The notes under the pieces: model-generated
Seen by the model: the letters and a program-made list of their open reading frames with translations, nothing else
Database searches by the model: none
Told to the model about the DNA's origin: nothing
Assembly (NCBI GenBank): GCA_022791255.1
Contig: JAAVYR010000016.1
Span: 64,497 to 128,496 of the forward strand
From: Peptococcaceae bacterium
GTDB taxonomy: Bacteria > Bacillota > Dehalobacteriia > UBA4068 > JAAVYR01
Reading direction: 5' to 3'
DNA: 64,000 nt
Shown: positions 1-64,000 of the stretch, one piece after another
Position numbering within the stretch: position 1 is the stretch's first letter
Layout: the number at the start of each line of letters is the position of its first letter
Translations under genes and position numbers: made by a program

Positions 1-62
1 TAAAAAATACGCTATTACGAATACAACTGTAAGGAACATAGCATTTTAAGAGGTAAAACCAT

Positions 63-236
63 ATGAACAATTTTATTCCCAAACAACCGAAATCCGAACC
101 ATTTACCATTCGAATTGACAAGAAGAAAATGGCAGAACTGCAGAAACTAGCAACCAGTCACCATCTAAGCTGCAGCGCTTTCATTAACCAGTGCATAGAC
201 TTCGCCTTAGCCCATCTTTCCACCCCAAAAGAATGA
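63..236 (+). CDS. small ribbon-helix-helix (CopG/MobC-like) DNA-binding protein, 57 aa; not in the supplied ORF track because it is under 60 aa
   Basis: AAGAGG ribosome-binding site 10 nt upstream of the ATG at 63. The 57-aa product MNNFIPKQPKSEPFTIRIDKKKMAELQKLATSHHLSCSAFINQCIDFALAHL has the beta-strand/helix pattern (TIRIDK...SxSxFIxQxI) typical of RHH antitoxin/relaxosome accessory proteins. Confidence 0.4.
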   Translation: MNNFIPKQPKSEPFTIRIDKKKMAELQKLATSHHLSCSAFINQCIDFALAHLSTPKE

Positions 237-248
237 CTACCAGCCCGA

Positions 249-1859
249 TTACGCCTGATTTGCCTTAAATTCCAGGTATTCTTCGTAAGTGCCGATACGG
301 TCAATGATGCCGTCGGGATTTAGCTCGATGATGCGGTTGGCCACCGTTTCGATAAATTCATGGTCGTGAGAGGTGAAGAGAATGTTGCTCTTAAACTCCA
401 TCAGCCCTTTGTTTACCGCCGTGATAGACTCCAAGTCCAGGTGATTGGTAGGCTGGTCTAAGATGAGCACATTAGAGCCAAACATCATCATCCGGGAGAG
501 CATGCAGCGCACCTTTTCCCCACCGGAGAGCACATTGACAGGCTTGAAGATGTCTTCCCCAGAGAAGAGCATTCTGCCCATGAAGCCGCGAAGATATGTC
601 TCCGTCTGGTCTTTAGAGTATTGCCGCATCCAGTCTAGGATAGTCAAATCACAGCCGTCGAAGTAGGCAGAGTTGTCATTTGGGAAGTAGGACCGACTGG
701 TGCTGACGCCCCATTTGAAGGTGCCAGCGTCCGGTTCCATCTCTTCCATAAGGATTTTAAATAATGTGGTATTGGCGATTTCGTTTTCGCCAACAAAGGC
801 AATCTTATCGCCTCTGTTTACCGTGAAGGACACATTATCCAGCACCTTCACACCGTCAATGGTTTTGGTTAAACCCTCTACAGTGAGGATATCTTTCCCC
901 ACTTCCCGGTCCATCTGGAAGCCGACAAAAGGATAACGACGGCTGGAAGCAGGCATTTCTTCGATGGTCAGCTTATCCAGGAGCTTTCTGCGGCTGGTAG
1001 CCTGTTTGGATTTAGATTTATTGGCAGAGAAGCGGGCGATAAAGGTTTGCAGCTCTTTAGCCCGTTCTTCCGCTTTTTTATTTTGCTGTTTGAGCATGGC
1101 CTGCATCATTTGGCTGGACTCATACCAGAACTCATAGTTGCCCACATACATTTTAATCTTGGTATAGTCGATATCCACGATATGGGTGCAGACAGTATTT
1201 AAGAAGTGACGGTCGTGAGAGACCACTATAACCGTACCTTCATAGTCCAGAAGAAAGTCTTCCAGCCAGTTAATAGAAGCGATATCCAAGTGGTTGGTAG
1301 GTTCGTCCAAGAGCAAGATTTCTGGGTTACCGAATAAAGCTTGGGCCAATAAAATCTTTACCTTTTCTTTCCCGGTAAGAGAACTCATTTTTTCATAGAG
1401 GAGAGACTCTGGAAGTCCCAGCCCTTGGATGAGACGAGAAGCATTAGACTCCGCTTCCCAGCCGTCAAGTTCTGCAAATTCCCCTTCCAGTTCCGCCACA
1501 CGCAGACCGTCTTCATCAGAAAAGTCCGGCTTTTCATAGATGGCGTCCTTTTCCTTCATGATGTCATAGAGTTTCTTATTGCCCATAATGATGGTATCCA
1601 GGACGGTATACTCTTCATAGGCGTAGTGGTCTTGCTTGAGGACAGACATCCGTTCATCATCCGGGATGATGACTTCCCCGGTAGAAGTCTCCAGCTCTCC
1701 GCAGAGAATTTTGAGAAAAGTGGACTTCCCAGCACCATTGGCGCCGATGACCCCATAGCAGTTACCAGAGATAAACTTTAAATTTACATCAGAAAATAAA
1801 TTGGTACCATTAAAATTCAAACTCACATTGGAAACAATAATCATATTTGCCTCCCGCAT
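249..1859 (-). CDS. ABC-F family ATPase (two tandem ABC domains, no transmembrane domain)
   Basis: Two Walker A motifs (GANGAGKST, GENEIANTT-like), two ABC signature motifs (LSGGEK) and Walker B (LLLDEPTNHLD, LILDQPTNHLD). A short Lys/Arg-rich inter-domain linker suggests a housekeeping EttA/YdiF-type rather than an ARE-type protein. The real start is possibly at the MIIVSN Met. Confidence 0.85.
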   Translation of the reverse strand: MREANMIIVSNVSLNFNGTNLFSDVNLKFISGNCYGVIGANGAGKSTFLKILCGELETSTGEVIIPDDERMSVLKQDHYAYEEYTVLDTIIMGNKKLYDIMKEKDAIYEKPDFSDEDGLRVAELEGEFAELDGWEAESNASRLIQGLGLPESLLYEKMSSLTGKEKVKILLAQALFGNPEILLLDEPTNHLDIASINWLEDFLLDYEGTVIVVSHDRHFLNTVCTHIVDIDYTKIKMYVGNYEFWYESSQMMQAMLKQQNKKAEERAKELQTFIARFSANKSKSKQATSRRKLLDKLTIEEMPASSRRYPFVGFQMDREVGKDILTVEGLTKTIDGVKVLDNVSFTVNRGDKIAFVGENEIANTTLFKILMEEMEPDAGTFKWGVSTSRSYFPNDNSAYFDGCDLTILDWMRQYSKDQTETYLRGFMGRMLFSGEDIFKPVNVLSGGEKVRCMLSRMMMFGSNVLILDQPTNHLDLESITAVNKGLMEFKSNILFTSHDHEFIETVANRIIELNPDGIIDRIGTYEEYLEFKANQA

Positions 1860-1940
1860 CTTTTCTATTTTTCACCCTTGCGGGTTATCATCTTATAACA
1901 TAAAAGTTTATCATACCTACCTGGAAAAATCCAGTCTGGA

Positions 1941-2714
1941 TTATTCTGTTTTCCGCCGCGCCACCACCACAAAACGGCCATCGTCCGTATGGTAGCTGCA
2001 GGTAGATAGGGTCAAAATCTGGTCTCCATAGACAGCCGTAACACCGGTATCGTAGAGAGAGGCCGCCTTTACCTGGCGTATATACTGATTAAATTTCTGC
2101 TCATTGGTCAAGTCTGCATAGCGATAGTAACGAAATACCCCTTCATCAGCATCTGTATACACACGGCTATAAAAGGCGCCTATTACCTCATATTCACCAG
2201 CAGAAGCCACTGTATAAAAGGAGATAAGGGGATGCTCCTGCCAATAGCTTTTCTTAGCATAAGGCATAAGCGCACCAAACATGGTCCCATTTTTCATATT
2301 ATGACCATAGATGACCACATGACTGCTGTCCGGCGAAGAACCCTCACCGATAAATAGGCAGCCGCTGGCAGCATAGGCTTTATCAAAACCACGGTGGAGA
2401 TAATATTCTGGGTCATCAGGCGTATACATAACGGGATAACTTAAATCTGTTCCCGCTACAGATAACCAACCGGCAAAATCAGGATTTTGCCCAGCCAAAA
2501 GCTTTAAGGCTGATATAGGCTCTCGTTGGCGCACCAAAGCTGCCAAACGGTCATTGGCCTGCTTTTCCTTCTGTTCTACAGAGAGCTGCTTTACCAACAC
2601 CGCTCCAGAACCAAGAAAGACTGCGCCGCACAAAGTAAGGAGCAACACCCATACCAACGGCCTTTTACTTTTATGCTGTTTTTTATCTTCTATCTGCTCA
2701 GACATTACCACCAT
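1941..2714 (-). CDS. srtB: class B sortase (transpeptidase) with an N-terminal membrane anchor
   Basis: N-terminal transmembrane segment, catalytic His (IYGHN), TLSTC active-site Cys motif and downstream Arg (RFVVVARR). Confidence 0.7.
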   Translation of the reverse strand: MVVMSEQIEDKKQHKSKRPLVWVLLLTLCGAVFLGSGAVLVKQLSVEQKEKQANDRLAALVRQREPISALKLLAGQNPDFAGWLSVAGTDLSYPVMYTPDDPEYYLHRGFDKAYAASGCLFIGEGSSPDSSHVVIYGHNMKNGTMFGALMPYAKKSYWQEHPLISFYTVASAGEYEVIGAFYSRVYTDADEGVFRYYRYADLTNEQKFNQYIRQVKAASLYDTGVTAVYGDQILTLSTCSYHTDDGRFVVVARRKTE

Positions 2715-2741
2715 GCCTCTTTACTTCAGATTATATTGCCA

Positions 2742-4109
2742 CTAGATAAGCCCCAACGACTTGAAACTTTGATAAACATCCCGGACAGCTACAGCGTCTA
2801 GGGGCAGCTGCTTTTTCCCCACGCTGCTGCTCTGGGAATAAACGCATTTATTAAAGGCAAATTTCGCCGCTTCCTTCATCCGCCGCTCGGGCTGGGATAC
2901 CGCTCTCGCTTCCCCTACTAAGCCGATTTCCCCCATAATGATGGTGTGCTTATCAATGGGTCGGTCCCGGAAGCTAGAGGCAATAGCAGCCGCCACTGCT
3001 AAGTCCACAGCAGGGTCGTCTACTCTGAGCCCCCCTGCCATATTTACATAAACATCCTGCCCAGAGAGGGCCAACCCCAGCTTCTTCTCTAGCACTGCCA
3101 GAATAATCGCTAGTCGATTATAATCAATGCCTACCCCCAGACGACGCGGATTACCAAAGAAAGTCGGCGTTGTTAGGGCCTGTACTTCCAGGAGGATGGG
3201 ACGCGTCCCCTGCATCACACAAGTTACCGTTGTCCCGCAAGCCTGCTCTGGCCGCTGAGAAAGGAATACACTAGACGGGTCGGAAAAATGCTGCAAGCCA
3301 TCCTCCTGCATTTCAAAGACACCGATTTCATTGGTAGAGCCAAAACGGTTTTTCACCGCGCGGAGCAAACGGAAGCTCTGGTACCGCTCCCCTTCAAAGT
3401 AAAGCACCGTATCCACCATGTGCTCCAGCAGTCGAGGCCCCGCTAAGGTCCCTTCTTTGGTTACATGGCCCACGATAATCACCGGAATATTATTTTCTTT
3501 TGCATATTGCATCAGCGTGTGGGTAATGGCCCGCACCTGAGTAATGCTGCCTGGCACCGACGGCAAATCGGGTAAAAATACCGACTGGATAGAGTCTAAG
3601 ATTAAGAGCTTATGAGGAGCAGTCCTAGCCTCTATCATTACATTATCCATATTGTTTTCATTGAGCAAAAGCACCTGGGGAATGAGAGCCCCCAAGCGTT
3701 CTGCCCGCATTCTTACCTGATGAGCAGACTCTTCCCCCGAGACATAAAGCACATCACCGTACTTTTGTCCCATAACAGCCGCTACCTGCAAAAGCAAGGT
3801 AGATTTCCCAATGCCCGGTTCCCCGCCTAGGAGCACCAAAGACCCTGGCACCAGCCCCCCGCCTAGTACAGTGTCTAATTCCGGCATATCTAAGATAAAC
3901 CGCTCTACATCTTGATTAGGCACAGTGGGAATGGGCATGGGCTTATTACCAGTACTGACCATGGCGATACGCTTATTAACAGGCGGCTGGTCACCAGTGG
4001 TCTCCGCTACCATCGTATTCCAACTACCACAACCAGGGCATTTTCCCATCCAGCCAGAGCTAGTAGTACCACACTCACTACACACATATACATATTTGGT
4101 TTTTGCCAT
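2742..4109 (-). CDS. radA: DNA repair protein RadA/Sms
   Basis: N-terminal C4 zinc finger (CSECGTTSSGWMGKCPGCGSWN), RecA-like Walker A (GEPGIGKST), KNRFG motif and a C-terminal Lon-protease-like domain. Confidence 0.9.
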   Translation of the reverse strand: MAKTKYVYVCSECGTTSSGWMGKCPGCGSWNTMVAETTGDQPPVNKRIAMVSTGNKPMPIPTVPNQDVERFILDMPELDTVLGGGLVPGSLVLLGGEPGIGKSTLLLQVAAVMGQKYGDVLYVSGEESAHQVRMRAERLGALIPQVLLLNENNMDNVMIEARTAPHKLLILDSIQSVFLPDLPSVPGSITQVRAITHTLMQYAKENNIPVIIVGHVTKEGTLAGPRLLEHMVDTVLYFEGERYQSFRLLRAVKNRFGSTNEIGVFEMQEDGLQHFSDPSSVFLSQRPEQACGTTVTCVMQGTRPILLEVQALTTPTFFGNPRRLGVGIDYNRLAIILAVLEKKLGLALSGQDVYVNMAGGLRVDDPAVDLAVAAAIASSFRDRPIDKHTIIMGEIGLVGEARAVSQPERRMKEAAKFAFNKCVYSQSSSVGKKQLPLDAVAVRDVYQSFKSLGLI

Positions 4110-4173
4110 TTTTTCTCTCCCTACTTAAAATCTATAAACAATATCTACTATCCACTATCTACTAATAAGCGCC

Positions 4174-4521
4174 TTATTGCGGCATTTGCTTTTGCCTGGT
4201 ATAAAAGGGCTGCCGACCAGACACTACTGTTTTACCAAATGCCGTATGCAGTCCCACAATATCTAACGGCGCAGCTGCCTGCACCTCTTGACAAATCTTC
4301 CCGATGGTAGCAAAATATTGCGAAACGTCCGTTACACAGTCTAATACCAAAAGATAGCTGCCCTTGCCATCCTGTTCCATCCAAAGCAAGTAGGCACTGT
4401 CTACTGCAAGTATTGACGCCAAATAGTCTTTTAGTGCAGCCATCAAGGGTAATCCATGATTTCCCGGTTCACCTATCTGCACCGTGGTTCCTTGGGGCAA
4501 TACATATATTTCTTCTTTCAT
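4174..4521 (-). CDS. hypothetical protein (115 aa)
   Basis: ORF with consistent codon usage between radA and apgM. No recognisable motif. Confidence 0.4.
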   Translation of the reverse strand: MKEEIYVLPQGTTVQIGEPGNHGLPLMAALKDYLASILAVDSAYLLWMEQDGKGSYLLVLDCVTDVSQYFATIGKICQEVQAAAPLDIVGLHTAFGKTVVSGRQPFYTRQKQMPQ

Positions 4522-4537
4522 TGTCCTACGCCTTTCC

Positions 4538-5779
4538 TTATTTGCAAATACTTAAAAACTCCTGTAACAATGCTGGACCGTTAGGTAAAGAATAACCGCT
4601 TTCCCGCGCTGCGTCTTCTGTAAACACCCTTTTCCCTTGTCCACTATCTCCCATACTATCTCCCATGGTAGAACGATAATAGACAAAGGGGATAGGCTCT
4701 GCCGTATGGGTACGGATGGCCACCGGCGTCGGATGGTCTGGTAAGACTAAGATGGAGAAATCCTCGCCTAACTCCCGCAACCCTTCTAGAACCGGACCAA
4801 CGACCTGCTCATCAATGGTAGCAATGGAATTTATCTTTGCCTGAGCGTCCCCTTTATGTCCGCACTCGTCAGGCGACTCGATATGAACAAAGACGAAGTC
4901 TTTCCCATTTGCAAGAGCTGCCAGCGCTGCCTGACCTTTCCCATGAAAATTGGTATGGATAGCACCAGTAGCGCCAGCTACTGCAATATGTTCCATGCCA
5001 GCGCAAAGAGCAATGCCGCGGATTAAGTCCACAGCGCAGACCACAGCCCCCTCCAGGCCATAGAGTGCACGGAAAGGCGTCAAGTTTGGTTTCCGCCCTT
5101 CCCCCCAAAACCAGCAAGAATTAGCCGGTCTTAGTCCCCGGGCCATTCTTTCTTGGTTCACAGGATGGTCCTTGAGGATTTCATAAGAAGCCTTCATCAA
5201 CTCCGTCAGCTGAACACCATAAGTCCCTTGAGGTAAATACGCTCCAATGGTCTTCCCTAAAATATCATGAGGCGGCGTGCAAAGAGAGCCAAGCTCTCCT
5301 TTTTCTTTTAGGAAACAGTGACGGTAGCTCACGCCCAGATGCAGTGTATCCCCCGCTCCTGTCAAAAGAGGACGCACTGCAGCCAAAAGCTGAGCTGCTT
5401 CTTCTGTAGTAATTTCATCAGAGCTATGGTCTAAGATGGTACGCGCCTCATAAGGAATATCCCCCTCTGCCGGGTCTAACGTCACCAGATTACAGCGAAA
5501 GGAGACTCCTTGCGGTGACATATCAATGCCCATGCTCACAGCTTCCAACGGAGAACGGCCGCTATAAAACGCTAGCGGATCGTAACCTAATACAGAAAGA
5601 TTTGCCACATCACTACCAGGGCTCATGCCGGCAGGTACTGTTTTTACCATACCCATTTTGCCATGGGTAGCCAGCCAATCCATATGCGGGGTAAAGCTTA
5701 CTGCCAGGGGCGTTCTATCCCCCAGTTCCGGAATATTCCAATCTGCCATGCCATCGCAGAGAATTACCATATATTTCAT
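4538..5779 (-). CDS. apgM: cofactor-independent phosphoglycerate mutase, archaeal type
   Basis: MKYMVILCDGMADW N-terminus and the metalloenzyme-superfamily architecture typical of the ApgM family. Length 413 aa. Confidence 0.8.
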   Translation of the reverse strand: MKYMVILCDGMADWNIPELGDRTPLAVSFTPHMDWLATHGKMGMVKTVPAGMSPGSDVANLSVLGYDPLAFYSGRSPLEAVSMGIDMSPQGVSFRCNLVTLDPAEGDIPYEARTILDHSSDEITTEEAAQLLAAVRPLLTGAGDTLHLGVSYRHCFLKEKGELGSLCTPPHDILGKTIGAYLPQGTYGVQLTELMKASYEILKDHPVNQERMARGLRPANSCWFWGEGRKPNLTPFRALYGLEGAVVCAVDLIRGIALCAGMEHIAVAGATGAIHTNFHGKGQAALAALANGKDFVFVHIESPDECGHKGDAQAKINSIATIDEQVVGPVLEGLRELGEDFSILVLPDHPTPVAIRTHTAEPIPFVYYRSTMGDSMGDSGQGKRVFTEDAARESGYSLPNGPALLQEFLSICK

Positions 5780-5865
5780 CCCATTTGCCTCCTCAGCTTG
5801 ATTAGTTTCATTCTATCATATCTTCTATGTCATCACAATAAGCCTTCCTGGATATTGCTCCATAT

Positions 5866-5985
5866 TACAAAAGCATTACTTACTACTACCGACAATTACC
5901 ATCCCCTCTGTCAGAAGTACTCAGTATATCTCTCGTACATCGTGGCACCATATGTCATCCTGAGGAACACCGTGACAAAGGATCT
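5866..5985. repeat. dispersed intergenic repeat, copy 1: TACTACCGACAATTAC...GTCAGAAGTACTCAGTAT...CGTGGCA module plus GTCATCCTGAGG...AAGGATC hairpin module
   Basis: Direct sequence similarity to copies at 25885-26000, 50258-50350, 50928-51185 and 23090-23135. Confidence 0.6.
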
Positions 5986-6016
5986 AATACTGCACCCACT
6001 TTTCCTGAAAGATATC

Positions 6017-6045
6017 TTGACAAAGAAAGAAAGATTTGTTATAGT
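6017..6045 (+). promoter_or_regulatory. sigma-A promoter for the tRNA-Ser pair
   Basis: TTGACA (6017-6022), 17-nt spacer, TATAGT (6040-6045), about 37 nt upstream of the first tRNA. Confidence 0.5.
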
Positions 6046-6082
6046 AAATCGTAACCCCTAAATAGACGCGGGTCTCTTGTAT

Positions 6083-6172
6083 GGAGGGGTGTCCGAGCGG
6101 TTTAAGGAGGCGGTCTTGAAAACCGTTGAGTCTGAGAGGGCTCCGTGGGTTCGAATCCCACCTCCTCCGCCA
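6083..6172 (+). tRNA. tRNA-Ser (anticodon TGA), class II with a long variable arm, CCA encoded
   Basis: GGAGGGGTGTCCGAGCGG...GGTTCGAATCCCACCTCCTCCGCCA. Anticodon loop is CTTGAAA. Confidence 0.85.
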
Positions 6173-6194
6173 AATAGTTTCACAGTTTGATTAT

Positions 6195-6287
6195 GGAGAG
6201 TTGGCCGAGTCGGTCGAAGGCGCTCGCCTGCTAAGCGAGTATACGGGTAACACTGTATCGAGGGTTCGAATCCCTTGCTCTCCGCCA
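6195..6287 (+). tRNA. tRNA-Ser (anticodon GCT), class II, CCA encoded
   Basis: GGAGAGTTGGCCGAGTCGG...GGTTCGAATCCCTTGCTCTCCGCCA. Anticodon loop is CTGCTAA. Confidence 0.85.
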
Positions 6288-6288
6288 A

Positions 6289-6318
6289 AATCCCGAAGGC
6301 ATTCCCTTCGGGATTTTA
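6289..6318 (+). terminator. rho-independent terminator after the tRNA-Ser pair
   Basis: AATCCCGAAGG-cattc-CCTTCGGGATTTT hairpin plus a T-tract. Confidence 0.5.
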
Positions 6319-6361
6319 CTTTATCCAACTATTATCAAATATCAAACAAGGAGTTGTTACC

Positions 6362-6625
6362 ATGGAATACACCTACTACCCCAAAAATATCTGCGCCAAA
6401 GAAATCACTTTCCACATAGAAGGAAATGTAGTTACCAATATCCAGTTTGTAGGAGGCTGCAACGGCAACCTTAAAGCCATCGCAAAGCTAGTCGATGGCT
6501 GGACGGTAGAAGACATCACAGCAAAACTTGCCGGTAACACTTGCGGGTACAAATCGACTTCCTGCGCTGACCAGCTAACCATCGCCGTACAAGAAGCATA
6601 TCATACAGAAAATAAAGCCAGCTAA
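6362..6625 (+). CDS. TSCPD-domain protein (TIGR03905-like, four conserved Cys)
   Basis: MEYTYYPKNICAKEITFHIEGNVVTNIQFVGGCNGNLKAIAKLVDGW...TSCADQL. The start is chosen at the ATG at 6362 rather than the longer ORF-track start. Confidence 0.6.
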   Translation: MEYTYYPKNICAKEITFHIEGNVVTNIQFVGGCNGNLKAIAKLVDGWTVEDITAKLAGNTCGYKSTSCADQLTIAVQEAYHTENKAS

Positions 6626-6640
6626 TATAATAAAAACAAA

Positions 6641-6678
6641 AAAGAGAACCAAGATCTTTTGCTTGGTTCTCTTTTTAT
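6641..6678. terminator. bidirectional terminator between the TSCPD gene and the ECF S-component gene
   Basis: AAAGAGAACCAAG-atcttttg-CTTGGTTCTCTTTTT perfect hairpin flanked by A/T tracts on both strands. Confidence 0.5.
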
Positions 6679-7373
6679 ATCCGGTATTGCTTTTTTGCCC
6701 GCAGGAGCAGTTTCTGCCAGCGCTCCCCCTGCCAATAAAGAAAGATGCTGTTGCTTAGGCCATGGGCCAAATCAAAATAAATGCTGGTAGCACAAGCCGT
6801 CACCAGTGCTCCCCAAGAAAAAGACGGCATGAAGGTAAGCACACTCCAGACATTCATGCCTACACCAAATAGGAGCCCGCTAACAAATCCCCAGCTAACC
6901 AATAGCATACGATGAGAAGCAAGATAGGCCCCCAACACCCCGCTAAAGAGACCCATCCCCCCCCAAGCTGCCATCTGCCACAGGCTCCAGGGTCCATGCC
7001 CCAAAAGAAGGTTAGAAGAAAAAGCCGCCCCTACCCCTACCATGAAACCAAACCGCCCGCCAAAAACCATACCGCAGATAATCACGATAAAAGAAGTAGG
7101 CTGCACACTGGGAAGCCAGGCAAAGACCACCCTGCCCAAAGCCCCCATAACGATACATAAGGCCAAGAGAATAAGGGTTGCCGCACCATAGGTTTGCCCT
7201 TCAAACCAAAGCACACCAAAGAAAAGAAAGACAATCAGAGCAAGAAAACAAACTGCCGGACGAGAAATCATTTCCTGCAAATATCCTTGAGAAATCATCC
7301 CCAAAAGGCCCAGGAACAAAAGACCTAAAAGCAATAACACCATATGAATGCTTACTGATTTTCTTCTTGCCAT
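6675..7373 (-). CDS. ECF transporter substrate-specific (S) component; substrate unknown
   Basis: About 230 aa, 5-6 transmembrane helices, Gly-rich. It is the last gene of the operon with ecfT and a fused ecfA-ecfA'. Start placed at MARRKS (7373). Confidence 0.45.
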   Translation of the reverse strand: MARRKSVSIHMVLLLLGLLFLGLLGMISQGYLQEMISRPAVCFLALIVFLFFGVLWFEGQTYGAATLILLALCIVMGALGRVVFAWLPSVQPTSFIVIICGMVFGGRFGFMVGVGAAFSSNLLLGHGPWSLWQMAAWGGMGLFSGVLGAYLASHRMLLVSWGFVSGLLFGVGMNVWSVLTFMPSFSWGALVTACATSIYFDLAHGLSNSIFLYWQGERWQKLLLRAKKQYRI

Positions 7374-7458
7374 TTGTCCTGCGCCTCCTTTCTCCTCCTC
7401 AGGTATTTTCCTGTATATTGCCACCCGTTAGACACCTTGTTCCCGGAAACATCATGTT

Positions 7459-9171
7459 TTACTTTCGTACTTCGTGACAGGCTCCCCAGCTTTCAGGAAT
7501 ATTGTCCCCGTTGTACCAACCACATTCCCGAGCCAGCTCGCCAAAAAGCTTTCCCCCTACAGTGGTCTGCCAATACCTACCCAGGAAGAAATCTGCCCCT
7601 GACTGCACCTTTGATAAAGCGCCATGACAAAGAGTCGTAAAGCTGGTACCTACTGCCGCAGCAAACTCTAAATCATGCGTAGCTAGGATAAGGGCACTAT
7701 CCTTCTTGCCACAGAGGATTTCTTTAAGTGCCGCCTTATTTTCCTCATCCAGCCCCCGGGTAGGCTCGTCTAGGATATAGACCGCTGCCGGCCGCGCCAG
7801 CGCCATACAGAGTGCCACCCGCTGCTGCTGACCAGCACTTAATGTATATAAATCTTCCTGCAAAAAAGCCGCAACTCCCAGCTGTTCAAGGATTTGCCTA
7901 TATTCAGCATTTTCCTGGTAATGGGGGTCTAGGACCAAAAATTCCTGATGAGGCGTATCATAACGGAAATGATATTGACTGGTTTGAGAAAGATAACTGA
8001 TACCGTCTGCTTTCCCCTGGAGCTGCCACTTGCCTTGCAATGGCTTTAGGATGCCAGCCATTGTCTTTAGCAGGGTGGTCTTCCCCGCACCATTACTGCC
8101 ACAGATAACAAGCCGCTCTCCTTGATGGGCCTGGAGCGAAATCTGCCGCAAAATAATGTCTCTGCCACCAGGATAAGCAAAAGATATTTCCCTTCCCTGG
8201 AACACGATAGGCCCCAGCTTCTTTTCCGACAAAGAGACAACAGGCTCCTTGCCATCTGTATTGATTAGCGCTGTTATTTCCCAAGCTGCAAGCAACGATT
8301 TCCCCTCGGGGACCGTTAAAGGCAGATGGGATAAATCTTGCCCGCTTTTGGCAAAAATCTTACTGACAAGGGGCAAACCAAAATCATCTTGTTGCCGCCA
8401 ACTAAAGTTGACGAAGTCTCGCGGACTGCCCACAAAAGAGATTTTTCCCTGGTCTATCTTGATAACTTGGTCCGCAAGACTCCATAGGTCTTCTAACCGC
8501 TGTTCGCTTATGAGGATAGCCACTGCCGTTTCCCGCCGCAGCCGCTGGAGGATTTCCACCACGCGCCAGGTGCTTTCCGGGTCTAGTTGGGAAAAAGGCT
8601 CGTCCAACAACAACAGTTTGGGACGAAAACAAAGCAACGCACATAAATTTACCAGCTGTTTCTGTCCACCGGAAAGGTCTGCCGTTTTCCTAGACAAGAG
8701 ATGCTCCATCCCGCAAAAGCTCACAGTATCTGCAATCCTTGCTTGGATTTCCACTGCAGGTAAACCAAGGTTTTCCAAACCAAAAGCCAGCTCCTTATAG
8801 ACGGTGTCCATTACCAACTGAGCCTCAGGATTTTGGAAAAGGAAGCCAATCTCCGCCACAGCCTCTTGAGAAGAGAGCTTATCCATATCTTTTCCAAGGA
8901 AGGAAAGCTGCCCAGCCATTTCCCCTTGAGGCCGCAGGATAGGCTTCAAACAGCGCAAAAGCGTGGTCTTTCCGCTGCCGCTCCTGCCCAAAAGCAAGGT
9001 AACTTGTCCCGGATTTAATGTAAAGTCTGCTTGAGAAAGGACCGGACAAGACGCCTCTATATAAGAAAAAGAAAGACCCTGCGCCGTTAAAATAGTAGCG
9101 CCTGCTGTTATTTCATCGTCCCGCAATGGGGCATCCTGACTGGTATTATCTATTTGGTGTAGTTCCGCCAT
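7459..9171 (-). CDS. ecfA: ECF transporter duplicated ATPase (EcfA-EcfA' fusion)
   Basis: Two ABC ATPase domains (GRSGSGKTT and GSNGAGKTT Walker A; LSGGQKQ and LSAGQQQ signatures) and an FQNPEAQL Q-loop typical of EcfA/CbiO. Start placed at MAELHQ (9171), 22 nt into the end of the upstream gene. The 62-aa N-terminal extension in the ORF track is rejected. Confidence 0.75.
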   Translation of the reverse strand: MAELHQIDNTSQDAPLRDDEITAGATILTAQGLSFSYIEASCPVLSQADFTLNPGQVTLLLGRSGSGKTTLLRCLKPILRPQGEMAGQLSFLGKDMDKLSSQEAVAEIGFLFQNPEAQLVMDTVYKELAFGLENLGLPAVEIQARIADTVSFCGMEHLLSRKTADLSGGQKQLVNLCALLCFRPKLLLLDEPFSQLDPESTWRVVEILQRLRRETAVAILISEQRLEDLWSLADQVIKIDQGKISFVGSPRDFVNFSWRQQDDFGLPLVSKIFAKSGQDLSHLPLTVPEGKSLLAAWEITALINTDGKEPVVSLSEKKLGPIVFQGREISFAYPGGRDIILRQISLQAHQGERLVICGSNGAGKTTLLKTMAGILKPLQGKWQLQGKADGISYLSQTSQYHFRYDTPHQEFLVLDPHYQENAEYRQILEQLGVAAFLQEDLYTLSAGQQQRVALCMALARPAAVYILDEPTRGLDEENKAALKEILCGKKDSALILATHDLEFAAAVGTSFTTLCHGALSKVQSGADFFLGRYWQTTVGGKLFGELARECGWYNGDNIPESWGACHEVRK

Positions 9172-9980
9172 ATGCGCCCCTCCTTGCCTTCCCAATAAAA
9201 CAGAAAGATAATCATTCCTAGGATAAACAGAAAGCTTCCGCCTGGCCATTGACGATAGCTGCCAAAGAAAAAGCAGCCAAACGCCCCCAGCCAACAAATA
9301 AGACCTAGGGTATCCCGCCATTGCCAAGGATACGCTCGTACAGAGCTGCCATGACAAAGCCCATAACCACGACTATTAACGCTATCTACCGTCTCCATGC
9401 CCCACTGGATAGACCAGCCAGCAAAGGCATAGAGGCTGTCTCCTATGGCCTTGCAACGCTGCCGGAGAGATAGACTATCCTGCCTCGCCCCTTTTCCCAT
9501 AGCAAGGATTTGCCACTTTTCTTCCATATTTTTTTTGCAGCGGGCAAATATCCCACCAGAGAAGAGAAACACCATCGCCGTCTGGGGAAGCACCTTCCGC
9601 CACAACCAGAGCCATTTATCCCTGGGAAATACCTGTACTGCCACCTGCCAAAAGAGCAGCAGAGACAGAAGCAACACTCCCATATACAAGCCGTAAAGCA
9701 AACCTTCTTTTAAGACAGGCCGACCAAAAAAATAAAAGAGGATTTCTCTTCCTCTGTTATAAAAGAACAGGTTAAATAAGACTGTTACCGCAGTAAGGAG
9801 CAAGTACCATTTTAAGGCTGCCACTCCCTGCCGCCCTCGCCGCCAAAAATACCAGATAAGATTAAAAGCAGCCAGCAGCAAGCCATAGGGAGACTGGGCG
9901 TAGAAAAACATGGCAAAGAGCCATGCACCCAACACGCACAGCAACACCAGCGGATGAAGTTTAGCGATGCCCCAATCCAT
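9150..9980 (-). CDS. ecfT: ECF transporter transmembrane (T) component, EcfT/CbiQ family
   Basis: 276-aa polytopic membrane protein, first gene of the operon, overlapping the ATPase gene start. Confidence 0.55.
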   Translation of the reverse strand: MDWGIAKLHPLVLLCVLGAWLFAMFFYAQSPYGLLLAAFNLIWYFWRRGRQGVAALKWYLLLTAVTVLFNLFFYNRGREILFYFFGRPVLKEGLLYGLYMGVLLLSLLLFWQVAVQVFPRDKWLWLWRKVLPQTAMVFLFSGGIFARCKKNMEEKWQILAMGKGARQDSLSLRQRCKAIGDSLYAFAGWSIQWGMETVDSVNSRGYGLCHGSSVRAYPWQWRDTLGLICWLGAFGCFFFGSYRQWPGGSFLFILGMIIFLFYWEGKEGRIWRNYTK

Positions 9981-10232
9981 AGAGAGATCCTTTCCTTTTT
10001 ACAGCTATTCACTACAACGCAAATACTTTGGGAATGTTTCTCTTTCTTCTTTTACAAAAAGAACAAGCAAAGCCAGCCCAAAGTATTTGTGTTCTACCTA
10101 TTATAATTGATAGTACCATTTTTCCAAATTTTTAGCAAATGATAACACTTTGATAACATTGTGATTGTAGATTTTTAAATTTAATCCCGTCATAATAAAG
10201 TGAGACTATTTATAAGGAGGTAATTTTTCCCC

Positions 10233-10685
10233 GTCATCCTGAGGGGCTTTGCCCCGAAGGATCTTTAAATACTTTCTCGGGGAGCCGCCGCCTGTTTGAC
10301 GCGGGGAACGCTAACTTCTGGCGAGGCTGTTACTAGGTCAACCAGGCGGCAGTTTTGCTTCTTTTTCTAAAAGAAGTTAAAGACTTACCCAAAGGAACTT
10401 ATAGCATTTGCCCTTCTGTCAAAAGTACAATGTATATATTTAATAGTCACTTTCTACCGCTGACAGCTGGGCAAGTACGAATAATTTACTTTGGGCTCGC
10501 TTTGCCTGTTCTTTTAAGAAAAGAACCAAAATCGCAATCTGGTTGCCTTCCCCATTTACGAAAAGATCCTTCGCATTTGCTAACGCTCTGCTCAGGATGA
10601 CATAGAGAGACAGTGTCTACTTCTGATTGTCATCCTGAGGGGCATTTGCCCTGAAGGATCCTTCGCTTTCGCTTAGGATGACAAT
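10233..10685. mobile_element. non-autonomous MITE-like element, copy A
   Basis: GTCATCCTGAGG at 10233-10244 and its inverse CTCAGGATGAC at 10591-10601. A 65-nt 5' module and a 208-bp core (10341-10548) are about 90% identical to copy B at 23163-23371. An extra hairpin unit lies at 10629-10685. No intact ORF: the 81-aa ORF shares 15 aa with the copy-B ORF and then frameshifts. Confidence 0.45.
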
Positions 10686-10719
10686 ATGCATTACTTTTAT
10701 TTCTAGGAGGAACTATTTT

Positions 10720-11016
10720 ATGAAAAGCATTCTATACGACCTTTACTATGGCAATATCGACCCATCATCTTTCTATGAACCTCTGTTAAAAGAACATCGC
10801 AATTTCTTACGACGAAAATTTAATTCCCTTGATACGCTAAAGGATGAGCTTGATAAAGATTACCCTCAATTAGAAAACATCTTTGAGGAAGTGTCTGATT
10901 TTGCTTTTATAGAAGCTCGCTGGGATACATCTAATGCCTTCATGCAGGGTTTTTCTATGGGTGCTCGCATGATAGCTGAGGCTTACTGTATGGACCTTTC
11001 CGCCAAAGATAATTAA
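10720..11016 (+). CDS. hypothetical protein (98 aa)
   Basis: ORF starting at MKSILYDLYYGN immediately 3' of repeat element A, followed by a bidirectional terminator. Confidence 0.35.
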   Translation: MKSILYDLYYGNIDPSSFYEPLLKEHRNFLRRKFNSLDTLKDELDKDYPQLENIFEEVSDFAFIEARWDTSNAFMQGFSMGARMIAEAYCMDLSAKDN

Positions 11017-11030
11017 GAAATACTTAACAA

Positions 11031-11062
11031 AAAAGGTCCTTCCCGTGGGAAGGACCTTTGCA
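11031..11062. terminator. bidirectional terminator between the hypothetical gene and serS
   Basis: AAAAAAGGTCCTTCCC-gtg-GGAAGGACCTTT hairpin. Confidence 0.5.
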
Positions 11063-11080
11063 CATTCTTTTTCAGCTTTG

Positions 11081-12364
11081 CTATTTTTGGATAGCAGGAA
11101 TTTCCGTAACGCCACCCATGTAAGGCACAAGAACATCCGGGATTTTTACACTGCCGTCTGCTTGCTGGTAGTTTTCCAGGATAGCCGCTACCGTCCGTCC
11201 TACGGCAAGACCGGAGCCATTTAAGGTGTGAACAAATTCCGGTTTGCTGTTTGCATCCCGACGGAAGCGGATATTCGCACGCCGCGCTTGAAAATCTACA
11301 AAGTTGGAGCAAGAGGAGATTTCTTTATAAGCATTGTAGCTGGGCAGCCACACTTCCAGGTCATAAGTTTTGCTGGAGGAGAAGCCCAAGTCCCCGGTAC
11401 AAAGAATAATTACCCGATAAGGCAGCCCCAAGAGTTGCAATACTTTTTCTGCATGGCCCGTTAATTTTTCCAGTTCTTCATCGCTTTCTTCCGGCTTGGT
11501 AAATTTCACCATTTCCACCTTGTTAAATTGATGTTGGCGGATGATACCTCTGGTATCTCTCCCTGCAGAGCCTGCCTCTGCCCGGAAGCAGGCAGAATAT
11601 GCCGTGTGAGAGAGAGGTAGTTGGTCAGCAGAGAGGATTTCATCCCGATACATATTGGTAACGGTTACTTCTGCCGTAGGGATAAGGTAGTAGTCCAAGC
11701 CTTCCAATTTAAACATATCTTCAGAGAATTTTGGTAGTTGTCCCGTGCCAATCATGCTAGCACTATTGGCGATGAAAGGAGTAAACATTTCCGTGTAGCC
11801 ATCTTCCTGGGTATGGGTATCTAAGAAAAAGTTGGTGACCGCCCGTTCCAGCCTTGCACCCAACCCTTTATAGAGGGTAAACCGCGCGCCGGTAAGTTTT
11901 GCACCTCGCGCAAAGTCTAGGATATCCAAGTCTTCGCCAATATCCCAGTGAGCTTTGAAATCAAAATCGAAGTCTCTGGGCGTGCCCCACTTGCGGATTT
12001 CTACATTATCATCTTCAGAAGTCCCTACCGGCACGCAGCCTTGGGGAATATTAGGGATGGTGAGGATTTCCGATTGGATTTTTGCATCAATCTCTGCTAA
12101 TACCTGGTCTTTAGCAGCGATTTCATCCCCCAGCTTCCGGGTAGCTTCCATTTGTTCGCTTGCATCTTTCCCTTGTTGTTTTAAGATGCCGATTTCTTTA
12201 GAAGCTGCATTCCGGGTTGCTTTCATTTGTTCTACTTCTGTTAGCAGCGCCCGCCGTTCCTGTTCTAGTTTTAAGAAGCCATCCAGAGAAACTTTACCGC
12301 CCCTTTTGGCCAAGGCTTCTTCTACAATTTGCTGATTTTCACGAATAAATTTAATATCCAGCAT
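11081..12364 (-). CDS. serS: serine--tRNA ligase
   Basis: [12 protein letters not shown]-terminus with a coiled-coil arm. Class II synthetase motifs ([43 protein letters not shown]). Confidence 0.9.
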
Positions 12365-12570
12365 ATCTTTGCCCCCTATCAACGATTATCTCAAATAGGA
12401 AAACTATATTCTTTTCCACTCATGATACTGTTATTTTTATATTATACCCATATTTGGCCCCAATTACCAGCCTTTTCCTAAAAATCTTCCTTCAGATCAT
12501 CGAAAATGATACTAAATAAAAAGAGATACAGCCAATATCTGTATCTCTTTTTATCAATATCGTCTTACAA

Positions 12571-13086
12571 TCAAATATTATTATGCAACATATACAAGAT
12601 CAAAGACTCCGTATCAAATATATACACATCGTAATTCTCATATTTTTCATACTGAAAACCAGTTCTAGGATGAGGCGGCTCTGAACATTTATCAACAATA
12701 TAGAAATAATCTGTTTCAGAAAGACATTCTACATTAAAATCATATGCAGGAAAATAATCTGTATGCTTCACCCATCTCTCAAAATCATCCACATAATGGC
12801 TGATTTCCAGAATATCTGATGTTTCCATCTTTTTTAAGCATGGATTATTCTCTAGATGAGACAGAACCTCTTCTGAATAACACCTTTTTTCATAAATGGT
12901 ATAATCTTGAAAACCGTCACTGCAATAATATGCTTCTGATATAGGTTTAGGCAAACTGGCAATAACAGAGTCGGGATGAGATATATCATAAACAAGAAAA
13001 TATCCTCCCATCAAAGCGAATAAACTAAGAAAAAAAACAACAAAACCACCAACAATACAAAAGACAATCAAAAAGAATTTTTTCAA
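12571..13086 (-). CDS. hypothetical membrane-anchored protein (171 aa), low-GC gene
   Basis: N-terminal transmembrane segment and a Tyr/Asp/Glu-rich extracytoplasmic part. About 35% GC versus about 50% in the flanks. Confidence 0.45.
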   Translation of the reverse strand: MKKFFLIVFCIVGGFVVFFLSLFALMGGYFLVYDISHPDSVIASLPKPISEAYYCSDGFQDYTIYEKRCYSEEVLSHLENNPCLKKMETSDILEISHYVDDFERWVKHTDYFPAYDFNVECLSETDYFYIVDKCSEPPHPRTGFQYEKYENYDVYIFDTESLILYMLHNNI

Positions 13087-13249
13087 ACATCTTCACCTCT
13101 TTGCTTTCACTGGCATTGTAACAAAGAAATAGCTGCTTTTATATAGTGATTTTTGCTGCATCTTGCAACAAATTGTCGAAGAAAGTCGAAGATGTGTTCT
13201 TGCTAAGCATCGCAATCATCTAAAGTTTCTCTTTTTCTTATCTCCAATA

Positions 13250-13285
13250 AAAAAGAGACTGCATAGACTATGCAATCTCTTTTTA
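13250..13285 (-). terminator. rho-independent terminator after gyrA
   Basis: AAAAGAGACTGCATAG-act-ATGCAATCTCTTTTT hairpin just downstream of the gyrA stop. Confidence 0.5.
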
Positions 13286-13292
13286 TTTTTAT

Positions 13293-15788
13293 TTATTGCA
13301 ATGGCAATTCTTCTTGATTAAGCCGTTCCCCAGTTTCATCATCTGTACCAGTGGGGTCGTCCTTACCACCGATGACTTTTGCCATATCGATAACAGCGTC
13401 TCCTTCGCCCAGGCGGATAAGGGTTACCCCATGGGCATAGCGCCCTTGTTGAGAAATATCGTCCACATTGATACGGATGATAATACCTTCTCGGGACATA
13501 ATCATCATTTCATCGCCGGGACGTACCACTTCGATGGCGGCAAGCTTCCCAGTCTTTTCATTGCAGCGGAGAGCAAATACCCCTTTGCCGCCCCGGCCCG
13601 TCTGACGGAAGTCTGCTACCGGCGTCCGTTTCCCATAGCCCCGTTCAGAAACGACTAATAGTTCGCCGCCTTCTTGGACGGTATCCATGCTGACTACATA
13701 GTCATCGTCAGCCAGACGAATGCCTCGCACACCGCGGGTAACTCTGCCCATGGGACGAACATCTTCTTCAGAGAAGCGAATGGCTGCCCCATCTGCCGTA
13801 GAGAGAATGATTTCCTCATCACCTTTGGTCAGCTTCACCCCAATGAGACGGTCACCGTCATCCAGCTTGATAGCCTGGAGACCATCGCGACGGGAAGAGT
13901 CATAGTCAGTGAGTAAACTCTTCTTTACAGTGCCTTGGGCCGTAGCCATAAAGAGATAATATTCATCCGTAAATTGCTTTACCGGAATAACTGCCGTTAC
14001 TTCATCTTCCCCGGTTAAGTTCAATAGGTTGACAAGAGCAGTACCTTTGGCAGTCCGTCCCGCTTCAGGAATTTCATGGACCTTAAGGCGGAAGCACTTA
14101 CCTTTGTCCGTAAAGAACATCAGGTAGTTGTGGGTGGTGGTAATAAAGAGCTTATCGACAAAGTCTTCCTGTTTGGTAGACATGGCCGTTACCCCTCTGC
14201 CACCCCGCTTCTGCTGACGGTAAGTACCTACTGGGATGCGTTTGATATAGCCGTTGTTGGTAATGGTAATAACTACATCTTCATCAGCGATTAAGTCTTC
14301 GACAGACAAATCACCCTCGTCATAGGTGATGACCGTTCTTCTTTCGTCACCGAATTTATCTTTAATAGCGGTGATTTCTTCTTTGATGATAGAAAGAACC
14401 AGCTGTTCATTGCTTAATACCTCTTGGAGATAAGCAATGGTTTTAATCAGTTCTCTGTATTCGTCTTCCAGCTTTTCCCGTTCCAAGCCTGTTAATGCCC
14501 GCAAGCGCATTTCCAAGATTGCCTGGGTTTGCTTTTCAGAGAGGCCAAAGCGTGCCATGAGTTTTTCCTTGGCTTCAGCAGTAGAGGCAGCAGAGCGAAT
14601 GGTGGCTACCACTTCGTCGATGAAGTCTAGCGCAATCTTTAACCCTTCTACAATATGGGCCCGGGCTTCCGCCTTGGCTAAATCAAAGCGGCTGCGGCGA
14701 ACAATAACATCTTCTTGGTGCTTAATATAGTGCGTCAAAATCTGCTTTAAGTTTAATACTCTTGGCACACCGTCTACCAGCGCCAGCATAATAGCGCCGA
14801 AGGTTTCTTGCATTTGGGTGTGTTTATAGAGCTGGTTTAGGATGACATTACCGTTGACATCCCGTCTGAGCTCGATGACAACCCGCATGCCTTCCCGGTC
14901 ACTTTCGTCCCGTAGGTCGGTGATGCCATCAATTTTCTTATCCCGCACCAGTTCGGCAATGCGTTCGATTAAGCGAGCTTTATTTACCTGATAAGGAAGT
15001 TCCGTCACCACGATACGCTGTTTGCCATTAGACATTTGCTCGATGACAGAACGTGCCCGTACACGGATAGCGCCACGGCCTGTTTCATAAGCAGAAGCAA
15101 TACCGTCTGTACCTAAGATAATGCCGGCAGTAGGAAAGTCAGGCCCTTTAATATACTGCCGCAATCCTTTGATATCAATATCTGGGTTATCGATTAAAGC
15201 GACAACACCGTCAATGACCTCCCCTAAATTGTGAGGAGGGATATTGGTAGCCATCCCCACGGCAATCCCAGAGGAACCATTAACTAATAAATTTGGGAAA
15301 CGGGCCGGGAGCACGGTAGGCTCTTGGTCGTCACCGTCATAGTTAGGCATGAAATCAACGGTGTCTTTGTTTAAGTCCGTCATCATTTCCAGAGCGATTT
15401 TCTGCATACGAACTTCCGTATAACGCATAGCAGCCGCCGAGTCGCCGTCTACAGAACCAAAGTTGCCATGACCGTCAACGAGAGGCATTCTGAGAGAGAA
15501 GTCCTGGGCCAAACGAACGATGGTATCATACACCGCTGTATCGCCGTGTGGATGATACTTCCCTAAAACATCCCCTACTACACGGGCAGATTTTTTATGA
15601 GGTTTATCCGGCGTTACCCCTTGCTCATACATGGAGTAAAGCACCCGACGGTGAACAGGCTTCAAGCCGTCCCGCACATCAGGAAGAGCACGCCCAACGA
15701 TAACACTCATGGCATATTCGATATATGAGTCTTTCATTTCCCGTTCTACATTGACGGGAACGATTTTGCCATTGATAAATTCTTCCAT
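13293..15788 (-). CDS. gyrA: DNA gyrase subunit A
   Basis: 831 aa. Active-site region [10 protein letters not shown] and QRDR-like segment [12 protein letters not shown]-terminal beta-pinwheel repeats. Confidence 0.95.
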
Positions 15789-15821
15789 ATATTATGTTCC
15801 TCCTATAAAACCAAGGCTCTT

Positions 15822-17765
<1,944 letters not shown>

Positions 17766-17906
17766 TCACTCCTTTATCTATTTTACAAGGATTGCACACC
17801 TTGTTTTACTGCATATTTCCTGGGAGCATCCATAAAAAATCAGCAATGGAAATTCACCCTAGACAATCTAAATTATACCATAATCTTTATGGTATCACAA
17901 GAAAAA

Positions 17907-18923
17907 TTAACCAGAAAAAGTCGCCTTCATCTGCTGGTAGACCTCTTGATGACAAGGTGTAGACACGCCTAAGCACTTCCCCCATTTCAGCAAATACCCA
18001 TTCAGATAATCAATCTCCGTTTTACGATGATAAGCCGTATCCTGATACATAGAAGAATAGTTTTCTGCTGTTGCGGCAATGGTTTCTGCTAAAGCTTCCG
18101 TTACTGTAGCAGCCGGAAGAAAGTCCTCTCGCCCCAGCACCTCCCGACCATAACCATGAGCCACGGCTATTCCTTCTGCTAAAAGTCCTTCTTTCCACCT
18201 ACGCTGTTCCCCCGTTAAATCATGAGAAGCCAGCCCCCCATTAGGTATTTGCCAAAGAGCGGTCAGCGGGTTAATCACACTATTGACTAAAAGCTTTCGC
18301 CACATCTCGTCAACAAAGTTTTCCGCATAAAAGCACATTGGCAACAAAGATAAAATTTCAGCAAGCACCTTTTTACTTGCTTCACTCTCTACATAGCCAT
18401 GAGAAGCAGGAGGTAGGCTGCCCCAATAGACAGCTCCCTCGCCTCTGGCAGAGACTTCACCGGGATTTACTAGATACGCCCCCTGGAAAGATACCGCAAA
18501 GAATACCTGTCCCAGTTTGGGCAAACATGGCGCTAACCTTCCCTGCTGCTGCCATAAGGTAAGCAAAGACTCCCCACCAAAGCCCGCACCGTTGGCCAAA
18601 CACAACACCGGAATACCGGCAGGCAAAAGCGGCAAAAGCTCCGCCAAAACGGTATCCACCTGATAGGCCTTGACAGCAAGGATAACGCTATCCAACCTAG
18701 AGAGAGGTAACGCTTCCATTTGGTTTACTACCGTAATGGGGATTTTTCTCGTTTCACCGAGCACTGGATGAAAACAAATATTGCCCAGCTCTTGCATTAC
18801 GCCATAGCGCTCCTGGTCTTTTTCCACCACCCATAGGTCAGCTACCCCTGCAAGTCCTAAAAGCCCAGCCCATAAAGAACCCATCGCTCCTCCGCCGATG
18901 ATAGCCATTGCCATAAGACCCAC
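17907..18923 (-). CDS. panE: 2-dehydropantoate 2-reductase (ketopantoate reductase, ApbA/PanE family)
   Basis: Rossmann GGGAMG motif at the N-terminus. C-terminal SSMYQDTAYHRKTEIDYLNGYL matches the PanE signature. Co-oriented directly downstream of panB. The true start is probably the MAIIGG Met. Confidence 0.7.
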   Translation of the reverse strand: MGLMAMAIIGGGAMGSLWAGLLGLAGVADLWVVEKDQERYGVMQELGNICFHPVLGETRKIPITVVNQMEALPLSRLDSVILAVKAYQVDTVLAELLPLLPAGIPVLCLANGAGFGGESLLTLWQQQGRLAPCLPKLGQVFFAVSFQGAYLVNPGEVSARGEGAVYWGSLPPASHGYVESEASKKVLAEILSLLPMCFYAENFVDEMWRKLLVNSVINPLTALWQIPNGGLASHDLTGEQRRWKEGLLAEGIAVAHGYGREVLGREDFLPAATVTEALAETIAATAENYSSMYQDTAYHRKTEIDYLNGYLLKWGKCLGVSTPCHQEVYQQMKATFSG

Positions 18924-19010
18924 CTCCTTCTTGTCGTCCTTGTATAAACAGAAGGAGAGGGCACCCCTCTCCTTATAAAATCCAGTAAATTTACCATATT
19001 GTCATCCTGT

Positions 19011-19847
19011 TTAGTAAATCTTTTTTAATTCTTCTGCATCCATGGCAAAACTATGGGCCTCATCTGGGAAAGCACCGCTTTTTACATCTGCTGCAAATTC
19101 ATTAAAGGCCTGCAGAATAGTATCGCCTAATTGGGCATATTTCTTTACGAAAACTTGGTTAAAGGCGCTGTCAAAACCCAGCATATCGTGGAGCACCAAT
19201 ACTTGTCCATCACAATCTGCCCCGGCACCAATGCCAATGGTAGGTACATCTAATTTTTCCGTTACCATGGCAGCTACTTCTTTGGTAACGCATTCTAAGA
19301 GCACGCAAAAGGCCCCCGCTTCCTCTAAAGTTTGCGCTGCTTCCACCAGGGCATAAGCAGCTTCTTCATTGCGGCCCTGGATTTTATATCCCCCCAGCTT
19401 CGAGACTGTCTGCGGCGTCAGCCCAATGTGCGCCATGACAGGGATACCCATTTTTACCATAGCCTGCACGGTGAGGGCGATTTCTTCCCCGCCTTCGATT
19501 TTCACCCCATGAGCGCCGCCTTCCTTCATCAGGCGGATTGCACTTTCGATGGCTTGTTCTTTCCCGCATTGATAAGAACCAAAGGGCATATCGGCAATGA
19601 CTAATGTGTTTTTCACCGCACGAGCCACAGGACGGGTATGATGGATCATATCCTCTAGCGTTACCGGTACCGTCGTATCATATCCTAGCATCACATTGCC
19701 CAGGGAGTCCCCGACCAAGATAATATCAGCGTCACTTGCTTCGGCAATTTTAGCAAAAGCATAGTCATAGGCCGTTACCATAACGATTTTTTCGCCTTTT
19801 TCTTTTTTCAGTTGTAAGCCGGGAATTGTCACTTTTTTCTTTGCCAT
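19011..19847 (-). CDS. panB: 3-methyl-2-oxobutanoate hydroxymethyltransferase
   Basis: VMVTAYDYAFAKI, ILVGDSLGNVMLGYDTT and GAHGVKIEGG motifs. Confidence 0.9.
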   Translation of the reverse strand: MAKKKVTIPGLQLKKEKGEKIVMVTAYDYAFAKIAEASDADIILVGDSLGNVMLGYDTTVPVTLEDMIHHTRPVARAVKNTLVIADMPFGSYQCGKEQAIESAIRLMKEGGAHGVKIEGGEEIALTVQAMVKMGIPVMAHIGLTPQTVSKLGGYKIQGRNEEAAYALVEAAQTLEEAGAFCVLLECVTKEVAAMVTEKLDVPTIGIGAGADCDGQVLVLHDMLGFDSAFNQVFVKKYAQLGDTILQAFNEFAADVKSGAFPDEAHSFAMDAEELKKIY

Positions 19848-20223
19848 TTCCCACCAAACCTCCTTAAATCAATCCTCATTTACGCATAGTTCCAGTTGTT
19901 ATCGGATATTCTGTTTTTCAGCTATTTCTTAGCTTCCTGTTTTATGATAGAAGCCATACCCTATATATTATTTTTCATATTACTGCTATTCTACCACAAT
20001 TTTCCTGAAATGACCAGCATCCCGTCAGGAAATCCCAAAATTCTCCACTAAGAACCTATAAGAACCTGTAGGAACCCAGAGATAAACACCAGAGAAATTT
20101 AAATTAAATTGAAACTAAATAAAGCCTGTGTTAGAATATAGGTTAATCCTACAAAACTAATTAGTAGAAATTCAGATATTTGATTATGTTTGATTATGAT
20201 AGACAGAAGGAGCGTCGCTTATC

Positions 20224-21405
20224 GTGAAACAACCATATTTTACGCCAGAGAATAAAAAGCACCTGCTTATGAATGGGCTCTTAGTAGCCTTTGGCGTCTG
20301 TCTTTATTTTTATTTTATTCATATTGAAGAAATGCACGACTTCTGGGCAAAGCTGACCACCATTTTAAGTCCATTCATCATTGGAGGCATTTTTGCTTAT
20401 TTGTTGTTTCGTCCTACCATGTGGGCAGAAAAGTTACTTTTTGCACTGCCCGGCATGAAAAAAGCACCATCCAGACTGGTCCGCCTTCTCGCTATCTTAC
20501 TGGCAGTGACCTTTTTTGTGATTTTAATCGTCATCTTAATCGCCAATGTATTACCGGAATTAGTCAACAGCTTAATGACCCTGTTTAACGCTTTTCCAGA
20601 ATTATTAGCTTCCTTTGAAGAAAATATTTGGAAATGGCTAGACTCTTTAAATGAAAGCCAACAGGAATACCTGCAATCTCTAATCCATTCGACTTCTGCT
20701 TATCTGCAACAAATGGCAGCCTATCTTGCTACCCTCATCCCAGAGATTTTCAATTATTCCCGCGCTGCCTCTAAAATGCTCTTAAACATGTTTGTGGCTA
20801 TGATTATTACCGTATATCTGCTGCTGGATAAAGAAGCTTTCTTACCAAAGCTCAAACGAAATATTTTAGCAGTATTTGGCCCCGAACGAGCAACCCGCAT
20901 TAATAAGGTGGGAACACTTACCAATCACATTTTCAGCAACTTCATCGCTGGAAAGATTTTAGACTCCATCATCATTGGCGTGCTGTGCTTTGCTTGCCTT
21001 GCCTTGATGAAGATGCCCTATCATCTGCTTATCAGCGTGATTATTGGCGTTACCAATGTAATCCCATTCTTTGGACCTTTTATTGGCGCCGTACCCAGCA
21101 TTTTCCTCATCCTTATGGTAGATCCATCTAAAGCGCTGCTGCTTGCTATCTTTATCTTGATTTTGCAGCAAGTAGACGGCAATATTATCGGGCCAAAGAT
21201 TTTAGGCGACTCTCTGGGGCTGCCCTCTATCTGGATTGTCTTTGCAATCCTCGTGGGCGGCGGTCTTTTCGGCTTCATCGGGATGTTAGTAGGCGTGCCT
21301 ACCTTTGCAGTCATTTACACTTTGTTTAATGAATTTGCCGAAAAACGCATCGCCGAACAAACAGAAAACCAACCCCCAACCTTAAACACCAGCCAAGAAA
21401 AATAG
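20224..21405 (+). CDS. AI-2E family transporter (PerM/YdiK, UPF0118)
   Basis: Eight predicted transmembrane helices. The VIPFFGPFIGAVPS motif is characteristic of the family. Confidence 0.8.
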   Translation: MKQPYFTPENKKHLLMNGLLVAFGVCLYFYFIHIEEMHDFWAKLTTILSPFIIGGIFAYLLFRPTMWAEKLLFALPGMKKAPSRLVRLLAILLAVTFFVILIVILIANVLPELVNSLMTLFNAFPELLASFEENIWKWLDSLNESQQEYLQSLIHSTSAYLQQMAAYLATLIPEIFNYSRAASKMLLNMFVAMIITVYLLLDKEAFLPKLKRNILAVFGPERATRINKVGTLTNHIFSNFIAGKILDSIIIGVLCFACLALMKMPYHLLISVIIGVTNVIPFFGPFIGAVPSIFLILMVDPSKALLLAIFILILQQVDGNIIGPKILGDSLGLPSIWIVFAILVGGGLFGFIGMLVGVPTFAVIYTLFNEFAEKRIAEQTENQPPTLNTSQEK

Positions 21406-21408
21406 GAG

Positions 21409-22191
21409 ATGACGAACGTGGCAGAAAAATCCTCAAAAACAGCTGCCAGAAAAAGGCTGAAAAAGAAATTGTTCCATATGGGACTATCCATGGCAAAGCC
21501 ACTGCTCCTATGGAGCGCATTGCTACTCCTTGCCGACGGCTGCGCTCTAACGGGACTCATCCGCACTTGTAATGACGGCGGTTTTCTTCCCGTCCTGTTC
21601 TGGGTATTGTTCACTGCTTTGACCACCACCATTTTACTGTTGATAACAGGCGTTATTTATCAGCTTTGCAGCTTCAAGGCAAAGGTCGCTTTTCACTTAC
21701 TAGAGGATATACGAGGCCTGCTCCGTCAAACAGAACGAACGATTTACCACCATTTAGAGGCCCGGCAGGAAAAAGATTTTCGCCGTACAGTGCATCTCGC
21801 TCTGGAAAACATCGCCAACGATAAAGAGCAGCAGAAAGAATTACTCATGCAACTACAGGCTTTATCACTGCCCAGCTTAGAACAATCCTCCTCCACAACG
21901 GAAAAACAAGAAAGCCACTTAGAGCGATTGACTAATTTTTTAAATCAAAGTGTGGATACCTTCGTCTATTTACAGCAGATATATCATCAGCTGCAAGAAC
22001 TAGGCCTAACGGTAAAAAGCAATGACCAACAAAAAGAGACTGGAACAAACAACAGCCCTGACAACAAACAAGATAACAGCAATGACGATGACAACCATAA
22101 CGATCACAATGATGAGATTATTTTGCAGGAACTTTTAACAGAAGTAAACCGCTTGCAAGAACAATTAGAAAAACTCCACCTAGCCAAATAG
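21409..22191 (+). CDS. hypothetical membrane protein with a coiled-coil and an Asn/Asp-rich low-complexity tail
   Basis: Two N-terminal transmembrane helices, heptad-like Q/L/E-rich segments and a C-terminal NDDDNHNDHND tract. Start codon 4 nt after the upstream stop. Confidence 0.4.
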   Translation: MTNVAEKSSKTAARKRLKKKLFHMGLSMAKPLLLWSALLLLADGCALTGLIRTCNDGGFLPVLFWVLFTALTTTILLLITGVIYQLCSFKAKVAFHLLEDIRGLLRQTERTIYHHLEARQEKDFRRTVHLALENIANDKEQQKELLMQLQALSLPSLEQSSSTTEKQESHLERLTNFLNQSVDTFVYLQQIYHQLQELGLTVKSNDQQKETGTNNSPDNKQDNSNDDDNHNDHNDEIILQELLTEVNRLQEQLEKLHLAK

Positions 22192-22207
22192 CCCAATCAG
22201 TAAGAAT

Positions 22208-22252
22208 ATAAGAAAGGCGCCTCCTGAAAAAGAAGGTGCCTTTCTTTTGTTT
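22208..22252 (+). terminator. rho-independent terminator
   Basis: AAGAAAGGCGCC-tcctgaaaaagaa-GGTGCCTTTCTTTTGTTTTT. Confidence 0.45.
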
Positions 22253-22377
22253 TTACTAACTTTTTCCAGATTTTTAAAATATTCCATTTTACTATTGCGC
22301 TAATTTTTGATAGAATGTAGTATCATATGACAAAAAGCGACATAATCTAGTCGCAACACCCTGGAGGCACTGTATCT

Positions 22378-22977
22378 ATGCAAAAATCATCTTATCGACC
22401 ACAAGAGCCCTGCTACCTATATGTAGTACTCACCAACAGCAGCTCTGTGGTAAGTAAGCTTATCAATATGGTCACCCGCGACCAGTTTACCCACGCATCC
22501 GTTTCCTTGGACCGCAATTTAGAACACATGTTCAGCTTTAGTCGGGTTCTTTCGCCTTACCCCTTCTGGGGCGGCTTTAAGCAGGAGAAACTACGCCGCG
22601 GCTTTTATGCCCGCAATAAGACGCTACCAGGCGCCATCCTCCAGCTGGAAGTCAGCAGAGAGCAATACGCCCGGGCCGCTGAGCAAATCTTTTATTTTAA
22701 TAACCACAAATCCCAATTTCACTATGACATTATTGGTCTTTTAGGTCACATCATTGATGTGCCGCTGACTCGGAAAAATAGATACACCTGCTCTAAGTTT
22801 GTAGCCAATGTGCTGGAGGAAGCAGAAGTTTATTCCTTTGATAAGCCTATCTCCCTCATTCGCCCCCAAGATTTCTTAGGCCTGCCCGCCCAGGTCATCT
22901 ATTGCGGAGACTTAAAGCAATACGCCCGCAGCACCTATCTTTACCAAGTAGAGAAGTTACAGCAACAGATTATATAA
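22378..22977 (+). CDS. putative YiiX/YaeF-like permuted papain-fold enzyme (peptidase C92-like)
   Basis: GGAGG ribosome-binding site. A candidate catalytic Cys in the YTCSKFVANVLE context near the C-terminus, with upstream His/Asp. The assignment is tentative. Confidence 0.35.
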   Translation: MQKSSYRPQEPCYLYVVLTNSSSVVSKLINMVTRDQFTHASVSLDRNLEHMFSFSRVLSPYPFWGGFKQEKLRRGFYARNKTLPGAILQLEVSREQYARAAEQIFYFNNHKSQFHYDIIGLLGHIIDVPLTRKNRYTCSKFVANVLEEAEVYSFDKPISLIRPQDFLGLPAQVIYCGDLKQYARSTYLYQVEKLQQQII

Positions 22978-23026
22978 AAAAGAGAGATGGCATTTTTATC
23001 ATCTCTCTTTTTCTATGTCATTCTGA

Positions 23027-23523
23027 GCAAAGGCGAAGGATCTTTAAATACTTTCTCGGGGACCCGCCGCCTATATATACCACTTTTATATATTTGCCTA
23101 CATTCTGCTTTTCCCAGTCCGGAAGTACTAAGCATCGCTTACCTTAAAAGTGGCAGATTATAACCAGGCGGCAGTTTTGCTTCTTTTTCAAAAAGAAGTT
23201 AAAGATTTACCCAAAGGAACTTACACCACTTGTACTTCGGTCAAAAGTAAAATATATATTATTAAAAAGTTACTATCTACTTTTGACAGTTGGGCAAGTA
23301 CGAATTATTTACCTTGGGTTCGCTTTGCCTGTTCTTTTAAGAAAAGAACCAAAATCGCAATCTGGTTGCCTTTGCCTGGCAGCCTCGTCACTACCTAGTG
23401 CTCCCCGCGGCAAACAGATTGCCTTCCCCATATACTAAAAGATCCTTCGTCACTTTGTTCCTCAGGATGACATATAGAGGCAGTGTGTACTTCTGATTGT
23501 CATCCTGAGCGAAAGCGAAGGAT
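23027..23523. mobile_element. non-autonomous MITE-like element, copy B
   Basis: GTCATTCTGAGC at 23027-23038 and CTCAGGATGAC at 23460-23470. The 208-bp core (23163-23371) is about 90% identical to copy A. A terminal hairpin unit GTCATCCTGAGCGAAAGCGAAGGATC lies at 23498-23523. The variable middle embeds a copy of the short dispersed repeat (23090-23135). Confidence 0.45.
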
Positions 23524-23567
23524 CTTAAAAAAAGCCAAAGAACAATTTTCTTTTTGTTCCTTGGCTT

Positions 23568-23798
23568 TTATTTTTCTTCTTCATCTGGTAAAAATTCAAT
23601 AATATCGTTAGGCGTACAATCCAATATCCTGCACAATCGCTCCATAGTATCTGTATTCATATGCTTATTATGTCTTAATCTAGTAACAGTATTAGCACTA
23701 AATCCTTCTTTATAAATGAGAGTATATGTGGTAACTTTTCTATCTTTCATTGTCCGCCATAAAGGACTATAGCTAAGCACTCCACATCCCTCCCTCAT
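23568..23798 (-). CDS. helix-turn-helix transcriptional regulator (short XRE/YozG-like)
   Basis: The TLIYKEGFSANTVTRLRHNKHMNTDTMERLCRILDCTPNDIIEF segment is a classic short HTH regulator. Lies in a low-GC region. Confidence 0.6.
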   Translation of the reverse strand: MREGCGVLSYSPLWRTMKDRKVTTYTLIYKEGFSANTVTRLRHNKHMNTDTMERLCRILDCTPNDIIEFLPDEEEK

Positions 23799-23876
23799 TT
23801 AGTAGTTATCAACATTATCAAATAAAAGATAATAATTGCATATTACTAACAGGTTATGTATAATAAAAGAGCGTAG

Positions 23877-24104
23877 TTATTTTTTAGGATAGGGCTTCAT
23901 TTCAAAAGTCCTACCCATCAAGTAGTCCACACTGGTTCCATAGAAGTCCGCAAGTTTCCCCATGACATCTACTGGTACATCTAATCTGCCTATTTCATAA
24001 CTTGAATAAGTCGTTTGATGAACATTTAAATACTGAGCCAATTGTTCTTGACTCAAATCGTGGTCTTCTCTTAAATCACGAATACGCTGATACATCCCTT
24101 TCAC
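23877..24104 (-). CDS. XRE-family helix-turn-helix transcriptional regulator
   Basis: The LREDHDLSQEQLAQYLNVHQTTYSSYEIGRLDVPVDVMGKLADFYGTSVDYL segment matches an HTH_3 fold. Lies in a low-GC region. Confidence 0.7.
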   Translation of the reverse strand: MKGMYQRIRDLREDHDLSQEQLAQYLNVHQTTYSSYEIGRLDVPVDVMGKLADFYGTSVDYLMGRTFEMKPYPKK

Positions 24105-24190
24105 CTCTAGGCTTAGTATGCAATATTCATCTTTTTTTACTCCTCGTTTAATACATTTTCACTTAACGCTATTTTAGGAAGGTGTTTTTT

Positions 24191-24424
24191 ATGGTACGCA
24201 TGATAGGTGAACACTATTGCTATAACATCTACTGTCTCTATCAGTGGTGCGACCGCTGTGCCGCTATTGACATCACCATCGACGCCGACGGCCGCTGCGC
24301 CAGCTGCGTGCCTCTCCGCCTCACCGAAGAAGAGCTCAAGGAACGCAAACAGAAATATTACGGTATCGAGCTAGAGGAGCCCACGCCCTACACCGTGAAA
24401 AAACATAACGACCCCGATGAATGA
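24191..24424 (+). CDS. small Cys-rich (zinc-ribbon-like) hypothetical protein
   Basis: AGGAAGG ribosome-binding site. CYNIYC...CDRC...C..C cysteine pairs. 77 aa. Confidence 0.35.
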   Translation: MVRMIGEHYCYNIYCLYQWCDRCAAIDITIDADGRCASCVPLRLTEEELKERKQKYYGIELEEPTPYTVKKHNDPDE

Positions 24425-24592
24425 AAGCCCCCTTCCCGTCTGCCTACACTAGAAGACATCAAACGAATTGAAAAAGCCTATCGCGATGAAAAGCTCCACC
24501 GCTATGGCCGCAAAGAATACCCCAAAAAAAAGAGAGTCAGAAAAAAATAATTTCCGACTCTCTTTTTCATTGGTTTTATAAATACCGATTAT

Positions 24593-25762
24593 TTATTTGG
24601 TCAGCCGCTCCATGGCCTTTTTGGTGTTTTCCGCCGTGTTAAAGGCAGTAAGGCGCAGATACCCTTCGCCATTTTTCCCAAAGCCGGAGCCAGGAGTCAC
24701 TACAATGTGATACTGCTCTAAGAGCACATCAAAGTATTCCCAAGAAGTCAGGCCGTCCGGGCAATGCAGCCAGATGTAGGGAGAATGGACCCCGCCGCAA
24801 TAGGAAATACCCAGCTTATCAAAGGCAGCCCCCATGACTTTGGCATTTTCCCGGTAGTGGGCGATGTTTTCTTTACACTGGGCCATGCCTTCCGGAGTAA
24901 AGACAGCTTCTGCTCCTCGCTGTACGATGTATGGCACCCCGTTAAATTTCGTGGTCTGTCGCCGCAGCCACATAGCATTTAAGGACGCGCCGTCTTTTAC
25001 CAATGCTTTTGGTACGATGGTATAACCGCAGCGTGTGCCGGTAAAGCCTGCTGTCTTAGAAAGAGAGCAAAGCTCGATGGCGCATTTTTCTGCCCCAGGG
25101 ATTTGATAAATAGAAGTAGGCAGCACAGGGTCGTTGATGAATGCTTCATATGCAGCGTCAAATAAGATAACCGCGTCATGAGCCAAGGCATATTCTACCC
25201 AAGCAGTTAATTGTTCTCTGTTATACACAGCCCCTGTAGGGTTATTTGGGGAGCAGATGTAGATGATATCCACATGTTCTTCCCCCGGCATCGGCAGGAA
25301 GCCGTTGGCAGCGTTAGCGTCTAAGAGCACCACTTTTCTGCCATCCATGATATTGGTATCTACATAAACAGGATATACAGGGTCCGGAACAGCTACAATA
25401 TTATTGGTAGAGAAAATATTTAAGATGTTGCCTACATCGCTTTTAGCACCGTCAGAAATGAAAATTTCATCCAGCGCCAGCTCTACACCTTTGCCGGCAT
25501 AATATTTAACGATAGCCTCTCTTAAGAAACCATAGCCTTGTTCATCGCCATAGCCGTGGAAGGTTTCGGCTTTGCCCATTTCAGCCACAGCCTTGGTCAT
25601 AGCATCGATAACCACAGGGACTAAAGGACGCGTCACATCGCCAATGCTCAAGCGAATAATTTCTGCATCTGGATGAGCCGCCGTATATTCCCGTTGTCTG
25701 CGGGCAACTTCTGTAAATAAATAGCTAGTCGCTAAGTTAGAAAAATTTTCATTTACCTTCAT
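24593..25762 (-). CDS. dapL: LL-diaminopimelate aminotransferase
   Basis: KVNENFSNLATSYLFTEV, LSIGD, IFISDGAK, CSPNNPTG, ILFDAAY, FNG, HYRENA and VTPGSGFG blocks match DapL. PLP-binding Lys in SLSKTAGFTG. Confidence 0.85.
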   Translation of the reverse strand: MKVNENFSNLATSYLFTEVARRQREYTAAHPDAEIIRLSIGDVTRPLVPVVIDAMTKAVAEMGKAETFHGYGDEQGYGFLREAIVKYYAGKGVELALDEIFISDGAKSDVGNILNIFSTNNIVAVPDPVYPVYVDTNIMDGRKVVLLDANAANGFLPMPGEEHVDIIYICSPNNPTGAVYNREQLTAWVEYALAHDAVILFDAAYEAFINDPVLPTSIYQIPGAEKCAIELCSLSKTAGFTGTRCGYTIVPKALVKDGASLNAMWLRRQTTKFNGVPYIVQRGAEAVFTPEGMAQCKENIAHYRENAKVMGAAFDKLGISYCGGVHSPYIWLHCPDGLTSWEYFDVLLEQYHIVVTPGSGFGKNGEGYLRLTAFNTAENTKKAMERLTK

Positions 25763-25884
25763 AAAAATAAACCTCCTCTTGCCGGCATCTCATACATACC
25801 AGCCTGCACTTATCTGATTGTGTAGATTAGCATATCACATTCCCGTAAAAATTTCCAGAACATTCTAAGATATGCCACATTCTA

Positions 25885-26000
25885 CAAAAGCATTTCATAC
25901 TACTACCGACAATTACCTATTCATCTGCCGGAAGTACCCAGTATCGCCCTCCTACAGCGTGGCACTATCCTAAGATCCTTCACATTCGTTCAGGATGACA
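25885..26000. repeat. dispersed intergenic repeat, copy 2 (hairpin module inverted)
   Basis: CATACTACTACCGACAATTACC...CTGCCGGAAGTACCCAGTAT...CGTGGCA...AAGATCCTTC...CAGGATGAC. Confidence 0.6.
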
Positions 26001-26197
26001 GGAAAATATTTTTTTGTATGTTTCGCTCTTCATAGGGACAGTATAACTGGTACGAAAAGAAATTTTTTCCTATCTTCATGAGAAACCCTATTGACTTACT
26101 AGGAATAACATGATATTTTGTATGCAGGATAAATTCCATCAAAAAAATTGCATCAAAAGATAAAACCTCTATCTGTACCAGGAAAAGGAGCGAGAAT

Positions 26198-27385
26198 ATG
26201 CAAATCTATGCAGATAACGCCGGCACTACCAAAATGAGCCGCACCGCAATAGACGCCATGCTACCATATATGGAGACTTACTATGGCAACCCTTCTAGCC
26301 TCCACACTGTAGGCCAAGAAGCAGCAGAAGCTCTTGCTGAGGCTCGGGCAGAAATGGCCACCATCTTAGGCTGCGAACCACGGGAAATCATCTTTACCTC
26401 CGGCGGCAGCGAAGCAGATAACCAAGCCATTTTTTCTGCAGCAGCCATCGGCGAAAAGAAAGGGAAAAAACACATTATCTCCACCGCCTTTGAACACCAC
26501 GCTGTACTGCACACCTTAAAGCGACTGGAAAAACAAGGCTTTGAAATCACCCTCCTAGATGTCCATGAAAACGGACTGGTTACCCCAGAACAAGTACGGG
26601 ACGCCATCCGGGAGGATACCTGCCTGGTAACCATCATGTATGTCAATAATGAAATCGGCACCATCCAGCCCATCCGGGAAATTGGCGCTGTCTGTCGAGA
26701 AAAAGGCGTACTCTTTCACACCGACGCCGTACAAGCAATCGGCCATATTCCCGTCAATGTAAAGGATGACAATGTGGATATGCTGTCTCTTTCTGGACAC
26801 AAGTTCCGCGGACCCAAAGGCATCGGCGCTCTTTATGTGCGGAAAGGTATCGTCCTCACCAACTTAATAGAAGGCGGCGCTCAAGAACGAGGCAAACGAG
26901 CTGGCACAGAAAACATCCCTGCTATCATGGGCATGGTAGCCGCTCTCAAAGAAGCAGTAGACCACATGGAAGAAAATACCAAAAAGGTCCAAGCCTTACG
27001 GGACAAGCTGATCACCGGCTTATCTCAAATCCCCCATTGCGCCTTAAACGGCGATGCAACCCACCGCCATCCCGGCAATGTGAATTTCTGTTTTGAAGGC
27101 ATCGAAGGGGAAAGCCTGCTGCTCTTATTAGACGCCAAAGGCATCTGCGCCTCTTCCGGCTCTGCCTGCACCTCCGGGTCTTTAGACCCCAGCCATGTGC
27201 TCCTGGCCATCGGCAGAGTCCATGATGTAGCCCATGGGTCTCTCCGCCTCAGCCTGAACGAAGAAAATACCGAGGCAGAGGTAGACTATATGCTGGAGGA
27301 AATCCCCAAAGTAGTAGCATACCTCCGCAATATGTCCCCAGTATGGAAAGACTTAATAAATGGCAAACGGCAATTTATTTTATAG
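26198..27385 (+). CDS. nifS: cysteine desulfurase (NifS/IscS class)
   Basis: [13 protein letters not shown]-terminus, PLP-binding Lys in [17 protein letters not shown] and active-site loop [17 protein letters not shown]. Confidence 0.85.
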
Positions 27386-27415
27386 AAATACGCAAGTAAA
27401 AGGAGGCCTCCTTTC

Positions 27416-27850
27416 ATGGCATTATATAGTGAAAAAGTAATGGACCACTTCACCAATCCCCGCAATGTAGGCGAGTTGGAAAACGCTGACGGCGTAGGCG
27501 AAGTAGGCAACGCTAAGTGCGGCGATATTATGAAAATCTACTTAAAAATTGACGATAACATCATTACCGATGTGAAATTTAACACCTTTGGCTGTGGCAG
27601 CGCCATCGCTTCCTCTTCTATGGCTACGGAAATGATAAAAGGCAAGTCTATCGACGAAGCATTGGAACTGACCAACAAAGCAGTGGTAGAAGCATTAGAC
27701 GGCTTGCCGCCTCATAAAATCCACTGCTCCGTTCTAGCCGAAGAAGCAGTAAAAGCTGCCTTAAAAGACTACTATGACAAAAATAATATTCCTTATGATA
27801 AGGCACTTTTCCCAGACTGTGACTCCTGTGCCCATTGCGCCGACCACTAA
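27416..27850 (+). CDS. nifU: Fe-S cluster assembly scaffold (NifU/IscU N-terminal-domain type)
   Basis: Conserved GNAKCGD, FNTFGCGSAIASSS and HCSVLAEEA cysteine motifs. Confidence 0.85.
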   Translation: MALYSEKVMDHFTNPRNVGELENADGVGEVGNAKCGDIMKIYLKIDDNIITDVKFNTFGCGSAIASSSMATEMIKGKSIDEALELTNKAVVEALDGLPPHKIHCSVLAEEAVKAALKDYYDKNNIPYDKALFPDCDSCAHCADH

Positions 27851-27946
27851 AATAAGATAAAACCAAAAACTACCCCTTACCAAATCATTGCCGGTAAGAG
27901 GTAGTTTCTTTTTTACTACCCATTACCTACGCAAAGAAAAGAAGTA

Positions 27947-27975
27947 TTTTCCAGTATTGACAAGAGATAGTCATT
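27947..27975 (+). promoter_or_regulatory. strong sigma-A promoter with an extended -10
   Basis: TTGACA (27947-27952), 17-nt spacer, TGgTATTAT (27967-27975). Confidence 0.55.
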
Positions 27976-28042
27976 GTGGTATTATTTTTTATATCAAAAA
28001 TCCAAACGCTTATCAGCAAATGGGAAGAAAGGAAGACATTAC

Positions 28043-28135
28043 ATGACAGTAATCAACGGGAACAACATGAACATGTGCATGGCTATGATGATGCGGACCA
28101 AAGATTGCTGTATCATGCGATGCTTCATGCTCTAA
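28043..28135 (+). CDS. putative Met/Cys-rich leader peptide (30 aa)
   Basis: GAAAGGAAG ribosome-binding site 8 nt upstream. Product MTVINGNNMNMCMAMMMRTKDCCIMRCFML has 9 Met and 4 Cys in 30 codons. Sits between a strong promoter and a terminator/antiterminator structure. Confidence 0.45.
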   Translation: MTVINGNNMNMCMAMMMRTKDCCIMRCFML

Positions 28136-28174
28136 ATCAAGTTCCCATTAGCGGAAATTGATAACGAGGCTATC

Positions 28175-28227
28175 AAATGGAAATAGTAATCTTTGGAAGT
28201 CAACAAATCAGTGGCTTCCATTTTTTT
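28175..28227 (+). promoter_or_regulatory. putative transcription attenuator (mutually exclusive antiterminator and terminator)
   Basis: Terminator stem TGGAAG (28194-28199) pairs with CTTCCA (28215-28220), followed by TTTTTTT. Upstream AAATGGAA (28175-28182) can alternatively pair with TTCCATTT (28217-28224), which sequesters the 3' arm. Confidence 0.4.
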
Positions 28228-28289
28228 ATGCTTATTTTTTGTTAATCGTATAAATCATGCAAATCATGCAAGGAAAGAAGGTAGCTTTC

Positions 28290-28826
28290 ATGTTAGAAAT
28301 ATTATGGCACGGCAGAGGCGGACAGGGTGCTTTTACAGCAGCCCGTCTTCTAGGAGCCGCCTTTATCCAGACAGAGTCTGGCTTTGCCCTAGCCTTTCCC
28401 TCTTTCGGTCCAGAACGACGAGGCGCACCCATTCGTGCTTTTACTAAGTTAGATAAAAAGCCCATCACCAATCGCAGTGAAATAGAAAAAGCTGACTTTG
28501 TCATCTATCTAGACGATACCCTATTTCCTGGAGAAGCAGCTTTTGCAGAATTAAAGCCCAATGGCAAAATCCTCTTAAACACCAAAGAAACTTGGGAAGA
28601 TGAACAAATCATCACCATAGACGGCGATTGCTTAGCTACAGAAATCTTAGGCAGACCCATTACCAATACAGTCATGCTAGGCGTCATCTCCACACTGGCA
28701 CCGGAAATCACACTGGACCATCTTACCGCTGCTATTGCAAGCTATATGCCGCCGAAACTGCAGGGAAAAAATATTGCTTTGATAAAAGCCGCAGCTGAGA
28801 CCATCAGTAAGGAGGCCCATCAATGA
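28290..28826 (+). CDS. porG: 2-oxoacid:ferredoxin oxidoreductase, gamma subunit
   Basis: MLEILWHGRGGQGAFTAARLLG is the typical gamma-subunit N-terminus. The stop overlaps the next start. Confidence 0.8.
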   Translation: MLEILWHGRGGQGAFTAARLLGAAFIQTESGFALAFPSFGPERRGAPIRAFTKLDKKPITNRSEIEKADFVIYLDDTLFPGEAAFAELKPNGKILLNTKETWEDEQIITIDGDCLATEILGRPITNTVMLGVISTLAPEITLDHLTAAIASYMPPKLQGKNIALIKAAAETISKEAHQ

Positions 28827-29131
28827 TGAAAACACCCTATTTGCGAGCACACACGCCAAAGACTTTTGCCGACATCCCAGAGGCCACTGCTTATGAGGCG
28901 GGCTACCTAGTGACAAAAAATGCCGGCTGGCGTAATATGCGCCCCGTTATCGACCAAGATAAATGTATTGGCTGCCTCCAATGTTACCTGTATTGTCCAG
29001 AAGGCGTCATTGCAAAAGACACGGAAAACGAAAAAAAAGTAAAAATCGATTATGATTTTTGCAAAGGGTGCGGCATCTGCAGACGAATGTGCAAGCTAGA
29101 CGCCATCAGAATGGAGGCGGAAAAACAATGA
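28823..29131 (+). CDS. porD: 2-oxoacid:ferredoxin oxidoreductase, delta subunit (2x[4Fe-4S] ferredoxin)
   Basis: Two CxxCxxCxxxCP motifs (CIGCLQCYLYCP, CKGCGICRRMC). ATGA overlaps with both neighbours. Confidence 0.8.
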   Translation: MMKTPYLRAHTPKTFADIPEATAYEAGYLVTKNAGWRNMRPVIDQDKCIGCLQCYLYCPEGVIAKDTENEKKVKIDYDFCKGCGICRRMCKLDAIRMEAEKQ

Positions 29132-30303
29132 GTAACCCCCAGAAAAGAAAAGCCTTTTTGTCCGGGAATGAAGCATTTGCCGAGGGCATTCGTCTCGCTC
29201 GTCCCCAAGTAATTTCCGCCTATCCCATCACCCCGCAAACTTTAGTAGTAGAACGCCTCTCTGAAATGGTAGAAGACGAGAGTCTTGCAGCAGAGTTTAT
29301 CCATGTAGAGTCCGAACATTCCGCCCTTTCCTGTGCCATGGGAGCCTCTGCAGTAGGCGCCAGAGCCTTCACGGCTACTTCTTCTCAGGGGCTGCTTTAT
29401 ATGGCAGAGTGTCTGACTTACGCTTCTGGCGGGCGGTTCCCCATCGTGATGATGAACGCCAATCGAGCCACCGCCCTTCCCTGGAATATTTACGGCGACC
29501 AGCGAGACTCTCTCTCCCTCTTAGACTGCGGCTGGATACAAGCCTATGCAGAAAATGCCCAGGAGAGCCTGGACCTTGCGCTGATGAGTTATTACATCGC
29601 CGAGCACCCACAAGTCGCCACCCCCTTCATGGTCAATCTAGACGGTTTCGTCCTCACCCACACCTATGAGGTAGTACATATCCCAGACCAGGAGCAGGCA
29701 GACGCCTTTTTGCCGCCTTATGAGACGGAAAACAAATTAGACTTTGCCCACCCCAGAAACATGGGCTTCTCTGTAGGACCAGAGCTCAATGACGGCTTCA
29801 AATATAAAGAACATCTCGCCATGGTCCATGCCAAAGCCGTGATTGCAGAAGCAGAAGAGAAATTTGCTAAGATTTTCGGCAGAACCTATCCGGGCCTGAT
29901 TGAGACTTATCAGACAGAAGGCGCCGACTATATCCTGATTACCCTAGGCACCATTGCCGGACAGGTAAAAGATGTAGTAGAAACTTTAAGGGCAAAAGGG
30001 GAAAAGGTCGGCATGATACGCCTCCGCTATATGCGACCCTTCCCTAATGAGGAAATTGCCGCTGCCGTAACAGGCGCCACTGCTATCGGCGTCTTAGAAA
30101 AGGATATTTCCTTTGGCAATGAAGGCACGGTCTACACCAATGTAAATTCCGCCCTGCAAAAGACCGGTATATCCCTACCAACTTCTAACTATATCGGCGG
30201 CTTAGGCGGCAAGAATATTAGCCCTCAAGATATCGAGTGTATTTTCCAATCACTAAAAAAGAAATCCGCGCAAGTAAAATTCTTAGGGTTAGAGGAGGTG
30301 TAG
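29128..30303 (+). CDS. porA: 2-oxoacid:ferredoxin oxidoreductase, alpha subunit
   Basis: Start at MSNPQKRK overlapping the porD stop. FLSGNEAFAEGIRLARPQVISAYPITPQT and ESEHSALSCAMGASAVGARAFTATSSQGLLYM motifs. Confidence 0.85.
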   Translation: MSNPQKRKAFLSGNEAFAEGIRLARPQVISAYPITPQTLVVERLSEMVEDESLAAEFIHVESEHSALSCAMGASAVGARAFTATSSQGLLYMAECLTYASGGRFPIVMMNANRATALPWNIYGDQRDSLSLLDCGWIQAYAENAQESLDLALMSYYIAEHPQVATPFMVNLDGFVLTHTYEVVHIPDQEQADAFLPPYETENKLDFAHPRNMGFSVGPELNDGFKYKEHLAMVHAKAVIAEAEEKFAKIFGRTYPGLIETYQTEGADYILITLGTIAGQVKDVVETLRAKGEKVGMIRLRYMRPFPNEEIAAAVTGATAIGVLEKDISFGNEGTVYTNVNSALQKTGISLPTSNYIGGLGGKNISPQDIECIFQSLKKKSAQVKFLGLEEV

Positions 30304-30306
30304 CCG

Positions 30307-31200
30307 GTGACAATCAACGCGAAGAATATGACAGATACCGAGTTTTTCTATGGCCACAAGGGCTGTGCCGGCTGCGGCGGAAGCCTAGCCGTCCGCATCG
30401 CTCTGAAAGTCCTAGGAGAACGGTCTATTGCCGTGCTGCCGGCAGGCTGTATGTCTGCTGTGGGGTTTAATTTCCCCCAATTATGTTTTGGCAATAACGC
30501 CATCATCTCCACCTTTGCCGGCACTGCCTCTATGCTCACCGGCATTGCAGCAGGGTTACGGGCTCAGGGTGTGACAGATTTCCAGGCGGTAGGCTTTGCC
30601 GGGGATGGCGGTACGGCAGATATTGGTTTACAAGCCTTATCCGGTGCCATCGACCGTAACGATGATATTCTCTACATCTGCTATGATAACGAAGCATACA
30701 TGAATACAGGTATTCAGAAAAGCTCTCTCACTCCATATGGTGCCAAAACCACGACAACACCAGCAGGGAAACACATCCGCGGCAATCTGCGGCCCAAGAA
30801 AAATTTATTTGAAATCGTTGCCGCCCATGGGATCCCCTATGCCGCCACGGCCAGCGTAGGCGATCTCCCGGACTTTATGGCAAAGGTAGAAAAAGCCGCC
30901 ACTATCCGCGGCACCAAATACATCCATGTGATGGCGCCTTGTCCTACCGGCTGGGGCATTGCCACCGACGCTACGATTGACGCTGCCAGAGAAATGGTAG
31001 ATTGCGGCTTATGGTATTTAGCAGAATATGAAAACGGTACCTACACCTTAAATCGGAAACCGAAAAACTTTAGTGACATTGGCACCTACCTAAAAAACCA
31101 AGGCCGCTTCCGTCACCTAACAGACGATGATATCGCCGCTATTACAGAGACACGAGATAAAAAATGGCAACAGATTAACAAAAACTTTTTATATAGATAA
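30307..31200 (+). CDS. porB: 2-oxoacid:ferredoxin oxidoreductase, beta subunit (TPP-binding)
   Basis: GTG start 4 nt after the porA stop. GCAGCGG, GDGG and the TPP-binding fold. CPTGWG motif. Confidence 0.85.
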   Translation: MTINAKNMTDTEFFYGHKGCAGCGGSLAVRIALKVLGERSIAVLPAGCMSAVGFNFPQLCFGNNAIISTFAGTASMLTGIAAGLRAQGVTDFQAVGFAGDGGTADIGLQALSGAIDRNDDILYICYDNEAYMNTGIQKSSLTPYGAKTTTTPAGKHIRGNLRPKKNLFEIVAAHGIPYAATASVGDLPDFMAKVEKAATIRGTKYIHVMAPCPTGWGIATDATIDAAREMVDCGLWYLAEYENGTYTLNRKPKNFSDIGTYLKNQGRFRHLTDDDIAAITETRDKKWQQINKNFLYR

Positions 31201-31215
31201 TAGGAGGAACATAAC

Positions 31216-32565
31216 ATGACCGAACCGAAAAACAGACCAGATAATTCTTGTAAATATTGGAATGAGACACTGGAAACCATGCCCCATGCAGAACTGGAAA
31301 AACTCCAACTGGAACGACTCAAAGAAATGGTGGCTTTCGCCTATGAAAATGCCCCCTACTACAAACGGTCCTTTGATGCAGCAGGTGTAAAGCCAGAAGA
31401 TATCCAGAGTCTGGCAGACCTAGCCAAATTCCCTTTTATCGATAAGAAAACCCAGCGGGATACCCAAGGAGTCGGCTCCTTCCTGGGCGAACTATGCGCC
31501 GTACCGGAAGAAGATGTAGTCTTTATCTCCACCTCTAGTGGTTCCACAGGTGTTCCCACCATGAGCCCCTTCACCAAACAAGATTTTGACGAATTCCAAG
31601 ATACAGAAAGCCGCTGGTTTTGGCAAATCGGTATGCGCCCCAACGACCGTTATGTTCATGCCCTAAACTTCTCCCTCTATGTAGGCGGACCGGATGTTAT
31701 CGGCGCCCAAAACCTTGGTGCACTCTGCATCTGGGGCGGCACTCTTCCCAGCGAACGATTGCTTTTTGTGCTCAAGACATACCAACCTACCATCATCTGG
31801 ACCAGTCCTTCCTATGCTTGGTATTTAGGAGAAACCGCTAAGAAAAACGGCATCGACCCTAAGAAAGATTTAGCCATCCGCAAAATTATCGTAGCAGGAG
31901 AAGCAGGCGGCTCCATCCCTGCCACGCGCAAAGCCATCGAAGACCTCTGGGGAGCAGAGCTCTATGACTTCTATGGATTATCCGATATTTTCGGCGCTTG
32001 CGCTGCTATGTGCGAAGCCAAAGACGGTCTCCACATTGCCGAAGACCAAATCTTAGTAGAAACCGTTGATATTAACACTGGCGAAGTGCTGCCGGCTGGC
32101 TCTGTAGGAGAATTAGTTTACACCACTTTACGGAAACATGCCCGCCCGATGATACGGTTCCGCACCGGCGATATTGGCTGGATAGATAACACCCCTTGCA
32201 GCTGCGGCCGCACCCATGGCCGCATTCACATCCAAGGCCGCAAAGACGATATGTTCATTGTCTCTGCTGTAAATGTATTCCCTAGCGACATTGAAGCAGT
32301 ACTCCGAGGCCTTAAAGGCATTACCGGGGAATACTTGGTTCGCATCTTTGAAAAAGACCTTACCTGCAAATATGCAGTAGAAATCGAAAAAACCAGTGAC
32401 AACACGGAAACTGATGATGAAGTCGCAAAACGGGTTTCTGCAGCACTAAAAGGCAGAATAGGCGTAAAACCATATACCGTCACCGTTCATCCCGACGGCG
32501 GCCTGGACACCCGCTCCGAACATAAGGCAAAACGGGTTATCGACGAGCGAACCACTCGTGTATGA
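31216..32565 (+). CDS. phenylacetate-CoA ligase family protein (PaaK / F390-synthetase-like adenylate-forming enzyme)
   Basis: N-terminal LERLKEMVAFAYENAPYYKR, AMP-binding SSGSTGVPT and a C-terminal PaaK-type domain. Co-transcribed with porGDAB. Confidence 0.8.
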   Translation: MTEPKNRPDNSCKYWNETLETMPHAELEKLQLERLKEMVAFAYENAPYYKRSFDAAGVKPEDIQSLADLAKFPFIDKKTQRDTQGVGSFLGELCAVPEEDVVFISTSSGSTGVPTMSPFTKQDFDEFQDTESRWFWQIGMRPNDRYVHALNFSLYVGGPDVIGAQNLGALCIWGGTLPSERLLFVLKTYQPTIIWTSPSYAWYLGETAKKNGIDPKKDLAIRKIIVAGEAGGSIPATRKAIEDLWGAELYDFYGLSDIFGACAAMCEAKDGLHIAEDQILVETVDINTGEVLPAGSVGELVYTTLRKHARPMIRFRTGDIGWIDNTPCSCGRTHGRIHIQGRKDDMFIVSAVNVFPSDIEAVLRGLKGITGEYLVRIFEKDLTCKYAVEIEKTSDNTETDDEVAKRVSAALKGRIGVKPYTVTVHPDGGLDTRSEHKAKRVIDERTTRV

Positions 32566-32576
32566 TGAAAATAATA

Positions 32577-32612
32577 TAAAAAAGAGACTGCAATTTTTTG
32601 CAGTCTCTTTTT
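32577..32612 (+). terminator. rho-independent terminator of the por/paaK operon
   Basis: AAAAAGAGACTGCAA-tttttt-GCAGTCTCTTTTTTATT. Confidence 0.55.
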
Positions 32613-32674
32613 TATTGGTATGCTTTTATAAAAAAACATCCATACAGAACCATCTGTATGGATGCAAGAATGCT

Positions 32675-32750
<76 letters not shown>

Positions 32751-32753
32751 ATA

Positions 32754-32838
<85 letters not shown>

Positions 32839-32860
32839 ATATAAAATAAGTTTTAAGAAT

Positions 32861-32936
32861 TGGAGCCGAAGATGGGACTCGAACCCGCAACCTGCTGATT
32901 ACAAATCAGCTGCTCTGCCAATTGAGCTACTTCGGC
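32861..32936 (-). tRNA. tRNA-Thr (anticodon TGT)
   Basis: GCCGAAGTAGCTCAATTGGCAGAGCAGCTGATTTGTAATCAGCAGGTTGCGGGTTCGAGTCCCATCTTCGGCTCCA. Confidence 0.85.
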
Positions 32937-33049
32937 TTACTTCAGAACAAAAGTTATTATATCAGTCTTTTCCCTATTTGTCAACGGAATATCTGAGAAA
33001 CATAAAATTTTTCCCGCCTAAATCATAAAATACCCGGCAGCCATCATCC

Positions 33050-33706
33050 TTATACACGGCTTTCCAGGTATTTTTCCAGTTTCCGTTTGACGCGCTGCAG
33101 CGCATTGTCGATAGATTTCACATGACGGTCCAAGTCTTGCGCGATTTCCTGATAAGACTTGCCCTCGAGATAATACATAAGTACCTTCCACTCCAGAGAG
33201 CTTAAAATTTCCCCCATTTTATTTTCGATATCTTCAAACTCTTCTCGGCTAATCATTAATTCTTCAGGGTCGGTAATCTTCCCACCAGCAATGATATCCA
33301 TCAGCGTTCGGTCAGAGTCCTCATCATAGATAGGCTTGTTTAAGGACACATAAGAGTTTAAGGGAATATGCTTTTGTCTTGTCGCAGTCTTAATGGCAGT
33401 AATAATCTGCCGCGTAATACAAAGCTCCGCAAAGGCACGAAAAGACGCCTTCTTATCTCCGCGAAAATCACGGATAGCTTTATAAAGACCAATCATCCCT
33501 TCTTGGATAATATCCTCACGGTCTGCACCTATCAAAAAATAGGAACGAGCTTTGGCACGAACAAAATTTTTATACTTATGGATGAGATATTCCTGGGCAG
33601 CTAACTGCCCGTCTCTGGCTAAATCCACAATCTGCTCGTCCAACATTAAGTCAAAGGGTTGAGAAATTTCTTTTTGGGTCTGTCCTGCCATGCTTTTTTC
33701 CTCCAT
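33050..33706 (-). CDS. sigH: RNA polymerase sigma-H factor
   Basis: 218 aa, nearly collinear with B. subtilis SigH. Matching blocks include YRNFVRAKARSYFLIGADREDIIQEGMIGLYKAIRDF and RHVKSIDNALQRVKRKLEKYLE. Confidence 0.85.
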   Translation of the reverse strand: MEEKSMAGQTQKEISQPFDLMLDEQIVDLARDGQLAAQEYLIHKYKNFVRAKARSYFLIGADREDIIQEGMIGLYKAIRDFRGDKKASFRAFAELCITRQIITAIKTATRQKHIPLNSYVSLNKPIYDEDSDRTLMDIIAGGKITDPEELMISREEFEDIENKMGEILSSLEWKVLMYYLEGKSYQEIAQDLDRHVKSIDNALQRVKRKLEKYLESRV

Positions 33707-33957
33707 TTCTCAACACTTTTTCTCATCTGCACAAGTTCCCTAGAAGTTACCCTTTAGATTATACCGGGCTACAAAAGCCCCTGTCAATAGCACTTCCTAA
33801 CAAAGCTGTCAATATTTACCGTATGCCCCGCAGCTATTCTTTTCTTAGTTAGGTTAACAAAATCAACTAAAATCTTGCTGAAAATCCATATCTTTTATTT
33901 ATTTATTTCCCCCTGAGGGATTTTGCCCCAAAGGATCCTTTTCCATTATGAGCCGTT

Positions 33958-34719
33958 TTAGATGCTTTGCTGATGCGCAGCATGACGCTGCCTTTGCCGC
34001 AACGCTTCATATAGCAGCACTGCTCCAGCATTGGATACATTGAGAGAGTTCACCTGCCCAGCCATAGGAATATGAACCAAATAGTCACAGTTCTTTAAAA
34101 GCAGTGGCGCAATGCCTTTCCCTTCGCTGCCCAGCACCAGCGCAATAGGACCAGTAAAATCACATTGCCAAAGGCCACTAGAACCAGGCCGTTCTGCTTC
34201 TGCTCCTGCTACCCATAGCCCTGCTTTTTTCAGCTTTTCCACCGCCTGTACCAGGTTTCCTACCCGAGCAATAGGCATAAAAGCAGCAGCCCCTGCCGAT
34301 ACCTTGATGACTGTTTCATTGACAGCCACAGCCCGTCGCTGGGGGATAATGATACCATGAACCCCTACACATTCTGCTGTACGAATAAGAGCTCCTAGAT
34401 TATGCGGGTCCTCTACCTCTGACAACACCAACACCAGAGGCGCTTCTCCCGCTTCTTCAGCTCGTGCCAGGATATCCTCTACCTCTACATAGGTAAAGTC
34501 GCTGACTTCCGCCGCAATGCCCTGATGGTGCTCTTTCGTCATATTATCCAGCACAGACCGGTCCACGAAAGTAAAAGGAACCTTTTTTTCTTTACAAAGT
34601 GCAGTAACTTTCGCCACAAAGGCCCGGTCCATACCTTGGGCAAGCCAGACTTTATGGATGGTCCGCCCACTTTTCATGCCTTCCAGCACTGCATTTTTCC
34701 CATAAATTTTTTCCGCCAT
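33958..34719 (-). CDS. rlmB: 23S rRNA (guanosine-2'-O)-methyltransferase RlmB (SpoU/TrmH family, YacO)
   Basis: Start at MAEKIYGKNAV 6 nt after the thyX stop. SPOUT motifs LVLGSEGKGI and NVSNAGAVLLYE. Confidence 0.8.
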   Translation of the reverse strand: MAEKIYGKNAVLEGMKSGRTIHKVWLAQGMDRAFVAKVTALCKEKKVPFTFVDRSVLDNMTKEHHQGIAAEVSDFTYVEVEDILARAEEAGEAPLVLVLSEVEDPHNLGALIRTAECVGVHGIIIPQRRAVAVNETVIKVSAGAAAFMPIARVGNLVQAVEKLKKAGLWVAGAEAERPGSSGLWQCDFTGPIALVLGSEGKGIAPLLLKNCDYLVHIPMAGQVNSLNVSNAGAVLLYEALRQRQRHAAHQQSI

Positions 34720-34724
34720 GGCTA

Positions 34725-35423
34725 CTATTCCTCTGTCTTTCTGCCCCGCTTCACTACATTTTTCGTTCGACCGCAACACATAGCCCCTTCGAAACATAAG
34801 TCCATCGATACACAAGTCGGCCCAGCCCCAGCAAAGAGATGAGGCGCTACCTGCTGTACTTCTTTTAACATCAGGTTTGCCATTTTACGGATTTCCCATT
34901 GGGCCCGTGTGCAACAACGCAACTCAAAGAAATGTAAGAGACTCCGGGCATTCATGGTCACGATTAAGTTGGTACTGGCAGCATTGGGCAGGATATAGCG
35001 AGCGTCTTCCGGGGCAATGCCCAACGCCAGCAGTTCATTATATTTTCCCTGCAAATCATCAATGATTGCCAGATATTTTTCTTTTAGCTCATCATTTGCG
35101 GCAATAGAGTCTGGGATAACATAGTCAAAGGCTTTTTCCTTCACATAACGTTGGGACTTCTGAGAGAAGGACACTCCGATACGGTGCCGCACCAGCTGAT
35201 GAGAAAGGGCTCTGCTTACCCCATCAATAGAAAAAGTAAAAGACGCATGTTCAAAAGGAGAAGTATGACCTAACGAAACCAACCGCTGCAAAAATTTCTC
35301 CACCTCTTGGTCAGAAAAGCCCTCCATAATATCACTGCCGCTCTTCGGTGAGTAGCAAAGACGGGCTGCCGCCGCCACGACCCTTTCCGGTTCCGGTGTA
35401 TGAGAAATCAGTGTTACTTCCAT
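34725..35423 (-). CDS. thyX: FAD-dependent thymidylate synthase
   Basis: ThyX signature RHRxxSxxxxSxR (LVRHRIGVSFSQKSQRY). Confidence 0.85.
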   Translation of the reverse strand: MEVTLISHTPEPERVVAAAARLCYSPKSGSDIMEGFSDQEVEKFLQRLVSLGHTSPFEHASFTFSIDGVSRALSHQLVRHRIGVSFSQKSQRYVKEKAFDYVIPDSIAANDELKEKYLAIIDDLQGKYNELLALGIAPEDARYILPNAASTNLIVTMNARSLLHFFELRCCTRAQWEIRKMANLMLKEVQQVAPHLFAGAGPTCVSMDLCFEGAMCCGRTKNVVKRGRKTEE

Positions 35424-35427
35424 AGGT

Positions 35428-35952
35428 TCATACCTCCTCTATGTTTTCTGCGCCGCCGCAAAACTTGTCCTTACCAATCCCCACAGGGATTTGTCCTGCA
35501 GCTTCCCATTGCCACAGGACCTGGAATATTTCTGTCAGCCGTTCCAAGTTTTGCGTTAAATAGAGATAGCCCACCAACGCTTCTAACCCCGTCGCAAGAC
35601 GATAAGTAGGCGCTGTAGTGCTTTTAGGCAGGTGCCCGCCTTTGGCATTACGCCCCCGGCGCAAGATATCCTTTTCTGCTTCGTTAAGCTTCGGTTCAAT
35701 AGCTAATGCCAGCGCTGCTTGGGTTTCCGCACAGACCAGCTGGATGGTTTTTTGGTGGATTTGCTTTACCTTGACAGCGCTTCCCATCAACATATACTGC
35801 CGGACTAATAGCTCATAAACAGCATCCCCCATATAAGCCAAGGTCAATACAGAATGCTGCAGAGGCTGTTGTCCAGCCATATCCTGCCAGGCTGGCAGCT
35901 GATAGCGTACATCCTTTTGTGGTTTTCCTGCTAAAATTACTTCCTGCGTCAA
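35428..35952 (-). CDS. mrnC: mini-ribonuclease III
   Basis: LAYMGDAVYELLVR RNase III signature. About 170 aa. Position directly downstream of cysS as in Bacillus (yazC). Confidence 0.8.
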   Translation of the reverse strand: MTQEVILAGKPQKDVRYQLPAWQDMAGQQPLQHSVLTLAYMGDAVYELLVRQYMLMGSAVKVKQIHQKTIQLVCAETQAALALAIEPKLNEAEKDILRRGRNAKGGHLPKSTTAPTYRLATGLEALVGYLYLTQNLERLTEIFQVLWQWEAAGQIPVGIGKDKFCGGAENIEEV

Positions 35953-35982
35953 AAAATTACCGCTCCCTTGTCTTCTCTCTTT

Positions 35983-37395
35983 TTATTTGCTCTGCTTCCA
36001 ACGAGGCCCCTGCGGTGTATCCTCGATGACAATATCCATTGCCTTTAAGGCGTCACGGATTTGGTCTGCCAGAGCCCAGTTTTTTTCAGTACGGGCCTTG
36101 CCGCGGATATCCATGATGAGCGCCATCAGTCCATCGGTCAGGTCGTCCCGTTGGGCAGCCTCCGGTAGGATAACCCCCAACACACTATGCCACTCGGTAA
36201 ATAAATCTAGTGCTGCCTGCAGCTGCCCACTGCTGGCAAGATTATCTTTTAACCAGCTATTTACTTCTCTGCAGAAATCAAAGATAACAGCAATGGCCAG
36301 CGCCGTATTAAAGTCATCGTCCATCGCCGCAATGAAATCTGCCCGGGCTTGTTCTATTACAGAAGAAATATTCGCTCCATCACCAACTGCCTCAACAGCC
36401 GCCGCCAGTGCAGCCTCTAGGTTGGTAACACAGTTGGTTATCCGCTCTAAGCCTTTTGCCGCTACAGAAAGCTTTTCATCATCAAAGTCGATAGGGCTAC
36501 GGTAGTGGGTAGAAAGCAGATAAAACCGTACCACTTCCCCAGAGAATTTCTCTAAGACATCCCGAAGCAGGAAGAAATTACCCAAAGACTTAGACATTTT
36601 TTCCTGGTTTACGGTAATAAAGCCATTATGCAGCCAATACTTCGCCATTTCCGGTCCACAGAGCGCTTCCGACTGGGCGATTTCATTTTCATGGTGTGGG
36701 AAGATTAAGTCCGCTCCACCACCATGGATGTCAAAATGAGGTCCTAGATATTTCTTACTCATGGCCGAGCACTCGATGTGCCAACCGGGACGCCCCATAC
36801 CCCAGGGACTTTCCCAGGCAGGTTCGCCAGGCTTTGCGCCCTTCCAGAGGGCAAAATCCATGGCGTCTTCTTTTACCTCGCCTATTTCCACCCGAGCACC
36901 TGCCATCATGTCGTCTAAGTTCCGTTTAGAGAGCTTGCCATAGTCTGCAAAGGAACGAACCCGGAAATAGACATCATTACCAGCTACATAAGCATGACCG
37001 CTAGCAATCAGCGCCTCAACCATCTGGATGATTTCTGGCATATGTTGGGTTACCTTCGGGTGAATATCTGCCGGTAAGATTTTGATTTGCGCTACATCTT
37101 CTTCATAGGCTTTGATGTATTTTTCAGCAACGGCAGCAGCTGTAATGCCTTCTTCTCCAGACCGTTTAATAATCTTATCGTCTACATCCGTGAAATTTTG
37201 CACATAGGTAACCTGATAGCCGCGATAGATGAGATAACGGCGAATGGTATCAAACACCGTAATGGGACGAGCATTGCCCACATGGATGTAATTGTACACG
37301 GTTGGCCCGCACACATACATGCCGACTTTGCCCTCTTCCAGAGGCACAAAAGGTTCCTTTTTCTGATGCAAGGTATTATACACTGTAATACTCAT
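35983..37395 (-). CDS. cysS: cysteine--tRNA ligase
   Basis: HIGNAR (HIGH-class) and KMSKS motifs. Zn-binding Cys residues. 470 aa. Confidence 0.9.
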
Positions 37396-37487
37396 ATTCC
37401 ACCGCCTATTTTTTTACATTCATTCTTTTGCTATCTTCTATCTATATGCAGATAGCTACAGCCGCTGCGCCTAAAATCAAAAAAATC

Positions 37488-38915
37488 TTATTTCAGCGCC
37501 CCGCTCAACCGAGCCAGCACCTTTTCTTTACCCATTAAAGCCATGATTTTATCAATGTCCGGGCCATGGCATTCCCCAGTTACAGCAGCGCGGATAGGCA
37601 TATAGACTGCCGCGCCCTTGTAGCCTGTTTCTTTACACAGCTGTTTGATAGCAGTACGGATATTTTCCGGGGTAAAGTCGTCCATAGCATTCACCTTTTC
37701 CAGCATCACGCCAAGGACAGTAGGCACTTGTTCCCCTGCCATCACTTCCTGCACCTGTTCACTAGGAGCCGGCATTTCCCCGTCAATAAGAGGCATCAGT
37801 TCTTTGATATCTGCAAAACAGCTTAAATGATTGGTCATAGTTTCGGCCAGAAGCAAAAGCCGCTCCTGGTCTCCTTGCCAACCAGCAGAGAGGTGCGGCA
37901 AGATACCTGCTGCGATGTCTTCCACCGGCAGCTTCCGTAAATATTGGCCATTGAGCCAGCGAAGCTTATCCATATCAAAGACTGCCGGACTTTTAGATAC
38001 TCTATCCAGAGAAAATTCCTCTACCAGCTGTTCCAGGCTAAAGATTTCTTCTTCTTTTTCCGGTGCCCAGCCCAGGAGGGCTAGGAAGTTTACCAACGCT
38101 TCCGGTAAGAAGCCTTGTTCTTTATAGTTCACCACAGACACGGAGCCATGGCGTTTACTCATTTTGCTACGGTCTTTGCCTAATATCAAAGAGATATGAG
38201 CAAATTTCGGCGTCGGATAGCCTAACGCCTCATAAAGCAATACTTGTCTTGGTGTATTGGAAAGGTGCTCCTCCCCACGAATAACATGAGAGATTTCCAT
38301 GGTATAGTCGTCTACCACGACAGCAAAGTTGTAAGTAGGGATACCATCTGACTTCATAATGACAAAATCCCCTACCCCATCACTTTCAAAGGTTACATCG
38401 CCACGAACTAAGTCGGGGATTAAGATTTGCTTGCCGGCCGGCACCCGGAAACGGACAACAGGCTTTCTACCTTGGGCTTCCAATGCTTGCCGCTGTTCTG
38501 GCGTCAAATCCCGGCATTTCCCGGAGTAATGAGGGGTCTCCCCTTTTTCCTGTTGGGCAGCTCGTTCTGCTTCGATTTCTTCTTCACTGCAATAGCAATA
38601 ATAAGCTTTTCCTTCGTCGATGAGCTGTTGGGCGATGGCCCGATAAGTTTCCAGCCGTTCCATCTGACGGTAGGGCGCATAAGGGCCGCCAATGTCAATC
38701 CCTTCGTTCCAGGTAATGCCCAACCAACGCAAAGAGTCCTTAATATTTTCTTCCGACTCTGGTGTAGAACGGTCTCTATCCGTATCTTCGATGCGCACGA
38801 TAAAATCGCCGCCGTTTTTCTTTGCTAGCAAATAGTTAAATAACGCAGACCGCGCGCCGCCAATATGTAACGGCCCGGTAGGACTGGGTGCAAACCGTAC
38901 CCGTAATTTTGTCAT
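37488..38915 (-). CDS. gltX: glutamate--tRNA ligase
   Basis: Start at MTKLRVRFAPSPTGPLHIGGARSALFNYL (HIGH region). KMSKR motif. 475 aa. Confidence 0.9.
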   Translation of the reverse strand: MTKLRVRFAPSPTGPLHIGGARSALFNYLLAKKNGGDFIVRIEDTDRDRSTPESEENIKDSLRWLGITWNEGIDIGGPYAPYRQMERLETYRAIAQQLIDEGKAYYCYCSEEEIEAERAAQQEKGETPHYSGKCRDLTPEQRQALEAQGRKPVVRFRVPAGKQILIPDLVRGDVTFESDGVGDFVIMKSDGIPTYNFAVVVDDYTMEISHVIRGEEHLSNTPRQVLLYEALGYPTPKFAHISLILGKDRSKMSKRHGSVSVVNYKEQGFLPEALVNFLALLGWAPEKEEEIFSLEQLVEEFSLDRVSKSPAVFDMDKLRWLNGQYLRKLPVEDIAAGILPHLSAGWQGDQERLLLLAETMTNHLSCFADIKELMPLIDGEMPAPSEQVQEVMAGEQVPTVLGVMLEKVNAMDDFTPENIRTAIKQLCKETGYKGAAVYMPIRAAVTGECHGPDIDKIMALMGKEKVLARLSGALK

Positions 38916-39201
38916 TTCACAATCCCCTCTCACTCTACATAAACTATAACAAAATAAACAAAACCATCATTTGTTTTTGGTTTGTTTTTGAGGTGTTTTT
39001 GGTCGTCTCTATGACCATATCGCCACCGTTATCAGCTGGATAGCAATCTGGTATCGATAATGGTATCAATAATGGATATATACTAGTTTATTCTACCACG
39101 GTTTTTATAAAAATCCTAGTGTTTCCCTGGTAAAGTTTTTACTTTTTCTTGAAACAAAAAATAGTTTCCGCCTAATACTTCTCACAGCGAAAGGAGAACC
39201 C

Positions 39202-39951
39202 ATGCTGGAAAGCCATCTTTTTACCGGTCTGGAATACTTTACCACCCATTCTCCTGGTGAAATCCTCTGGACCATCCTCACCGTGACCATGATTGATTTA
39301 GTTTTAAGCGGTGATAATGCTGCCGTCATCGCGCTGGCTGTCAGAGGATTGCCTGCCCATATCAAGAGAAAAGCTACCACCTACGGCATTACCATCGCTA
39401 TTATCCTACAAGTAGCCTTCACGCTGATGGCCACTTGGCTGATGACCATTCCATATCTGACTGCTATTGGCGGATTATCGCTGCTCTTTATCACCTGGAA
39501 ACTGCTGACTGACCACGACTATGAAGAGGAACTAGCCCCACCACCAGATAAAGAAGAACGAACCTTTCCCGAGGCGCTGCTCTTTATCATTCTGGCTAAT
39601 CTTTCCATGTCCTTTGATAATGTGTTAGGGGTGGCAGGCGCTGCAGGCGGCAACTACTCTCTGGTTTTTTGTAGTCTGCTTTTATCCATCCCCCTACTGA
39701 TTTTAGGTGCTGGCTGGATTGGAAAGCTCATGGAACTATTCCCGCCTGTTATCTTCATAGGCGGCGGCATCCTTGCCCACACAGCCATCAGCATGATTTT
39801 CATGGATAGCGCCCTAAACCTCGCTGAGAAAATCGCCCCTTTTAGCGGTAGCCTCTTAGGCTGGATCGTCGGGCTTTCCATTATGATATATGGTTGCACG
39901 AAAAAAGCCCTACCCCGCAAAAAAGAAAACAAGACCCGAAACCAAACCTAA
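39202..39951 (+). CDS. TerC/YjbE family integral membrane protein
   Basis: Repeated SxDNxxV motifs (LSGDNAAVIALAV, SFDNVLGVAGAAGG) typical of the TerC family. Seven predicted transmembrane helices. Confidence 0.75.
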   Translation: MLESHLFTGLEYFTTHSPGEILWTILTVTMIDLVLSGDNAAVIALAVRGLPAHIKRKATTYGITIAIILQVAFTLMATWLMTIPYLTAIGGLSLLFITWKLLTDHDYEEELAPPPDKEERTFPEALLFIILANLSMSFDNVLGVAGAAGGNYSLVFCSLLLSIPLLILGAGWIGKLMELFPPVIFIGGGILAHTAISMIFMDSALNLAEKIAPFSGSLLGWIVGLSIMIYGCTKKALPRKKENKTRNQT

Positions 39952-39993
39952 AAAGGTGGTTCTCTCTGAAAGAGAACCACCTTTTCTTATTTT
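39950..39993. terminator. bidirectional terminator between the TerC-family gene and the anti-sigma gene
   Basis: AAAAAGGTGGTTCTCTC-tgaa-AGAGAACCACCTTTTCTT hairpin. Confidence 0.55.
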
Positions 39994-40015
39994 GTTACCA
40001 GCGCTATAAAGCTCG

Positions 40016-41035
40016 TTATTTGATAAATTCTTTTTGATGAACAATAATGCCTTCATTGGGGTCACTATTTTTATCAATCTCAAAATCTTCCCCAGCGCGT
40101 ACTTCTACATCTTCCATATTAGCGTTGTCTACTTGGAACGAGATATCACCGTCAGCCACATCACCATGGTTCGCGTTATCACCATCGTCCCCGTCATCTC
40201 TAGCCATCTCCGCGTCAATGGCTTTTAAGATTTGTTCCGCTTTTTGCGGGTCAGCTTTTTTAGGGTCTAAAGGCAAGGTAAAGAGAATATTGCAGCCATC
40301 ATAGTCAGCTTTTGGTGTAATCACACCAGTTGCTTCATCCATCTGGTAAGAGCTATTGTCCAAGAAAGCTTCCCCTAATACCGCCAGATAAACCTGACGG
40401 TCAGCAAAACACTGAATGTCATCAAACTCAACAATACGATAAAGCACACCATCAACAATCTGCATCTGGGCGCTACCATGATACATGGTGAAAATATTGT
40501 ACTGCCAGGGAGTTTGCCCCTGGATAAGAGGCGTTACCAAAATTTCATCATCAAAAGTCATAGGGGTACCATCCGTTTTTTCCACGGCAACTACAGCATA
40601 GGTATTGCCGGGAGCCACATCCCAGGTATCGGGCTGGAAATCACTGATATTTTCTCCGCTTACCACACCCAGCACTGTCGCCCGATATGGACCATCCGTC
40701 ATGGTTTGAGGTGCAAAGTCACTGCCGGCCAGTTGCGCTGCCAGCTTTTTATCGCCCAGCTGCTCTGCTACTTCACCTGCTGTCAAATATTGATAAGCGG
40801 CAAAGGCTGTCGCACTCATAGCAGCAACAAATGCAGCTGCCAACAGAATAGTTTTAATAGGTTTTTTAGTAGTTCTTTCCATGGTCATAGGAATAATCTC
40901 CTCCTCTTTTGGCAAGTTTTTATCGATGCGTTCATCTAGTTCGTTTAGTTCGTTTATAGAAAAAGGAGGTGTAATAGCAGCTTTTATGGCCTTGCTATGG
41001 GCCGCAAGTCTTGCTTCCAACTCTTTCAGTTCCAT
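40016..41035 (-). CDS. putative anti-sigma factor (DUF4179-like; single transmembrane helix, extracytoplasmic C-terminal domain)
   Basis: Directly downstream of an ECF sigma gene, overlapping it by 1 nt. Short cytoplasmic N-terminal segment, one transmembrane helix (ILLAAAFVAAMSATAFAAY) and an acidic C-terminus. Confidence 0.5.
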   Translation of the reverse strand: MELKELEARLAAHSKAIKAAITPPFSINELNELDERIDKNLPKEEEIIPMTMERTTKKPIKTILLAAAFVAAMSATAFAAYQYLTAGEVAEQLGDKKLAAQLAGSDFAPQTMTDGPYRATVLGVVSGENISDFQPDTWDVAPGNTYAVVAVEKTDGTPMTFDDEILVTPLIQGQTPWQYNIFTMYHGSAQMQIVDGVLYRIVEFDDIQCFADRQVYLAVLGEAFLDNSSYQMDEATGVITPKADYDGCNILFTLPLDPKKADPQKAEQILKAIDAEMARDDGDDGDNANHGDVADGDISFQVDNANMEDVEVRAGEDFEIDKNSDPNEGIIVHQKEFIK

Positions 41036-41586
41036 TAAGATACATCTCCTTCCAAATAATTCTTAAGCTGTATCATCGCGTTTTTGGTACGGTATTTTAC
41101 AGTGGATACAGGCAAGTCTAACATTTGAGCTACCTCTTCATAAGTCATATCATGGTAAAAGCGCAAAGTCAGATAGATAGACACTTCTCGATGAAGCCGG
41201 CACAGCGCGTCTAAAATCTCTATATCTTCTGTGGCAACATGAGAACAAGCGTCTAACTGGTCCGTCAGCGGCTCCGTGTATTTTTCTTTTCGCAAAAAAT
41301 CCTTGCACTTATTAATGACAATGCGCGTCAACCATGTTTTGAAATATGCTTGATTTTTTAAGGTAGCAAAATTTCGGTAAGCAGCAAGCACGGCCTCTTG
41401 TACAGCGTCTTTGGCATTTTCCGTGTTATGAAGATATCCTACCGCCACTAAAAATAAAGATTTTTCGATTTTCTGGTATTCCTGTTCGAACAGCTGCCGC
41501 AAGTATGGTCCCTCCTTTTTATCAGCCTCTGTAAGACTCTTACACTTATTAGACGACAAAATCAGAAAAAAAGTCAAACCCCACAA
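41035..41586 (-). CDS. RNA polymerase ECF-type sigma-70 factor
   Basis: Region 2 (AKDAVQEAVLAAYRNF, FKTWLTRIVINKCKDFLRK) and region 4 (YEEVAQMLDLPVSTVKYRTKNAMIQLKNYLE). The annotated N-terminus may be over-extended. Confidence 0.75.
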   Translation of the reverse strand: MWGLTFFLILSSNKCKSLTEADKKEGPYLRQLFEQEYQKIEKSLFLVAVGYLHNTENAKDAVQEAVLAAYRNFATLKNQAYFKTWLTRIVINKCKDFLRKEKYTEPLTDQLDACSHVATEDIEILDALCRLHREVSIYLTLRFYHDMTYEEVAQMLDLPVSTVKYRTKNAMIQLKNYLEGDVS

Positions 41587-41665
41587 AAAGTTTTTTGCTA
41601 GGTTTGACTTTTTTTATATTTATTATTTCATTTTAATACTGATATTTTATCTTATGTTTATTTTA

Positions 41666-42121
41666 TCAACGAGGGAATTGGCCATCCATGCGGATAAAGC
41701 CCTCTTGCCAACACCGCTCATCTATTTTCCATCGTGTTATTGTCCATTCTTCCCGCTCGTATTGATGTTTTAAGTAAGCAAGCTCGTTCTTCGCCTGCGC
41801 CTCTGTAGAAAAACAATCACTTTCTATCACATCAATCTCATCAAAAGCCTCATTGGTATTCCACCCCTGTACCATCCATACAAAAACGGGTGTTTTATCA
41901 TCTTCACTGCCAAGCACCGCTTTCTGCTTAATTCGATAAGTACAGGGAAATTCGCAAAAACCCTGCACATTCTGTAAATAATTCCGGGCAATATCCTCAG
42001 CCTGCTGTTCCGTTGCAAAAAGACCAATGTCAAAATCTTCGGAATGATTACCATAAGATAATTCTGTATCGGTCAATGTCAATAAATATAATATCAAGGT
42101 TACACCTCTATTTTTTGACAA
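41666..42121 (-). CDS. hypothetical protein (151 aa)
   Basis: ORF with a ribosome-binding site. No recognisable motif. Confidence 0.35.
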   Translation of the reverse strand: MSKNRGVTLILYLLTLTDTELSYGNHSEDFDIGLFATEQQAEDIARNYLQNVQGFCEFPCTYRIKQKAVLGSEDDKTPVFVWMVQGWNTNEAFDEIDVIESDCFSTEAQAKNELAYLKHQYEREEWTITRWKIDERCWQEGFIRMDGQFPR

Positions 42122-42125
42122 GGAT

Positions 42126-43661
42126 TTATTCCCACTCTACCGTAGCCGGCGGTTTCCCGGAAATATCATAGACCACTCTACCCGCTCCCGCCACCTCATT
42201 AGAGATACGAGCAGAGATTTTTCCTAAAATGCGATGAGGGATAGATGCATATTCCGCCGTCATAAAGTCGGTAGTCGTTACCGCCCGCACGCCAATGACA
42301 TAGTCATATGCCCGCTCGTCACCGACTACCCCTACTGTACGAATGCCTGGCAACACTGCAAAATATTGGTCGGGACGGTTTTTCAGCTTATCAACCTCTT
42401 CCCGAACAATGGCGTCTGCATTGCGTAACACTTCCAATTTTTCTTCGGTAATCTCTCCTAAAATCCGCACGGCAAGGCCAGGGCCAGGAAACGGCTGCCG
42501 ATTAACCAAAAAGTCAGGTAGTCCTAACTGCCGCCCTAATGCCCGCACTTCATCCTTAAAAAGCCCCCGCAAAGGCTCTACCACACCGTCAAAGCCGATG
42601 TTTTCCGGAAGGCCCCCTACATTATGATGACTCTTAATGGTAGCTGCGGCGCTGCCCCCAGACTCGATAACATCAGGATAAATGGTACCTTGGGCAAGAA
42701 AAGGAATAGCCCCCAGCTTAAGAGCCTCTTCTTCAAAGACGCGGATAAATTCTCCACCGATGATTTTCCGCTTTTGTTCAGGATCTGTCACCCCAGCAAG
42801 AAGCCCAAGGAACCGCTCCCCGGCATTGACCCGGATAAACTTCATATTCCGCTGGGAGAAAATGCCTTCGATTTCGTCGCCTTCCTTTTTCCGCATAAGG
42901 CCATGGTCTACAAAAACAGCCGTCAGCTTCCCCGGCAAGGCCCGCTCAATCAGAGCCGCACAAACAGAAGAGTCCACACCGCCAGAGAGCGCTAAGAGTA
43001 CCTGATTATCACCGACCTTTTCCCGAAGGAACATTGACGCTTCTTCTATGTATTCGCCAATATCATAATCGCCCTTGGCATGGCAGATTTCATATAAGAA
43101 GTTATGTAACAGCTTGTCCCCTTGCTCCGTATGCTTCACCTCTGGGTGAAACTGCACGCCATAAAATTTGCGGTTCTCATCACAAACTGCCGCAATCTTA
43201 CAACCTTTGGTCTTTGCTGCAATGTGAAAACCTGCCGGCACTTCTACCACTTCATCCAGATGGCTCATTAGGCTCGTAATAGTCTCATTCATGCCGATAA
43301 ACAAAGGACAATTTTGCATCAAGGCTGTTTTCGTTTTGCCATATTCTCCACCCTTTGCCGCAGGACGAACCTTACCACCTAGAGAAAAACACATCATCTG
43401 CATGCCATAACAAATCCCTAAAATTGGTATCCCCAGCTGAAAGATGGCAGGGTCTGCCAAAGGAGAGCCCTCCCGATAAACACTTTTAGGACCACCGGTA
43501 AAAACAATACCGATGGGGGCCATTTCTTTTACTTTCTGGGCGGAAATATGTCCGGGATGAATTTCCGTATATACCTTTTGCCCTCGGATATTGGAGGCAA
43601 TAAGTTCTTTATATTGTCCGCCAAAGTCCAGCACCAGGACTAGTTCTTTTTTATCAGCCAT
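42126..43661 (-). CDS. guaA: GMP synthase (glutamine-hydrolysing)
   Basis: N-terminal class-I glutamine amidotransferase domain (LGICYGMQ, HPE). ATP pyrophosphatase SGGVDSSV P-loop. C-terminal dimerisation domain ending in PATVEWE. Confidence 0.95.
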   Translation of the reverse strand: MADKKELVLVLDFGGQYKELIASNIRGQKVYTEIHPGHISAQKVKEMAPIGIVFTGGPKSVYREGSPLADPAIFQLGIPILGICYGMQMMCFSLGGKVRPAAKGGEYGKTKTALMQNCPLFIGMNETITSLMSHLDEVVEVPAGFHIAAKTKGCKIAAVCDENRKFYGVQFHPEVKHTEQGDKLLHNFLYEICHAKGDYDIGEYIEEASMFLREKVGDNQVLLALSGGVDSSVCAALIERALPGKLTAVFVDHGLMRKKEGDEIEGIFSQRNMKFIRVNAGERFLGLLAGVTDPEQKRKIIGGEFIRVFEEEALKLGAIPFLAQGTIYPDVIESGGSAAATIKSHHNVGGLPENIGFDGVVEPLRGLFKDEVRALGRQLGLPDFLVNRQPFPGPGLAVRILGEITEEKLEVLRNADAIVREEVDKLKNRPDQYFAVLPGIRTVGVVGDERAYDYVIGVRAVTTTDFMTAEYASIPHRILGKISARISNEVAGAGRVVYDISGKPPATVEWE

Positions 43662-43715
43662 AGATACACCGACCTTTCTCTCTCGAAGAAATCATAGAAA
43701 CATCCCAAATTTATT

Positions 43716-45242
43716 TTATAATAACGGCGCAAACATACGAAGAATTGCCTGGATAAATCGCTTGCCATTACTGGTCTTTCTCACCTCTTCCAAGGTCACT
43801 TCATGACAAAGTCCCATAGTCTGTATGATATCCTCCTTCACCGCTTGCACCACAGAGGAATAGTAAAAGGCCGTACAGCATTCAAAATGCAGATAAAGGC
43901 TGCGATAATCCATATTTGCCGTGCCCACTGTCGCTACCATATCATCAGCGACAAACATTTTACCATGGACAAAACCCGGTGTATATTCATAAATCCGCAC
44001 CCCGGCAAACAGCAACGTTTTATAGAAAGATTGCGTTACCCAGAATACCAGCTTCTTATCGGGAATACCTGGCGTGATAATACGCACGTCCACACCAGAA
44101 CGAGCCGCAAGGCTTAGGGCTGTCACTGTCTCATGGTCTAATATCAAATAAGGCGTAATGATATAGACATATTTTTCAGCCCGGTTAATGATATTGAGGT
44201 ATGCATGTTCTGAGACAGGGGTACTATTTAAGGGGGTTGCACCATAAGGCTGGACAAAGCCATCCTCTGCACAGCTGCAAGGCACCTGATAACGAAGGTA
44301 GTCTTCTTTGAGCCCAGTAGCAAATCGCCACATTTCCAAGAACATCAGGGTAAAGCTCCACACCGCATCCCCGCGAATAAGAACTGCCGTATCTTTCCAG
44401 TGACCATAAGGATGGGTCAGATTGATATACTCATCTGCAATATTGGTACCGCCGTTATAAGCCATAACGCCGTCAATAATACAGATTTTCCGGTGGTCAC
44501 GGCTATTGACAAAACCATCTAAGCGAGGACGGAAAGGATTAAAGGCCACCAACTGGATACCAGCCTCTCGAGCCAGTCTGTCCAAATCATCCGGGAGAGT
44601 CGACGCACTGCCCAAGTCGTCATACATCAGCCGCACTTCTACACCGTTCGCTGCCCTATCTTTTAAAATGGCAAAAATATTTTGCCACATTTCCCCTTCC
44701 GAAACAATAAAATATTCCATAAAGATAAATGTTTTCGCTTGGGAGAGTTCCTTACATAAGGACTGATACCAATCCTCCCCTACCGGAAAATATTCACAAG
44801 CTGTATTGGTACAAACTGGCCCATTGGCCATCTGTTGGATAAATTCTCCTTGCCGAGCCAAGCTAGGATTACGGCTCTCTAAGCGGTCCAACACAGAGTC
44901 TGTCTGCAGGTTTAAATAGGCAGTTTCTTCATAAATCTTTCTTAAAAGCTTCCGTTTACTCCATTTGATTTTCACCCGCTGCCAAAAGATAAAATAATAC
45001 GCACCCACCAGCGGTAGCCCCATAATCAAAAGGGCCCATGCCATTTTATAAGCAGGATTTAAATCGCTGCTGAACAACCACAACATAATAAAAAAGCTAG
45101 AAAACATCAACGCTGAATAAACAAAGGCACTGTTTGCAGCGAGAATAATCACCACCAGCGTAATGAGACACAATTGGGCAGCAATCAAAAGGCCAAAGAT
45201 AAATACACGAGAAAAGATTAAACGAAGTAATTTATTTTTCAT
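43716..45242 (-). CDS. cls: cardiolipin synthase
   Basis: Two N-terminal transmembrane helices and two PLD HKD motifs (HRKICIIDG, HGKMFVADD). Confidence 0.85.
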   Translation of the reverse strand: MKNKLLRLIFSRVFIFGLLIAAQLCLITLVVIILAANSAFVYSALMFSSFFIMLWLFSSDLNPAYKMAWALLIMGLPLVGAYYFIFWQRVKIKWSKRKLLRKIYEETAYLNLQTDSVLDRLESRNPSLARQGEFIQQMANGPVCTNTACEYFPVGEDWYQSLCKELSQAKTFIFMEYFIVSEGEMWQNIFAILKDRAANGVEVRLMYDDLGSASTLPDDLDRLAREAGIQLVAFNPFRPRLDGFVNSRDHRKICIIDGVMAYNGGTNIADEYINLTHPYGHWKDTAVLIRGDAVWSFTLMFLEMWRFATGLKEDYLRYQVPCSCAEDGFVQPYGATPLNSTPVSEHAYLNIINRAEKYVYIITPYLILDHETVTALSLAARSGVDVRIITPGIPDKKLVFWVTQSFYKTLLFAGVRIYEYTPGFVHGKMFVADDMVATVGTANMDYRSLYLHFECCTAFYYSSVVQAVKEDIIQTMGLCHEVTLEEVRKTSNGKRFIQAILRMFAPLL

Positions 45243-45503
45243 GCCGCCCTCCTAAAAAATATTGCAATATTCCTTTATTTTTTTATTGTACCATGAACCC
45301 TAGGGAACCTCAAATAAAATCTTCCGGTTTCCCTTCTGGTTATCGCACGGATTAGCCAGTTTTTCATATAATAATGATAAACAGGAAACTTTCAAAAATA
45401 GTCTGTCTATTTTTCATAGGCTTTCGCTCCACATCGTACCACCGTGTCCATAAGGCAGGGGCTCCAGCCCCCCGAAACAAACACAAAACAGGAGGTACCG
45501 TTT

Positions 45504-46529
45504 ATGGATTATCCATTTTTTACCAACGGCTATACCGCAGTAAATGGCTGCAGCACTAACACAAGTAATGTGGCAAACAATAACAACACATTAACTACCT
45601 GCAGCAGCTGCAATAATAACCGTACCGTTGTGACCAATACGAGAACCGCAAATGGTCAAATCGTATTGCCCACTGGTTGCTTTTGTCCACCAAGCAGATG
45701 CAACCGGGTACTGGCTTCTCCTTGCTGCCAAGGAATGACACCAGATACCAGAGGCTGCACCAGCAGCCAAGTTTATACCTATGCAAATATCGTATTTGAC
45801 GCCAAGGAAGTAGAGGGAGACCAAATCAAAGAAAAAATCTGTGTTCCCTCTGACGAATGTAATTTCACTGCCATTTATAATGGCTGCAATGGTTGCTGTG
45901 ACGGCTGCCCGCAAATTGACGAACATTCCTGCTTCAAGGTAGTCAGCTACTGCATTCGGGTAAAACATGCCCGCCCCAGATGTCTCCTCACTGGAGCAGA
46001 CTTCACTATCAATAACTATCCGGCAAACGACGCTGATGTAGAACACTTAGGTTTTGATACCTATCGTATTCCCTTAAGCGGCTTCACACCGGATATTTAT
46101 GAAGCCACTTGCACCTGCGATAACTTAGGTACCAAAGCTTCCCTCATTGTATCTCCCAATGGCTTCCCTGTGGAATACATGATGGAATATGCTTTATGCG
46201 GCTATGTCACCACCAGCTGTGGTACTTATTGCTTCGAAATTACCTTTGAAGACGCCTGCCCTATGGTGACCAATGGTCTGACCTCTTTCTTCGTCAAAGA
46301 CCTCTGTCTGCCAATCCCACGCTGCCACCAAATCCCAGAACTGAAAACCAGCTTCTGCTTTGACGCAAGTCTCGTAGCACCTGAAATCCATGCTACTTGC
46401 TGCAACCACTTAGTATTGACAGATACCTTAGTCATCACTCCAAAAGTATTGGCAGAAACGACTGTCAACAAACGGGTCGTAGCCACTGTTTGTCAATTCC
46501 CTGACAACGAAATCTACTGCTGCAAATAA
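45504..46529 (+). CDS. cysteine-rich protein of unknown function (341 aa, 32 Cys, no signal peptide)
   Basis: Strong AGGAGG ribosome-binding site 9 nt upstream of the ATG at 45504. Asn/Thr-rich N-terminus followed by many CC, CxC and CxxC pairs. No hydrophobic leader. Confidence 0.5.
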   Translation: MDYPFFTNGYTAVNGCSTNTSNVANNNNTLTTCSSCNNNRTVVTNTRTANGQIVLPTGCFCPPSRCNRVLASPCCQGMTPDTRGCTSSQVYTYANIVFDAKEVEGDQIKEKICVPSDECNFTAIYNGCNGCCDGCPQIDEHSCFKVVSYCIRVKHARPRCLLTGADFTINNYPANDADVEHLGFDTYRIPLSGFTPDIYEATCTCDNLGTKASLIVSPNGFPVEYMMEYALCGYVTTSCGTYCFEITFEDACPMVTNGLTSFFVKDLCLPIPRCHQIPELKTSFCFDASLVAPEIHATCCNHLVLTDTLVITPKVLAETTVNKRVVATVCQFPDNEIYCCK

Positions 46530-46605
46530 GTATCTCACTAAGATAGCGCACGCTGCCTATCTATAGTCGTCTGCTTTCCTTAACAAATACAAAAATACGG
46601 TTTTA

Positions 46606-46652
46606 CAGAAAACCCGGCTATTGTCAGTTTTTACAATAGCCGGGTTTTTATA
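46606..46652. terminator. bidirectional terminator
   Basis: AAAACCCGGCTATTGT-cagtttttac-AATAGCCGGGTTTTT perfect 15-bp stem. Confidence 0.55.
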
Positions 46653-46674
46653 CGGATAATACGGAACAGCGACA

Positions 46675-48105
46675 TTATTGGCAACGAGCATAAAACTCAT
46701 CATAAGTCCAATTGTTCACATAGCAGGTATAAGCGATTTGCTTCCCTACATAGCGCAAATGCCACCATTCAGCAGGATAACCAGTCACTGCCTCCTTTTC
46801 CTTTGGGTAACGAATGATAAAGCCATATTCATGGGCATGGTCCCGCAACCAAAGAGCCTCTTTACACTGAGAAAGATTTTCATCTAATCGATTAGCACTG
46901 TTTACCACATCCATGGCCAGTCCTGTCTGGTGCTCACTGGTACCAGGTTTGGCACGATAGGGATTAGAACCATTACCATACAAGCCCTTTTGGGTCTGAT
47001 AGCTGCGATAACCAGAACGAACAAATATCTCGATACCATCTGCTTTCGCACCGCTAAACAGCGTTTTCAGTTGTTCATAAGCAAAAGGTTCCATGAGCCC
47101 TTGCTGGGTTTTAGCCGGCAGCGTCTGCTGGGTAATCAGGGTAGGCTGATAGGTCTCCGGAAGGGTATGGGTTTTATTCACCAGTACCCAGAGACTGGTC
47201 GGTGTATCCATTTGTTTTTTCATATAAGCTTTATTTTTTGCGGTTAACGGAAATAAACTATTATCTGCTTTGAGCCGTTCCAGAAAATATTTTTCATAAC
47301 GATAGCTATCATTTTGTAGGATTGGTAAATCAGCCAGGATGGCTTCCTTCTCTGCAATGGTACCTATCTGCACCAGACGGTCGCCCCAGCAAACGCTGGT
47401 CACATAGCCTGTTTCCAGGTTTAACGTTACTTCCTTCAAACACAAGAAATGATAAGAAATATCTGCCAATAACAAACGATTTAAGGGCAAAAGACGATAT
47501 TTCTGCAAATCAGAAAGAGGCATGTCCTTGCCTTGGGCAGCAAGCGCAGAAGAAAGCAGGGTAATATATTCCTGGGTGGTCAAAGGCGCAAGCGGGTCCA
47601 TATCCTGCGTTATCATACCATGGTTCATGGCATAGGCGATAAAAGGTCTCCCCCAGGCCGGCACAGCATCAGACACCTGTCCTGGGTTCACTGCTTGTCC
47701 ACGAGCAGCTTGTTCCTGACCAGTCAACCGCAGCGCTAGGATAATCCCTTCCATGCGGTTAGGCGCGCCAGATAAATAAGCAGCATCATATACGCCATGT
47801 TTCTTAGGCCATTGGATAAAAGAGAAGTGCTCTAAGGCAATGACATTGGCTAAAGACTCTCTGCCAGCAGGCAAGTCATCCAACACCAAAACAGCAGTGT
47901 TCCCCTGGGCAACTGTCACCTCTCCATTTTCATCTACGGCATAAACAGGTTTGTCCCCTTTTGGAAAAAAGCAAATAAGACCTAAGCACAGAAAAGCCGC
48001 TGCCCCTGCACCAATCATTTTATTACGGCCGGCAGGCGTCTGCCAAAGGGTACGCAACTGCTGGCAGCTATATTTTAATTTTTCTTTTACTTCTTCTAAT
48101 TTCAT
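46675..48105 (-). CDS. membrane-anchored D-alanyl-D-alanine carboxypeptidase, peptidase M15B (VanY-like)
   Basis: N-terminal transmembrane segment. C-terminal M15 motifs: SGYRSYQTQ, GTSEHQTGLAMDV (HxxxxxxD zinc site) and EYGFIIRYP...EWWHLRYVG. Confidence 0.7.
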   Translation of the reverse strand: MKLEEVKEKLKYSCQQLRTLWQTPAGRNKMIGAGAAAFLCLGLICFFPKGDKPVYAVDENGEVTVAQGNTAVLVLDDLPAGRESLANVIALEHFSFIQWPKKHGVYDAAYLSGAPNRMEGIILALRLTGQEQAARGQAVNPGQVSDAVPAWGRPFIAYAMNHGMITQDMDPLAPLTTQEYITLLSSALAAQGKDMPLSDLQKYRLLPLNRLLLADISYHFLCLKEVTLNLETGYVTSVCWGDRLVQIGTIAEKEAILADLPILQNDSYRYEKYFLERLKADNSLFPLTAKNKAYMKKQMDTPTSLWVLVNKTHTLPETYQPTLITQQTLPAKTQQGLMEPFAYEQLKTLFSGAKADGIEIFVRSGYRSYQTQKGLYGNGSNPYRAKPGTSEHQTGLAMDVVNSANRLDENLSQCKEALWLRDHAHEYGFIIRYPKEKEAVTGYPAEWWHLRYVGKQIAYTCYVNNWTYDEFYARCQ

Positions 48106-48494
48106 TTGTTCAGTCCTTCATTTATCACAGCATATAAACCAAATTCTGATTATGTTTTACTTTTTTTATCATACCATAAAACGACAAAATATACTATAAA
48201 GATTTCCTTAATTTTTTGATAACAGAACCCAGGAAATAACTTCCATCACCTATATATGGGAACAATTAAAAAACTATCCACAAAATGTGGATAGTCTGTG
48301 TATATCCTAGTCATAAAAAAATAGTACCAAACCAGAACTTCTCTTGTCGTTCTATTACTTTGCTGGTAAAATAAAAAACAAGATAACCAATCTCCATCAC
48401 AGCGATGTTCTTAAAGATATCAAATATATTTTTTAATAGTTCTAATGATAACAAAATAATGACACAATAAGAAAACGATGAGGAGGTATCACAT

Positions 48495-50192
48495 ATGACT
48501 ATGGAAAAAACAGGCGGAGAAATTGTGGTAGAAGTTTTAAAATCGGAAGGGGTTACCCATATTTTCGGCTACCCAGGAGGAGCAGCACTCCCTCTTTATG
48601 ATGCATTAAGCACTAGCGATATCACGCACATTCTTACTCGTCATGAACAGGGCGCAGCCCATGCAGCAGATGGTTATGCCCGTGCTACCGGGAAAGTCGG
48701 CGTCTGCATCTCTACCTCTGGCCCAGGCGCTACTAATCTAGTAACAGGCATAGCTACTGCCAATATGGACTCAATCCCTATGGTATGTATTACCTGCCAG
48801 GTAGCAGCCAGCCTCTTAGGCAAGGACTCCTTCCAAGAAGCAGACGTTGTGGGTATTACCGCCCCTATTACCAAGTTTAACCATATGGTACAGTCTGTAG
48901 AAGAGTTGGGTACTGTCTTAAAGCAAGCCTTTCACATCGCCCGCAGTGGCAGACCTGGTCCTGTAGTAGTAGATATCCCTAAAGATTTATTTGGTGCTAC
49001 TTGTGACTTCACCCTGCCAGAAACAGAGGAAGACCTCCATTTAAATGGCTATCATGTCCAGGCAGAAGGGAATACCCAGGATATCGACGCAGTCGTTGCA
49101 GCGCTTGCCACTGCCAAACGGCCCGTTCTCTTCATGGGCGGTGGTGTCATTGCTGCCGGTGCGGAAAAAGCCATGCTTCAGGTTGCCACCAAAACCAATA
49201 TTCCAGTGGTTACCAGCCTGATGGCAATATCGGCTCTGCCCACCGACCTGCCAAATTATCTAGGCATGGTAGGCATGCACGGTACTTACGCCGCCAATAT
49301 GGCTGTCACAGAAGCAGACCTACTCATTGGCTTAGGGGTACGCTTCGACGACCGGGTTACCAGCGTCATCAGTAAATTCGTCCCCCATGGGAAAATCGCC
49401 CATTTCGATATTGACCCATCAGAACTAGGTAAAAATGTACCTACAGAGTGGACTGTCCAAGGAGACCTAGCCTGGTCTTTGCCAATCTTCGCAGAAAAAG
49501 CACAAGTAGGCAATATCACCCCTTGGCAAGAACAGATAAAAAACTGGCAAGAAACCCATCCGCTGCCCCAGGCACCAGAACCAACAGAAGAAGAGGCGCT
49601 CATCTCTCCGCCAGCAGTTTTTGAACTGCTCAATAAAATCATGCCTAAAGACAGCATATTAGTCACGGATGTAGGCCAACACCAAATGTGGGCCGCTCAA
49701 TATGCAGAACGCATGCTTCCCCGCACCTTCCTTACCTCTGGAGGCTTAGGAACCATGGGTTATGGTCTGCCTGCTGCAGTTGGCGCCGCCATCGGCTGCC
49801 CCGGCAAAGAAGTATGGCTCATCTCAGGAGACGGCAGCATCATGATGAATTGTCAAGAGCTAGCAACTCTTGCAGAACAACAACTACCCGTAAAAATCCT
49901 CGTCCTTAATAACCGAGGCCTAGGTATGGTGCGTCAATGGCAACGGATGTTCTTTGGCAAGCGTTGCTTCGGTTCTAAACACGAAATAGATACCAACTTT
50001 GCCACCTTAGCCAAAGCCATGGGTGTAGAAGGCCAACGGGTAGACAATATCCATGACCTAAATATCGCACTACAGGCTGCAGCAAAGATAGCCAAAGGCC
50101 CTATGCTCATCGACGCTCGTATTCTGGAAGAGGCTAATGTATATCCTATGGTAGCGCCAGGTGCTGCCATCTATGAAATGATTGAGTGCTAA
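48495..50192 (+). CDS. ilvB: acetolactate synthase (acetohydroxy-acid synthase), large catalytic subunit
   Basis: TPP enzyme N-terminal (GYPGGAALPLYDAL) and C-terminal TPP-binding motifs (GLGTMGYGLPAAVGA, ISGDGSIMMNCQELAT). 565 aa. Confidence 0.9.
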   Translation: MTMEKTGGEIVVEVLKSEGVTHIFGYPGGAALPLYDALSTSDITHILTRHEQGAAHAADGYARATGKVGVCISTSGPGATNLVTGIATANMDSIPMVCITCQVAASLLGKDSFQEADVVGITAPITKFNHMVQSVEELGTVLKQAFHIARSGRPGPVVVDIPKDLFGATCDFTLPETEEDLHLNGYHVQAEGNTQDIDAVVAALATAKRPVLFMGGGVIAAGAEKAMLQVATKTNIPVVTSLMAISALPTDLPNYLGMVGMHGTYAANMAVTEADLLIGLGVRFDDRVTSVISKFVPHGKIAHFDIDPSELGKNVPTEWTVQGDLAWSLPIFAEKAQVGNITPWQEQIKNWQETHPLPQAPEPTEEEALISPPAVFELLNKIMPKDSILVTDVGQHQMWAAQYAERMLPRTFLTSGGLGTMGYGLPAAVGAAIGCPGKEVWLISGDGSIMMNCQELATLAEQQLPVKILVLNNRGLGMVRQWQRMFFGKRCFGSKHEIDTNFATLAKAMGVEGQRVDNIHDLNIALQAAAKIAKGPMLIDARILEEANVYPMVAPGAAIYEMIEC

Positions 50193-50257
50193 CCATTCGT
50201 TACTTAAAAGAAACTCACTGCTTTTTACACAAGGTCCAGATAGTGCCGGATGTTGCT

Positions 50258-50350
50258 CCATACTACGGAAGCAATACTTTCTACTATCGATAATTACTTT
50301 TTCTTCTATCAGAAGTACGCAATATTTCTCTTGCACTCTGTGACACTATA
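50258..50350. repeat. dispersed intergenic repeat, copy 3 (degenerate), lying between ilvB and ilvN
   Basis: ACTACGGAAGCAATAC...CTACTATCGATAATTAC...TATCAGAAGTACGCAATAT...TGTGACA. Confidence 0.5.
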
Positions 50351-50410
50351 AAAGACTTCTTAGCATGACAACATTTTATAAAAAATATTTTCTAAAAGGG
50401 GGTAGGTATT

Positions 50411-50917
50411 TTGCGCCATGCCATCGTTGCCCTGGTCGAGAATAAACCAGGGGTCTTAAGCAAGCTATGCGGCCTTATTGCCCGAAAAGGCTTTAACATC
50501 ATCAATCTTTCTGTAGCAGACACAGAAAGGCCCTCTGTCACCCGCATATCTATGGCAGTAGAAACTACAGAACCTACTGCTCCTGCAGAATTAGCTCAAG
50601 TAGTCCATCAACTGGAAAAGCAGCCCTATGTGCTCCAGGTGTTTAATCTCACCCAGGCGGACCCTATCGCCCGAGAAACCGCTCTCTTCAAAATCGCTGC
50701 CGCACCAGTCGTCCGTGGAGAAGTCTTCCATACCTGCGAAAACTTCCGCGCCCGCGTGCTAGAGGCCGGCCCCGACTCTATGGTAGTAGAAATCACCGGC
50801 GACCATCAAAAGATAGATGCCTTCATTTCCGCTATCGAAAAATACCACATTATCGAGAGCATCCGTACTGGTGAAGTCTTCATGACCAAAGACAATCATC
50901 CCCTACTCTCCAAATAA
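50411..50917 (+). CDS. ilvN: acetolactate synthase small (regulatory) subunit, ACT domain
   Basis: TTG start. The HAIVALVENKPGVLSKLCGLIARKGFNIINLSVADTE segment is a typical ACT domain. 168 aa. Confidence 0.85.
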   Translation: MRHAIVALVENKPGVLSKLCGLIARKGFNIINLSVADTERPSVTRISMAVETTEPTAPAELAQVVHQLEKQPYVLQVFNLTQADPIARETALFKIAAAPVVRGEVFHTCENFRARVLEAGPDSMVVEITGDHQKIDAFISAIEKYHIIESIRTGEVFMTKDNHPLLSK

Positions 50918-50927
50918 TGCCGGACTA

Positions 50928-51185
50928 TGCTCCAAATTACAAAGGCACTACTCTCTACTACCGAGCAATTACATATCCTTCTGTCAGAAGTAGCAAGTAT
51001 TTACCAGGCATATCGTGGCATTATCCGTACATCGTGGCATAATCTTGTCATCCTGAGCAAAGTGAAACGGAGCAAAGGATCTTAGATACTGCCACACACT
51101 ACAAAAGCATTGCTCTCTACTACCAGCAATCACACATCTCGCTGCCGGAAGTACTTAGTATTTCTCATGTACTTTGTGGCAATAT
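50928..51185. repeat. dispersed intergenic repeat, two tandem copies (4 and 5), the first with a hairpin module
   Basis: CTCTACTACCGAGCAATTAC...CTGTCAGAAGTAGCAAGTAT...CGTGGCA...GTCATCCTGAGCAAAG...CAAAGGATCT, then CTCTACTACCAGCAATCAC...GCCGGAAGTACTTAGTAT...TGTGGCA. Confidence 0.6.
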
Positions 51186-51188
51186 ATA

Positions 51189-51222
51189 AAAGGACCTCCG
51201 TTAAATAACGGAGGTCCTTTTT
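51189..51222 (-). terminator. rho-independent terminator of the 1057-aa SLH protein gene
   Basis: AAAAGGACCTCCGTTA-aat-AACGGAGGTCCTTTTTT. Confidence 0.55.
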
Positions 51223-51251
51223 TCTGGTGAATAATCAACCGTTGAGATTAA

Positions 51252-54200
51252 TTATTTCCAGGTTTCTTTGTTCCCATCTTTGGTGTAATCATGTTCGTTT
51301 GCAGCTTCGATTACATCAAAGTATGCCCAGTGGTTAGTAGCCACATCTGGGAAGGTTTTGTATTGAGCGCCAGCGATGCTAGCAGCGTCAATTTCCCGTT
51401 CAAGCATGTTGTTTACGATGCTTACTACTTCAGCTCTGCTGATGTTTTGGTTTGGACGGAAGGTACCATCTGGGTAACCGCCGATCCAGCCTTTAGCATA
51501 TGCAGAGTTGATGCTGTTGATAGCCCAGTGGCTAGCAGCTACATCAGTAAATGCATTCTTGTCGGTGTTTTCCAGTTTGTCGAAGCGGGAAGCCATAGCA
51601 GCAAATTCAGCTCTGGTAATTGCAGCATCTGGACGGAAAGTACCGTCTTCATAACCATTGATGATGTTGTAATCTTCCATGTAGCCGATGTAGTTTGCAT
51701 ACCAAGCGCCTGCTTTTACATCACTGAAGCTGGAGTTGTAGCTAGCTTCTACATCCATTTTTTCATTCATCAAGCGAGCGAAGATAGTGATAGCTTCTGC
51801 TCTGGTGATGGATTTATTTGGAGCGAAGGTGCCGTCTTCATAACCACGAACATAAGCGATATGGTCGTCTTTGTTCAGGTCAGCAGTTTTGTTGCTTTCA
51901 AAGATAGCAGTAAAGGTAGTATCTTCTTTAATTCTTACATCAGAAGGATCTACGATTGTCTTGCCATCTAAGGACCAACCTTTGAATTCGTAACCATCTT
52001 TAGCAGTTACTTTAGGCGCTTTGGTAGGATATGCGTTAGCTTTTACGCTTTCGCTGTCGCTGCCAGAGATAGTGCCGCCTTTGCCTACTTTGTAGGTTAC
52101 ATCATAGTATTTGCCGCCGCTGGAGCTAGAACCGCCACCGATAGAACCGGTAGAGGATTTCTTAGGTGTGCCGGTAGCTGTACCAGCGTCACTTGTACCA
52201 GCGTTGTTAGTTGCAGTTACTTCTACAGTGTATTGGTCGCCATTGGTCAGGCCAGTAACTACCTTTTCTAAAGGTTGATCTGCAGTTACATCTGCAGCAG
52301 TGCCTACAACATCACCGTTTTTATCTTTTACGGTTACGGTGTATTTGGTGATTTCAGCACCGTTTTCAGCAGGTTTCGTCCAAGTGATAGTCAATTTTTC
52401 GTTGCCTGCTTTTACAGTTACGACTGGAGCGTCTGGTTTTTGAGCTGGGATATTGGTTACATTAGAACCAATAGTACCGCTATAAGTGCCATCTTCTTTT
52501 GCAGTAGCTTTTACAGTGATATTTTTGCCGATATCATCTTTTGTGATAGTATATTCGATACCGGTTTCACCAGCAATAGCATCGTCACCACGATACCATT
52601 GTAATGTTACATCATTCATAGTAACACCAGCAGGTCCCATGGTTCCTTCAGCAGCTGTTAATTTTTCACCAACAGTGGTGTTACCAGTTACTGCTAATTG
52701 ACCAGTCAATACTGCTTTACCTGGAGTAATTGCTGCGCTGGTCTTGCTACCAGTGTAGTTACCATCTGCTTTAGCAGTGATTTTTACGGTGATAGCTTTA
52801 TTCATATCATCAGCAGTTACAGTGTAAGTAGTACCAGTTGCACCAGCAATATTAGCACCTGCGCGTAACCATTGGATATCTACATCAGCTGCAGCTGCAT
52901 TTACACCAGTAAAGTTTGCAGTGAGAGTTTCCCCAATAGATGCAGCGCCGTCACCATTAGCATCAGTCAAGTCAATGGTAGGAGCATTGTTGATAGCCAA
53001 TTTGCCAATAGTCCAGTCAATGGTCAAGCCTTCTTTTGCAGCATAGTTAGCACCAGCATCTACTTTGAAGGTTACTACATAAGTACCAGCATTAGTAGCA
53101 GTGGTAGCAACAGCACCAGCTGCACCATTCTTAGGCTGTACATTGGTTACAGTGATAGTACCCATACCGTTAACACCATCTTTTGCAGCAACAACAGGTG
53201 TTTGAGCAGCTTTGTTATAAATAACATCTGTTACTTTGAAATTGCCGTTTTGAGGTTCGGTTAATGGTTTTGGAGCGCCAACAGTAATATTAGCTGCAGC
53301 ACTAGCCTTGTAGTTGTCGTTTTCTTTTACCCGTACCCAATATTTAGTACCAGCATTAGTACCATTTACAGTGATTTTACCATCAGCACCAGCAGCAACT
53401 ACAGTAGCATCAGTAAAGGTTGTACCATTAGTGCTGATTTCATAGGTTCTGGTATTATCATAGTTTTTAATGGTAATAACACCATCGTTACCTGCGATAG
53501 TAGCATCTTGTTTTTCCAAGTTAGGAGTATCAGTATCAGCTTTTGCTACCGTTACAGATAAGTTCTGATCGATGGTTTGACCAGATTTTGCAGATGTAAA
53601 GGTTACTTTACCAGTGTAAGTCTTAGCGTCTACCTTAGTAGCTTTCAAGGTAACCTTTACAGTAGCGGTTTTAGCGCCAGTGTTAGGTACAGTTACAGTC
53701 ATTTTTTCTAAGTCAAAGTTACCTGCACCTGTAGCATCTAAGCTAACTGCAACATCATCCAATTCATCTGTACCAATGTTGGTCAGAGTGAATGTTGTTT
53801 CAGCAGTTAATGCAGAACCTGTGTATTTCAGGTTGGTTGGGAAAGCAGCAGTATTTGCTACTTTAAATGCAAACTGAACTGGAACTTTACCATCTACCAA
53901 AGTAACAGTTGCGGTTTTAGCATCATCTGGCCCTTCACTAGTAGCATATATCCATGCAAGCAACTGATCGGTAGGTCCAAATCCTGTTACGGGAACAATC
54001 TTACTTGTTGCACCATTCATAAGATTTTCATCGTTATTAACATTAATTAAAACGCTACTAGATGGTGCACCATTCCCTACATTTGCTGTAATATCAGCAA
54101 CACCACCATAGGGATAAGTCTCACCATTTTCGTTATCGTACCAATCCATAAAGGCTTTGGTAATAACAGTTGTGTAAATACCTTCACCGCCGTCAGCACC

Positions 54201-54425
54201 AATTTTAATGCCAACACCAGTCATTTTTGCGGTATCGGTTTCTTCGGCCCCAGATGCATTAATGTTTACAAACTGCACACTATGGCTTGCTGCAAAAGCA
54301 GATATTGGTGTAATTGTAAACAGCATGGATGCACAGAGAACAGAAGCTACTACTTTTTTCAAAGATAGTTTACCCACTTCTTTAATCTCTCCTTTCAATA
54401 TTAAAATAAAGACATACGTTTGCAA
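51252..54425 (-). CDS. S-layer-homology (SLH) domain surface protein, 1057 aa, multi-domain
   Basis: N-terminal signal peptide (…LFTITPISAFA/ASH). Thr/Ala/Gly/Val-rich beta-sandwich repeats, an FN3 domain (PDAPVVTVKAGNEKLTITWTKP...YTVEVTATN) and a Listeria-Bacteroides-type repeat (YDVTYKVGKGGTISG...GYEFKGW). Three C-terminal SLH domains (FSDV..WYANYI, FTDVAASHWA, FPDVATNHWA). Confidence 0.8.
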   Translation of the reverse strand: MQTYVFILILKGEIKEVGKLSLKKVVASVLCASMLFTITPISAFAASHSVQFVNINASGAEETDTAKMTGVGIKIGADGGEGIYTTVITKAFMDWYDNENGETYPYGGVADITANVGNGAPSSSVLINVNNDENLMNGATSKIVPVTGFGPTDQLLAWIYATSEGPDDAKTATVTLVDGKVPVQFAFKVANTAAFPTNLKYTGSALTAETTFTLTNIGTDELDDVAVSLDATGAGNFDLEKMTVTVPNTGAKTATVKVTLKATKVDAKTYTGKVTFTSAKSGQTIDQNLSVTVAKADTDTPNLEKQDATIAGNDGVITIKNYDNTRTYEISTNGTTFTDATVVAAGADGKITVNGTNAGTKYWVRVKENDNYKASAAANITVGAPKPLTEPQNGNFKVTDVIYNKAAQTPVVAAKDGVNGMGTITVTNVQPKNGAAGAVATTATNAGTYVVTFKVDAGANYAAKEGLTIDWTIGKLAINNAPTIDLTDANGDGAASIGETLTANFTGVNAAAADVDIQWLRAGANIAGATGTTYTVTADDMNKAITVKITAKADGNYTGSKTSAAITPGKAVLTGQLAVTGNTTVGEKLTAAEGTMGPAGVTMNDVTLQWYRGDDAIAGETGIEYTITKDDIGKNITVKATAKEDGTYSGTIGSNVTNIPAQKPDAPVVTVKAGNEKLTITWTKPAENGAEITKYTVTVKDKNGDVVGTAADVTADQPLEKVVTGLTNGDQYTVEVTATNNAGTSDAGTATGTPKKSSTGSIGGGSSSSGGKYYDVTYKVGKGGTISGSDSESVKANAYPTKAPKVTAKDGYEFKGWSLDGKTIVDPSDVRIKEDTTFTAIFESNKTADLNKDDHIAYVRGYEDGTFAPNKSITRAEAITIFARLMNEKMDVEASYNSSFSDVKAGAWYANYIGYMEDYNIINGYEDGTFRPDAAITRAEFAAMASRFDKLENTDKNAFTDVAASHWAINSINSAYAKGWIGGYPDGTFRPNQNISRAEVVSIVNNMLEREIDAASIAGAQYKTFPDVATNHWAYFDVIEAANEHDYTKDGNKETWK

Positions 54426-54446
54426 CCGAATTTTTTAAAATCACCA

Positions 54447-56552
54447 CTATTCACCAGGTGCAAAAATAGAACCTGCCGTGGTACCCAATGCGTCTGTAAT
54501 TTCCCGTTTGGTTAAGTCTCGTTCTCCACCATCGCTATTTTTTGCTGACCAAGCATTGAGGATAGCATTTCTAATAGCAGCAGCGTTACCAGCACCGGTA
54601 ACACTAATGCCCACTGCACGTAATTGGCTATTATTAATTTGATCCATTGTATTATCTCGACAACAATCATTAATCCAACCTAAATAACATTCATATAAAT
54701 AGGTCTTATCTGCACGAGATAGAACAGCACGATTAGAACCATCAAATTGAACAGTCTGTGTTGTTCCCTTATCATAAGTAGATGTGGATACCCCTACACG
54801 AGAACCGCAAGAAACCCAGTTACTCATGCCATAAGTATCAACAACTTCCCAAATAACACGGTCAATCCCTGCGGTTGTTGTCGCATATGGTAAGAGCTCA
54901 ATCACTTCTTTATCCGCACCGGATAAATCATATAAACTATATAGAGTGTTAGAACCGGAAATCATTCTCACACGGAGCGCCGGTTTGGCCGGGCGAGGGA
55001 TAATCTTACCCTCTGCATTTTTCCGAGTTACTTCTACTTTGATATAGTTTACACCGGCCGTAGTATAGCGACCGTAATCTACTGGAGTTACCGTGTATTG
55101 TCTTCCTGGTTCACCCATAGCTTCCCACTCAGCAATGTAGGCTTCATCTGCCACAAAAGCAGCCTTGAGCACCATATCCCCTTGGACGTCCGTAAAATCA
55201 GCTTTATCAGCCGGCTCACCTAGCTGACGGGACGCATCCGGTTCGGTCTCACTATCCACTGCCATATTATTGGCATTACTAGATGAAACTCTTGCACCAT
55301 AAGTGGTAGGTGTTTCACTTTCATACGGGATCCAACAACCAAAGATATATCCTGGATGTGCGTATTCCAGTTGTTTATCTTCTTGGAATTTACTTACGTA
55401 TTGGGTAGCGTCCCCTTTTGGGACGATTACAGATCCCAGCATAGAATTATCCCAATCATAAAATACAATAGCAGCAAAGTCACTCGGGTCAGGAGGCCCG
55501 CCACTACCAGAGTTTACAGAGATACCATTTTTCACTGACAGGAAGTGCCAGTTTAGGATATCCACAGGCTCGGTATCCGTGGTGTAAAAATATGTACCAC
55601 TGCGCCCTGCAGGAGAATTAACCGCAGTGGCATCCTCTGCCACTTTGATACCATATTTCGCCATGAAATCCTCTGCCGTCTCTGCTGGAGGGTCATCAGG
55701 ATTTTCTGGGGTATCTGGGTTATCAGGGTCCGTTGGATCAGTTGGCCCCGGTTCTGTAGGCTCTCCGCCACCTTCTCCCGTACCACCGCCACCTTCACTA
55801 CCATCTCCTGTTTCATCAGCCTGAGTGCTAGGCTCATCTGTTTCATCAGGGTTTGGTGTGGGGTTTTCAGGGTCTGGTTCTTCCGGGTCAGGGGTCGGCT
55901 CTACAGGCGGTTCTTCCGGTGGTTCCGGCGTCTCCGTTGGTAACGCAAAACGCACTGTTACCACTTGGTCCACAGCAGATGTAGCGTCTATCAAGCCATG
56001 ATTAGACTGGAAACCATTACCGGCTGCCAGTTCTTGTAAGCCTTCTAGTCCCATCTCGCTGGGTTGCACCTGATTTAGCCCATATAATGGTGCCGGTGCT
56101 TGCACAGGCACATTGGTAGGGGTAGGTGCTTCCACGCTTAAGTAAAGATATCCCTTATTGGTCGTGCTGTCAATGACAGTAAATGCAGTCTTCCCGCTGA
56201 TAATGTCTTTCCCCTTCGTAGGCAAAGGCACAGCGTGGTCCCACATCGTTTCACCTTCAGCTAGCGCCGTTGGGTCTACTTTAGCCTTATTTAACAGTTC
56301 GTCCGTTACTTCATCTGCCCATCCGCAAGGCTTGAGCGCAGAGGCATCATATTCTAATACCACACCGGTAGATTGGAAGCTATCATTCTTGCTATCTATT
56401 CTTAAGCCCAGTTCTAATGCAGCGCCATTATCCACTCTGGCCGCAACGACCGTTACTTCCGGTGGCACTTGGTTCGCACCCACAACACCCAGGCTAAAGA
56501 AAGCTACCAATAATGCTGCCATGCACATCAATAACATGATTTTCTTTCTCAT
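54447..56552 (-). CDS. secreted surface protein, 701 aa, with an N-terminal cohesin-like module and a Pro/Glu/Thr/Asp-rich linker
   Basis: Signal peptide MRKKIMLLMCMAALLVAFFSLGVVGA. About 170-aa N-terminal domain containing a TGVVLEYDASALKP block. About 90-residue PE/PT/DP-rich linker. C-terminal domain of unknown function. Confidence 0.5.
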   Translation of the reverse strand: MRKKIMLLMCMAALLVAFFSLGVVGANQVPPEVTVVAARVDNGAALELGLRIDSKNDSFQSTGVVLEYDASALKPCGWADEVTDELLNKAKVDPTALAEGETMWDHAVPLPTKGKDIISGKTAFTVIDSTTNKGYLYLSVEAPTPTNVPVQAPAPLYGLNQVQPSEMGLEGLQELAAGNGFQSNHGLIDATSAVDQVVTVRFALPTETPEPPEEPPVEPTPDPEEPDPENPTPNPDETDEPSTQADETGDGSEGGGGTGEGGGEPTEPGPTDPTDPDNPDTPENPDDPPAETAEDFMAKYGIKVAEDATAVNSPAGRSGTYFYTTDTEPVDILNWHFLSVKNGISVNSGSGGPPDPSDFAAIVFYDWDNSMLGSVIVPKGDATQYVSKFQEDKQLEYAHPGYIFGCWIPYESETPTTYGARVSSSNANNMAVDSETEPDASRQLGEPADKADFTDVQGDMVLKAAFVADEAYIAEWEAMGEPGRQYTVTPVDYGRYTTAGVNYIKVEVTRKNAEGKIIPRPAKPALRVRMISGSNTLYSLYDLSGADKEVIELLPYATTTAGIDRVIWEVVDTYGMSNWVSCGSRVGVSTSTYDKGTTQTVQFDGSNRAVLSRADKTYLYECYLGWINDCCRDNTMDQINNSQLRAVGISVTGAGNAAAIRNAILNAWSAKNSDGGERDLTKREITDALGTTAGSIFAPGE

Positions 56553-56597
56553 GTTCCGTTTTCCCTCCTTCGATCCATTATCCTTGCATGGGGCAAA

Positions 56598-58286
56598 TCA
56601 ATTATTCTGCCGCACCACCTCCTTCACCTGATTATAATAATCTTTATGCATTAAGATATTTAAATCTTGCATATCTATTTTACCATCGCCGTCAATATCT
56701 GCACAGTATTTTTCATAGTTATATTTTGCCAATTTTTGTTCGGCGACCGCATTGCCTTCTTCTGCAGGCGGTTCTTTCCGACTATGGTTGATAAAGCCTA
56801 AGAGAACGGTTCTATCGGAAAGCTTGGTCTTATCATCGCCACCGACTTCTGTTTCTTTTTCATTGGTGATATCACCAGGAATTAAGAAGGTATCCGGCAC
56901 GCTGCATTCACCGCTTGCCAGAGAGAGACCTTCATACACAGCAGTGATATGGCCCGGCTTTAAGATTTCTACCTTATAGATCCCAGCTTCCCCCACAGTA
57001 AAGGTTCCTTTTTGTTTATATCTCCAAGTACCCTTACTATTACCGTGAAAAGTCTTTTGGCCAGTGACATCTAGCTCTGTCCAGCTTGTCCCACTGCTAG
57101 CATCATCCCCTGTAGTGGTATCACCAGCGTCATCAGCCAGTCCGCTTTCACCGCCGCCACTTTCACTATCTCCGCCATCTTCACCACCACCAGGTGTTTC
57201 CCCGCCGCCTTCTTCCGTGTCGCCGCCTTGGGGACCTTGCCATACCGGCAACTCTATAAAACCAGTGACATCAGCAGGATAGGTTCCATCTTCGCCTTGA
57301 AGATACCACTTGATGGTAACTGGCTTTTTGGGGTCATAAGAAGTAATCACACCAGCTTCCAGCTCAGAAGCTAAATCACAATCAATATCTGTCTGTACTT
57401 GCAGCTCGATACGATAAGTGCCATCTGCTTCTTTTTCTACTGGACAAATAAATTCATGATAAGGCATACCATTGATGCAGACTTCGCCATCGATTTCCTC
57501 TACCACCAATTTACCTTCAAACTCAGCAGGCAATCGTTTAGCTACCAACTCCGGTAAATCATCAATAGTTACCGGCAAGTCGGCTATATTTACTTCTACA
57601 TTATGACGGAAATACCCTTGGTAGTAACCAACACGGTCAGGCCGAACCTGCATTTCCTCTGCTGTTGCTGTTCGCCAGATACTTTCTGCTACCATCAAAT
57701 CATGGTCAGGAACGGTATTCCCATAGTGAGAATGTTCCTTAATCATGTCCTCAAAATGGAGCAACTGAATATCTGCCAGCGATAAATCAGCAACAGCACT
57801 GCCATCAGTATCCTGCAAAAGGATTTCCAGCAAATGAACACGATGCTCTTCTCCGTTTACAGGAGGTAAAACATTACTACGAGTCCAGCCAAGGGCATAA
57901 TACTCAGCACCAGAGTCCCGGGTACCGCTTAAAACATTTCCTCCCAAACCAATAGCCGCCAGTTCATAATAAGGCTCACTACCACTGGCAATGTGCGGTG
58001 TAATGTTAGCATTACTTCCTGCTGGCAATTGAAAGCCAAAAGAGCCAGAATATAACGGTGCGTCTGCCGGTTCTATTAAATATACATTTAATGTTCTTGC
58101 ACCACCAGTCCCCAGCATTGCAACATTACCCAATGTAACCTCATACCGATAAGGCACAACTGGAACATCAGGAACGACAGGGTCTTCCTCTCCTTCAGAG
58201 GCAGCCCTTACCACCAATGGCGCAGCCAACACAAAAACCATGAAGCAAAGCAATAATAAATATCGCCTTTTTCCAACCCGCTGCAT
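56598..58286 (-). CDS. secreted protein, 562 aa, with a C-terminal dockerin-like Ca-binding repeat
   Basis: Signal peptide (…VVRA/ASEG), Gly/Asp/Glu-rich linker and C-terminal DIDGDGKIDMQDLNILMHKDYY (DxDxDGxxDxxD, an EF-hand/dockerin-type loop). Confidence 0.5.
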   Translation of the reverse strand: MQRVGKRRYLLLLCFMVFVLAAPLVVRAASEGEEDPVVPDVPVVPYRYEVTLGNVAMLGTGGARTLNVYLIEPADAPLYSGSFGFQLPAGSNANITPHIASGSEPYYELAAIGLGGNVLSGTRDSGAEYYALGWTRSNVLPPVNGEEHRVHLLEILLQDTDGSAVADLSLADIQLLHFEDMIKEHSHYGNTVPDHDLMVAESIWRTATAEEMQVRPDRVGYYQGYFRHNVEVNIADLPVTIDDLPELVAKRLPAEFEGKLVVEEIDGEVCINGMPYHEFICPVEKEADGTYRIELQVQTDIDCDLASELEAGVITSYDPKKPVTIKWYLQGEDGTYPADVTGFIELPVWQGPQGGDTEEGGGETPGGGEDGGDSESGGGESGLADDAGDTTTGDDASSGTSWTELDVTGQKTFHGNSKGTWRYKQKGTFTVGEAGIYKVEILKPGHITAVYEGLSLASGECSVPDTFLIPGDITNEKETEVGGDDKTKLSDRTVLLGFINHSRKEPPAEEGNAVAEQKLAKYNYEKYCADIDGDGKIDMQDLNILMHKDYYNQVKEVVRQNN

Positions 58287-58344
58287 AATATTACCTTCTT
58301 TTTACTTTCCAGATTTCAATATAATTCTAACCCGATATCATCAC

Positions 58345-60087
58345 CTAGTTTAACTTATTGTAAATACGATATAAGAATACGGCTGTTTCCGCCCGGGTAG
58401 TGTTTGCTAAAGGATTAAGTTTATGACTTTCATCCCCGGCGATAAAGCCTTCTTCTACCATACGCCCTACACTCTCAATAGCATAATCCGAAATTTGGTT
58501 TTTGTCTACAAATTCCGCAAAAATTGTTTCATCAACAGAAGCCCCTTCTATCTTTTGCAGATAAACAAGAGCGCGGCTGGTTAATACCATCATATCTTGC
58601 CGGCTGATACTAGCTTCCGGTTCAAAGCGGTTATCGCCGCTGCCCTGGGCAATCCCCAGCTGTTTCGCAATGGCAATTTCCTTATAATAATATTTATCCG
58701 GTGTTACATCGGCAAAGTTCCCTTCTGGTTCTCCATTAGGACTTAACATTCTCACTAATAAAACCATAAAGTCCGCCCGGGTAATTCGGTCATTTGGAGA
58801 GAAGGTAGTTGGCGTTGTTCCTTTGATAATGCCCTTTTCCGCTAAAGCCAAAATTGCTTCTCTAGCCCAAGGTACAGAAGTCAAATCACTAAAACTGCTA
58901 CCATTGGTTGCTGTACCATTATTGGCATTGTTTTCGTTATCTTCTTTATCCTGTTTGATGTCACTAATAGCCCCACGGCTTAACACTGTCAATACAAAAT
59001 CTCTGGTAGCAGAAGCCTGATTTTTCTTTACAGTAGCTGTTAGCGTTACTTGCGTTTTAGTAGCCCGAGGAAATACATTCCCGGTGTTACTAATCACTTC
59101 CGAGTCACTGCTAGCCCAAGTGATTTCGGTACTATCTTGGCCAGTAGTAGGCAAGCCTACAATGCTGGTAACAGCATTGGCGCTATCTCCCGGTATGTAA
59201 GAAATGGTCAAATGCTCTGTCACATAGTCCACCAATTGTTGGTCCGTTAACAGCACCACTTCTTCAGTTTTATCTACTTTATCCACGGTTACTTTATCAT
59301 ATTTAGTACCATAACCGTTCAGAGACACCCGATAGGAATAAGTACCATCGGTTAAATATGTTTCTGCTTTGCCATTGCTATCTGCTTCCACTGTCCGATT
59401 GTTTACTAATACGCTAGCAGCCAAAGCCTGTCCCACACCATCTTTGATATCAAAGGTAATGAGGCGCAAGTTTGCTGGTCTTGCATCGTCATTCGGATAG
59501 TCGAAGGTCACATCGCAAAACAGTTCATTATCAAGGTTATAAAAATAATAGGTTAAATCTAATGCACCGATAAACGCGCCGCTCCGCCAATTTACATTGC
59601 CGGCTGCACTCATGTCTAAAAGTCTTAAAGTATCCCAGTCGAGGTCATCGGCAGTTACCCCGTCTGCTAATTGAAATTCTAATTGAACCAACGCTTTTGG
59701 TTCGGTACGGCTATCTAAAGTATTCTCTTGAGAATACCAAGCAAACATAACATAGCCGTCTTCATTGGAAATCAAATCACTTACATCATAGTTATCTTGA
59801 GTAACTACTACCCCAGCCTGTCTTTGAATGGCTCTATTAAAGTCGTTAGCTCGAGATAATTGCATTTTAGTTTCATCAAAATCTAAAGCAAAGCGGCCGA
59901 TGGAACCTTCTACCCCTTCTATAGAAATGGTAGCAATAAAACGGTTGCCAGAGGCGATATTTCCTTCTACTATGTAGCCTACTTGGTCTGCAGCCATTGC
60001 TTGTACGCCACAGCATAAGAAGCACAAGACAGCTACCAGCAGAGTAGCAAACCACTTTTGTTTACCCATCAACCTCTCTCCTTTCAA
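58345..60087 (-). CDS. SLH-anchored surface protein, 580 aa, with an N-terminal cohesin-like module (putative anchoring scaffoldin)
   Basis: Signal peptide (…CCGVQAMA/ADQ). N-terminal beta-rich domain with a GRFALDFDETKMQLS block, an Ig-like middle domain (ITWASSDSEVISNTGNV) and three C-terminal SLH domains (FSDLTSVPWAREAI, FADVTPDKYYYKEI, FAEFVDKNQISDYAI). Confidence 0.65.
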   Translation of the reverse strand: MKGERLMGKQKWFATLLVAVLCFLCCGVQAMAADQVGYIVEGNIASGNRFIATISIEGVEGSIGRFALDFDETKMQLSRANDFNRAIQRQAGVVVTQDNYDVSDLISNEDGYVMFAWYSQENTLDSRTEPKALVQLEFQLADGVTADDLDWDTLRLLDMSAAGNVNWRSGAFIGALDLTYYFYNLDNELFCDVTFDYPNDDARPANLRLITFDIKDGVGQALAASVLVNNRTVEADSNGKAETYLTDGTYSYRVSLNGYGTKYDKVTVDKVDKTEEVVLLTDQQLVDYVTEHLTISYIPGDSANAVTSIVGLPTTGQDSTEITWASSDSEVISNTGNVFPRATKTQVTLTATVKKNQASATRDFVLTVLSRGAISDIKQDKEDNENNANNGTATNGSSFSDLTSVPWAREAILALAEKGIIKGTTPTTFSPNDRITRADFMVLLVRMLSPNGEPEGNFADVTPDKYYYKEIAIAKQLGIAQGSGDNRFEPEASISRQDMMVLTSRALVYLQKIEGASVDETIFAEFVDKNQISDYAIESVGRMVEEGFIAGDESHKLNPLANTTRAETAVFLYRIYNKLN

Positions 60088-60254
60088 TTTCGTAAGTCAT
60101 CAAAATTCGTAACTTGTAAGTTTAAAAACATATAACATATCACTTCCTGGGCAGCCTGAGCAATATCTCAAGCCGCCCGGAAGTCATATGATGAAACTAT
60201 AGTCTAACCAATTTAATCATAGTATACCATAGTTTTTTTTAGATAACCACTGGC

Positions 60255-63200
60255 TTATTTTGCCATGAATTCTGCATAGGTTTCTTGGTTATAAGCCTTA
60301 CCGAAGCTATTCTTTGCGTAAAGGATATCGTTAACATCGGTAACACCACCGTTATCGTTGATATCGCCCCACAATTGAGCTTGACAGCCTGGTGTGTTGG
60401 TCAAGATACCATTGGCAATCTGAGACAAGTCTCTCATGTCAACAACGATACCGTTGCGGTTTGCTTCCCCAGCAGTCAATTGAACTTCTTTCACATCACC
60501 AGTATCTGGTTTACCAAATACGATAGTATCCTCTACATTAGCGTCAGTAGCGATTTCAAAATCAGTGATGACATATTTCAAGAAACCGTTTTTGGTAACA
60601 GTTACAGTCCAGTTACCACTAGGAACATGAGCAGTTACATTGGATTTCTGGCTGATAGGCTTATCACCAGTAAATTCAAATGTTGTATCATCATCCCGAG
60701 TAAAGGTAACTTTTGCTGCGGTCTGAGGATCTTCGCTGATTAAGTATTTTACAATCATGGTTACTGTGAAGGTTTGTTCATCGAAGTTTGCAACGATAAT
60801 TGTATCTGCTTTTACTGGATCCATGGTGTAAGTAGTAACTTTAGTAGTTGCATCTGCAGCAGGTACAGTTACTTTTGTACCGTCAACAGTTACTTCACCT
60901 AATTGATATTTTTCAGCAGGTTTCATATCGAAGCTTGGGGTATCCCCGATGTTTACAACCGTAATACCATGAGCAACGATAGTACCTTGGCCTTTCCCTA
61001 CTTTAGAGGTAACAATCTTTTGGATTGGATCGCCATCTAAAGGTTTGAAAGTAGCAGTAATGGTATGATTATTGTTTGCTTCTAGACCAGTCAAACTTAC
61101 AGAAGCTTTTACAACGCCGTTATTTTTAGCATCTGGATCAGTAGTATGATCTGTCGCAATAACTGTTACAGAACCACCAGTTAATGTTGCGGTGGTACCA
61201 GGTGTATCAGCTAATGCAATGTCTTGACCGTCTACAATAATTCTATCGATTTCATAACCATCTTTTGCTTCTACAGTAGCGGCAAAGTCTTCATAGTTAT
61301 CACCAGAGGCAGCGATAATATAATCTTTGCGGTCGCCTTTGCCGATAACATCGGTATCATGTTTGATTTCCCCAAATTCACCGCCTACTACAGTAACAAC
61401 AGGCGCATGTTTCGGATCTACTTCTTCACCTTTTTCATCAAATTCACCGAAGATAACAGTAATTACTTGGTCAGAAGCTACATTGGTAAAGGTGTGTTTG
61501 TATACAAAGCCATCTTTACCTTTGTCATCACCTAAGTTTACATCAACACCGTTAACGATAACTTGGGATACTGCATAGTAATGTCCGGTAGCTAAGCCAG
61601 TTGCAGCATCAGGAGTGAATACGAATTCACTGGAAGTGCTAGAGCCTTTATCTAATGTTTCTACAACATTTTTGTTGTCACCAGATACTTCAACTTTATC
61701 TGTAACAGCTACAGGAGCAGTAATAGTACCATTACCTTGTGCATTCGCAGTAACAGTGTATTGTGCTGGAACAAATTTTGTGTTGTCAATCTTAATGGAC
61801 AAATCACCAGCTTGCAACCGTTCATCTAATGGAGTAGCTGGATTATCAGTGCCATCCGGATCTAATGGGTCACCGATAATATCGTCAGCTGGGATTTTAT
61901 ATTGGTTTGTAGTTTTATCTAAGGTAGCAGTAGTGGTCTTAATAACAGTTGGATTACCGTCATCGCCTTCTGGCCCATAGATAGTTACTTCCAATGTTTC
62001 AGGTTTGGTGCCATCCCAGTCATAACCAGGTTTTGGTTGGATGTTGAAGCTGTATTCTACACCGTTGAAAGCGACAGTATCACCGGAAAGTTGACCTTTT
62101 TCATCACCGTCAGGTGTAGCTGTAGCGCTATCGCCACTGCCTTCTACAAAATCTAATACAACAGGGTGATAGATTTTTGCTTTCAAAGGAGCTTCATTGC
62201 GTACAGTTTCTTTTGCAACAGAGAATTCTTTTAATTCTTTTGCTTTTGCTTCATCAATGTTGCCAGGATATGGCCAGAAGCCTAATTTTTCTACAATGAA
62301 TTTGTAGGTAGTGTCAGCAGTAGCTGTGAAGTATACTTCCCCACGGTCATCGGTAGTCAATGTCATGATTGGGGTAGCGTCAGCGTCAGCTGCAGCTGCG
62401 TCGTAAACCCTTACAGTAGCGTTTTCAATTGGGTCACCAGTTTCTACATTGGTTACGATAAATTCAGCTCTGATATTGTTTTCCGGACGAGGGAAAGTAA
62501 TCTGAGTCCGTACGTCATAACCAATTGCTTCTGGGTTATAATTTTCATCCATTGGGTCTTTGTAAGGGAATGCTTGGTAGAAACCTTCACTGCCTACACG
62601 ACCAGTAGCCATGGATTTGTCCAAACGACCTTCAGGTAATTCACCGCTGGTAAATTTGCTTGGATCATTTTGGTCATCAGCTACACGCCAGAAGTTGCCT
62701 AAGAATTCATCAATAGCGTCTTGTTTACCAGCAAAGTTAGTGTTTGCCCAAGCAAGATATGCAGTTTCATCTACAGGTGTTACGAATAAAGACTCGTTAT
62801 TGATGAGAGTTTCTACATCTACACCTTCTTTTACATCTAAGGTGTAGGTAGCGATTAATACTTTATTTGTAAGAGCATCTACATAACCAGGGTCAAGAAG
62901 GCCACTGGACTCATCTTTCCCTTTCCAGGAGAACATGTGGATACCATGTGCAGCGTCAGTAGTTGGGTTGTCTAATTTAGCTGTTGTGAATTCGCTTTCA
63001 GTTAAACGAACAGTAGATGCAGTGTTTAATACAAAGCCATTGGTTGCAGCTAAATCAAAGATTTTTGTATCATAACGCAAACCAAAAGTACCGTGAGTAG
63101 CTTTCATGTTTTGTAATTCTACAGTAACGGTCATTTGCGTTTGGGCTTCATTCCAAGTACCAGTTACTACATACAAAGGTCCGTTTACAGCAGTCAAGCC

Positions 63201-64000
63201 GCTACCAGATGGCATATTGTTAGCAGTCCCTTTGTTATCACCATCAAAAGTGATTTCGTTACCGCCGGTTACAGTGCCGTCAGTCAAAGTACCACCGATG
63301 ATAGCTTTATCTTCTTCTACCTTCAGTTCGATGTTTTCACCGGCTTCATAGCCAGGAGCAGTAATATTGATGATATAATCACCAGCTGGCAAGTTCAAAT
63401 CAACATTACCATCTTTATCATCATCAGTGAAAGGAAGTGGTAATTTACCTTCGATAGCTTCTGTTACACTACCATTTGGGTTTTTGCTTACGGTAATGGT
63501 AGCGCCTTCGATAGGATTACCTTCGCTATCTTTTACCGGAATGGTAATCAACTTTTGTTGTTTTGCCATGGTTACGGTAACGATAGGATTAGCGGAGTCG
63601 GTCTTCTGGGTTAATTCCATCCCAGAACCAGTAAGCTCAATGGTACCATTGCCGCCGACAGTTACTTTTACACTACCAGCCATTGGCACATAGCCGTCTT
63701 TGCTAATAGCGATGTCATAAGTTGCGGTATTTTCTTTTTTCTCAGCTGTAACTTTCCCTTGTGCATTAGTAGTATATTCAGTGGTATCAACAAGAACTTT
63801 TACACCTTCTAGTGGTGCGTTGCTATTGTCACCGTCTAATACTACAAAGTCAAAGGGATATGTTCCCATTTGTCTTTCATTACATACTAAGGATTTGGTT
63901 TCGCCTTCTGTCGTAACAGTAAATTTGCCGCTGGTAACTTCATGAGTCGCAGCTACATCAGTACCAGTTGGGTCAATTGTGTAGTTATATTCCCCAGCTT
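60255..64000 (-). CDS. giant secreted surface protein (over 1240 aa, N-terminus beyond the window end) with a C-terminal two-repeat dockerin-like module
   Basis: The reading frame stays open upstream of the first in-window Met at 63869 through to the window edge. Thr/Val/Asp-rich beta-sandwich repeats and a cohesin-like block (TFGLRYDTKIFDL). C-terminal NRNGIVVDMRDLSQIANGIL plus GDINDNGGVTDVNDILYAKNSF, a duplicated Ca-binding DxNxNGxVxxxD loop typical of dockerins. Confidence 0.6.
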   Translation of the reverse strand, partial: AGEYNYTIDPTGTDVAATHEVTSGKFTVTTEGETKSLVCNERQMGTYPFDFVVLDGDNSNAPLEGVKVLVDTTEYTTNAQGKVTAEKKENTATYDIAISKDGYVPMAGSVKVTVGGNGTIELTGSGMELTQKTDSANPIVTVTMAKQQKLITIPVKDSEGNPIEGATITVSKNPNGSVTEAIEGKLPLPFTDDDKDGNVDLNLPAGDYIINITAPGYEAGENIELKVEEDKAIIGGTLTDGTVTGGNEITFDGDNKGTANNMPSGSGLTAVNGPLYVVTGTWNEAQTQMTVTVELQNMKATHGTFGLRYDTKIFDLAATNGFVLNTASTVRLTESEFTTAKLDNPTTDAAHGIHMFSWKGKDESSGLLDPGYVDALTNKVLIATYTLDVKEGVDVETLINNESLFVTPVDETAYLAWANTNFAGKQDAIDEFLGNFWRVADDQNDPSKFTSGELPEGRLDKSMATGRVGSEGFYQAFPYKDPMDENYNPEAIGYDVRTQITFPRPENNIRAEFIVTNVETGDPIENATVRVYDAAAADADATPIMTLTTDDRGEVYFTATADTTYKFIVEKLGFWPYPGNIDEAKAKELKEFSVAKETVRNEAPLKAKIYHPVVLDFVEGSGDSATATPDGDEKGQLSGDTVAFNGVEYSFNIQPKPGYDWDGTKPETLEVTIYGPEGDDGNPTVIKTTTATLDKTTNQYKIPADDIIGDPLDPDGTDNPATPLDERLQAGDLSIKIDNTKFVPAQYTVTANAQGNGTITAPVAVTDKVEVSGDNKNVVETLDKGSSTSSEFVFTPDAATGLATGHYYAVSQVIVNGVDVNLGDDKGKDGFVYKHTFTNVASDQVITVIFGEFDEKGEEVDPKHAPVVTVVGGEFGEIKHDTDVIGKGDRKDYIIAASGDNYEDFAATVEAKDGYEIDRIIVDGQDIALADTPGTTATLTGGSVTVIATDHTTDPDAKNNGVVKASVSLTGLEANNNHTITATFKPLDGDPIQKIVTSKVGKGQGTIVAHGITVVNIGDTPSFDMKPAEKYQLGEVTVDGTKVTVPAADATTKVTTYTMDPVKADTIIVANFDEQTFTVTMIVKYLISEDPQTAAKVTFTRDDDTTFEFTGDKPISQKSNVTAHVPSGNWTVTVTKNGFLKYVITDFEIATDANVEDTIVFGKPDTGDVKEVQLTAGEANRNGIVVDMRDLSQIANGILTNTPGCQAQLWGDINDNGGVTDVNDILYAKNSFGKAYNQETYAEFMAK

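Follow-up and report, generated by a model that had tools for sequence, protein, structure and literature searches.

Intergenic mosaics of hairpin repeats, probably of the REP/BIME/NIME type, in a Clostridia-like lineage of Bacillota

Results

The M module is present in five copies between housekeeping genes

The window, i.e. the whole 64-kb stretch of DNA that was analyzed, is a housekeeping neighborhood, in which radA, apgM, serS, gyrB/gyrA, panB/panE, an aminotransferase gene (dapL), nifS/nifU, 2-oxoacid:ferredoxin oxidoreductase genes, sigH, rlmB, thyX, cysS, gltX, guaA, ilvB/ilvN, and genes for SLH-domain wall proteins were assigned using Pfam. A mechanical repeat search revealed a five-member direct-repeat family of about 100 nt, two self-complementary elements of about 0.5 kb that match one another (L1 and L2), and a palindromic fragment related to the arms of L1 and L2 at 10013-10096.

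M is an imperfect hairpin module of about 95 nt, and all five copies are on the plus strand. M1 (5856-5950) is situated in the divergent spacer between apgM, which is on the minus strand, and the promoter of a tRNA-Ser gene. M2 (25873-25967) is located upstream of the promoters of both dapL and nifS, in the divergent spacer between these two genes, and M3 (50254-50348) lies in the ilvB-ilvN spacer, inside a 151-nt insertion. M4 (50928-51023) and M5 (51090-51184) belong to an array 3' of ilvN, next to which a bidirectional terminator follows. Pairwise identities of 67-79% were obtained among the five copies, with 61-82% as the wider range. The 16-mer TACTACCGACAATTAC, which had been proposed in the initial annotation, matched the window four times when up to three mismatches were allowed, compared with 0.28 expected matches. 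A covariance model built from M and run across the whole window with the filters switched off retrieved precisely these five copies, with scores of 92-106 bits (106 bits for M1) and in a single orientation. The sole borderline match of the model (27845-27934, E=0.16) was rejected as a sixth copy, as it is an ordinary terminator hairpin, and the cores of L1 and L2 reached only E values of about 3.

The initial annotation had described a dispersed repeat family with copies in both orientations. The family was confirmed and consists of the five M copies and the H hairpins described below; both orientations are found for H, but all five M copies share one. Two of the proposed copies are not copies of M. 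The region 23090-23135 within L2 has a weak partial likeness (62.5% over 72 nt by BLAST, E of about 0.02-0.1), for which the model was silent at E values of up to 10, and 33905-33940, which had been regarded as a fragment of the module, represents a 5'-truncated H.

The hairpin of M is maintained, with 91% of the cells being paired. The covariation within M was not above that of shuffled controls, and therefore, a selected RNA structure is not claimed for M. The two strands differ considerably, as the minus strand has 41 G·T oppositions and the plus strand has 6, and the consensus energy is -20.0 kcal/mol for the minus strand versus -5.8 kcal/mol for the plus strand. In addition, G is twice as frequent as C. 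This asymmetry could mean that the single-stranded form of one strand matters. Founder inheritance together with a strand bias is an equally good reading, because the GC skew is negative across the whole window and several of the wobbles are common to all copies.

The H hairpin is under selection

H is a hairpin of 25-37 nt, of which ten full copies and one truncated copy are present in the window. Read in the 5' to 3' direction, it starts with a (T/C)GTC tag that stays unpaired. A stem of 5 bp (AT-N-CT/AG-N'-AT) follows, within which two tandem G·A pairs enclose an inner hairpin whose length varies, and the unit closes with a C followed by TT; it can be written as (T/C)GTC-AT·N·CT-GA-(variable inner hairpin)-GA-AG·N'·AT-C. 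The pattern GTCATCCTGAG had 10 matches in the window, compared with 0.81 expected, and a search for the full hairpin with few mismatches allowed yielded 10 units of 26-37 nt, compared with about 1.4 in Markov-shuffled sequence.

Four units are part of L1, namely 10233-10263 (+) at its left end, 10565-10601 (-) and 10629-10660 (+) to the left and to the right of a 27-nt linker, and 10657-10682 (-), which forms the right end and overlaps with the preceding unit. L2 has 23017-23042 (+) at its left end, 23441-23471 (-) to the left of the 27-nt linker, and 23499-23524 (+) at its right end. The unit at 5954-5984 (+), with a TGTC tag and an ATCCT/AGGAT stem, is joined to the right end of M1, and the unit at 25974-25999 (-) is joined to the right end of M2. 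The remaining full copy, 51047-51081 (+), is located between M4 and M5, and the 5'-truncated copy, 33912-33940 (+), between sigH and rlmB.

The conservation of H was quantified with 35 units from the clade. TGTC serves as the tag of 27 units and CGTC as that of 3, the first two stem positions are A-T and T-A in 34, and the two tandem G·A pairs are retained in 32 and 27 units, respectively. The tail is CTT in 21 units and CCA in a single one. Stem position 3 is occupied by C-G (15 units), T-A (11), A-T (2), or G-C (2); it covaries through four Watson-Crick pairs, and the hairpin is under selection. A pair of orthologous units illustrates this, with ATCCT/AGGAT in the window and ATTCT/AGAAT in the related contig L224. 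The inner segments of the window units have lengths of 6-17 nt, and those of relatives reach 21 nt. When folded as DNA, most units take the expected shape, with modest energies of -1.2 to -8.1 kcal/mol.

H, M, and L form composite elements

L1 (10233-10682) consists of H(+), a palindromic core of about 300 nt, H(-), the 27-nt linker, H(+), and the overlapping H(-), and L2 (23017-23524) consists of H(+), a core with an extra insert, H(-), the linker, and H(+). Both large elements start and finish with H, in agreement with the initially noted relationship between the short repeats and the ends of the large elements. The 151-nt insertion in the ilvB-ilvN spacer (50231-50381, plus strand) is composed of a decayed H-like arm (50234-50253), M3, and a decayed H(-) at about 50353-50369. 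The small array 3' of ilvN (50909-51184, plus strand) is composed of a decayed H-like arm, M4, a 22-nt partial duplication, H(+), a vestigial H(-) with the sequence TTAGATAC (51082-51089, minus strand), and M5. The repeats had been reported to lie always between genes. This holds true for all copies, and the flanking genes were confirmed with Pfam, apart from the fact that the stop codon of ilvN falls within the left decayed arm at 50909-50927. The elements give stop codons and short C-terminal tails to adjacent genes.

The H units alternate in orientation, and the filler between them is the 27-nt linker, M, or an L core. Head-to-head pairs, in which the GTCAT ends face each other, are spaced by the 27-nt linker. 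The resulting H(-)-27 nt-H(+) doublets (10565-10660 and 23441-23524) have the same arrangement in relatives, and the linker regions of the two (10591-10639 and 23461-23509) are 94% identical. The linker aligns to the right arm of M with an internal deletion, and thus, the doublets and M are variants of a single unit, H(-)-X-H(+). In tail-to-tail pairs, the two H units overlap at GGATCC (10629-10682) or lie on both sides of the core of about 300 nt of L1 and L2. The left-hand H has decayed beside most M copies of the window. The related contig L227 has a full H(-) immediately left of the orthologous M, i.e. the complete arrangement, and in L098, the two M copies are separated by a complete H(+)/H(-) pair, where the window has kept H(+) and the vestige.

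No coding capacity, RNA family, or terminator was found in the repeats

L1 and L2 contain open reading frames of 81 and 82 aa. The frame differs between the two copies, and therefore, these reading frames are not genes, and a coding capacity of L1 and L2 was rejected. An Rfam search of the window at the gathering score yielded five tRNAs only; the repeats matched no Rfam family, including the riboswitches, which the initial annotation had named as a possibility. Permissive Rfam scans of the two richest regions produced noise and nothing credible, and fourteen H-rich contigs from elsewhere had no Rfam match either. A role of the hairpins in termination or RNA stability, as suggested initially, was not borne out. 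H has no U-tract and ends with CTT(T/A), and a terminator scan of the three regions that contain M1-M5 and the adjacent H units detected no terminator-like site; at these sites, H and M lack the G+C-rich stem followed by a U run of an intrinsic terminator. The true terminators (51189-51222 and 27855-27915) are formed by other hairpins, separate from the repeats.

The repeats differ between related strains

Relatives were recovered from metagenomes via homologues of ilvN, nifS, and apgM, and the repeat family, which might have been limited to the window, was also found in their contigs. The host belongs to a poorly represented Clostridia-like lineage, as the best match for ilvB among 185,579 GTDB species genomes was only 53% identical and NifS is 81% identical to that of an Oscillospiraceae MAG. 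The window strain was found base for base in several independent metagenome assemblies, and it is present in the samples JGI 3300051405, SRR35275446, SRR29764159, and SRR29764181; sister strains are represented in SRR36555130, ERZ14864680, ERZ14650984, ERR6844497, and SRR17182774. The contigs of the relatives are 1-5 kb in length, and several end within H units, as expected if the repeats break assemblies.

The comparison of orthologous spacers in sister strains, which had been proposed for the repeats, yielded an empty site for the insertion that contains M3. In L098/L099, the IlvN protein is 99% identical to that of the window (about 95% at the nucleotide level), and the ilvB-ilvN spacer has a length of 67 nt, compared with 218 nt in the window. 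The 151-nt block is missing, and the empty site is clean (...TTTTTACAC|AAAATGTTTTCT). Comparison of the empty and the filled site revealed a target duplication of at most 2 nt (AA), which is ambiguous, and no direct repeats were found around 49 H(+)..H(-) pairs from many sources. The sister strain has no H at this site, and therefore, at least this event was a de novo insertion; the polarity is defined by this one clean empty site, and the other polymorphisms could equally be deletions. More distant relatives have ilvB-ilvN spacers of 31-72 nt without a repeat, with the exception of L089, which has an H(-)-25 nt-H(+) doublet in this spacer and an H(-)-M-like-H(+) unit after ilvN.

At the other loci, both shared and strain-specific parts were observed. 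The M2+H insertion is common to the window and L224, and therefore, it is old; the M2 ortholog of L224 is 75% identical, with flanks of 89-90%. L224 has an additional H pair of about 67 nt upstream of nifS, and in its L2 ortholog, about 210 nt are missing from the left half, starting right after the left H(+). M1+H is common to the window and L227, where the M1 ortholog is 83% identical, compared with 97.5% in the flank, and L227 has an additional 75-nt segment with an H pair. An H-H-H-L arrangement is present at another locus in L229, downstream of ruvC. Taken together, the positional orthologs of M are 75-83% identical, compared with 89-99% in the flanks, and they resemble one another no more than they resemble the paralogs, which indicates that the copies either decay quickly or are replaced by other members of the family.

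These results bear on the earlier proposal that the element is spreading actively or has spread recently. It is supported only in part. The M copies are 61-82% identical, and thus, there was no recent burst, and two of the insertions are older than the split from relatives with 87-97% identical flanks.

H occurs beyond the lineage, and M does not

Pattern scans for M had no match in the GTDB species genomes, the JGI metagenome contigs, and IMG/VR; M is restricted to this lineage and was found nowhere outside it in the collections scanned. The pattern GTCAT-N-CTGAG...GAAG-N-ATC for H was found on at least 120 IMG/VR contigs, including phage-like contigs, but according to a rough estimate, about a hundred matches in IMG/VR could arise by chance for a 17-base pattern in which the gap has 23 steps, and thus, this raw number is not evidence on its own. 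The evidence comes from the pairing and from the gap length. Among the matches listed, there are 130 unique H units, in 120 of which (92%) the free position is Watson-Crick paired; in addition, the self-complementarity of the inner segments is far above that of shuffled segments, and the gap length peaks at 6 nt.

A 31-nt consensus of H also matches plasmids of Planktothrix, Calothrix, Oscillatoria, Hymenobacter, Phocaeicola, Granulicella, and Novosphingobium, i.e. of Cyanobacteria, Bacteroidota, Acidobacteria, and Proteobacteria. The sequences are nearly letter-identical, and there is no repeat annotation beneath these plasmid matches. The usual unit outside of the lineage is TGTCAT...-linker-...ATGACA, built from two differing H variants, typically ATTCT with ATCCT. 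A Planktothrix plasmid contains two 75-nt H pairs in frame within an annotated pglX gene, which read VILSETKDL.... On the phage-like contigs among the matches listed, single H units between co-directional flanking reading frames had one orientation in 19 and the other in 21 cases; the lack of an orientation bias argues for an element that operates at the DNA level. The H hairpin is far more widespread than the window suggests, and as such it appears to be undescribed. Literature searches by sequence and by the repeat-encoded peptides returned unrelated primers only.

No partner enzyme was detected

A RAYT- or IS200-like partner had been suggested for the repeats. Pfam scans of 48 proteins encoded in the 64 kb detected neither such a gene nor any other transposase or recombinase. 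Queries with IS200, IS608, and E. coli RAYT sequences gave one weak match, which is a true Y1 gene in L215. Clustering of the reading frames beside H on the 120 IMG/VR contigs among the matches listed yielded phage structural genes only. Two candidates were rejected. The Y1 gene of L215 (PF01797, RAYT-like) lies at a distance of 4 kb to the closest H, with unrelated repeats on either side, and a search for its relatives in IMG/VR gave 2 loci; a small GIY-YIG gene by an H-rich spacer in L226 was not found near H elsewhere. BLAST searches with L1 against plasmids and with M1+H against phages had no match, and no insertion sequence with H-like ends was found in the window, the relatives, the plasmids, or the phages.

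Discussion

H, M, and L as mosaic repeats

We regard H, M, and L as lineage-specific non-coding mosaic repeats of the REP/BIME/NIME type, to which we assign a probability of roughly 55%. We read them as a new family, in a new host lineage, within a kind of selfish or neutral DNA that is already known. The initial classification as REP/MITE-like pointed to the correct broad class, and mobility is well supported by the empty site and by the blocks that abut H.

The known systems closest to the repeats are the CGTC/TGTC-tagged REP super-family and the NIME arrays of Neisseria, with REPIN-RAYT and BIME coming next. REPs were sorted into super-families with GTAG and CGTC tags by Di Nocera et al. 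in 2013 (PMC3733652). The CGTC super-family, made up of mostly extragenic stem-loops of 20-40 bp, includes dRS3 of Neisseria and RPE-4 and RPE-6 of Rickettsia, its tag is often changed to TGTC, with CCTC as a further variant, its stems nearly always start with A-T, and it forms head-to-head dimers, often heterodimers (PMC3733652). It is also found within genes, has no dedicated transposase, and occurs in five phyla, which do not include Firmicutes; neither Firmicutes nor Clostridia is mentioned in the main text (PMC3733652). H resembles this super-family in many respects. It is a repeated, mostly extragenic stem-loop of 25-37 nt with an unpaired TGTC or CGTC tag and a stem that starts with A-T, T-A, and it likewise has head-to-head dimers, heterodimers, intragenic units, a wide distribution across phyla, and no dedicated transposase. 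However, the published hairpins have a stem of 8-9 bp, a loop of 4-5 nt, and a CCA tail, whereas in H, 5 bp are followed by tandem G·A pairs and an inner stem that differs in length, and the tail is CTT. Only the minimal H units of 25-26 nt approach the published shape.

The organization of the arrays is similar to that of the NIMEs, in which dRS3 hairpins flank more than 100 families of RS elements of 50-150 bp (Bentley et al., PMC1797815). NIME arrays differ between strains, had not been seen outside Neisseria in 2007, and contain in dRS3 the integration site of a phage recombinase (PMC1797815). In the window, H flanks M (about 95 nt), the 27-nt linker, and the L cores in the arrays at 10233-10682, 23017-23524, and 50909-51184, and syntenic arrays vary in the number and length of units between strains in the relatives of the window, too. 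Neither system has its own transposase, and dRS3 in its context has a CGTC tag and an AT-starting stem, as has H (PMC3733652). The dRS3 consensus, ATTCCCNNNNNNNNGGGAAT (ATTCCC-N8-GGGAAT), differs from H with its AT-N-CT, GA...GA, and AG-N'-AT segments around a variable inner hairpin. Further differences are the host, which is a Clostridia-like member of the Bacillota and not Neisseria, and the small size of the arrays (2-5 units). To our knowledge, there is no phage recombinase that targets H.

With the BIMEs of E. coli, the repeats share extragenic imperfect palindromes in alternating orientation and conserved linkers. The inverted doublet, here H(-)-27 nt-H(+), is the likely mobile unit of the REPINs of Pseudomonas, and the lack of target duplications and the hairpins with conserved mismatches are common to REPs, BIMEs, and REPINs. 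However, the tag of these elements is GTAG, whereas that of H is TGTC or CGTC. Furthermore, the REPIN-RAYT system is defined by a cognate RAYT flanked by the repeats, which was not found among 48 scanned proteins of the window, and REPINs are passed on vertically and are specific to a species, in contrast to the H motif, which several phyla share. Modular intergenic hairpin repeats of Gram-positive bacteria are BOX, RUP, and SPRITE of pneumococci and bcr1 of Bacillus cereus, and BOX is a mosaic of sub-modules. Target duplications and IS-related ends are features of RUP and bcr1 that the repeats of the window do not have, and no sequence relation is known.

Alternative explanations

It is rather unlikely that H itself is immobile and that the arrays grow and shrink by recombination between H sites, including those on incoming DNA, with M and L being passive spacers. 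Most of the structural differences among the relatives adjoin H, the orthologs of M are no closer than the paralogs, as block exchange predicts, and H is frequent in phage-like contigs; moreover, this mechanism was proposed in the NIME model itself (PMC1797815). However, the insertion between ilvB and ilvN occurred at a site that is free of H in the sister strain, and no recombinase gene was found near H, neither in the window with Pfam nor in IMG/VR among the matches listed.

Improbable as well is that the elements are classical MITEs, i.e. non-autonomous elements with H as terminal inverted repeats that are moved in a cut-and-paste fashion by a DDE transposase whose gene lies in another part of the genome. 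The outer ends of L1, L2, and the small H(+)..H(-) pairs, TGTCAT...ATGACA, are in fact terminal inverted repeats, and presence/absence polymorphism is observed. Yet neither the empty site nor the surroundings of the 49 H pairs revealed a target-site duplication, which makes the fit poorer than that to the REPIN-RAYT/BIME systems. In addition, each terminal repeat would be a hairpin with compensatory changes, which a transposase that binds double strands does not need, and an insertion sequence with such ends was not found in the window, the relatives, the plasmids, or the phages.

No more probable is an action of M, and perhaps of H, as RNA, be it as a 3'-end stabilizer, a processing site, an attenuator, or a small RNA from the minus strand. 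REPs stabilize the 3' ends of mRNAs in E. coli, which counts in favor of such a role. The much better folding of the minus strand of M (-20.0 versus -5.8 kcal/mol, 41 versus 6 wobbles), the excess of G over C, and the single orientation of all five copies would fit a strand-specific RNA and count against mosaic DNA repeats, and M4 and M5 lie directly past the stop codon of a minus-strand SLH gene. However, the placement of minus-strand M is inconsistent: it is upstream of promoters in two divergent spacers, antisense within ilvBN, and after a gene end in the array. The Rfam searches had no match, a terminator-like U-tract was missing at the three scanned sites (M1-M5 and adjacent H), the covariation of M was no better than that of shuffles, M evolves faster than the adjacent intergenic DNA, and H has no orientation bias relative to genes. 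The shared orientation and the G-rich minus strand of M may instead reflect the replication strand, given the negative GC skew across the window.

A chance resemblance or an artefact of assembly can practically be dismissed as the origin of the repeats: only the modest identity between copies (61-82%) would speak for it, whereas the shuffle controls and the model scores rule out chance, and the identical sequence is present in independent assemblies of several samples.

Possible mechanism

Within the framework of mosaic repeats, the most likely process would be mobilization in trans or recombination at a single-stranded H, accompanied by hairpin-driven deletion. H-containing segments would be inserted, deleted, and swapped at the DNA level, most likely by a trans-acting enzyme that recognizes the H hairpin on single-stranded DNA. 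Candidates would be a Y1/HUH transposase similar to RAYTs or an IS110-type recombinase as at dRS3 of Neisseria. Hairpin-promoted deletion and recombination between copies might add to the turnover, and the elements may settle at sites of low harm, such as divergent promoters, convergent gene ends, and the operon spacer. As no transposase or recombinase was found, the enzyme is purely inferred, as are the single-stranded DNA stage and the lack of a host function; the mechanism is suggested by the anatomy of H, the lack of a target duplication, and the analogy to known systems. The explanation as mosaic DNA repeats has to cope with the observations that no gene family recurs beside H in the IMG/VR contigs among the matches listed and that the H hairpins are thermodynamically modest as DNA.

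We tentatively consider a further possibility, namely that H is a distinct, undescribed branch of the tagged REP hairpins. Such a branch would span at least five phyla and phage-like contigs, include in-frame intragenic units, have seeded NIME-type arrays in a Clostridia-like lineage, and be moved by an enzyme of a class that has not yet been linked to these hairpins.

Significance

The results extend REP/NIME-type mosaics to an uncultured Clostridia-like lineage; such mosaics had scarcely been described in Bacillota before. If the reading of H as a distinct branch is true, NIME-type arrays, which were once thought to be confined to Neisseria, are also present in a Clostridia-like lineage. As the repeats break metagenome assemblies, they help to explain the absence of a good reference genome for the lineage, and they could serve as strain markers. 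Lastly, H provides a tractable lead to the question of who moves the CGTC-type REPs, which was left open in 2013.

Turnover and orientation of the M copies

The approximately 95-nt imperfect hairpin modules (M) were compared between the window and contigs of a sister strain (L098) and of relatives (L224 and L227). Positional orthologs of M were only 75–83% identical to the window copies, whereas the identity of the flanking DNA was 89–99%. In addition, the closest match of M5 of the sister strain was not its positional partner, but M1 of the window. Together, the low identity of the orthologs and this cross-match suggest that copies of M have been replaced or have been converted among one another by gene conversion.

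The GC skew was negative in all 4-kb windows across positions 1–64000 (−0.04 to −0.18). Therefore, the entire window belongs to a single replichore in which the plus strand is C-rich, and thus M1–M5 all have the same orientation relative to replication, although five copies are too few for a test.

The metagenome contigs of the clade have lengths of 1–5 kb, and several of them terminate in or beside the 25–37-nt hairpin units (H) or an arm of the large composite palindrome L1 (the ends of L089, L090, L093, and L227 and the starts of L101–L103). The assemblies of the window lineage are probably fragmented by the repeats.

Genes adjacent to the repeats

Two small XRE/Cro-type HTH genes (23568–24104) adjoin the large palindrome L2, and a DUF6809 gene (10720–11016) starts directly after L1. 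Small HTH genes also adjoin repeat-rich spacers in relatives (L087, L224). In L226, a contig of a relative, a free-standing GIY-YIG (YhbQ-like) gene of 86 aa (1594–1854) adjoins the H-rich spacer upstream of nifS; no other GIY-YIG gene was found near H. A RAYT-like Y1 transposase (PF01797) is encoded on the minus strand of contig L215 (1170–1712), but it is not associated with H. An H unit is 4 kb away, and the gene is flanked by long inverted repeats of its own (GGCGCAGGCTTCCAGCCTGTGGGGGTTGG...).

Just upstream of an oxidoreductase gene cluster, which starts at 28257, there is a small plus-strand ORF (28043–28135). This ORF has a plausible ribosome-binding site, and its product, MTVINGNNMNMCMAMMMRTKDCCIMRCFML, contains eight Met and four Cys residues within 30 aa. 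The product could function as a leader peptide or as the precursor of a small peptide.

Repeats at gene ends and within a gene

The left arm of M4 (50905–50927) contains the final codons and the TAA stop codon of ilvN, and therefore, the repeat seems to have provided the end of the gene. This arm, CTCCAAATAATGCCGG, matches GTCCAGATAGTGCCGG at M3 (50234–50253). IlvN has a length of 168 aa in the window versus 166–167 aa in relatives. The final approximately 15 codons of rlmB include a sequence that resembles H and has the stem ATGCT/AGCAT (33961–33986, minus strand). Its presence could be due to chance, or the C-terminus could have been rewritten by an old insertion.

The annotated BREX gene pglX of a Planktothrix agardhii plasmid (NZ_LR882951.1) contains two H(+)/H(−) pairs of 75 nt each, both in frame (positions 777–851 and 2373–2447 in L230). 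The pairs encode the peptide VILSETKDL...SSQAQND. The reading frame of pglX is open across 1,256 codons, and the gene is followed by three tandem 87-nt units. The pairs in pglX recall the Rickettsia palindromic elements, which are likewise found within genes.

Follow-up and report, generated by a model that had tools for sequence, protein, structure and literature searches.

REP (PU) units and BIMEs are found in E. coli and other Proteobacteria. In the BIMEs of E. coli, PU/REP units alternate in orientation and are joined by junction-specific linkers, and REPINs are mobilized by RAYT transposases. The ERIC (IRU) sequences of enterobacteria are about 127 bp long and form a single long hairpin; to our knowledge, they have neither a transposase nor a clear function. 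A further group comprises bcr1 of Bacillus cereus, BOX, RUP and SPRITE of the pneumococcus, and the Correia elements of Neisseria, which are small, non-coding and dispersed and have inverted ends. Target-site duplications are known for Correia elements (TA) and bcr1 (TTTAT), and others of this group have a linked IS family. Integron attC sites are imperfect palindromes that lie 3' of small cassette genes, with two stem segments split by unpaired bases.

We analyzed a 64-kb stretch of DNA (the window) from an uncultured member of the Peptococcaceae, a Gram-positive-type relative of the Clostridia, along with loci from relatives that are denoted by L and a number. A preliminary description had pointed to two look-alike stretches of ~450-500 bp, which it interpreted as MITE-like units with terminal inverted repeats (TIRs) of their own. 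The two stretches, copies A and B (Table 1), are real composites of 450-508 bp that have everything from the left end through the linker in common. Their similarity is confined to the elements themselves, and the surrounding DNA is unrelated and does not align, such that the larger segmental duplication raised earlier as an alternative is rejected. Each copy consists of REP-like hairpin units, common in the genome, that flank a distinct palindromic element of ~335 bp. With a probability of roughly 0.55, we read copies A and B as a mosaic of nested, non-coding palindromic repeats that belong to three families and lie in intergenic DNA. At best reading they represent a new BIME-like family of nested, non-autonomous palindromic repeats, and they are of an ordinary bacterial repeat kind with a few unusual details.

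Table 1. Positions in the window of the two composite copies, their modules and a derivative of the core
Feature	Position	Strand	Remarks
Copy A, entire	10233-10682		GTCATCCTGAG (10233) to CTCAGGATGAC (10591-10601), then 27-nt linker and further H hairpin
Left H half-unit, GTCATCCTGAG-GGGCTTTGCCCC-GAAGGATC	10233-10263	+	REP-like hairpin; earlier called left TIR; unit type also alone elsewhere
Outer spacer TTTAAATACTTTCTC, H unit to inner element	10264-10278	+	identical in copy B
Inner palindromic element, GGGGAG...TTCCCC, copy A	10279-10553	+	right terminal hairpin (arm X') lost
Terminal hairpin L of inner element	10287-10350	+	98.9% paired in 7 copies, 4 covarying pairs
Hypervariable 13-nt segment, hairpin L loop	10308-10320	+	between invariant motifs CGCGGGGA and GCGAGGCTG
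Conserved 210-nt core, copy A	10340-10549	+	89.6% identity to 23162-23372
Core hairpin 1	10358-10376	+
Long central hairpin of core	10388-10495	+
Core hairpin 2	10508-10526	+
Right H half-unit, inverted	10565-10601	-	earlier called right TIR
27-nt tail-to-tail linker ATAGAGAGACAGTGTCTACTTCTGATT	10602-10628	+	94% conserved with copy B, part of repeat D6
Complete H palindrome	10629-10682	+	H half-unit and inverted H half-unit, head to head at GAAGGATCCTTC
62-nt mini-palindrome	10024-10085	.	derived from core arm carrying hairpin 2
Copy B, entire	23017-23524		GTCATTCTGAG (23017) to CTCAGGATGAC (23461-23471), linker, then GTCATCCTGAG..GAAGGATC
Resident H half-unit, copy B	23017-23042	+	directly 3' of terminator of 199-aa gene
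482-nt block	23043-23524	+	absent from L061 empty site
Inner palindromic element, copy B	23058-23429	+	left terminal hairpin interior replaced
Nested D1-like repeat	23073-23161		interior of left terminal hairpin
Conserved 211-nt core, copy B	23162-23372	+
Terminal hairpin R of inner element	23357-23422	+	stem GCAATCTG-G-TTGCC / GGCAA-A-CAGATTGC
Hypervariable 13-mer in hairpin R	23389-23401
Inverted H of 482-nt block	23441-23471
Linker of 482-nt block	23472-23498
Second direct H half-unit of 482-nt block	23499-23524

The H half-unit (GTCATCCTGAG, 7-20 variable bases and GAAGGATC; ~26-37 nt in total) is far more common than the core. It occurs alone at 5954, 25971-26000, ~33909 and 51047 of the window and also in L042, L054 and L061, is frequent in the intergenic DNA of relatives, and is present in six viral contigs with G+C contents of 52-64%. 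When one mismatch is allowed, the motif GTCATYCTGAG is found at 11 sites in the window compared with 1.6 expected, a number reached by none of 100 shuffles, and all sites are intergenic except for a one-mismatch site inside gyrA. Like REP sequences, these short, imperfectly palindromic units are over-represented in extragenic DNA, and as in BIMEs they alternate in orientation with conserved linkers that are specific to the junction. A conserved 27-nt linker connects the members of tail-to-tail pairs, and head-to-head pairs have no spacer, a short spacer or a large insert between them (junctions at 10629-10682 and in L010 and L015). The tail-to-tail arrangement, H-R followed by a 26-27-nt linker and H-L, is found in copies A and B as repeat D6 (94% identity) and as a module on its own in L061 (3250-3350), L005 and L010. 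The linker ATAGAGAGACAGTGTCTACTTCTGATT resembles the inverted 3' part of the third module, the small D1 repeat (~96 nt), which is nested inside the elements described here.

Measured against established knowledge of REP, BIME and REPIN sequences, the likeness extends to intergenic locations that are often just 3' of terminators and between convergent genes, to a tail-to-tail linker motif distinct from the head-to-head junction, to inverted pairs that form long hairpins with stems kept by paired changes, and to clusters that vary between strains. In contrast, the unit sequence is unrelated, beginning with GTCATCCTGAG and having no GTAG-type head beside the hairpin, and the host is a Clostridia relative. 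No transposase or RAYT gene (Y1_Tnp) was seen among the scanned proteins of the 64-kb window or among the genes listed for the relatives' loci, and the H unit type also occurs in viral contigs of quite different base composition. The ~335-nt palindrome at the head-to-head position is far larger than any BIME linker of which we are aware. A hammerhead-like CUGAG...CGAAGG in the H unit was also considered and rejected, as it lacks the UGA that is conserved in hammerhead cores and has no Rfam match.

The inverted ends reported earlier are present as perfect 11-nt repeats, extended by GAAGGATC(TTT)/(AAA)GATCCTTC. They are probably not the TIRs of a single unit, since they belong to independent REP-like H half-units and the core also occurs without H units. 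A complete inner element free of any H unit lies at 12027-12361 of L037, and L047 likewise carries an inner element with no H unit. Moreover, the block shared by copies A and B does not stop at the right "TIR" but continues into the linker and the H unit beyond.

The inner element (~335 nt, with GGGGA/TCCCC ends) occupies the head-to-head position in both window copies. It has five hairpins: two inverted terminal hairpins with 13-bp stems and loops of ~38 nt, two A/T-rich hairpins of 8 bp and one long central hairpin. In the stem of hairpin L, GCCGCCTG-T-TTGAC / GTCAA-C-CAGGCGGC, helices of 8 and 5 bp are separated by a conserved 1x1 mismatch and enclose a large, variable loop of ~38 nt. The terminal loops carry a hypervariable 13-nt stretch between invariant G-rich motifs. 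A guide role for these 13-nt segments was rejected, as they match neither the flanks nor the rest of the loci beyond chance.

Across seven copies, 98.9% of terminal stem positions are paired; double changes are present at 4 of the 13 pairs, and one position exhibits three pair types. None of 500 shuffles performed as well, and slid controls reached at most 43% pairing. The terminal hairpins are kept by paired substitutions, and hairpin 2 has compensatory variants as well (GC to CG in L041 and TA to GC in L037). Rod-like, end-to-end pairing of the termini, the minimum-energy fold of the complete L037 copy, was rejected: the covarying positions form mismatches in such a rod, and local hairpins are preferred. 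Copies nonetheless differ in completeness. Copy A lost arm X' through a deletion between TTGCCTT direct repeats, copy B and L010 have independently acquired a D1-like repeat in place of the inside of a terminal hairpin, at equivalent positions in the stem, and the inner element is half-length in L046-L052. The three modules (H, inner and D1) occur independently of one another.

Alignment of the cores of copies A and B reveals 189 identities in 210 positions (89.6%) and one 1-nt indel. The preliminary description had placed the core correctly to within 1 nt, and its ~90% identity holds, as do its two internal hairpins (hairpins 1 and 2). Its statement that the core has no indels does not: a TATA-TATT difference constitutes one. 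Divergence is concentrated in the central ~65 nt, with ~19 differences compared with 7 in the outer ~145 nt. Both copies fold far more stably than shuffled sequences on either strand (z of -6.6 to -10.9).

Between species, the inner element has changed less than silent sites. Core identity of the window copies to L037 is 82-84%, whereas codon third positions are 57-68% identical (silent sites ~65%) and intergenic DNA 64-72%. For comparison, the right half of copy B is 79% identical to L047, and the neighboring HTH proteins are 35% identical. Compared with the L037 copy at the orthologous locus, identity is 82.1% for A and 84.1% for B, lower than the 89.6% between these two paralogues, a pattern that fits turnover or conversion. 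Conservation above the neutral level could reflect a host function instead of selfish spread. ERIC sequences, as known, offer a parallel, being intergenic imperfect palindromes that are unusually conserved between species and that have length variants formed by internal insertions at fixed sites and by internal deletions. We know of no transposase and no clear function for the inner element, as for ERIC. The inner element differs from ERIC in its ~335-bp length, its five hairpins and its symmetric terminal hairpins with a hypervariable loop segment, and there is presumably no sequence similarity between the two.

This conservation operates at the level of nucleotides and structure and not of protein, in keeping with the earlier view of the element as non-coding. 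No reading frame is kept among copy A, copy B and L037. The translation of the 81-aa ORF has no relative among 5.8 billion protein clusters, and the gene caller placed no gene at the ORF site in L006, the JGI contig holding copy A. An Rfam search of the whole window at the gathering threshold returned only five tRNAs, and searches at E<=10 or E<=1 with copy A, copy B and the complete element of L037 gave only chance hairpin hits far below threshold. The element thus matches no Rfam family at the gathering threshold or at E<=10, consistent with the preliminary description. A scan of a genome collection with a 23-base core pattern yielded only a chance hit in a Bacteroidetes MAG, and plasmid and phage records gave no match. 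A metagenome scan produced one real match, L010, from a collection that is incomplete for this organism (L006 was not returned). Viral scans with three core or hairpin patterns found no matches, and the 19 hits of a viral 17-mer scan are taken as chance; searches of fetched loci matched none of them to the element. Literature searches on the 11-mer, on peptide-like translations of the H unit and on Peptococcaceae repeats retrieved nothing relevant.

Two full copies and one 62-nt derivative are present in the 64 kb. About 110 kb of sequence from relatives contained no further inner elements outside the same two loci and one ruvC locus. In total, the inner element is thus known from only three loci. 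Two are those of the window, where relatives have it as well, and the third, adjoining ruvC, is in another organism (L010). Its presence at shared loci in relatives is as compatible with a conserved feature inherited vertically as with mobility. The 62-nt mini-palindrome is probably in the 5' leader of the 276-aa/ABC-F operon. A promoter-like site is located upstream of it on the minus strand (10127-10100).

Both loci are variable islands. At least six arrangements exist for locus B among relatives (the window, L005, L042, L047, L051/L054 and L061), and four for locus A (the window, L037, L041 and L040). L047 and L051 encode an identical 199-aa protein, are near-identical in sequence up to this gene and have the left part of the element in common, and from a point inside hairpin R onward they differ and carry different HTH genes. 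L051 also retains a diverged remnant of the outer spacer TTTAAATACTTTCTC and a remnant of the right-hand H unit 3' of the inner element. In L037/L041, window copy B, L047 and L051, the element is found immediately 3' of HTH genes and always in the same relative orientation; at window locus A, the HTH gene is missing. Movement of an HTH gene and the element as one unit was rejected, as the two loci encode unrelated HTH proteins. Two convergent terminators enclose copy B, and likewise the L047 copy. Short-read contigs break inside the shared parts of the repeats.

Presence/absence differences among relatives, as anticipated in the preliminary description, are observed at locus B. L061 is an exact empty site for copy B: it aligns to both flanks and has one H half-unit, at a place that is similarly occupied in L042 and L054. 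The window at this site has an H half-unit, 482 nt and another H half-unit. In order, the block comprises outer spacer, inner element, outer spacer, inverted H, linker and second direct H half-unit, and it is present or absent as a unit between direct H half-units. The difference could have arisen either by insertion or by deletion between the direct H units. There is no short target-site duplication beside the 11-nt ends, beside the GGGGA/TCCCC ends or at the L061 empty site, contrary to what the MITE-like description would predict.

One rival explanation, which the preliminary description offered as an alternative, takes the inner element for the gene or a cis-acting portion of a ~330-nt structured RNA whose hairpins are under selection, with H units and D1 repeats merely surrounding it. 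We regard this as unlikely, although the covarying terminal hairpins, the compensatory changes in hairpin 2, very low folding energies and an identity well above that of silent sites all argue in its favor. The minus strand of the window, which is sense with the neighboring HTH genes, would be the more likely one to be transcribed, and the constant position and orientation of the element 3' of HTH genes, where these are present, is consistent with such a transcript. The same strand folds better in three of three full copies (by 9-17 kcal/mol, with 2-6 more G-U pairs), and one terminal loop per strand carries C-rich UCCCC/GCCUCG motifs. However, this strand asymmetry is small and partly compositional, and the single wobble pair in the terminal stem (L047) favors the opposite strand. 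The palindromic sequence of the element lets either strand fold almost as well as the other, a property typical of repeats at the DNA level but unusual among RNA genes. Apparent compensatory changes can also arise from templated correction in DNA hairpins. Furthermore, an essential RNA would hardly be expected to tolerate the loss of one terminal hairpin, as in each of copies A and B, or the half-length form of other copies. Neither a conserved promoter nor a conserved terminator was found, the positions of copy B and the L047 copy between convergent terminators are unfavorable to such a gene, and Rfam has no match.

More doubtful still is a DNA recombination or protein-binding site at the edges of HTH-cassette islands. 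In this case, a recombinase would recognize cruciform or single-stranded hairpins, and crossovers inside the element would exchange cassettes in a loosely attC-like manner. The many arrangements of both islands, the divergence of L047 and L051 from inside hairpin R with different HTH genes beyond, conservation far exceeding that of the adjoining cassette genes, and the conserved 1x1 mismatch between helices with a large variable loop point in this direction. The element resembles attC as an imperfect palindrome 3' of small cassette genes, with two stem segments split by unpaired bases, a variable central part and a recombination breakpoint inside the site. It is much longer than attC, however, and does not follow every cassette; the cassettes of an island have H-type modules between them or adjoin directly, with no inner element in between. 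As read from the sequence, neither of its stems (GTCAAC/GTTTGAC and GGCAAAC/GTTGCCT) conforms to the attC R-box consensus RYYYAAC/GTTRRRY, and no intI or other integrase or recombinase gene is found at or near either locus or in the window. The HTH genes beside copies at different loci are unrelated, and ordinary homologous recombination between repeats would give the same pattern. A broader version, in which the inner element is a selected functional nucleic acid (RNA, or single-stranded or cruciform DNA) that marks the boundary for swapping HTH cassettes, strikes us as improbable. Least credible is a classical MITE, a single non-autonomous element of ~370-455 bp with GTCATCCTGAG as its own TIRs and mobilized by a cut-and-paste transposase. 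Small size, the absence of coding capacity, perfect and extended inverted ends and two dispersed copies alike through the linker are as expected for a MITE, and the H remnant in L051 suggests that the composite may be the ancestral form. The modular organization (as in BOX A-B-C), stable predicted hairpins, nesting and strain-dependent presence likewise recall bcr1, BOX, RUP, SPRITE and Correia. Yet the "TIR" units outnumber the core, occur singly and are found in unrelated viral contigs, the core exists without them, and the shared block extends beyond the right one. Only a whole H unit is duplicated here, not a short target site, and no parent autonomous IS with these ends was found in the window or the relatives' loci. 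The MITE-like reading is right only in part: a small, non-coding sequence with inverted ends stands, a short target-site duplication does not, and TIRs of the element's own are doubtful.

Under the preferred reading of a nested, BIME-like mosaic, the H half-units would be REP-like sequences scattered in intergenic DNA that are assembled in the way that PU/REP units assemble BIMEs. The elements are probably non-autonomous, and might spread or persist as single-stranded hairpin DNA handled by an enzyme encoded elsewhere, perhaps a RAYT or an IS200/IS605 Y1 transposase. The mobilizing enzyme is conjecture, given that no such gene appears in the window or in the gene lists of relatives. Recombination between H units may contribute to spread, and gene conversion could keep the copies alike. 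Effects on the host, such as stabilization of transcript ends, insulation of convergent genes or a recombination hotspot at variable islands, would presumably be secondary.

For annotation, these stretches are to be treated as repeats and not as genes, and the ORFs inside them as spurious. The repeats also account for the breaks that short-read assemblies of this lineage show here. The findings extend BIME-like mosaic repeats to an uncultured branch of the Clostridia, and the hairpin unit GTCATCCTGAG...GAAGGATC is common to unrelated viral contigs, which raises the question of what recognizes it. In the inner element, above-neutral conservation and covarying hairpins come together with a hypervariable segment in the loops and a location at the edges of variable gene islands. 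If it does mark a boundary, it would be a new recombination site, or a guide element carrying specificity for cassette exchange, with a putative partner enzyme. Should a partner enzyme exist, the element could belong to a new recombination or mobilization system; if not, it would be one more selfish palindrome.

Two look-alike non-coding stretches of the window, copies A and B, start and finish as the preliminary description has it (coordinates in the table). Their shared cores are identical at 189 of 210 positions (89.6%), with mismatches concentrated in the central ~65 nt and only 7 differing positions in the outer ~145 nt; the core had been described as free of indels, but the alignment contains one of 1 nt. 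The flanks of the two copies do not align, and the pair is therefore no segmental duplication. Rfam searches of copies A and B and of a complete relative (L037) gave no family match with the gathering threshold, nor with permissive E-values. The view that the stretches are non-coding also holds, as a search of 5.8 billion protein clusters returned no relative of the 81-aa ORF in copy A, and the frame is lost between the copies. Reverse-complemented, the 45 nt that precede the copy A core match the 45 nt that follow the copy B core at ~80%.

The core belongs to a palindromic inner element with GGGGAG...TTCCCC ends, which extends from GGGGAGCCGCCGCCTG to CAGATTGCCTTCCCC. A complete version of 335 nt is present in a related species, at a site orthologous to that of copy A and with H units (the REP-like hairpin units described below) on neither side. 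This relative is one 29-kb contig (L037/L042) whose SerRS protein is 98% identical to that of the window and whose genes are 80–87% identical in DNA. Relative to the complete version, copy A is missing the right terminal hairpin through a deletion between TTGCCTT direct repeats, and in copy B the interior of the left terminal hairpin is exchanged for a D1-like repeat. These two changes account for the "variable 70–90-nt segment" noted earlier. Partial versions comprise a truncated element at locus A (L041), a right half of ~175 nt at locus B (L046–L052), and a half copy adjoining ruvC in another organism (L010), in which the other terminal hairpin carries a D1-like repeat at the corresponding point. 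A 62-nt palindrome in the window is another derivative, and profile searches of the window and ~110 kb from relatives yielded no more inner copies. A strong promoter-like site (TTGGAA-16-TATAAT) is followed by this mini-palindrome, just upstream of a 276-aa gene and an ABC-F ATPase gene. Because ABC-F genes are frequently controlled by leader attenuation, the mini-palindrome hairpin may act in the ABC-F leader.

Coordinates of repeats and associated features (window strand given where noted)
Feature	Sequence	Position	Remark
Copy A	window	10233-10682	
Copy B	window	23017-23524	H 23017-23042; block 23043-23498; H 23499-23524
Core, copy A	window	10340-10549	
Core, copy B	window	23162-23372	
Mini-palindrome	window	10024-10085	62 nt
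Promoter-like site	window	10127-10100	minus strand
Solitary H	window	5954	
Solitary H	window	25971-26000	inverted
Solitary H	window	51047	
Solitary H	window	~33909	degenerate
H units	L015	406-520	viral contig
H/linker module	L061	3250-3350	
H/linker module	L005		
H/linker module	L010		
D1	window	5856-5951	
D1	window	25873-25968	
D1	window	50254-50349	
D1	window	50928-51024	
D1	window	51090-51185	
D1-like	window	23073-23161	nested in copy B
D1	L005	1013-1109	
D1	L042	12058-12131	
D1	L010		
Hypervariable 13-mer	window	10308-10320	
Hypervariable 13-mer	window	23389-23401	
Hypervariable 13-mer	L037, L041, L047, L051		equivalents
Locus B island	window	22978-24593	
Locus B island	L042	10600-10754	
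Locus B island	L047	8066-8900	
Locus B island	L051	659-2209	
Locus B island	L061	2689-4097	
Orphan AAGGAGG	window	10214-10232	
DUF6809 gene RBS	window	10706-10722	
Large ORFs	window	51252-63869	minus strand

The outer ends of the copies are built from H half-units, each consisting of GTCATCCTGAG, 7–20 variable bases, in many cases folding into a small stem, and GAAGGATC. The motif GTCATYCTGAG occurs at 11 window sites with at most one mismatch (1.6 expected; none of 100 shuffles got to 11), and some half-units are solitary. In three relatives (L042, L054 and L061) one directly follows the terminator of a 199-aa gene. A 22-base version of the pattern matched six viral contigs (L012–L017, IMG/VR), where GTCATCCTGAG...GAAGGATCTTT units are single, tandem or in inverted pairs. 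The H unit is therefore not private to the window genome, and since the G+C content of these contigs (52–64%) is far from the 45% of the window genome, it seems common to distant hosts. Literature searches turned up no account of this unit.

A linker of 26–27 nt ties an inverted H unit tail to tail with a direct one. This module, repeat D6, is 94% identical between copies A and B and also occurs on its own. The linker resembles, in inverted orientation, the 3′ part of D1, a ~96-nt repeat with TGCCAC...GTGGCA ends and an internal hairpin, CTGTCAGAAGTAC. D1 is intergenic in every case, usually with an adjoining H unit. Independently in copy B and in L010, it has taken the place of a terminal hairpin's interior, at an equivalent stem position (after GCCGCCT / GCAATCT), which hints at a preferred insertion point.

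A relative alignable to the window on both flanks of copy B (L061) carries at this site the 199-aa gene terminator, a single H half-unit and a convergent HTH gene with its terminator; the window shows H, 482 nt and H there. As judged from these sequences, the block is thus acquired or lost whole, between two direct H half-units, in a direction that the comparison does not reveal. Both loci are small variable islands, with four arrangements at locus A and at least six among relatives at locus B, some with varying HTH-gene cassettes and others with none. The locus B island runs from the 199-aa gene to an aminotransferase gene and is hypervariable; depending on the relative, it holds zero, two or three small Xre-type HTH genes, which are unrelated in sequence and have H/D1 modules between them. 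Two relatives, L047 and L051, both retrieved with the 199-aa protein (P0127), encode it identically, are near-identical up to it and have the left element part in common; they diverge starting inside the terminal hairpin, and the HTH genes beyond differ. A comparable island adjoining serS holds a DUF6809 gene and an HTH_3 gene; it is missing in L040, and the window is without the HTH gene. Here an orphan RBS-like AAGGAGG precedes the left end of copy A by 12 nt and is followed by no start codon, in a context similar to that of the genuine RBS of the DUF6809 gene across the element. It may be a relic of a rearrangement that took away the HTH gene present in L037.

Every copy folds much better than shuffled sequences on both strands (z of −6.6 to −11), as expected because the inner element is a sequence palindrome (opposite-strand self-match 65–69% identical). 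The minus strand of the window folds 9–17 kcal/mol better than the plus strand, with 2–6 more G-U pairs, in all three full copies, a difference for which base composition accounts in part. Seven terminal hairpins, aligned in one orientation, share a 13-bp stem (8 + 5 bp around a conserved 1×1 mismatch) with 98.9% of cells paired. Four pairs are changed on both sides, and one position appears as C-G, A-U and U-A; the observed values were not reached in any of 500 shuffles, and slid controls were at most 43% paired. Two compensatory variants are seen in hairpin 2 (GTTCTTTT/AAAAGAAC). A rod, in which the left and right termini would pair end to end, was rejected as the maintained structure: the covarying stem positions mismatch there. 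The local terminal hairpins are therefore what is maintained, even though the complete L037 copy has the rod as its fold of lowest energy.

The ~38-nt loops of these hairpins contain a 13-nt segment, bordered by the invariant motifs CGCGGGGA and RCGAGG, that is nearly wholly different between copies. Between orthologous loci its identity is 4/13, essentially randomised and more divergent than neutral sites. Between L047 and L051, about half of the 13 positions differ, compared with ~3% elsewhere in these near-identical copies. The 13-mers had no match in nearby sequence.

Comparison of the window with the L042 genome gives identities of 57–68% for codon third positions, 64–72% for ordinary intergenic DNA and 82–84% for the element core. 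The L037 copy is 82.1% identical to copy A, its ortholog by position, and 84.1% to copy B, whereas A and B share 89.6%. The right half of copy B is 79% identical to that of L047, and the neighbouring HTH proteins just 35%. Either the element is under constraint, therefore, or it postdates the species split and its copies have been homogenised.

Genes of the window include radA, apgM, serS, gyrA, gyrB, panE, panB, nifS/nifU, por genes, sigH, cysS, gltX and those for large SLH-domain proteins. The window SerRS matches a protein of the NCBI MAG 'Peptococcaceae bacterium' at 100% identity; the closest named species by SerRS is Thermincola (71%). The host organism is scarce in public data, and short-read contigs with the flanking genes end within shared parts of the element. 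A series of very large ORFs (1057, 701, 562, 580 and 1204 aa), the first with SLH, fibronectin-III and Listeria-Bacteroides repeat domains, probably encodes S-layer or cell-surface proteins; DNA repeat families D2, D5 and D8 are internal to this run.

The preliminary description took the copies for a simple MITE with GTCATCCTGAG-type terminal inverted repeats. This explanation remains among the rivals, but the ends prove to be independent units that the complete L037 element does without, and neither the 11-nt ends nor the GGGGA/TCCCC ends are flanked by a short target-site duplication. The inner element could also be a structured RNA, as its covariation, its conservation and its consistent orientation 3′ of HTH genes would suggest. 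Its palindromic symmetry, the truncated copies, a location flanked by convergent terminators and the lack of both promoter and terminator argue otherwise. A further rival, a recombination site bordering cassette islands, draws on the L047/L051 breakpoint, but no recombinase accompanies it (no transposase, integrase or Y1-type enzyme was among the window proteins scanned), and the inner element fits an integron attC poorly. A more interesting reading retains a low probability, owing to the covarying hairpins, the hypervariable segment in their loops, conservation above the neutral level and the position at island edges.

On the best-supported reading, these palindromic repeats form a new family that is nested, non-autonomous and BIME-like in organisation. 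REP-like units take alternating orientations, and a specific linker marks the tail-to-tail junction; the head-to-head junction holds a large structured palindrome, with smaller repeats nested inside. By analogy with REPIN/RAYT and IS200/IS605 systems, an enzyme encoded elsewhere might mobilise the elements in a hairpin-dependent manner, and recombination between H units and conversion among copies may contribute. The feature is real and belongs to a well-known class of bacterial intergenic repeats, with an anatomy more complex than first described.

Follow-up and report, generated by a model that had tools for sequence, protein, structure and literature searches.

Organisation of the locus

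The window analysed here is a stretch of 64,000 nucleotides from a Peptococcaceae bacterium, and all coordinates count from its first letter. The gene order in the region of interest is nifS, nifU, a leader, porG, porD, porA, porB and a gene for a PaaK-like ligase. The leader and the operon behind it contain the following parts.

27957–27985, + strand: sigma-A-type promoter with an extended −10 element (TTGACA, 17 nt, TGgTATTAT)
28027–28035, + strand: Shine–Dalgarno sequence GAAAGGAAG of the leader ORF, 7 nt 5′ of the AUG, read directly from the sequence
28043–28135, + strand: leader ORF of 30 codons and a stop codon, ATG at 28043, product MTVINGNNMNMCMAMMMRTKDCCIMRCFML
28067–28093, + strand: putative sensor cluster, codons 9–17 (AUG AAC AUG UGC AUG GCU AUG AUG AUG), 6 Met and 1 Cys
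28194–28227, + strand: intrinsic terminator UGGAAGUCA / UGGCUUCCA, 9 bp followed by U7, −10.9 kcal/mol
28290–32565, + strand: operon presumed to be regulated, identified by Pfam and NCBIfam matches
28290–28826, + strand: porG, ATG at 28290
28823–29131, + strand: porD
about 29128–30303, + strand: porA
30307–31200, + strand: porB
31216–32565, + strand: PaaK-family AMP-forming ligase

The promoter is the top-scoring site of the region. Its −35 box (TTGACA, 27957–27962) and −10 box (TATTAT, 27980–27985) match the consensus at 11 of 12 positions, and a TG is present at 27977–27978. The leader ORF has 9 Met and 4 Cys among its 30 codons. Among the 510 ATG-initiated ORFs of at least 20 amino acids in the window it ranks first both for Met fraction and for Met plus Cys fraction. 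Nine ATG codons occur in only 2 of about 128,000 thirty-codon frames of the window, and both of these are the leader ORF itself. Nine of the ten ATG triplets within the ORF are in frame. The AUG triplets of the leader RNA recur with a 6-nt period, and the RNA carries five CAUG palindromes. Downstream, all subunits of the 2-oxoacid:ferredoxin oxidoreductase (OFOR) score under the equivalog cut-offs, which leaves the substrate unassigned. The operon of the window itself has no transporter or aminotransferase gene.

A first-pass annotation made from the sequence alone had described the promoter, the ribosome-binding site, the 30-codon ORF with its 9 Met and 4 Cys and a hairpin followed by U7, and all of these were found where it had placed them or nearby. 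Its gene context, nifU followed by the leader, porGDAB and a PaaK-like ligase, held as well. The distance of about 65 nt which it gave between promoter and ribosome-binding site was wrong; the true distance is about 42 nt past the −10 box. The short hairpin TGGAAG / CTTCCA was confirmed, but the stem is longer than reported, 9 bp.

Conservation of the leader in Clostridia

At least five diverged lineages of Clostridia carry a homologous Met/Cys-rich leader ORF, followed by a terminator, ahead of the first gene of this operon, and the ORF, ribosome-binding site and terminator are kept in relatives whose PorG is 63–91% identical. The window clade comprises five lineages (PorG 69–91% identical to that of the window) in which the frame and the length of the ORF are kept. 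The genes upstream of the leader vary in this clade: nifU is found in three lineages, and sigma/anti-sigma factor genes in L091. Further leaders were found in Ruminococcaceae (L002) and in Ruminococcus (L005, L006 and L015). Among the leaders of the Lachnospiraceae type, that of L105 lies immediately before porG, and those of L107 and L108 (Anaerosporobacter) are found 3 kb further upstream, in front of the ABC transporter heading the operon. The leader thus keeps its place at the 5′ end of the operon even where the operon opens with an SsuA-like ABC transporter and not with porG. The homologous ORFs are 34 codons long in the L105/L107 group, 35 in L002 and 31 in L005.

The signals around the ORF are conserved too. 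The −35 box and the TG-n-TA..AT pattern are kept in L081, L001, L091 and L095, and equivalent promoters precede the leaders of L105, L107, L002 and L005, which also have homologous terminators. The Shine–Dalgarno core (G)AAAGGA(G/A) is invariant in all eight aligned leaders. A 9-nt repeat, AAATCATGC, present twice ahead of porG, was weighed as a possible binding site and dropped, as it is missing from all relatives.

In the window clade, Met codons 9, 11, 13, 15, 16, 17 and 29 are invariant, whereas 12 of the 21 sense codons for other amino acids vary; in 11 of these the change is non-synonymous. Synonymous drift is seen at codons 3, 4 and 6. Variable sites fall on the three codon positions 9, 5 and 7 times, i.e. 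without third-position bias. Met codons are gained and lost by single-base, in-frame changes: between L105 and L107 four Met positions are swapped (10 and 13 for 18 and 19) while the total stays at 9. In the 32-aa variant P0130 the sensor cluster is enlarged to 7 Met. It is likely that such a pattern of change reflects regulatory codons rather than a functional peptide. The first-pass annotation had suggested a response to the charging of Met- and Cys-tRNA. The Met part of this claim fits all the leaders. In L095 and P0130, both of the window clade, Cys codons outside the structural UGCUGU motif turned out to be dispensable; this leaves Met as the signal common to all leaders and Cys as a probable second one.

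Alternatively, the product of the ORF could itself be functional, as a micropeptide rich in Met and Cys that binds metal or sulfur, for example, or is the precursor of a RiPP. The ORF would then be co-transcribed with the operon, and the hairpin would be an ordinary leaky terminator. The Cys/Met-rich composition, the CC motif found in all leader types, the position of the window ORF next to nifS/nifU and a small DCC-repeat lipoprotein in the operon of some relatives would agree with it. Against it, residues other than Met and CC vary non-conservatively (N/H/C, G/R, A/M/D, F/P, L/R) with no preference for the third codon position, and the nifU neighbourhood is not conserved upstream of the leaders. 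Moreover, no maturation enzymes or maturase-like neighbours are found near the leader, and the CC codons coincide exactly with UGCUGU, the core of the pairing region described below. We regard a functional micropeptide as very unlikely.

The leader peptides are almost absent from protein collections. A HMMER search of 1.84 billion representative proteins with the 30-aa peptide returned P0130 as the sole match, and when the peptide and eight variants were looked up as exact matches in a collection of 15 billion proteins, only one of the nine, again P0130, was present. Gene callers almost never report such ORFs, and current annotation therefore does not show the family at all. The absence is a matter of annotation and is no test of expression. 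Scans of JGI metagenomes gave 0 matches both with the degenerate pattern MMMRTKDCC and with Region 3 plus the terminator.

Terminator and competing pairings

The pairings that compete in the leader RNA involve the following segments.

28042–28054, + strand: Region 1, CAUGACAGUAAUC, with the start codon; pairs with 28103–28117 as anti-antiterminator helix 1:2
28089–28111, + strand: Region 2, UGAUGCGGACCAAAGAUUGCUGU, antiterminator 5′ strand, ORF nt 47–69, codons 16–23
28105–28129, + strand: ORF 3′ half, UUGCUGUAUCAUGCGAUGCUUCAUG, alternative anti-antiterminator 1′:2′ (CAUG with CAUG), partner Met cluster 28066–28096
28140–28159, + strand: hairpin of the post-ORF spacer, 28140–28146 with 28153–28159, an RNAalifold prediction
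28175–28182, + strand: first-proposed antiterminator strand AAATGGAA, partner TTCCATTT at 28216–28223
28183–28202, + strand: Region 3, AUAGUAAUCUUUGGAAGUCA, antiterminator 3′ strand, holding the entire terminator 5′ arm

The terminator arms UGGAAGUCA (28194–28202) and UGGCUUCCA (28212–28220) are followed by U7 at 28221–28227, 62 nt upstream of porG. A consensus scan overlooked this terminator because its loop is 9 nt long. The stem is paired in 100% of alignment cells over seven lineages, and a basal pair that is U–A in the window is G–C in L002.

The best duplex between the ORF and the sequence downstream of it is formed by Regions 2 and 3: the Region 2 strand (UGAU...CCAAAGAUUGCUGU) is complementary to 28183–28202. 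Its energy is −25.8 kcal/mol as compared to −12.6 ± 2.5 kcal/mol in shuffled sequences (z = −5.3), and 1 of 2000 shuffles matched it. This pairing spans all 9 nt of the terminator 5′ arm in each of the five window-clade lineages. Once the antiterminator occupies the three basal pairs, the energy of the terminator drops from −10.9 to −3.1 kcal/mol. The 14-bp core of the antiterminator is paired in 96% of alignment cells. The core of Region 2, CCAAAGAUUGCUGU, shows no nucleotide change across the window clade, and UUGCUGU is common to every leader type. On the other strand, AAUCUUUGGAAGUCA in Region 3 is non-coding yet invariant in seven of seven lineages, with variable flanks.

The first-pass annotation had placed the antiterminator elsewhere, as AAATGGAA paired with TTCCATTT. 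This complementarity is present in the sequence, yet it is poorly conserved and far weaker than the pairing of 28089–28111 with 28183–28202; its G–C pairs are lost in two to three of seven lineages, and it was rejected as the main antiterminator. The same annotation had proposed a comparison with relatives, looking for a conserved ORF, synonymous drift and conserved alternative pairings, and all three were found.

Two helices can sequester Region 2. Helix 1:2 has 13 bp and is paired in 92% of alignment cells, and all three one-sided changes in it retain the pair. Its duplex energy is −13.0 kcal/mol (shuffles −7.6 ± 1.7 kcal/mol), and 14 of 2000 shuffles were equal or better. Helix 1′:2′ is what RNAalifold predicts as the consensus for the five sequences of the window clade. 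In the predicted spacer hairpin, two pairs stay paired despite changes on both sides. Strong two-sided covariation is absent from every tested helix of the aligned lineages, which is explained by the invariance of Region 2 and the small number of lineages. The global folds are nearly equal in energy: −46.8 kcal/mol for 1:2 with the terminator, −45.7 for 1′:2′ with the terminator and −47.2 for the antiterminator. The minimum free energy of the whole leader is unremarkable (z = −1.8), as expected for a bistable element. The parts of the leader, their conservation and the presence of competing pairings are shown in silico.

Could the RNA act without being translated? Searched with Rfam, at both gathering and E-value thresholds, the window yields only tRNAs. 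Between 27800 and 28350 the best score is 25.8 bits for an unrelated sRNA with a gathering score of 50, and none of the 21 related loci contains an Rfam family. It is therefore likely that no riboswitch or T-box accounts for the leader region. There remains the possibility of an unrecognised riboswitch, or of a TRAP-like protein site on the spaced AUG/CAUG repeats, with an incidental ORF. The nucleotide conservation of the ORF core exceeds coding need, and both the 6-nt AUG periodicity and the five CAUG palindromes could be taken in its favour. It is contradicted by the strong, conserved and correctly spaced Shine–Dalgarno sequence, by the nine of ten ATGs that are in frame, by the ORF length kept in each clade, by the synonymous drift at codons 3, 4 and 6 and by the in-frame turnover of Met codons. 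Nor is there any Rfam match, and the overall stability of the fold is ordinary. A single stretch must both code and form pairs with two partners, which accounts for the invariance of the ORF core. An RNA-only element is, in our opinion, very unlikely.

Folding with a modelled ribosome

When a ribosome is modelled at codons 9–11 of the window sequence, the antiterminator is favoured, with P(2:3) = 0.74 and P(T) = 0.02. Placing the ribosome at codon 16 or further on gives the terminator a probability of 1.0. It is important to note that this equilibrium modelling is clear for the window and L081 only; in L001, L091 and L095 the shift caused by the stall is small or inconsistent. L002 and L005 have the antiterminator 5′ strand (UGCUGU...) directly 5′ of the stop codon, the canonical trpL geometry. 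Here the strand is free with a ribosome in the Met/Cys cluster and covered with a ribosome at the last codons. Ribosome masking thus behaves as an attenuator model expects in the window, L081, L002 and L005. A co-transcriptional proxy, which follows the pairing of the terminator 5′ arm while the 3′ arm has not yet been transcribed, gave noisy results in the window clade and clear ones only in L002 and L005. Hard-constraint folding in which helices close around the stalled ribosome was set aside as physically unrealistic. In L107 the long helix between the ORF and the pre-terminator sequence shares only 1 nt with the terminator, and a simple base-competition model fails to explain this leader.

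In the window clade Met codons 16–17 lie inside the antiterminator 5′ strand, where a stall would favour termination, and read-through would therefore follow from stalls at codons 9–15 only. Cys codons 22/23 fall within Region 2 as well, and so a Cys stall there would terminate. With the same parts, the polarity could also be the opposite of that in the model below: a stall on the Met run (codons 15–17, or 17–19 in L107) would cover the antiterminator 5′ strand and lead to termination, fast translation would permit the antiterminator, and plentiful Met would induce the operon for Met catabolism (Met to 2-oxo-4-methylthiobutyrate, acyl-CoA and acid). Codons 16–17 do belong to the antiterminator strand via UGAU:GUCA pairs, the AUGAUGAUG run of L107 is within the long helix, and the modelled ribosome at codon 16 or beyond leaves only the terminator. 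On the other side, the earliest Met codons reached (9, 11 and 13) leave Region 2 free, and L002 and L005 show the canonical geometry in which starvation leads to read-through. The importers dependent on a substrate-binding protein (SBP) and the AMP-forming ligase suggest uptake and activation, i.e. anabolism. Furthermore, with 1:2 or 1′:2′ available, a freely translated or an untranslated leader already terminates, so that there is no obvious ON state. We consider opposite polarity unlikely.

Proposed mechanism

The first-pass annotation had read the region as a ribosome-mediated attenuator of the por/CoA-ligase operon, and this core reading is supported. We judge it likely, with a probability of roughly 0.7, that the leader is a trpL/hisL-type transcription attenuator that responds to Met codons and probably to Cys codons too. 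The evidence is in silico: translation, polarity and substrate are inferred, and experimental support is lacking for translation of the ORF, for termination and for a Met response.

In the attenuator model, transcription would begin at the promoter at 27957–27985, the 30-codon ORF would be translated, and the 9-bp/U7 terminator at 28194–28227 would halt most transcripts ahead of porG. In the terminator state, Region 2 would be sequestered by the start-codon region (1:2) or by the Met cluster (1′:2′), and the terminator would form. In the antiterminator state, Region 2 would pair with 28183–28202 and capture the entire terminator 5′ arm. Scarcity of charged Met-tRNA, possibly also of Cys-tRNA, is predicted to stall the ribosome in codons 9–15; it would then occupy regions 1 and 1′ and leave Region 2 free, the antiterminator would form and RNA polymerase would enter the operon. 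With ample supply the ribosome would pass Region 2 to the stop codon, an anti-antiterminator would re-form, followed by the terminator, and the operon would be off. The model predicts that changing CCAAAGAUU to GGUUUCUAA gives the off state and that a compensatory change in the partner AAUCUUUGG restores expression. Transcription and translation have been reported to be uncoupled in Bacillus subtilis. If this is valid here, ribosome-based attenuation would be harder.

Possible function of the operon

In relatives the operon adds an SsuA-like ABC importer, whose SBP is of the SsuA family, and a Met-aminotransferase-like gene. The N-terminal fragment of this aminotransferase scores best against methionine aminotransferase. 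Neighbours in L105 are genes resembling those for cystathionine gamma-lyase and for cysteine synthase/CBS, together with an Rrf2 regulator similar to CymR/IscR. AMP-forming ligases adjoining OFORs have been interpreted as anabolic (PMC13285125). Taken from relatives and therefore indirect, this context probably connects the operon with sulfur amino acids and with an anabolic role. It also lends indirect support to the role suggested in the first-pass annotation, from a methylthio-acid via a 2-oxoacid to Met; this role is inferred, and the substrate has not been shown. It is likely, with polarity and substrate inferred, that the operon supplies methionine from an imported organic acid. In the proposed route an AMP-forming CoA ligase would act first, the OFOR would then carboxylate reductively with ferredoxin, and transamination would follow. 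Nothing relevant on reductive carboxylation of 3-methylthiopropionate appeared in the literature searched.

A bolder reading is that the leader is the first member of a sulfur-amino-acid-sensing attenuator family in Clostridia from samples that appear to be of gut and rumen, and that it marks an unrecognised anabolic Met route. In this reading an organosulfur acid, e.g. 3-methylthiopropionate or 3-mercaptopropionate, would be imported by the SsuA-like ABC system and activated by the PaaK-family ligase. The four-subunit OFOR would then carboxylate it reductively, at the expense of ferredoxin, to a 2-oxoacid, which transamination would turn into Met or homocysteine. We put this forward tentatively, as a proposal that may well fail.

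Significance and comparison with known systems

Leader-peptide attenuation is a textbook mechanism, known for Trp, His, Phe, Leu, Thr and Ile/Val, and for Cys in Actinobacteria. In Firmicutes it is regarded as rare, Met genes there being governed by SAM riboswitches and T-boxes. If our interpretation is true, a conserved Met(/Cys)-codon attenuator in several families of Clostridia would be a new specificity for a known mechanism and would mean that ribosome-based sensing works in this phylum. As a functional label, the leader would argue that the widespread but functionally unassigned operon of ABC importer, OFOR, PaaK-like ligase and aminotransferase belongs to sulfur-amino-acid supply. It also yields the testable hypothesis that gut- and rumen-type anaerobes might salvage methionine from organic acids.

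The S-box (SAM-I), SMK-box and Met T-box of Firmicutes occupy the same genomic position and cause Met-responsive premature termination ahead of Met-related operons, the purpose we infer for the window leader. They differ in that the RNA itself binds SAM or uncharged tRNA-Met and no translation is involved, and none of their models matches the window or its relatives. A histidine leader peptide has been found upstream of hisS paralogues and hisZ in bacilli (Naville and Gautheret 2010, PMC2965389). It is likewise a conventional leader peptide combined with a terminator and found in Firmicutes, whose T-boxes and riboswitches normally take on this task; however, amino acid, genes and taxa are different, and there is no homology. 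For Mycobacterium, Propionibacterium and Bifidobacterium, Seliverstov et al. (2005, PMC1262725) described leader ORFs with Cys codons ahead of cys/cbs operons. These too are short upstream ORFs rich in the codon of a sulfur amino acid whose metabolism is controlled. They have Cys-only runs near the stop codon and no recognisable intrinsic terminator, and Rho or translational mechanisms were proposed for them, whereas the window leader is dominated by Met and has a clear terminator/antiterminator pair.

With the classical attenuators of amino-acid operons, trpL, hisL, pheL, leuL, thrL and ilvL of E. coli, the window leader shares a promoter-proximal short ORF in which the codons of the presumed controlled amino acid are clustered and an intrinsic terminator before the structural genes. 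Predicted likewise are mutually exclusive 1:2, 2:3 and 3:4 pairings of similar energy among which the position of the ribosome would choose. Unlike in these leaders, the codon in the window is AUG (with UGY), and no Met leader-peptide attenuator was described in the literature searched. There is no sequence or Rfam similarity, the host belongs to Clostridia, and the genes controlled would be an OFOR/CoA-ligase module and not a canonical biosynthetic pathway. Finally, the new leader family mixes two geometries, with the stop codon either next to the antiterminator strand or far from it.

Leader elements upstream of porG

The leader between nifU and porG is a real, conserved cis-regulatory element. 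In our view it is most likely (probability about 0.7) a ribosome-mediated attenuator that senses methionine and allows read-through on starvation, the mechanism being inferred. This supports the Met/Cys attenuator proposed in the first-pass annotation as the likeliest reading, with the cysteine part only probable. All elements that the annotation had placed in the 440-nt gap after nifU are present; its short hairpin (TGGAAG / CTTCCA) exists, but the real stem is longer.

27957-27985, + strand: promoter, TTGACA (27957-27962), 17-nt spacer, TATTAT (27980-27985) preceded by TG; 11/12 consensus positions
28027-28035, + strand: Shine-Dalgarno sequence GAAAGGAAG, 7 nt 5' of the ATG at 28043
28043-28135, + strand: leader ORF, 30 codons, product MTVINGNNMNMCMAMMMRTKDCCIMRCFML
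28194-28227, + strand: terminator, UGGAAGUCA (28194-28202) with UGGCUUCCA (28212-28220), 9 bp, −10.9 kcal/mol, then U7 (28221-28227)

The promoter is the top-scoring site of its region, and the end of the U7 tract lies 62 nt from the porG ATG (28290). The leader ORF ranks first in Met content among 510 ATG-ORFs of the window; nine ATG codons occur in just two of about 128,000 thirty-codon window frames, both of them the leader ORF. A search of the window against Rfam matched no family to the leader region. On the − strand, 28039-28128 holds an antisense 29-aa ORF with 6 Met, a by-product of five CATG palindromes within the leader ORF. A tandem 9-nt duplication, AAATCATGC AAATCATGC (28251-28268), lies between the terminator and the porG ribosome-binding site. 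No relative has this insertion, which is therefore more probably the product of recent slippage than a site of regulation.

The flanking genes are as first assigned: nifS and nifU upstream, and porG, porD, porA, porB and a PaaK-family AMP-forming ligase downstream. None of the por and ligase products reaches its NCBIfam equivalog cut-off, and the matches therefore leave substrate specificity unassigned. A long hairpin 3' of nifU (27865-27909, 19 pairs, flanked by A-runs and T-runs) resembles a bidirectional intrinsic terminator and, as inferred from sequence alone, would set the nifSU transcript apart from the leader promoter. Immediately past the PaaK-like gene, on the opposite (−) strand, lies a tRNA-Met(CAT), tRNA-Tyr, tRNA-Thr cluster (32675-32936); a 156-aa ORF overlapping it (32558-33028) has no Pfam match and is spurious. 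Upstream of nifS, the − strand gene at 24593-25762 matches TIGR03542 above cut-off (535 bits), which makes it an LL-diaminopimelate aminotransferase and rules it out as the transaminase that the por pathway lacks.

Conservation of the leader in relatives

PorG relatives were taken from genome contigs and, via homologues, from public assemblies (loci with L-numbers). One PorG that shares a 90%-identity cluster with the window's carries the NCBI annotation Peptococcaceae bacterium, and the window itself is probably part of a Clostridia MAG. Five lineages make up the window clade; their PorG shares 69-91% identity with that of the window, and all keep the 30-codon ORF, Shine-Dalgarno sequence, promoter and terminator. 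The genes 5' of the leader vary in this clade, being nifU in L001 and L081 and sigma/anti-sigma factor genes in L091. Distant homologues were recognised through a leader alignment (A3).

L105: MTTITLNREMMCMHMCMKIQSRGCCIMRCCMTRM, immediately 5' of porG
L107/L108 (Anaerosporobacter sp.): MTTITFIREKMCIHMCMMMQSKGCCIMQCCMTRM, 3 kb 5' of porG, ahead of an SsuA-like ABC transporter whose genes open the operon there
L002 (Ruminococcaceae UBA2806): MAKTTVKTMCMCMNRCMCMTQEAVFCVRACCAFRM, ahead of an ECF-S-like gene, ABC transporter and porG
L005/L006/L015 (Ruminococcus): MTTYATMCMNTFMCKKQRAFFCVVACCALRM
P0130, a sixth variant, from a protein search: MKAINHRNMNMNMRMAMMMQTKDCCIMRYFMR, the sole match among 1.84 billion representatives

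A hairpin and U-tract homologous to the window terminator lie 3' of each of the first four leaders. The leader thus moves with the operon 5' end, whichever gene comes first. Some relatives have the same operon without the leader; in L103 a LysR-type gene lies upstream instead. A Lachnospiraceae MAG (L012, 2004-2030) has a mini-ORF of 8 codons (MKMCLMRM) 5' of a substrate-binding protein (SBP) gene; its Shine-Dalgarno sequence is good, and no terminator is obvious. It shares the CGA AUG UGA ending with the L002, L005, L105 and L107 leaders and might be a degenerate or translation-level form. Independent Logan contigs from different samples (L085-L089, L101, L102) all start at the same base within the leader (GCTGTATCATGCG...), and the 5' end of L083 (1-55) is unrelated to it; assembly graphs seem to break in a nucleotide-invariant leader core common to co-occurring strains.

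All window-clade lineages keep Met at codons 9, 11, 13, 15, 16, 17 and 29. Among the 21 other sense codons 12 differ between lineages, 11 of these non-synonymously and non-conservatively, and variable sites are without third-position bias; synonymous drift is seen at codons 3, 4 and 6. The predicted Met enrichment and drift in relatives thus held. Going from L105 to L107, the leader drops the Met codons at positions 10 and 13 and acquires others at 18 and 19, the total staying at 9. Such turnover at constant number indicates selection on codon content, not on the peptide, and a functional micropeptide, in which the product itself would act, is an unlikely rival. Sensor clusters rich in Cys occur in L002, L005, L105 and L107 (MCMCM, MCMHMCM), and those of L095 and P0130 have none; Cys in the cluster is not universal. 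The one Cys pair that all leaders share is encoded by the UGCUGU motif; this motif also forms the core of the pairing region.

Predicted competing RNA structures

The antiterminator first proposed (28175-28182 with 28216-28223) held only partly: the pairing exists, but its G–C pairs are lost in 2-3 of seven lineages. A stronger alternative pairs ORF nt 47-69 (region 2, 28089-28111, UGAU...CCAAAGAUUGCUGU) with non-coding region 3 (28183-28202, AUAGUAAUCUUUGG..GUCA), taking all nine bases of the terminator 5' arm. The duplex energy is −25.8 kcal/mol; dinucleotide shuffles give −12.6 ± 2.5 (z = −5.3), and 1/2000 was as good. Region 3 is invariant in 7/7 lineages while its flanks vary; the 14-bp core is paired in 96% of cells, and changes within region 3 are mostly G–U to G–C. 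Region 2 can also pair over 13 bp with the start-codon region (28042-28054; 14/2000 shuffles as good), every one-sided change keeping the pair, and with the Met cluster through CAUG:CAUG pairs (RNAalifold consensus), which the CATG palindromes permit between that cluster and the ORF 3' half. Two-sided covariation was absent from every helix examined.

At −46.8, −45.7 and −47.2 kcal/mol, the three global folds are iso-energetic. Action of the RNA alone, without a ribosome, is a minor rival; the selection on codon content tells against it. Modelling a ribosome on codons 9-11 makes the antiterminator the dominant predicted fold for the window and for L081; once the ribosome is at codon 16 or beyond, the terminator is predicted with certainty. 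Reverse polarity, with termination on starvation, is a minor rival as well. Equilibrium modelling was ambiguous for L001, L091 and L095, and in L107 the long helix merely abuts the terminator. We retain starvation read-through as an inferred mechanism.

Operon content and putative function

Relatives extend the operon by genes for an SsuA-family SBP, for ABC transporter subunits and for an aminotransferase of class I/II; the N-terminal fragment of this aminotransferase scores best against methionine aminotransferase. L105 neighbours include cystathionine gamma-lyase-like, cysteine synthase/CBS-like, methyltransferase and CymR/IscR-like Rrf2 regulator genes. Import, AMP-forming ligase, 2-oxoacid:ferredoxin oxidoreductase (OFOR) and aminotransferase would together lead from acid to acyl-CoA, 2-oxoacid and amino acid. 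An anabolic role has been proposed for AMP-forming ligases adjoining OFORs (PMC13285125), and rumen microbes carboxylate short acids to amino-acid precursors (PMC7356843). Methionine (or homocysteine) as the product would fit the leader; this is a possibility inferred without demonstration.

Between leader/terminator and the SsuA-like SBP gene lies a lipoprotein-like small ORF of 59-78 aa with three spaced DCC/ECC/SCC motifs (L005 1858-2094, L010 1845-2024, equivalents in L006/L015). It has no match in NCBIfam and may be a metal- or sulfur-compound-binding transporter accessory. PorB and the PaaK-like gene form one 742-aa product in L107 (5986-8214) and two genes in L108 (5986-6876, 6929-8260); the discrepancy between these Anaerosporobacter assemblies probably stems from a frameshift or from assembly.

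Comparison with known systems

The leader belongs to neither S-box, T-box nor any other Rfam family. Leader peptides are described as rare in Firmicutes, an example being the His leader in bacilli (PMC2965389), and Cys leaders without terminators are reported from Actinobacteria (PMC1262725); we found no description of a Met leader in the literature searched. The leader would work like the trpL and hisL attenuators and meets their sequence-level criteria, mutual exclusivity and in-vivo response being inferred. The classical trpL geometry, with the antiterminator strand just 5' of the stop codon, is found in L002 and L005.

Follow-up and report, generated by a model that had tools for sequence, protein, structure and literature searches.

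Many anaerobes of the gut pass from host to host as spores. The outer-layer proteins of such spores are known for only a few cultured species and are so divergent that homology searches seldom detect them. A beta fold and a trimeric tripod are the hallmarks of the SPOCS/DUF3794 superfamily, and assembly into the hexagonal 2D lattice of the exosporium basal layer is that of the CsxA family (PF27077). The SPOCS proteins SpoVID, CotE, SipL, CsxA and CsxC are organizers or building blocks of the spore envelope (bioRxiv 10.64898/2026.09.03.749163). CsxA (UniProt G9F2G0), a protein of the exosporium basal layer in Clostridium sporogenes as well as in C. botulinum of group I, makes up the lattice of the C. 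sporogenes exosporium and, when produced in E. coli, assembles by itself (PMC7333573, PMC4942563). It is beta-rich and is thought to be disulfide cross-linked (PMC4942563, PMC7333573, bioRxiv 10.64898/2026.09.03.749163), and was joined to the SPOCS proteins only by Foldseek comparison of AlphaFold3 models, not by sequence (bioRxiv 10.64898/2026.09.03.749163). The CotY, CotZ and ExsY proteins are cysteine-rich cytoplasmic proteins of the late mother cell that self-assemble into disulfide-stabilized arrays (bioRxiv 10.64898/2026.09.03.749163).

Here we describe a gene for a 341-aa cysteine-rich protein of a Peptococcaceae bacterium (contig JAAVYR010000016.1). The stretch analysed, referred to as the window, is 64 kb long, and all coordinates are window positions; L and P numbers denote other loci and the related proteins. 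While cysteine-rich structural proteins of the spore surface are a known kind, the sequence family represented here is, as judged by database searches and structure prediction, new, very rare and unmatched in fold by anything in the PDB. We think it probable that the product is a self-assembling, disulfide-cross-linked protein of the spore coat, crust or exosporium that is expressed in the mother cell in uncultured gut Firmicutes, and that with it a rare and undescribed family has its first annotated member; its sigma-K dependence, spore localization, self-assembly and disulfide cross-linking are what we infer from the evidence below. If this is true, the protein would be a candidate for a major constituent of the spore surface in an uncultured Peptococcaceae lineage of the mouse gut, evidence that the Peptococcaceae lineage of the window sporulates, and a test case for unrelated proteins converging on the cooperative disulfide cross-linking of ordered arrays (bioRxiv 10.64898/2026.09.03.749163). 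We expect the impact to be moderate, since the support is circumstantial and the family both rare and small.

The cysteine-rich gene and its surroundings

An earlier note on this DNA, made from the sequence, had drawn attention to a product of 341 aa with 32 cysteines (9.4%), an Asn/Thr-rich N-terminus, a strong ribosome-binding site and neither signal peptide nor transmembrane helix, and each of these properties was recovered here (Table 1). All of the cysteine motifs that it listed are present (CSSC at residue 33, CFC at 59, CC at 74, CNGCCDGC at 128-135, CTC at 203, with further CC pairs at 299 and 339), and the spacing is unlike that of ferredoxins, as it had stated, in that the motif CxxCxxCxxxC is absent. 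The protein also contains 38 Thr and 27 Asn, with residues 1-57 rich in Asn, Thr and Ser. Its cysteine share compares with a mean of 1.2% and a maximum of 4.2% among the 42 other long ORFs in the window, and the binomial probability of finding at least 32 cysteines in 341 residues is 9e-19. The N-terminus is hydrophilic and the 19-residue Kyte-Doolittle mean peaks at 1.17, in agreement with a product that has no signal peptide or transmembrane helix.

The start codon is ATG 45504 and not GTG 45444, which was proposed by the ORF finder and is ruled out because every orthologue begins at the ATG position, with M-[DNA]-Y. The sequence AGGAGGTA at the ribosome-binding site is unchanged across all orthologues. 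Comparison with five orthologues of 66-91% amino-acid identity gave dN/dS values of 0.03-0.15, with dS of at least 1.3; the GC content of the gene is 45.8%, that of the window 45.2%. The ORF is thus a real gene under strong purifying selection, and the sequence of its product is the same as that of HFI72_05590, annotated as a hypothetical protein in an NCBI MAG (Peptococcaceae bacterium).

Table 1. Features of the cysteine-rich gene, its product and its flanks, in window positions
Feature	Position	Strand	Remarks
Putative sigma-K-type promoter	45346..45373	+	Consensus match; footprint in orthologous loci
Conserved block ATGATAAACAGGAAAC	45374..45389	+	Nearly invariant in five orthologous loci, directly after the -10
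Conserved 5'-UTR motif GGCAggggCTCCAGC	45454..45468	+	GGCA-N4/5-CTCCAGC
Ribosome-binding site AGGAGG	45490..45495	+	8 nt upstream of ATG, read from sequence
Coding sequence	45504..46529	+	ATG 45504, TAA 46527-46529, stop included; 341 aa, 32 Cys
Residues 1-57, Asn/Thr/Ser-rich N-terminal region, predicted disordered	45504..45674	+	pLDDT <50
Residues 58-85, conserved Cys-rich linker	45675..45758	+	C59, C61, C66, C74, C75, C85
Residues 86-331, predicted all-beta core	45759..46496	+	13 predicted strands, 21 Cys
Residues 332-341, flexible C-terminal tail ending -CCK	46497..46526	+	pLDDT 36-54
Bidirectional intrinsic terminator	46608..46654	.	Common to the Cys-rich gene and the convergent VanY-type gene
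VanY-type gene, convergent	46675-48105	minus	Shares the terminator

The neighbours of the gene are cls, guaA, ilvB and the gene for a VanY-type peptidase. The cardiolipin synthase gene cls is divergent from it, with 261 bp between the two, and L001 and L006 have kept the position beside cls and guaA that the Cys-rich gene occupies in the window. Here it is monocistronic, and no co-oriented gene adjoins it in the orthologous locus L005 either, nor its homologues in L015 and L016. Downstream, the predicted bidirectional terminator proved to have a perfect 17 bp stem (46608-46624 paired with 46633-46649; -27.1 kcal/mol, z = -6.0), which none of 200 shuffled sequences could equal in folding; an A-run precedes the stem and a T-run follows it, so that it can serve both convergent genes.

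Family relationships and predicted structure

The suggestion that the protein might belong to a novel family stood up to the searches that the earlier note had proposed. Neither Pfam, NCBIfam, PHROGs nor a sequence search of the PDB gave a match for the 341-aa protein; a ComEB match at E = 0.039 and 13.9 bits was far below its cut-off of 219, and PF12673 or a related HMM was matched by none of 20 family members at E up to 10. Among 5.8 billion clusters there were no more than four further close relatives, and a locus search by close alignment found the gene in one other species-level genome, the mouse-gut MAG iMGMC-1032 Peptococcaceae. An exhaustive HMM profile search of 1.84 billion representatives returned 23 matches, 16 of which are cysteine-rich proteins of 278-414 aa that align across the whole core. 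Since the related clusters (50% identity) among these representatives number only about 16, the family is, on present sequence collections, rare and undescribed. A word-index homologue search with the 20-sequence family alignment was lossy, returning 10 proteins and missing some of the input sequences.

The seven remaining profile matches were Bacteroidota proteins with HYR_4C (PF23237) repeats, and these were rejected as homologues. The profile region 235-312 (GTYxFxITFxD...FxVxDxCxP) weakly resembles the Ig-like HYR_4C repeats of Bacteroidota surface proteins; each repeat contributes 2-10 bits with an independent E-value of >1e4, and the apparent significance comes from summing 9-16 such weak matches.

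Members of the family are 20-40% identical and contain 14-34 cysteines each. Most of these are lineage-specific, and eight cysteines are invariant across the 20 aligned sequences. C61, C66, C74 and C75, which are unchanged family-wide, lie in the linker, and C131, C132, C203 and C268 lie in the core together with the invariant residues G233 and F244.

AlphaFold2 modelling with the five close orthologues only was unusable (pLDDT 28). The 20-sequence alignment gave a mean pLDDT of 75.8, with most blocks of residues 86-331 averaging 86-96, and some of the predicted core strands are 19-29 residues long. The N-terminal region is variable in length, with indels and low-complexity repeats that differ among orthologues, and residues 67-79 of the linker were modelled with low confidence although they are conserved. 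Many family members have a cysteine-containing tail at the C-terminus. Structure prediction, like the sequence searches, led to no characterized family: the predicted beta core had no Foldseek match in the PDB, the best TM value in a BFVD fold search was 0.15 or less, and hhalign detected no internal repeats, including no three-fold repeat.

Upstream region

The sigma-K promoters of C. difficile have AC at -35 and CATATAAT at -10, and sigma-E promoters share this -10 but have ATA at -35 (Saujet et al., PMC3789822). Inspection of the upstream region for a -10 of sigma-K or sigma-E type, which the earlier note had recommended, was rewarded with a site in which cAC (45346-45348) and CATATAATA (45365-45373) are separated by a 16-nt non-conserved spacer, the predicted transcription start being near 45380. 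The arrangement AC-N16-CATATAATA (45347-45373) is an exact match to the C. difficile/B. subtilis sigma-K consensus. Moreover, a footprint in which GCAC and TTCATATAATA stand on either side of a 16-nt spacer of varying sequence, with ATnATAAACAGGAAA following, is found in the window (45346-45389), L001, L002, L003 and L014, and persists though synonymous sites are saturated between the orthologues (dS of at least 1.3); the 261-bp intergenic region is otherwise poorly conserved, its mean column identity among orthologous loci being 46%. The sigma-K motif is thus present in five of six orthologous loci, L004 being the orthologue that does not have it.

The chance of finding the strict motif in any one upstream region is 0.015-0.044, and only four strict AC-N16/17-CATAnnnTA sites occur on both strands of the 64 kb. 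The arrangement also recurs in two distant lineages, with AC-N16-CATAnnnT located 48-74 nt upstream of the start in the independent distant homologues P0007 (L015) and P0008 (L016), for which the chance expectations are 0.004 and, for the loose form, 0.05, respectively. In addition, P0006, P0013 and P0022 (L017, L019 and L011) are preceded, at a distance of 26-37 nt, by -10 boxes of the mother-cell type CATAnnnT. One other strict site in the window, and the only other one to face a co-oriented gene, is at 38919-38946; a membrane-protein gene (39202-39951) begins ~256 nt downstream of it, and the 5' end of a gltX-like ORF (37488-38933, minus strand) extends into it.

The conserved -10 region can also be read in other ways. 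A perfect sigma-A -10 hexamer, TATAAT, is present at 45367-45372, contained within CATATAAT, and transcription by sigma-A from this hexamer is conceivable. We also considered a minus-strand sigma-70-like promoter for cls (TTGAAA-16-TATTAT, 45395-45368) as the cause of the conserved block, and rejected it because its -35, which reads TTTCAA on the plus strand, varies, while GCAC and CATATAATA are conserved.

Two further elements follow the promoter. The block directly after the -10 may be where the mRNA begins or where a regulator binds, and ATAAACAGGA within it matches nine of the ten positions of WWRRACARNY, which we take to be the B. subtilis SpoIIID box. The window, L001, L002, L004 and L014 all have the 5'-UTR motif ~25-35 nt ahead of the Shine-Dalgarno sequence, so that it is present even in the orthologue that is devoid of the sigma-K box. 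RNAalifold pairs the CUCC of this motif with the GGAG of the Shine-Dalgarno sequence; all four pairs are invariant, and so the pairing receives no support from covariation. Rfam yielded no match to the 5' UTR or the gene. The tandem paralogues of L011 share a different upstream element, an inverted repeat AGTATATAGATA-N-TATCTAT (8580-8700 and 9900-10000 of that locus), which is not seen in the Peptococcaceae orthologues.

Genomic context of the distant homologues

The genes for several distant relatives lie in clusters of SPOCS genes, namely P0010 (L018), P0013 (L019) and the tandem paralogues P0022 and P0033 (L011). These clusters, which were found in low-GC assemblies (L018 800-9900; L019 400-12200; L011 1100-11200), contain one or two copies of the cysteine-rich family each, together with repeated gene pairs whose products, of about 157 and 161 aa, have a SPOCS/SipL (PF12673) domain; three of the L019 proteins exceed the Pfam gathering score for this domain. 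They also encode a 400-aa protein with DUF11 and SPOCS domains, a DUF11 protein of ~1300 aa, and small cysteine-rich proteins of 79, 185 and 150 aa with 13, 16 and 20 Cys, respectively. This gene content suggests that the three clusters are unannotated loci of a spore-envelope-like kind. L011 additionally has genes for a UDP-GlcNAc 2-epimerase and a CMP-sugar synthetase, and the locus of P0008 (L016) encodes a germination protein of the GerA family along with a CtpB-like protease. The relatives that provide this context are only 21-27% identical to the 341-aa protein.

Relationship to known spore proteins and alternative explanations

The protein resembles CsxA in general character. Both are cytoplasmic, of ~300 aa and cysteine-rich with CC and CxC motifs, CsxA having 25 cysteines in 299 aa, and CsxC is of comparable cysteine richness (PMC4942563). 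At 341 aa and with 32 cysteines, the protein shares the characters of the CsxA family, whose members are cytoplasmic, cysteine-rich and of about 250-300 aa, and it has a short motif in common with CsxA, P-x-x-G-x-C-P-x-P-x-x-C. CsxA differs, however, in possessing an acidic C-terminal tail and in having no Asn/Thr-rich N-terminus, and csxA loci contain genes for collagen-like BclA and glycosyltransferases, neither of which is among the window neighbours. There is a likeness also to CsxC, CdeC and the CsA and CsB proteins of C. sordellii, the cysteine-rich SPOCS/DUF3794 proteins of the Clostridia, both in the richness in cysteine and in the SPOCS genes that flank distant members.

These similarities do not extend to sequence. 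With CsxA and CsxC sequences from PMC4942563, hhalign comparison of the family alignment gave probabilities of 0.3% with the single CsxA sequence, 0.47% with a 21-sequence CsxA-family profile, 0.1% with CsxC and 0.04% or less with 12 neighbouring SPOCS-type proteins, by which homology to CsxA, CsxC and the neighbouring SPOCS proteins is rejected at the sequence level. PF12673, PF25250 and PF27077 are neither on record nor found for the cysteine-rich family, while CsxC and the L019 neighbours match PF12673 and so act as a positive control. CsxC matches Pfam DUF7852 and SipL/SPOCS, and the family matches neither. For PF27077 the comparison rests on precomputed annotations, in which the domain is recorded for all 87 CsxA relatives (P0037-P0123) and for none of the cysteine-rich family, as it is absent from the Pfam copy that we scanned, where CsxA itself goes unmatched. 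Pfam PF10612, which we take to correspond to the CotY, CotZ and ExsY proteins of Bacillus, gave no match at E up to 10. These proteins differ further in that they are of ~160 aa and have been described with a very different fold (bioRxiv 10.64898/2026.09.03.749163). At the level of sequence, the protein is outside the CsxA, SPOCS and CotY/CotZ families.

A shared fold with CsxA is nonetheless possible in the face of these negative comparisons, because CsxA itself was tied to the SPOCS proteins by structure alone. The protein could then be a divergent member of the SPOCS/DUF3794 superfamily with the fold of CsxA, CsxC, CdeC and CotE, an explanation that would also give it a role in the spore envelope, within a known structural class, and that overlaps our preferred reading to this extent. 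The family is all-beta with long strands, its distant members are flanked by SPOCS genes and its proline- and cysteine-containing motif resembles that of CsxA, whereas the hhalign probabilities, the want of any PF12673, PF25250 or PF27077 match, the absence of a three-fold repeat and the empty Foldseek search of the PDB all count against such an assignment, which we regard as unlikely.

It is rather improbable that the protein is a cytoplasmic Zn- or Fe-S-binding or redox protein unrelated to spores, transcribed by sigma-A from the TATAAT within CATATAAT, with C61, C66, C74, C75, C131, C132, C203 and C268 as the putative ligands of its metal centres. A cytoplasmic, cysteine-rich protein with eight cysteines that do not vary among 20 sequences otherwise 20-40% identical is what one might expect of such a protein, and the poor modelling of the linker, with its four invariant cysteines, has the appearance of a missing cofactor; yet no ferredoxin, rubredoxin, metallothionein or zinc-finger match was obtained at E up to 10, and the spacing CxxCxxCxxxC does not occur. 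Furthermore, the range of 14-34 cysteines among members, mostly lineage-specific, is easier to reconcile with cross-linking than with metal sites at fixed positions. The hexamer at 45367-45372 is a perfect one, but the conserved -35 is GCAC and not TTGACA-like, and the contexts of the relatives are spore-envelope clusters rather than redox operons.

A structural protein of a phage or other mobile element, or a non-functional or spurious ORF, is suggested by the integrase genes that L011 and L015 carry within a few kb and is highly improbable, being effectively refuted by the conserved chromosomal position beside cls and guaA (window, L001 and L006) and by purifying selection (dN/dS 0.03-0.15). 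A GC content equal to that of the window, the absence of a PHROG match and BFVD TM values of 0.15 or less also speak against it.

A proposed role in the spore envelope

The reading that we favour remains a cross-linked building block of the spore envelope, and several lines of evidence point to it: the sigma-K footprint conserved in the window, L001, L002, L003 and L014; the recurrence of its arrangement ahead of P0007 and P0008; the SPOCS clusters around P0010, P0013 and P0022/P0033 and the GerA gene near P0008; the monocistronic layout with a terminator of its own; and the composition of the protein itself, with 9.4% cysteine, CC doublets, a cysteine-containing tail, a disordered low-complexity N-terminus and no export signal. 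On the other side, the window is without a sporulation-specific gene, L004 is without the sigma-K motif, TATAAT lies within CATATAAT, sequence homology to characterized spore proteins is absent, the collagen-like and glycosyltransferase genes of csxA loci are missing from the window, the relatives with informative contexts are of low identity (21-27%), and the eight invariant cysteines might just as well ligate metal. The search for sporulation-specific genes covered the whole 64-kb window, including a Pfam scan of ten unassigned ORFs. Cultured Peptococcus species are described as non-sporulating. The earlier note had proposed a cross-linking protein of the spore coat or exosporium partly on account of sigH, which is encoded in the window at 33050-33706 on the minus strand. 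Non-sporulating Firmicutes have sigH too, and thus its presence is not diagnostic of sporulation. The proposal therefore loses this argument, and is weakened by the gene content of the window, while gaining from the sigma-K-type promoter and from the spore-related contexts of the relatives.

We propose that, late in sporulation, the sigma-K RNA polymerase of the mother cell would transcribe the monocistronic gene from AC-N16-CATATAATA. Having no export signal, the product would remain in the mother-cell cytoplasm and be deposited on the forespore surface, where the predicted all-beta core would self-associate. With the loss of the reducing cytoplasm, disulfides within and between molecules could form from the linker, from cysteines on the surface of the core and from the -CC at the C-terminus, and would lock the layer together. 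The Asn/Thr-rich N-terminus, which is variable and predicted to be disordered, might project outward, or else be a region of interaction or modification. Such an assembly would follow the general strategy described for CsxA, CsxC, CotY and ExsY (bioRxiv 10.64898/2026.09.03.749163). More tentatively, and with doubts outweighing confidence, we raise the possibility that the protein forms an independently evolved, cysteine-rich and disulfide-locked crystalline layer, the outermost shell of the spore in uncultured gut Peptococcaceae and a few other anaerobic spore formers, built on a beta fold unrelated to those of the clostridial SPOCS proteins (CsxA, CsxC and CdeC) and of CotY and ExsY in the Bacilli.

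Other features of the window

A 156-aa ORF at 32558-33028, just downstream of sigH, is spurious, as it covers a tRNA-Met/Tyr/Thr cluster (32675-32936, minus strand). The minus strand also contains a run of five large genes at 51252-63869, encoding proteins of 562-1204 aa, at least four of which have signal-peptide-like N-termini. The L005 orthologue of the first carries fn3 and SLH domains, and the five are therefore probably genes for S-layer or cell-surface proteins. A sortase-domain protein is encoded at 1941-2714.
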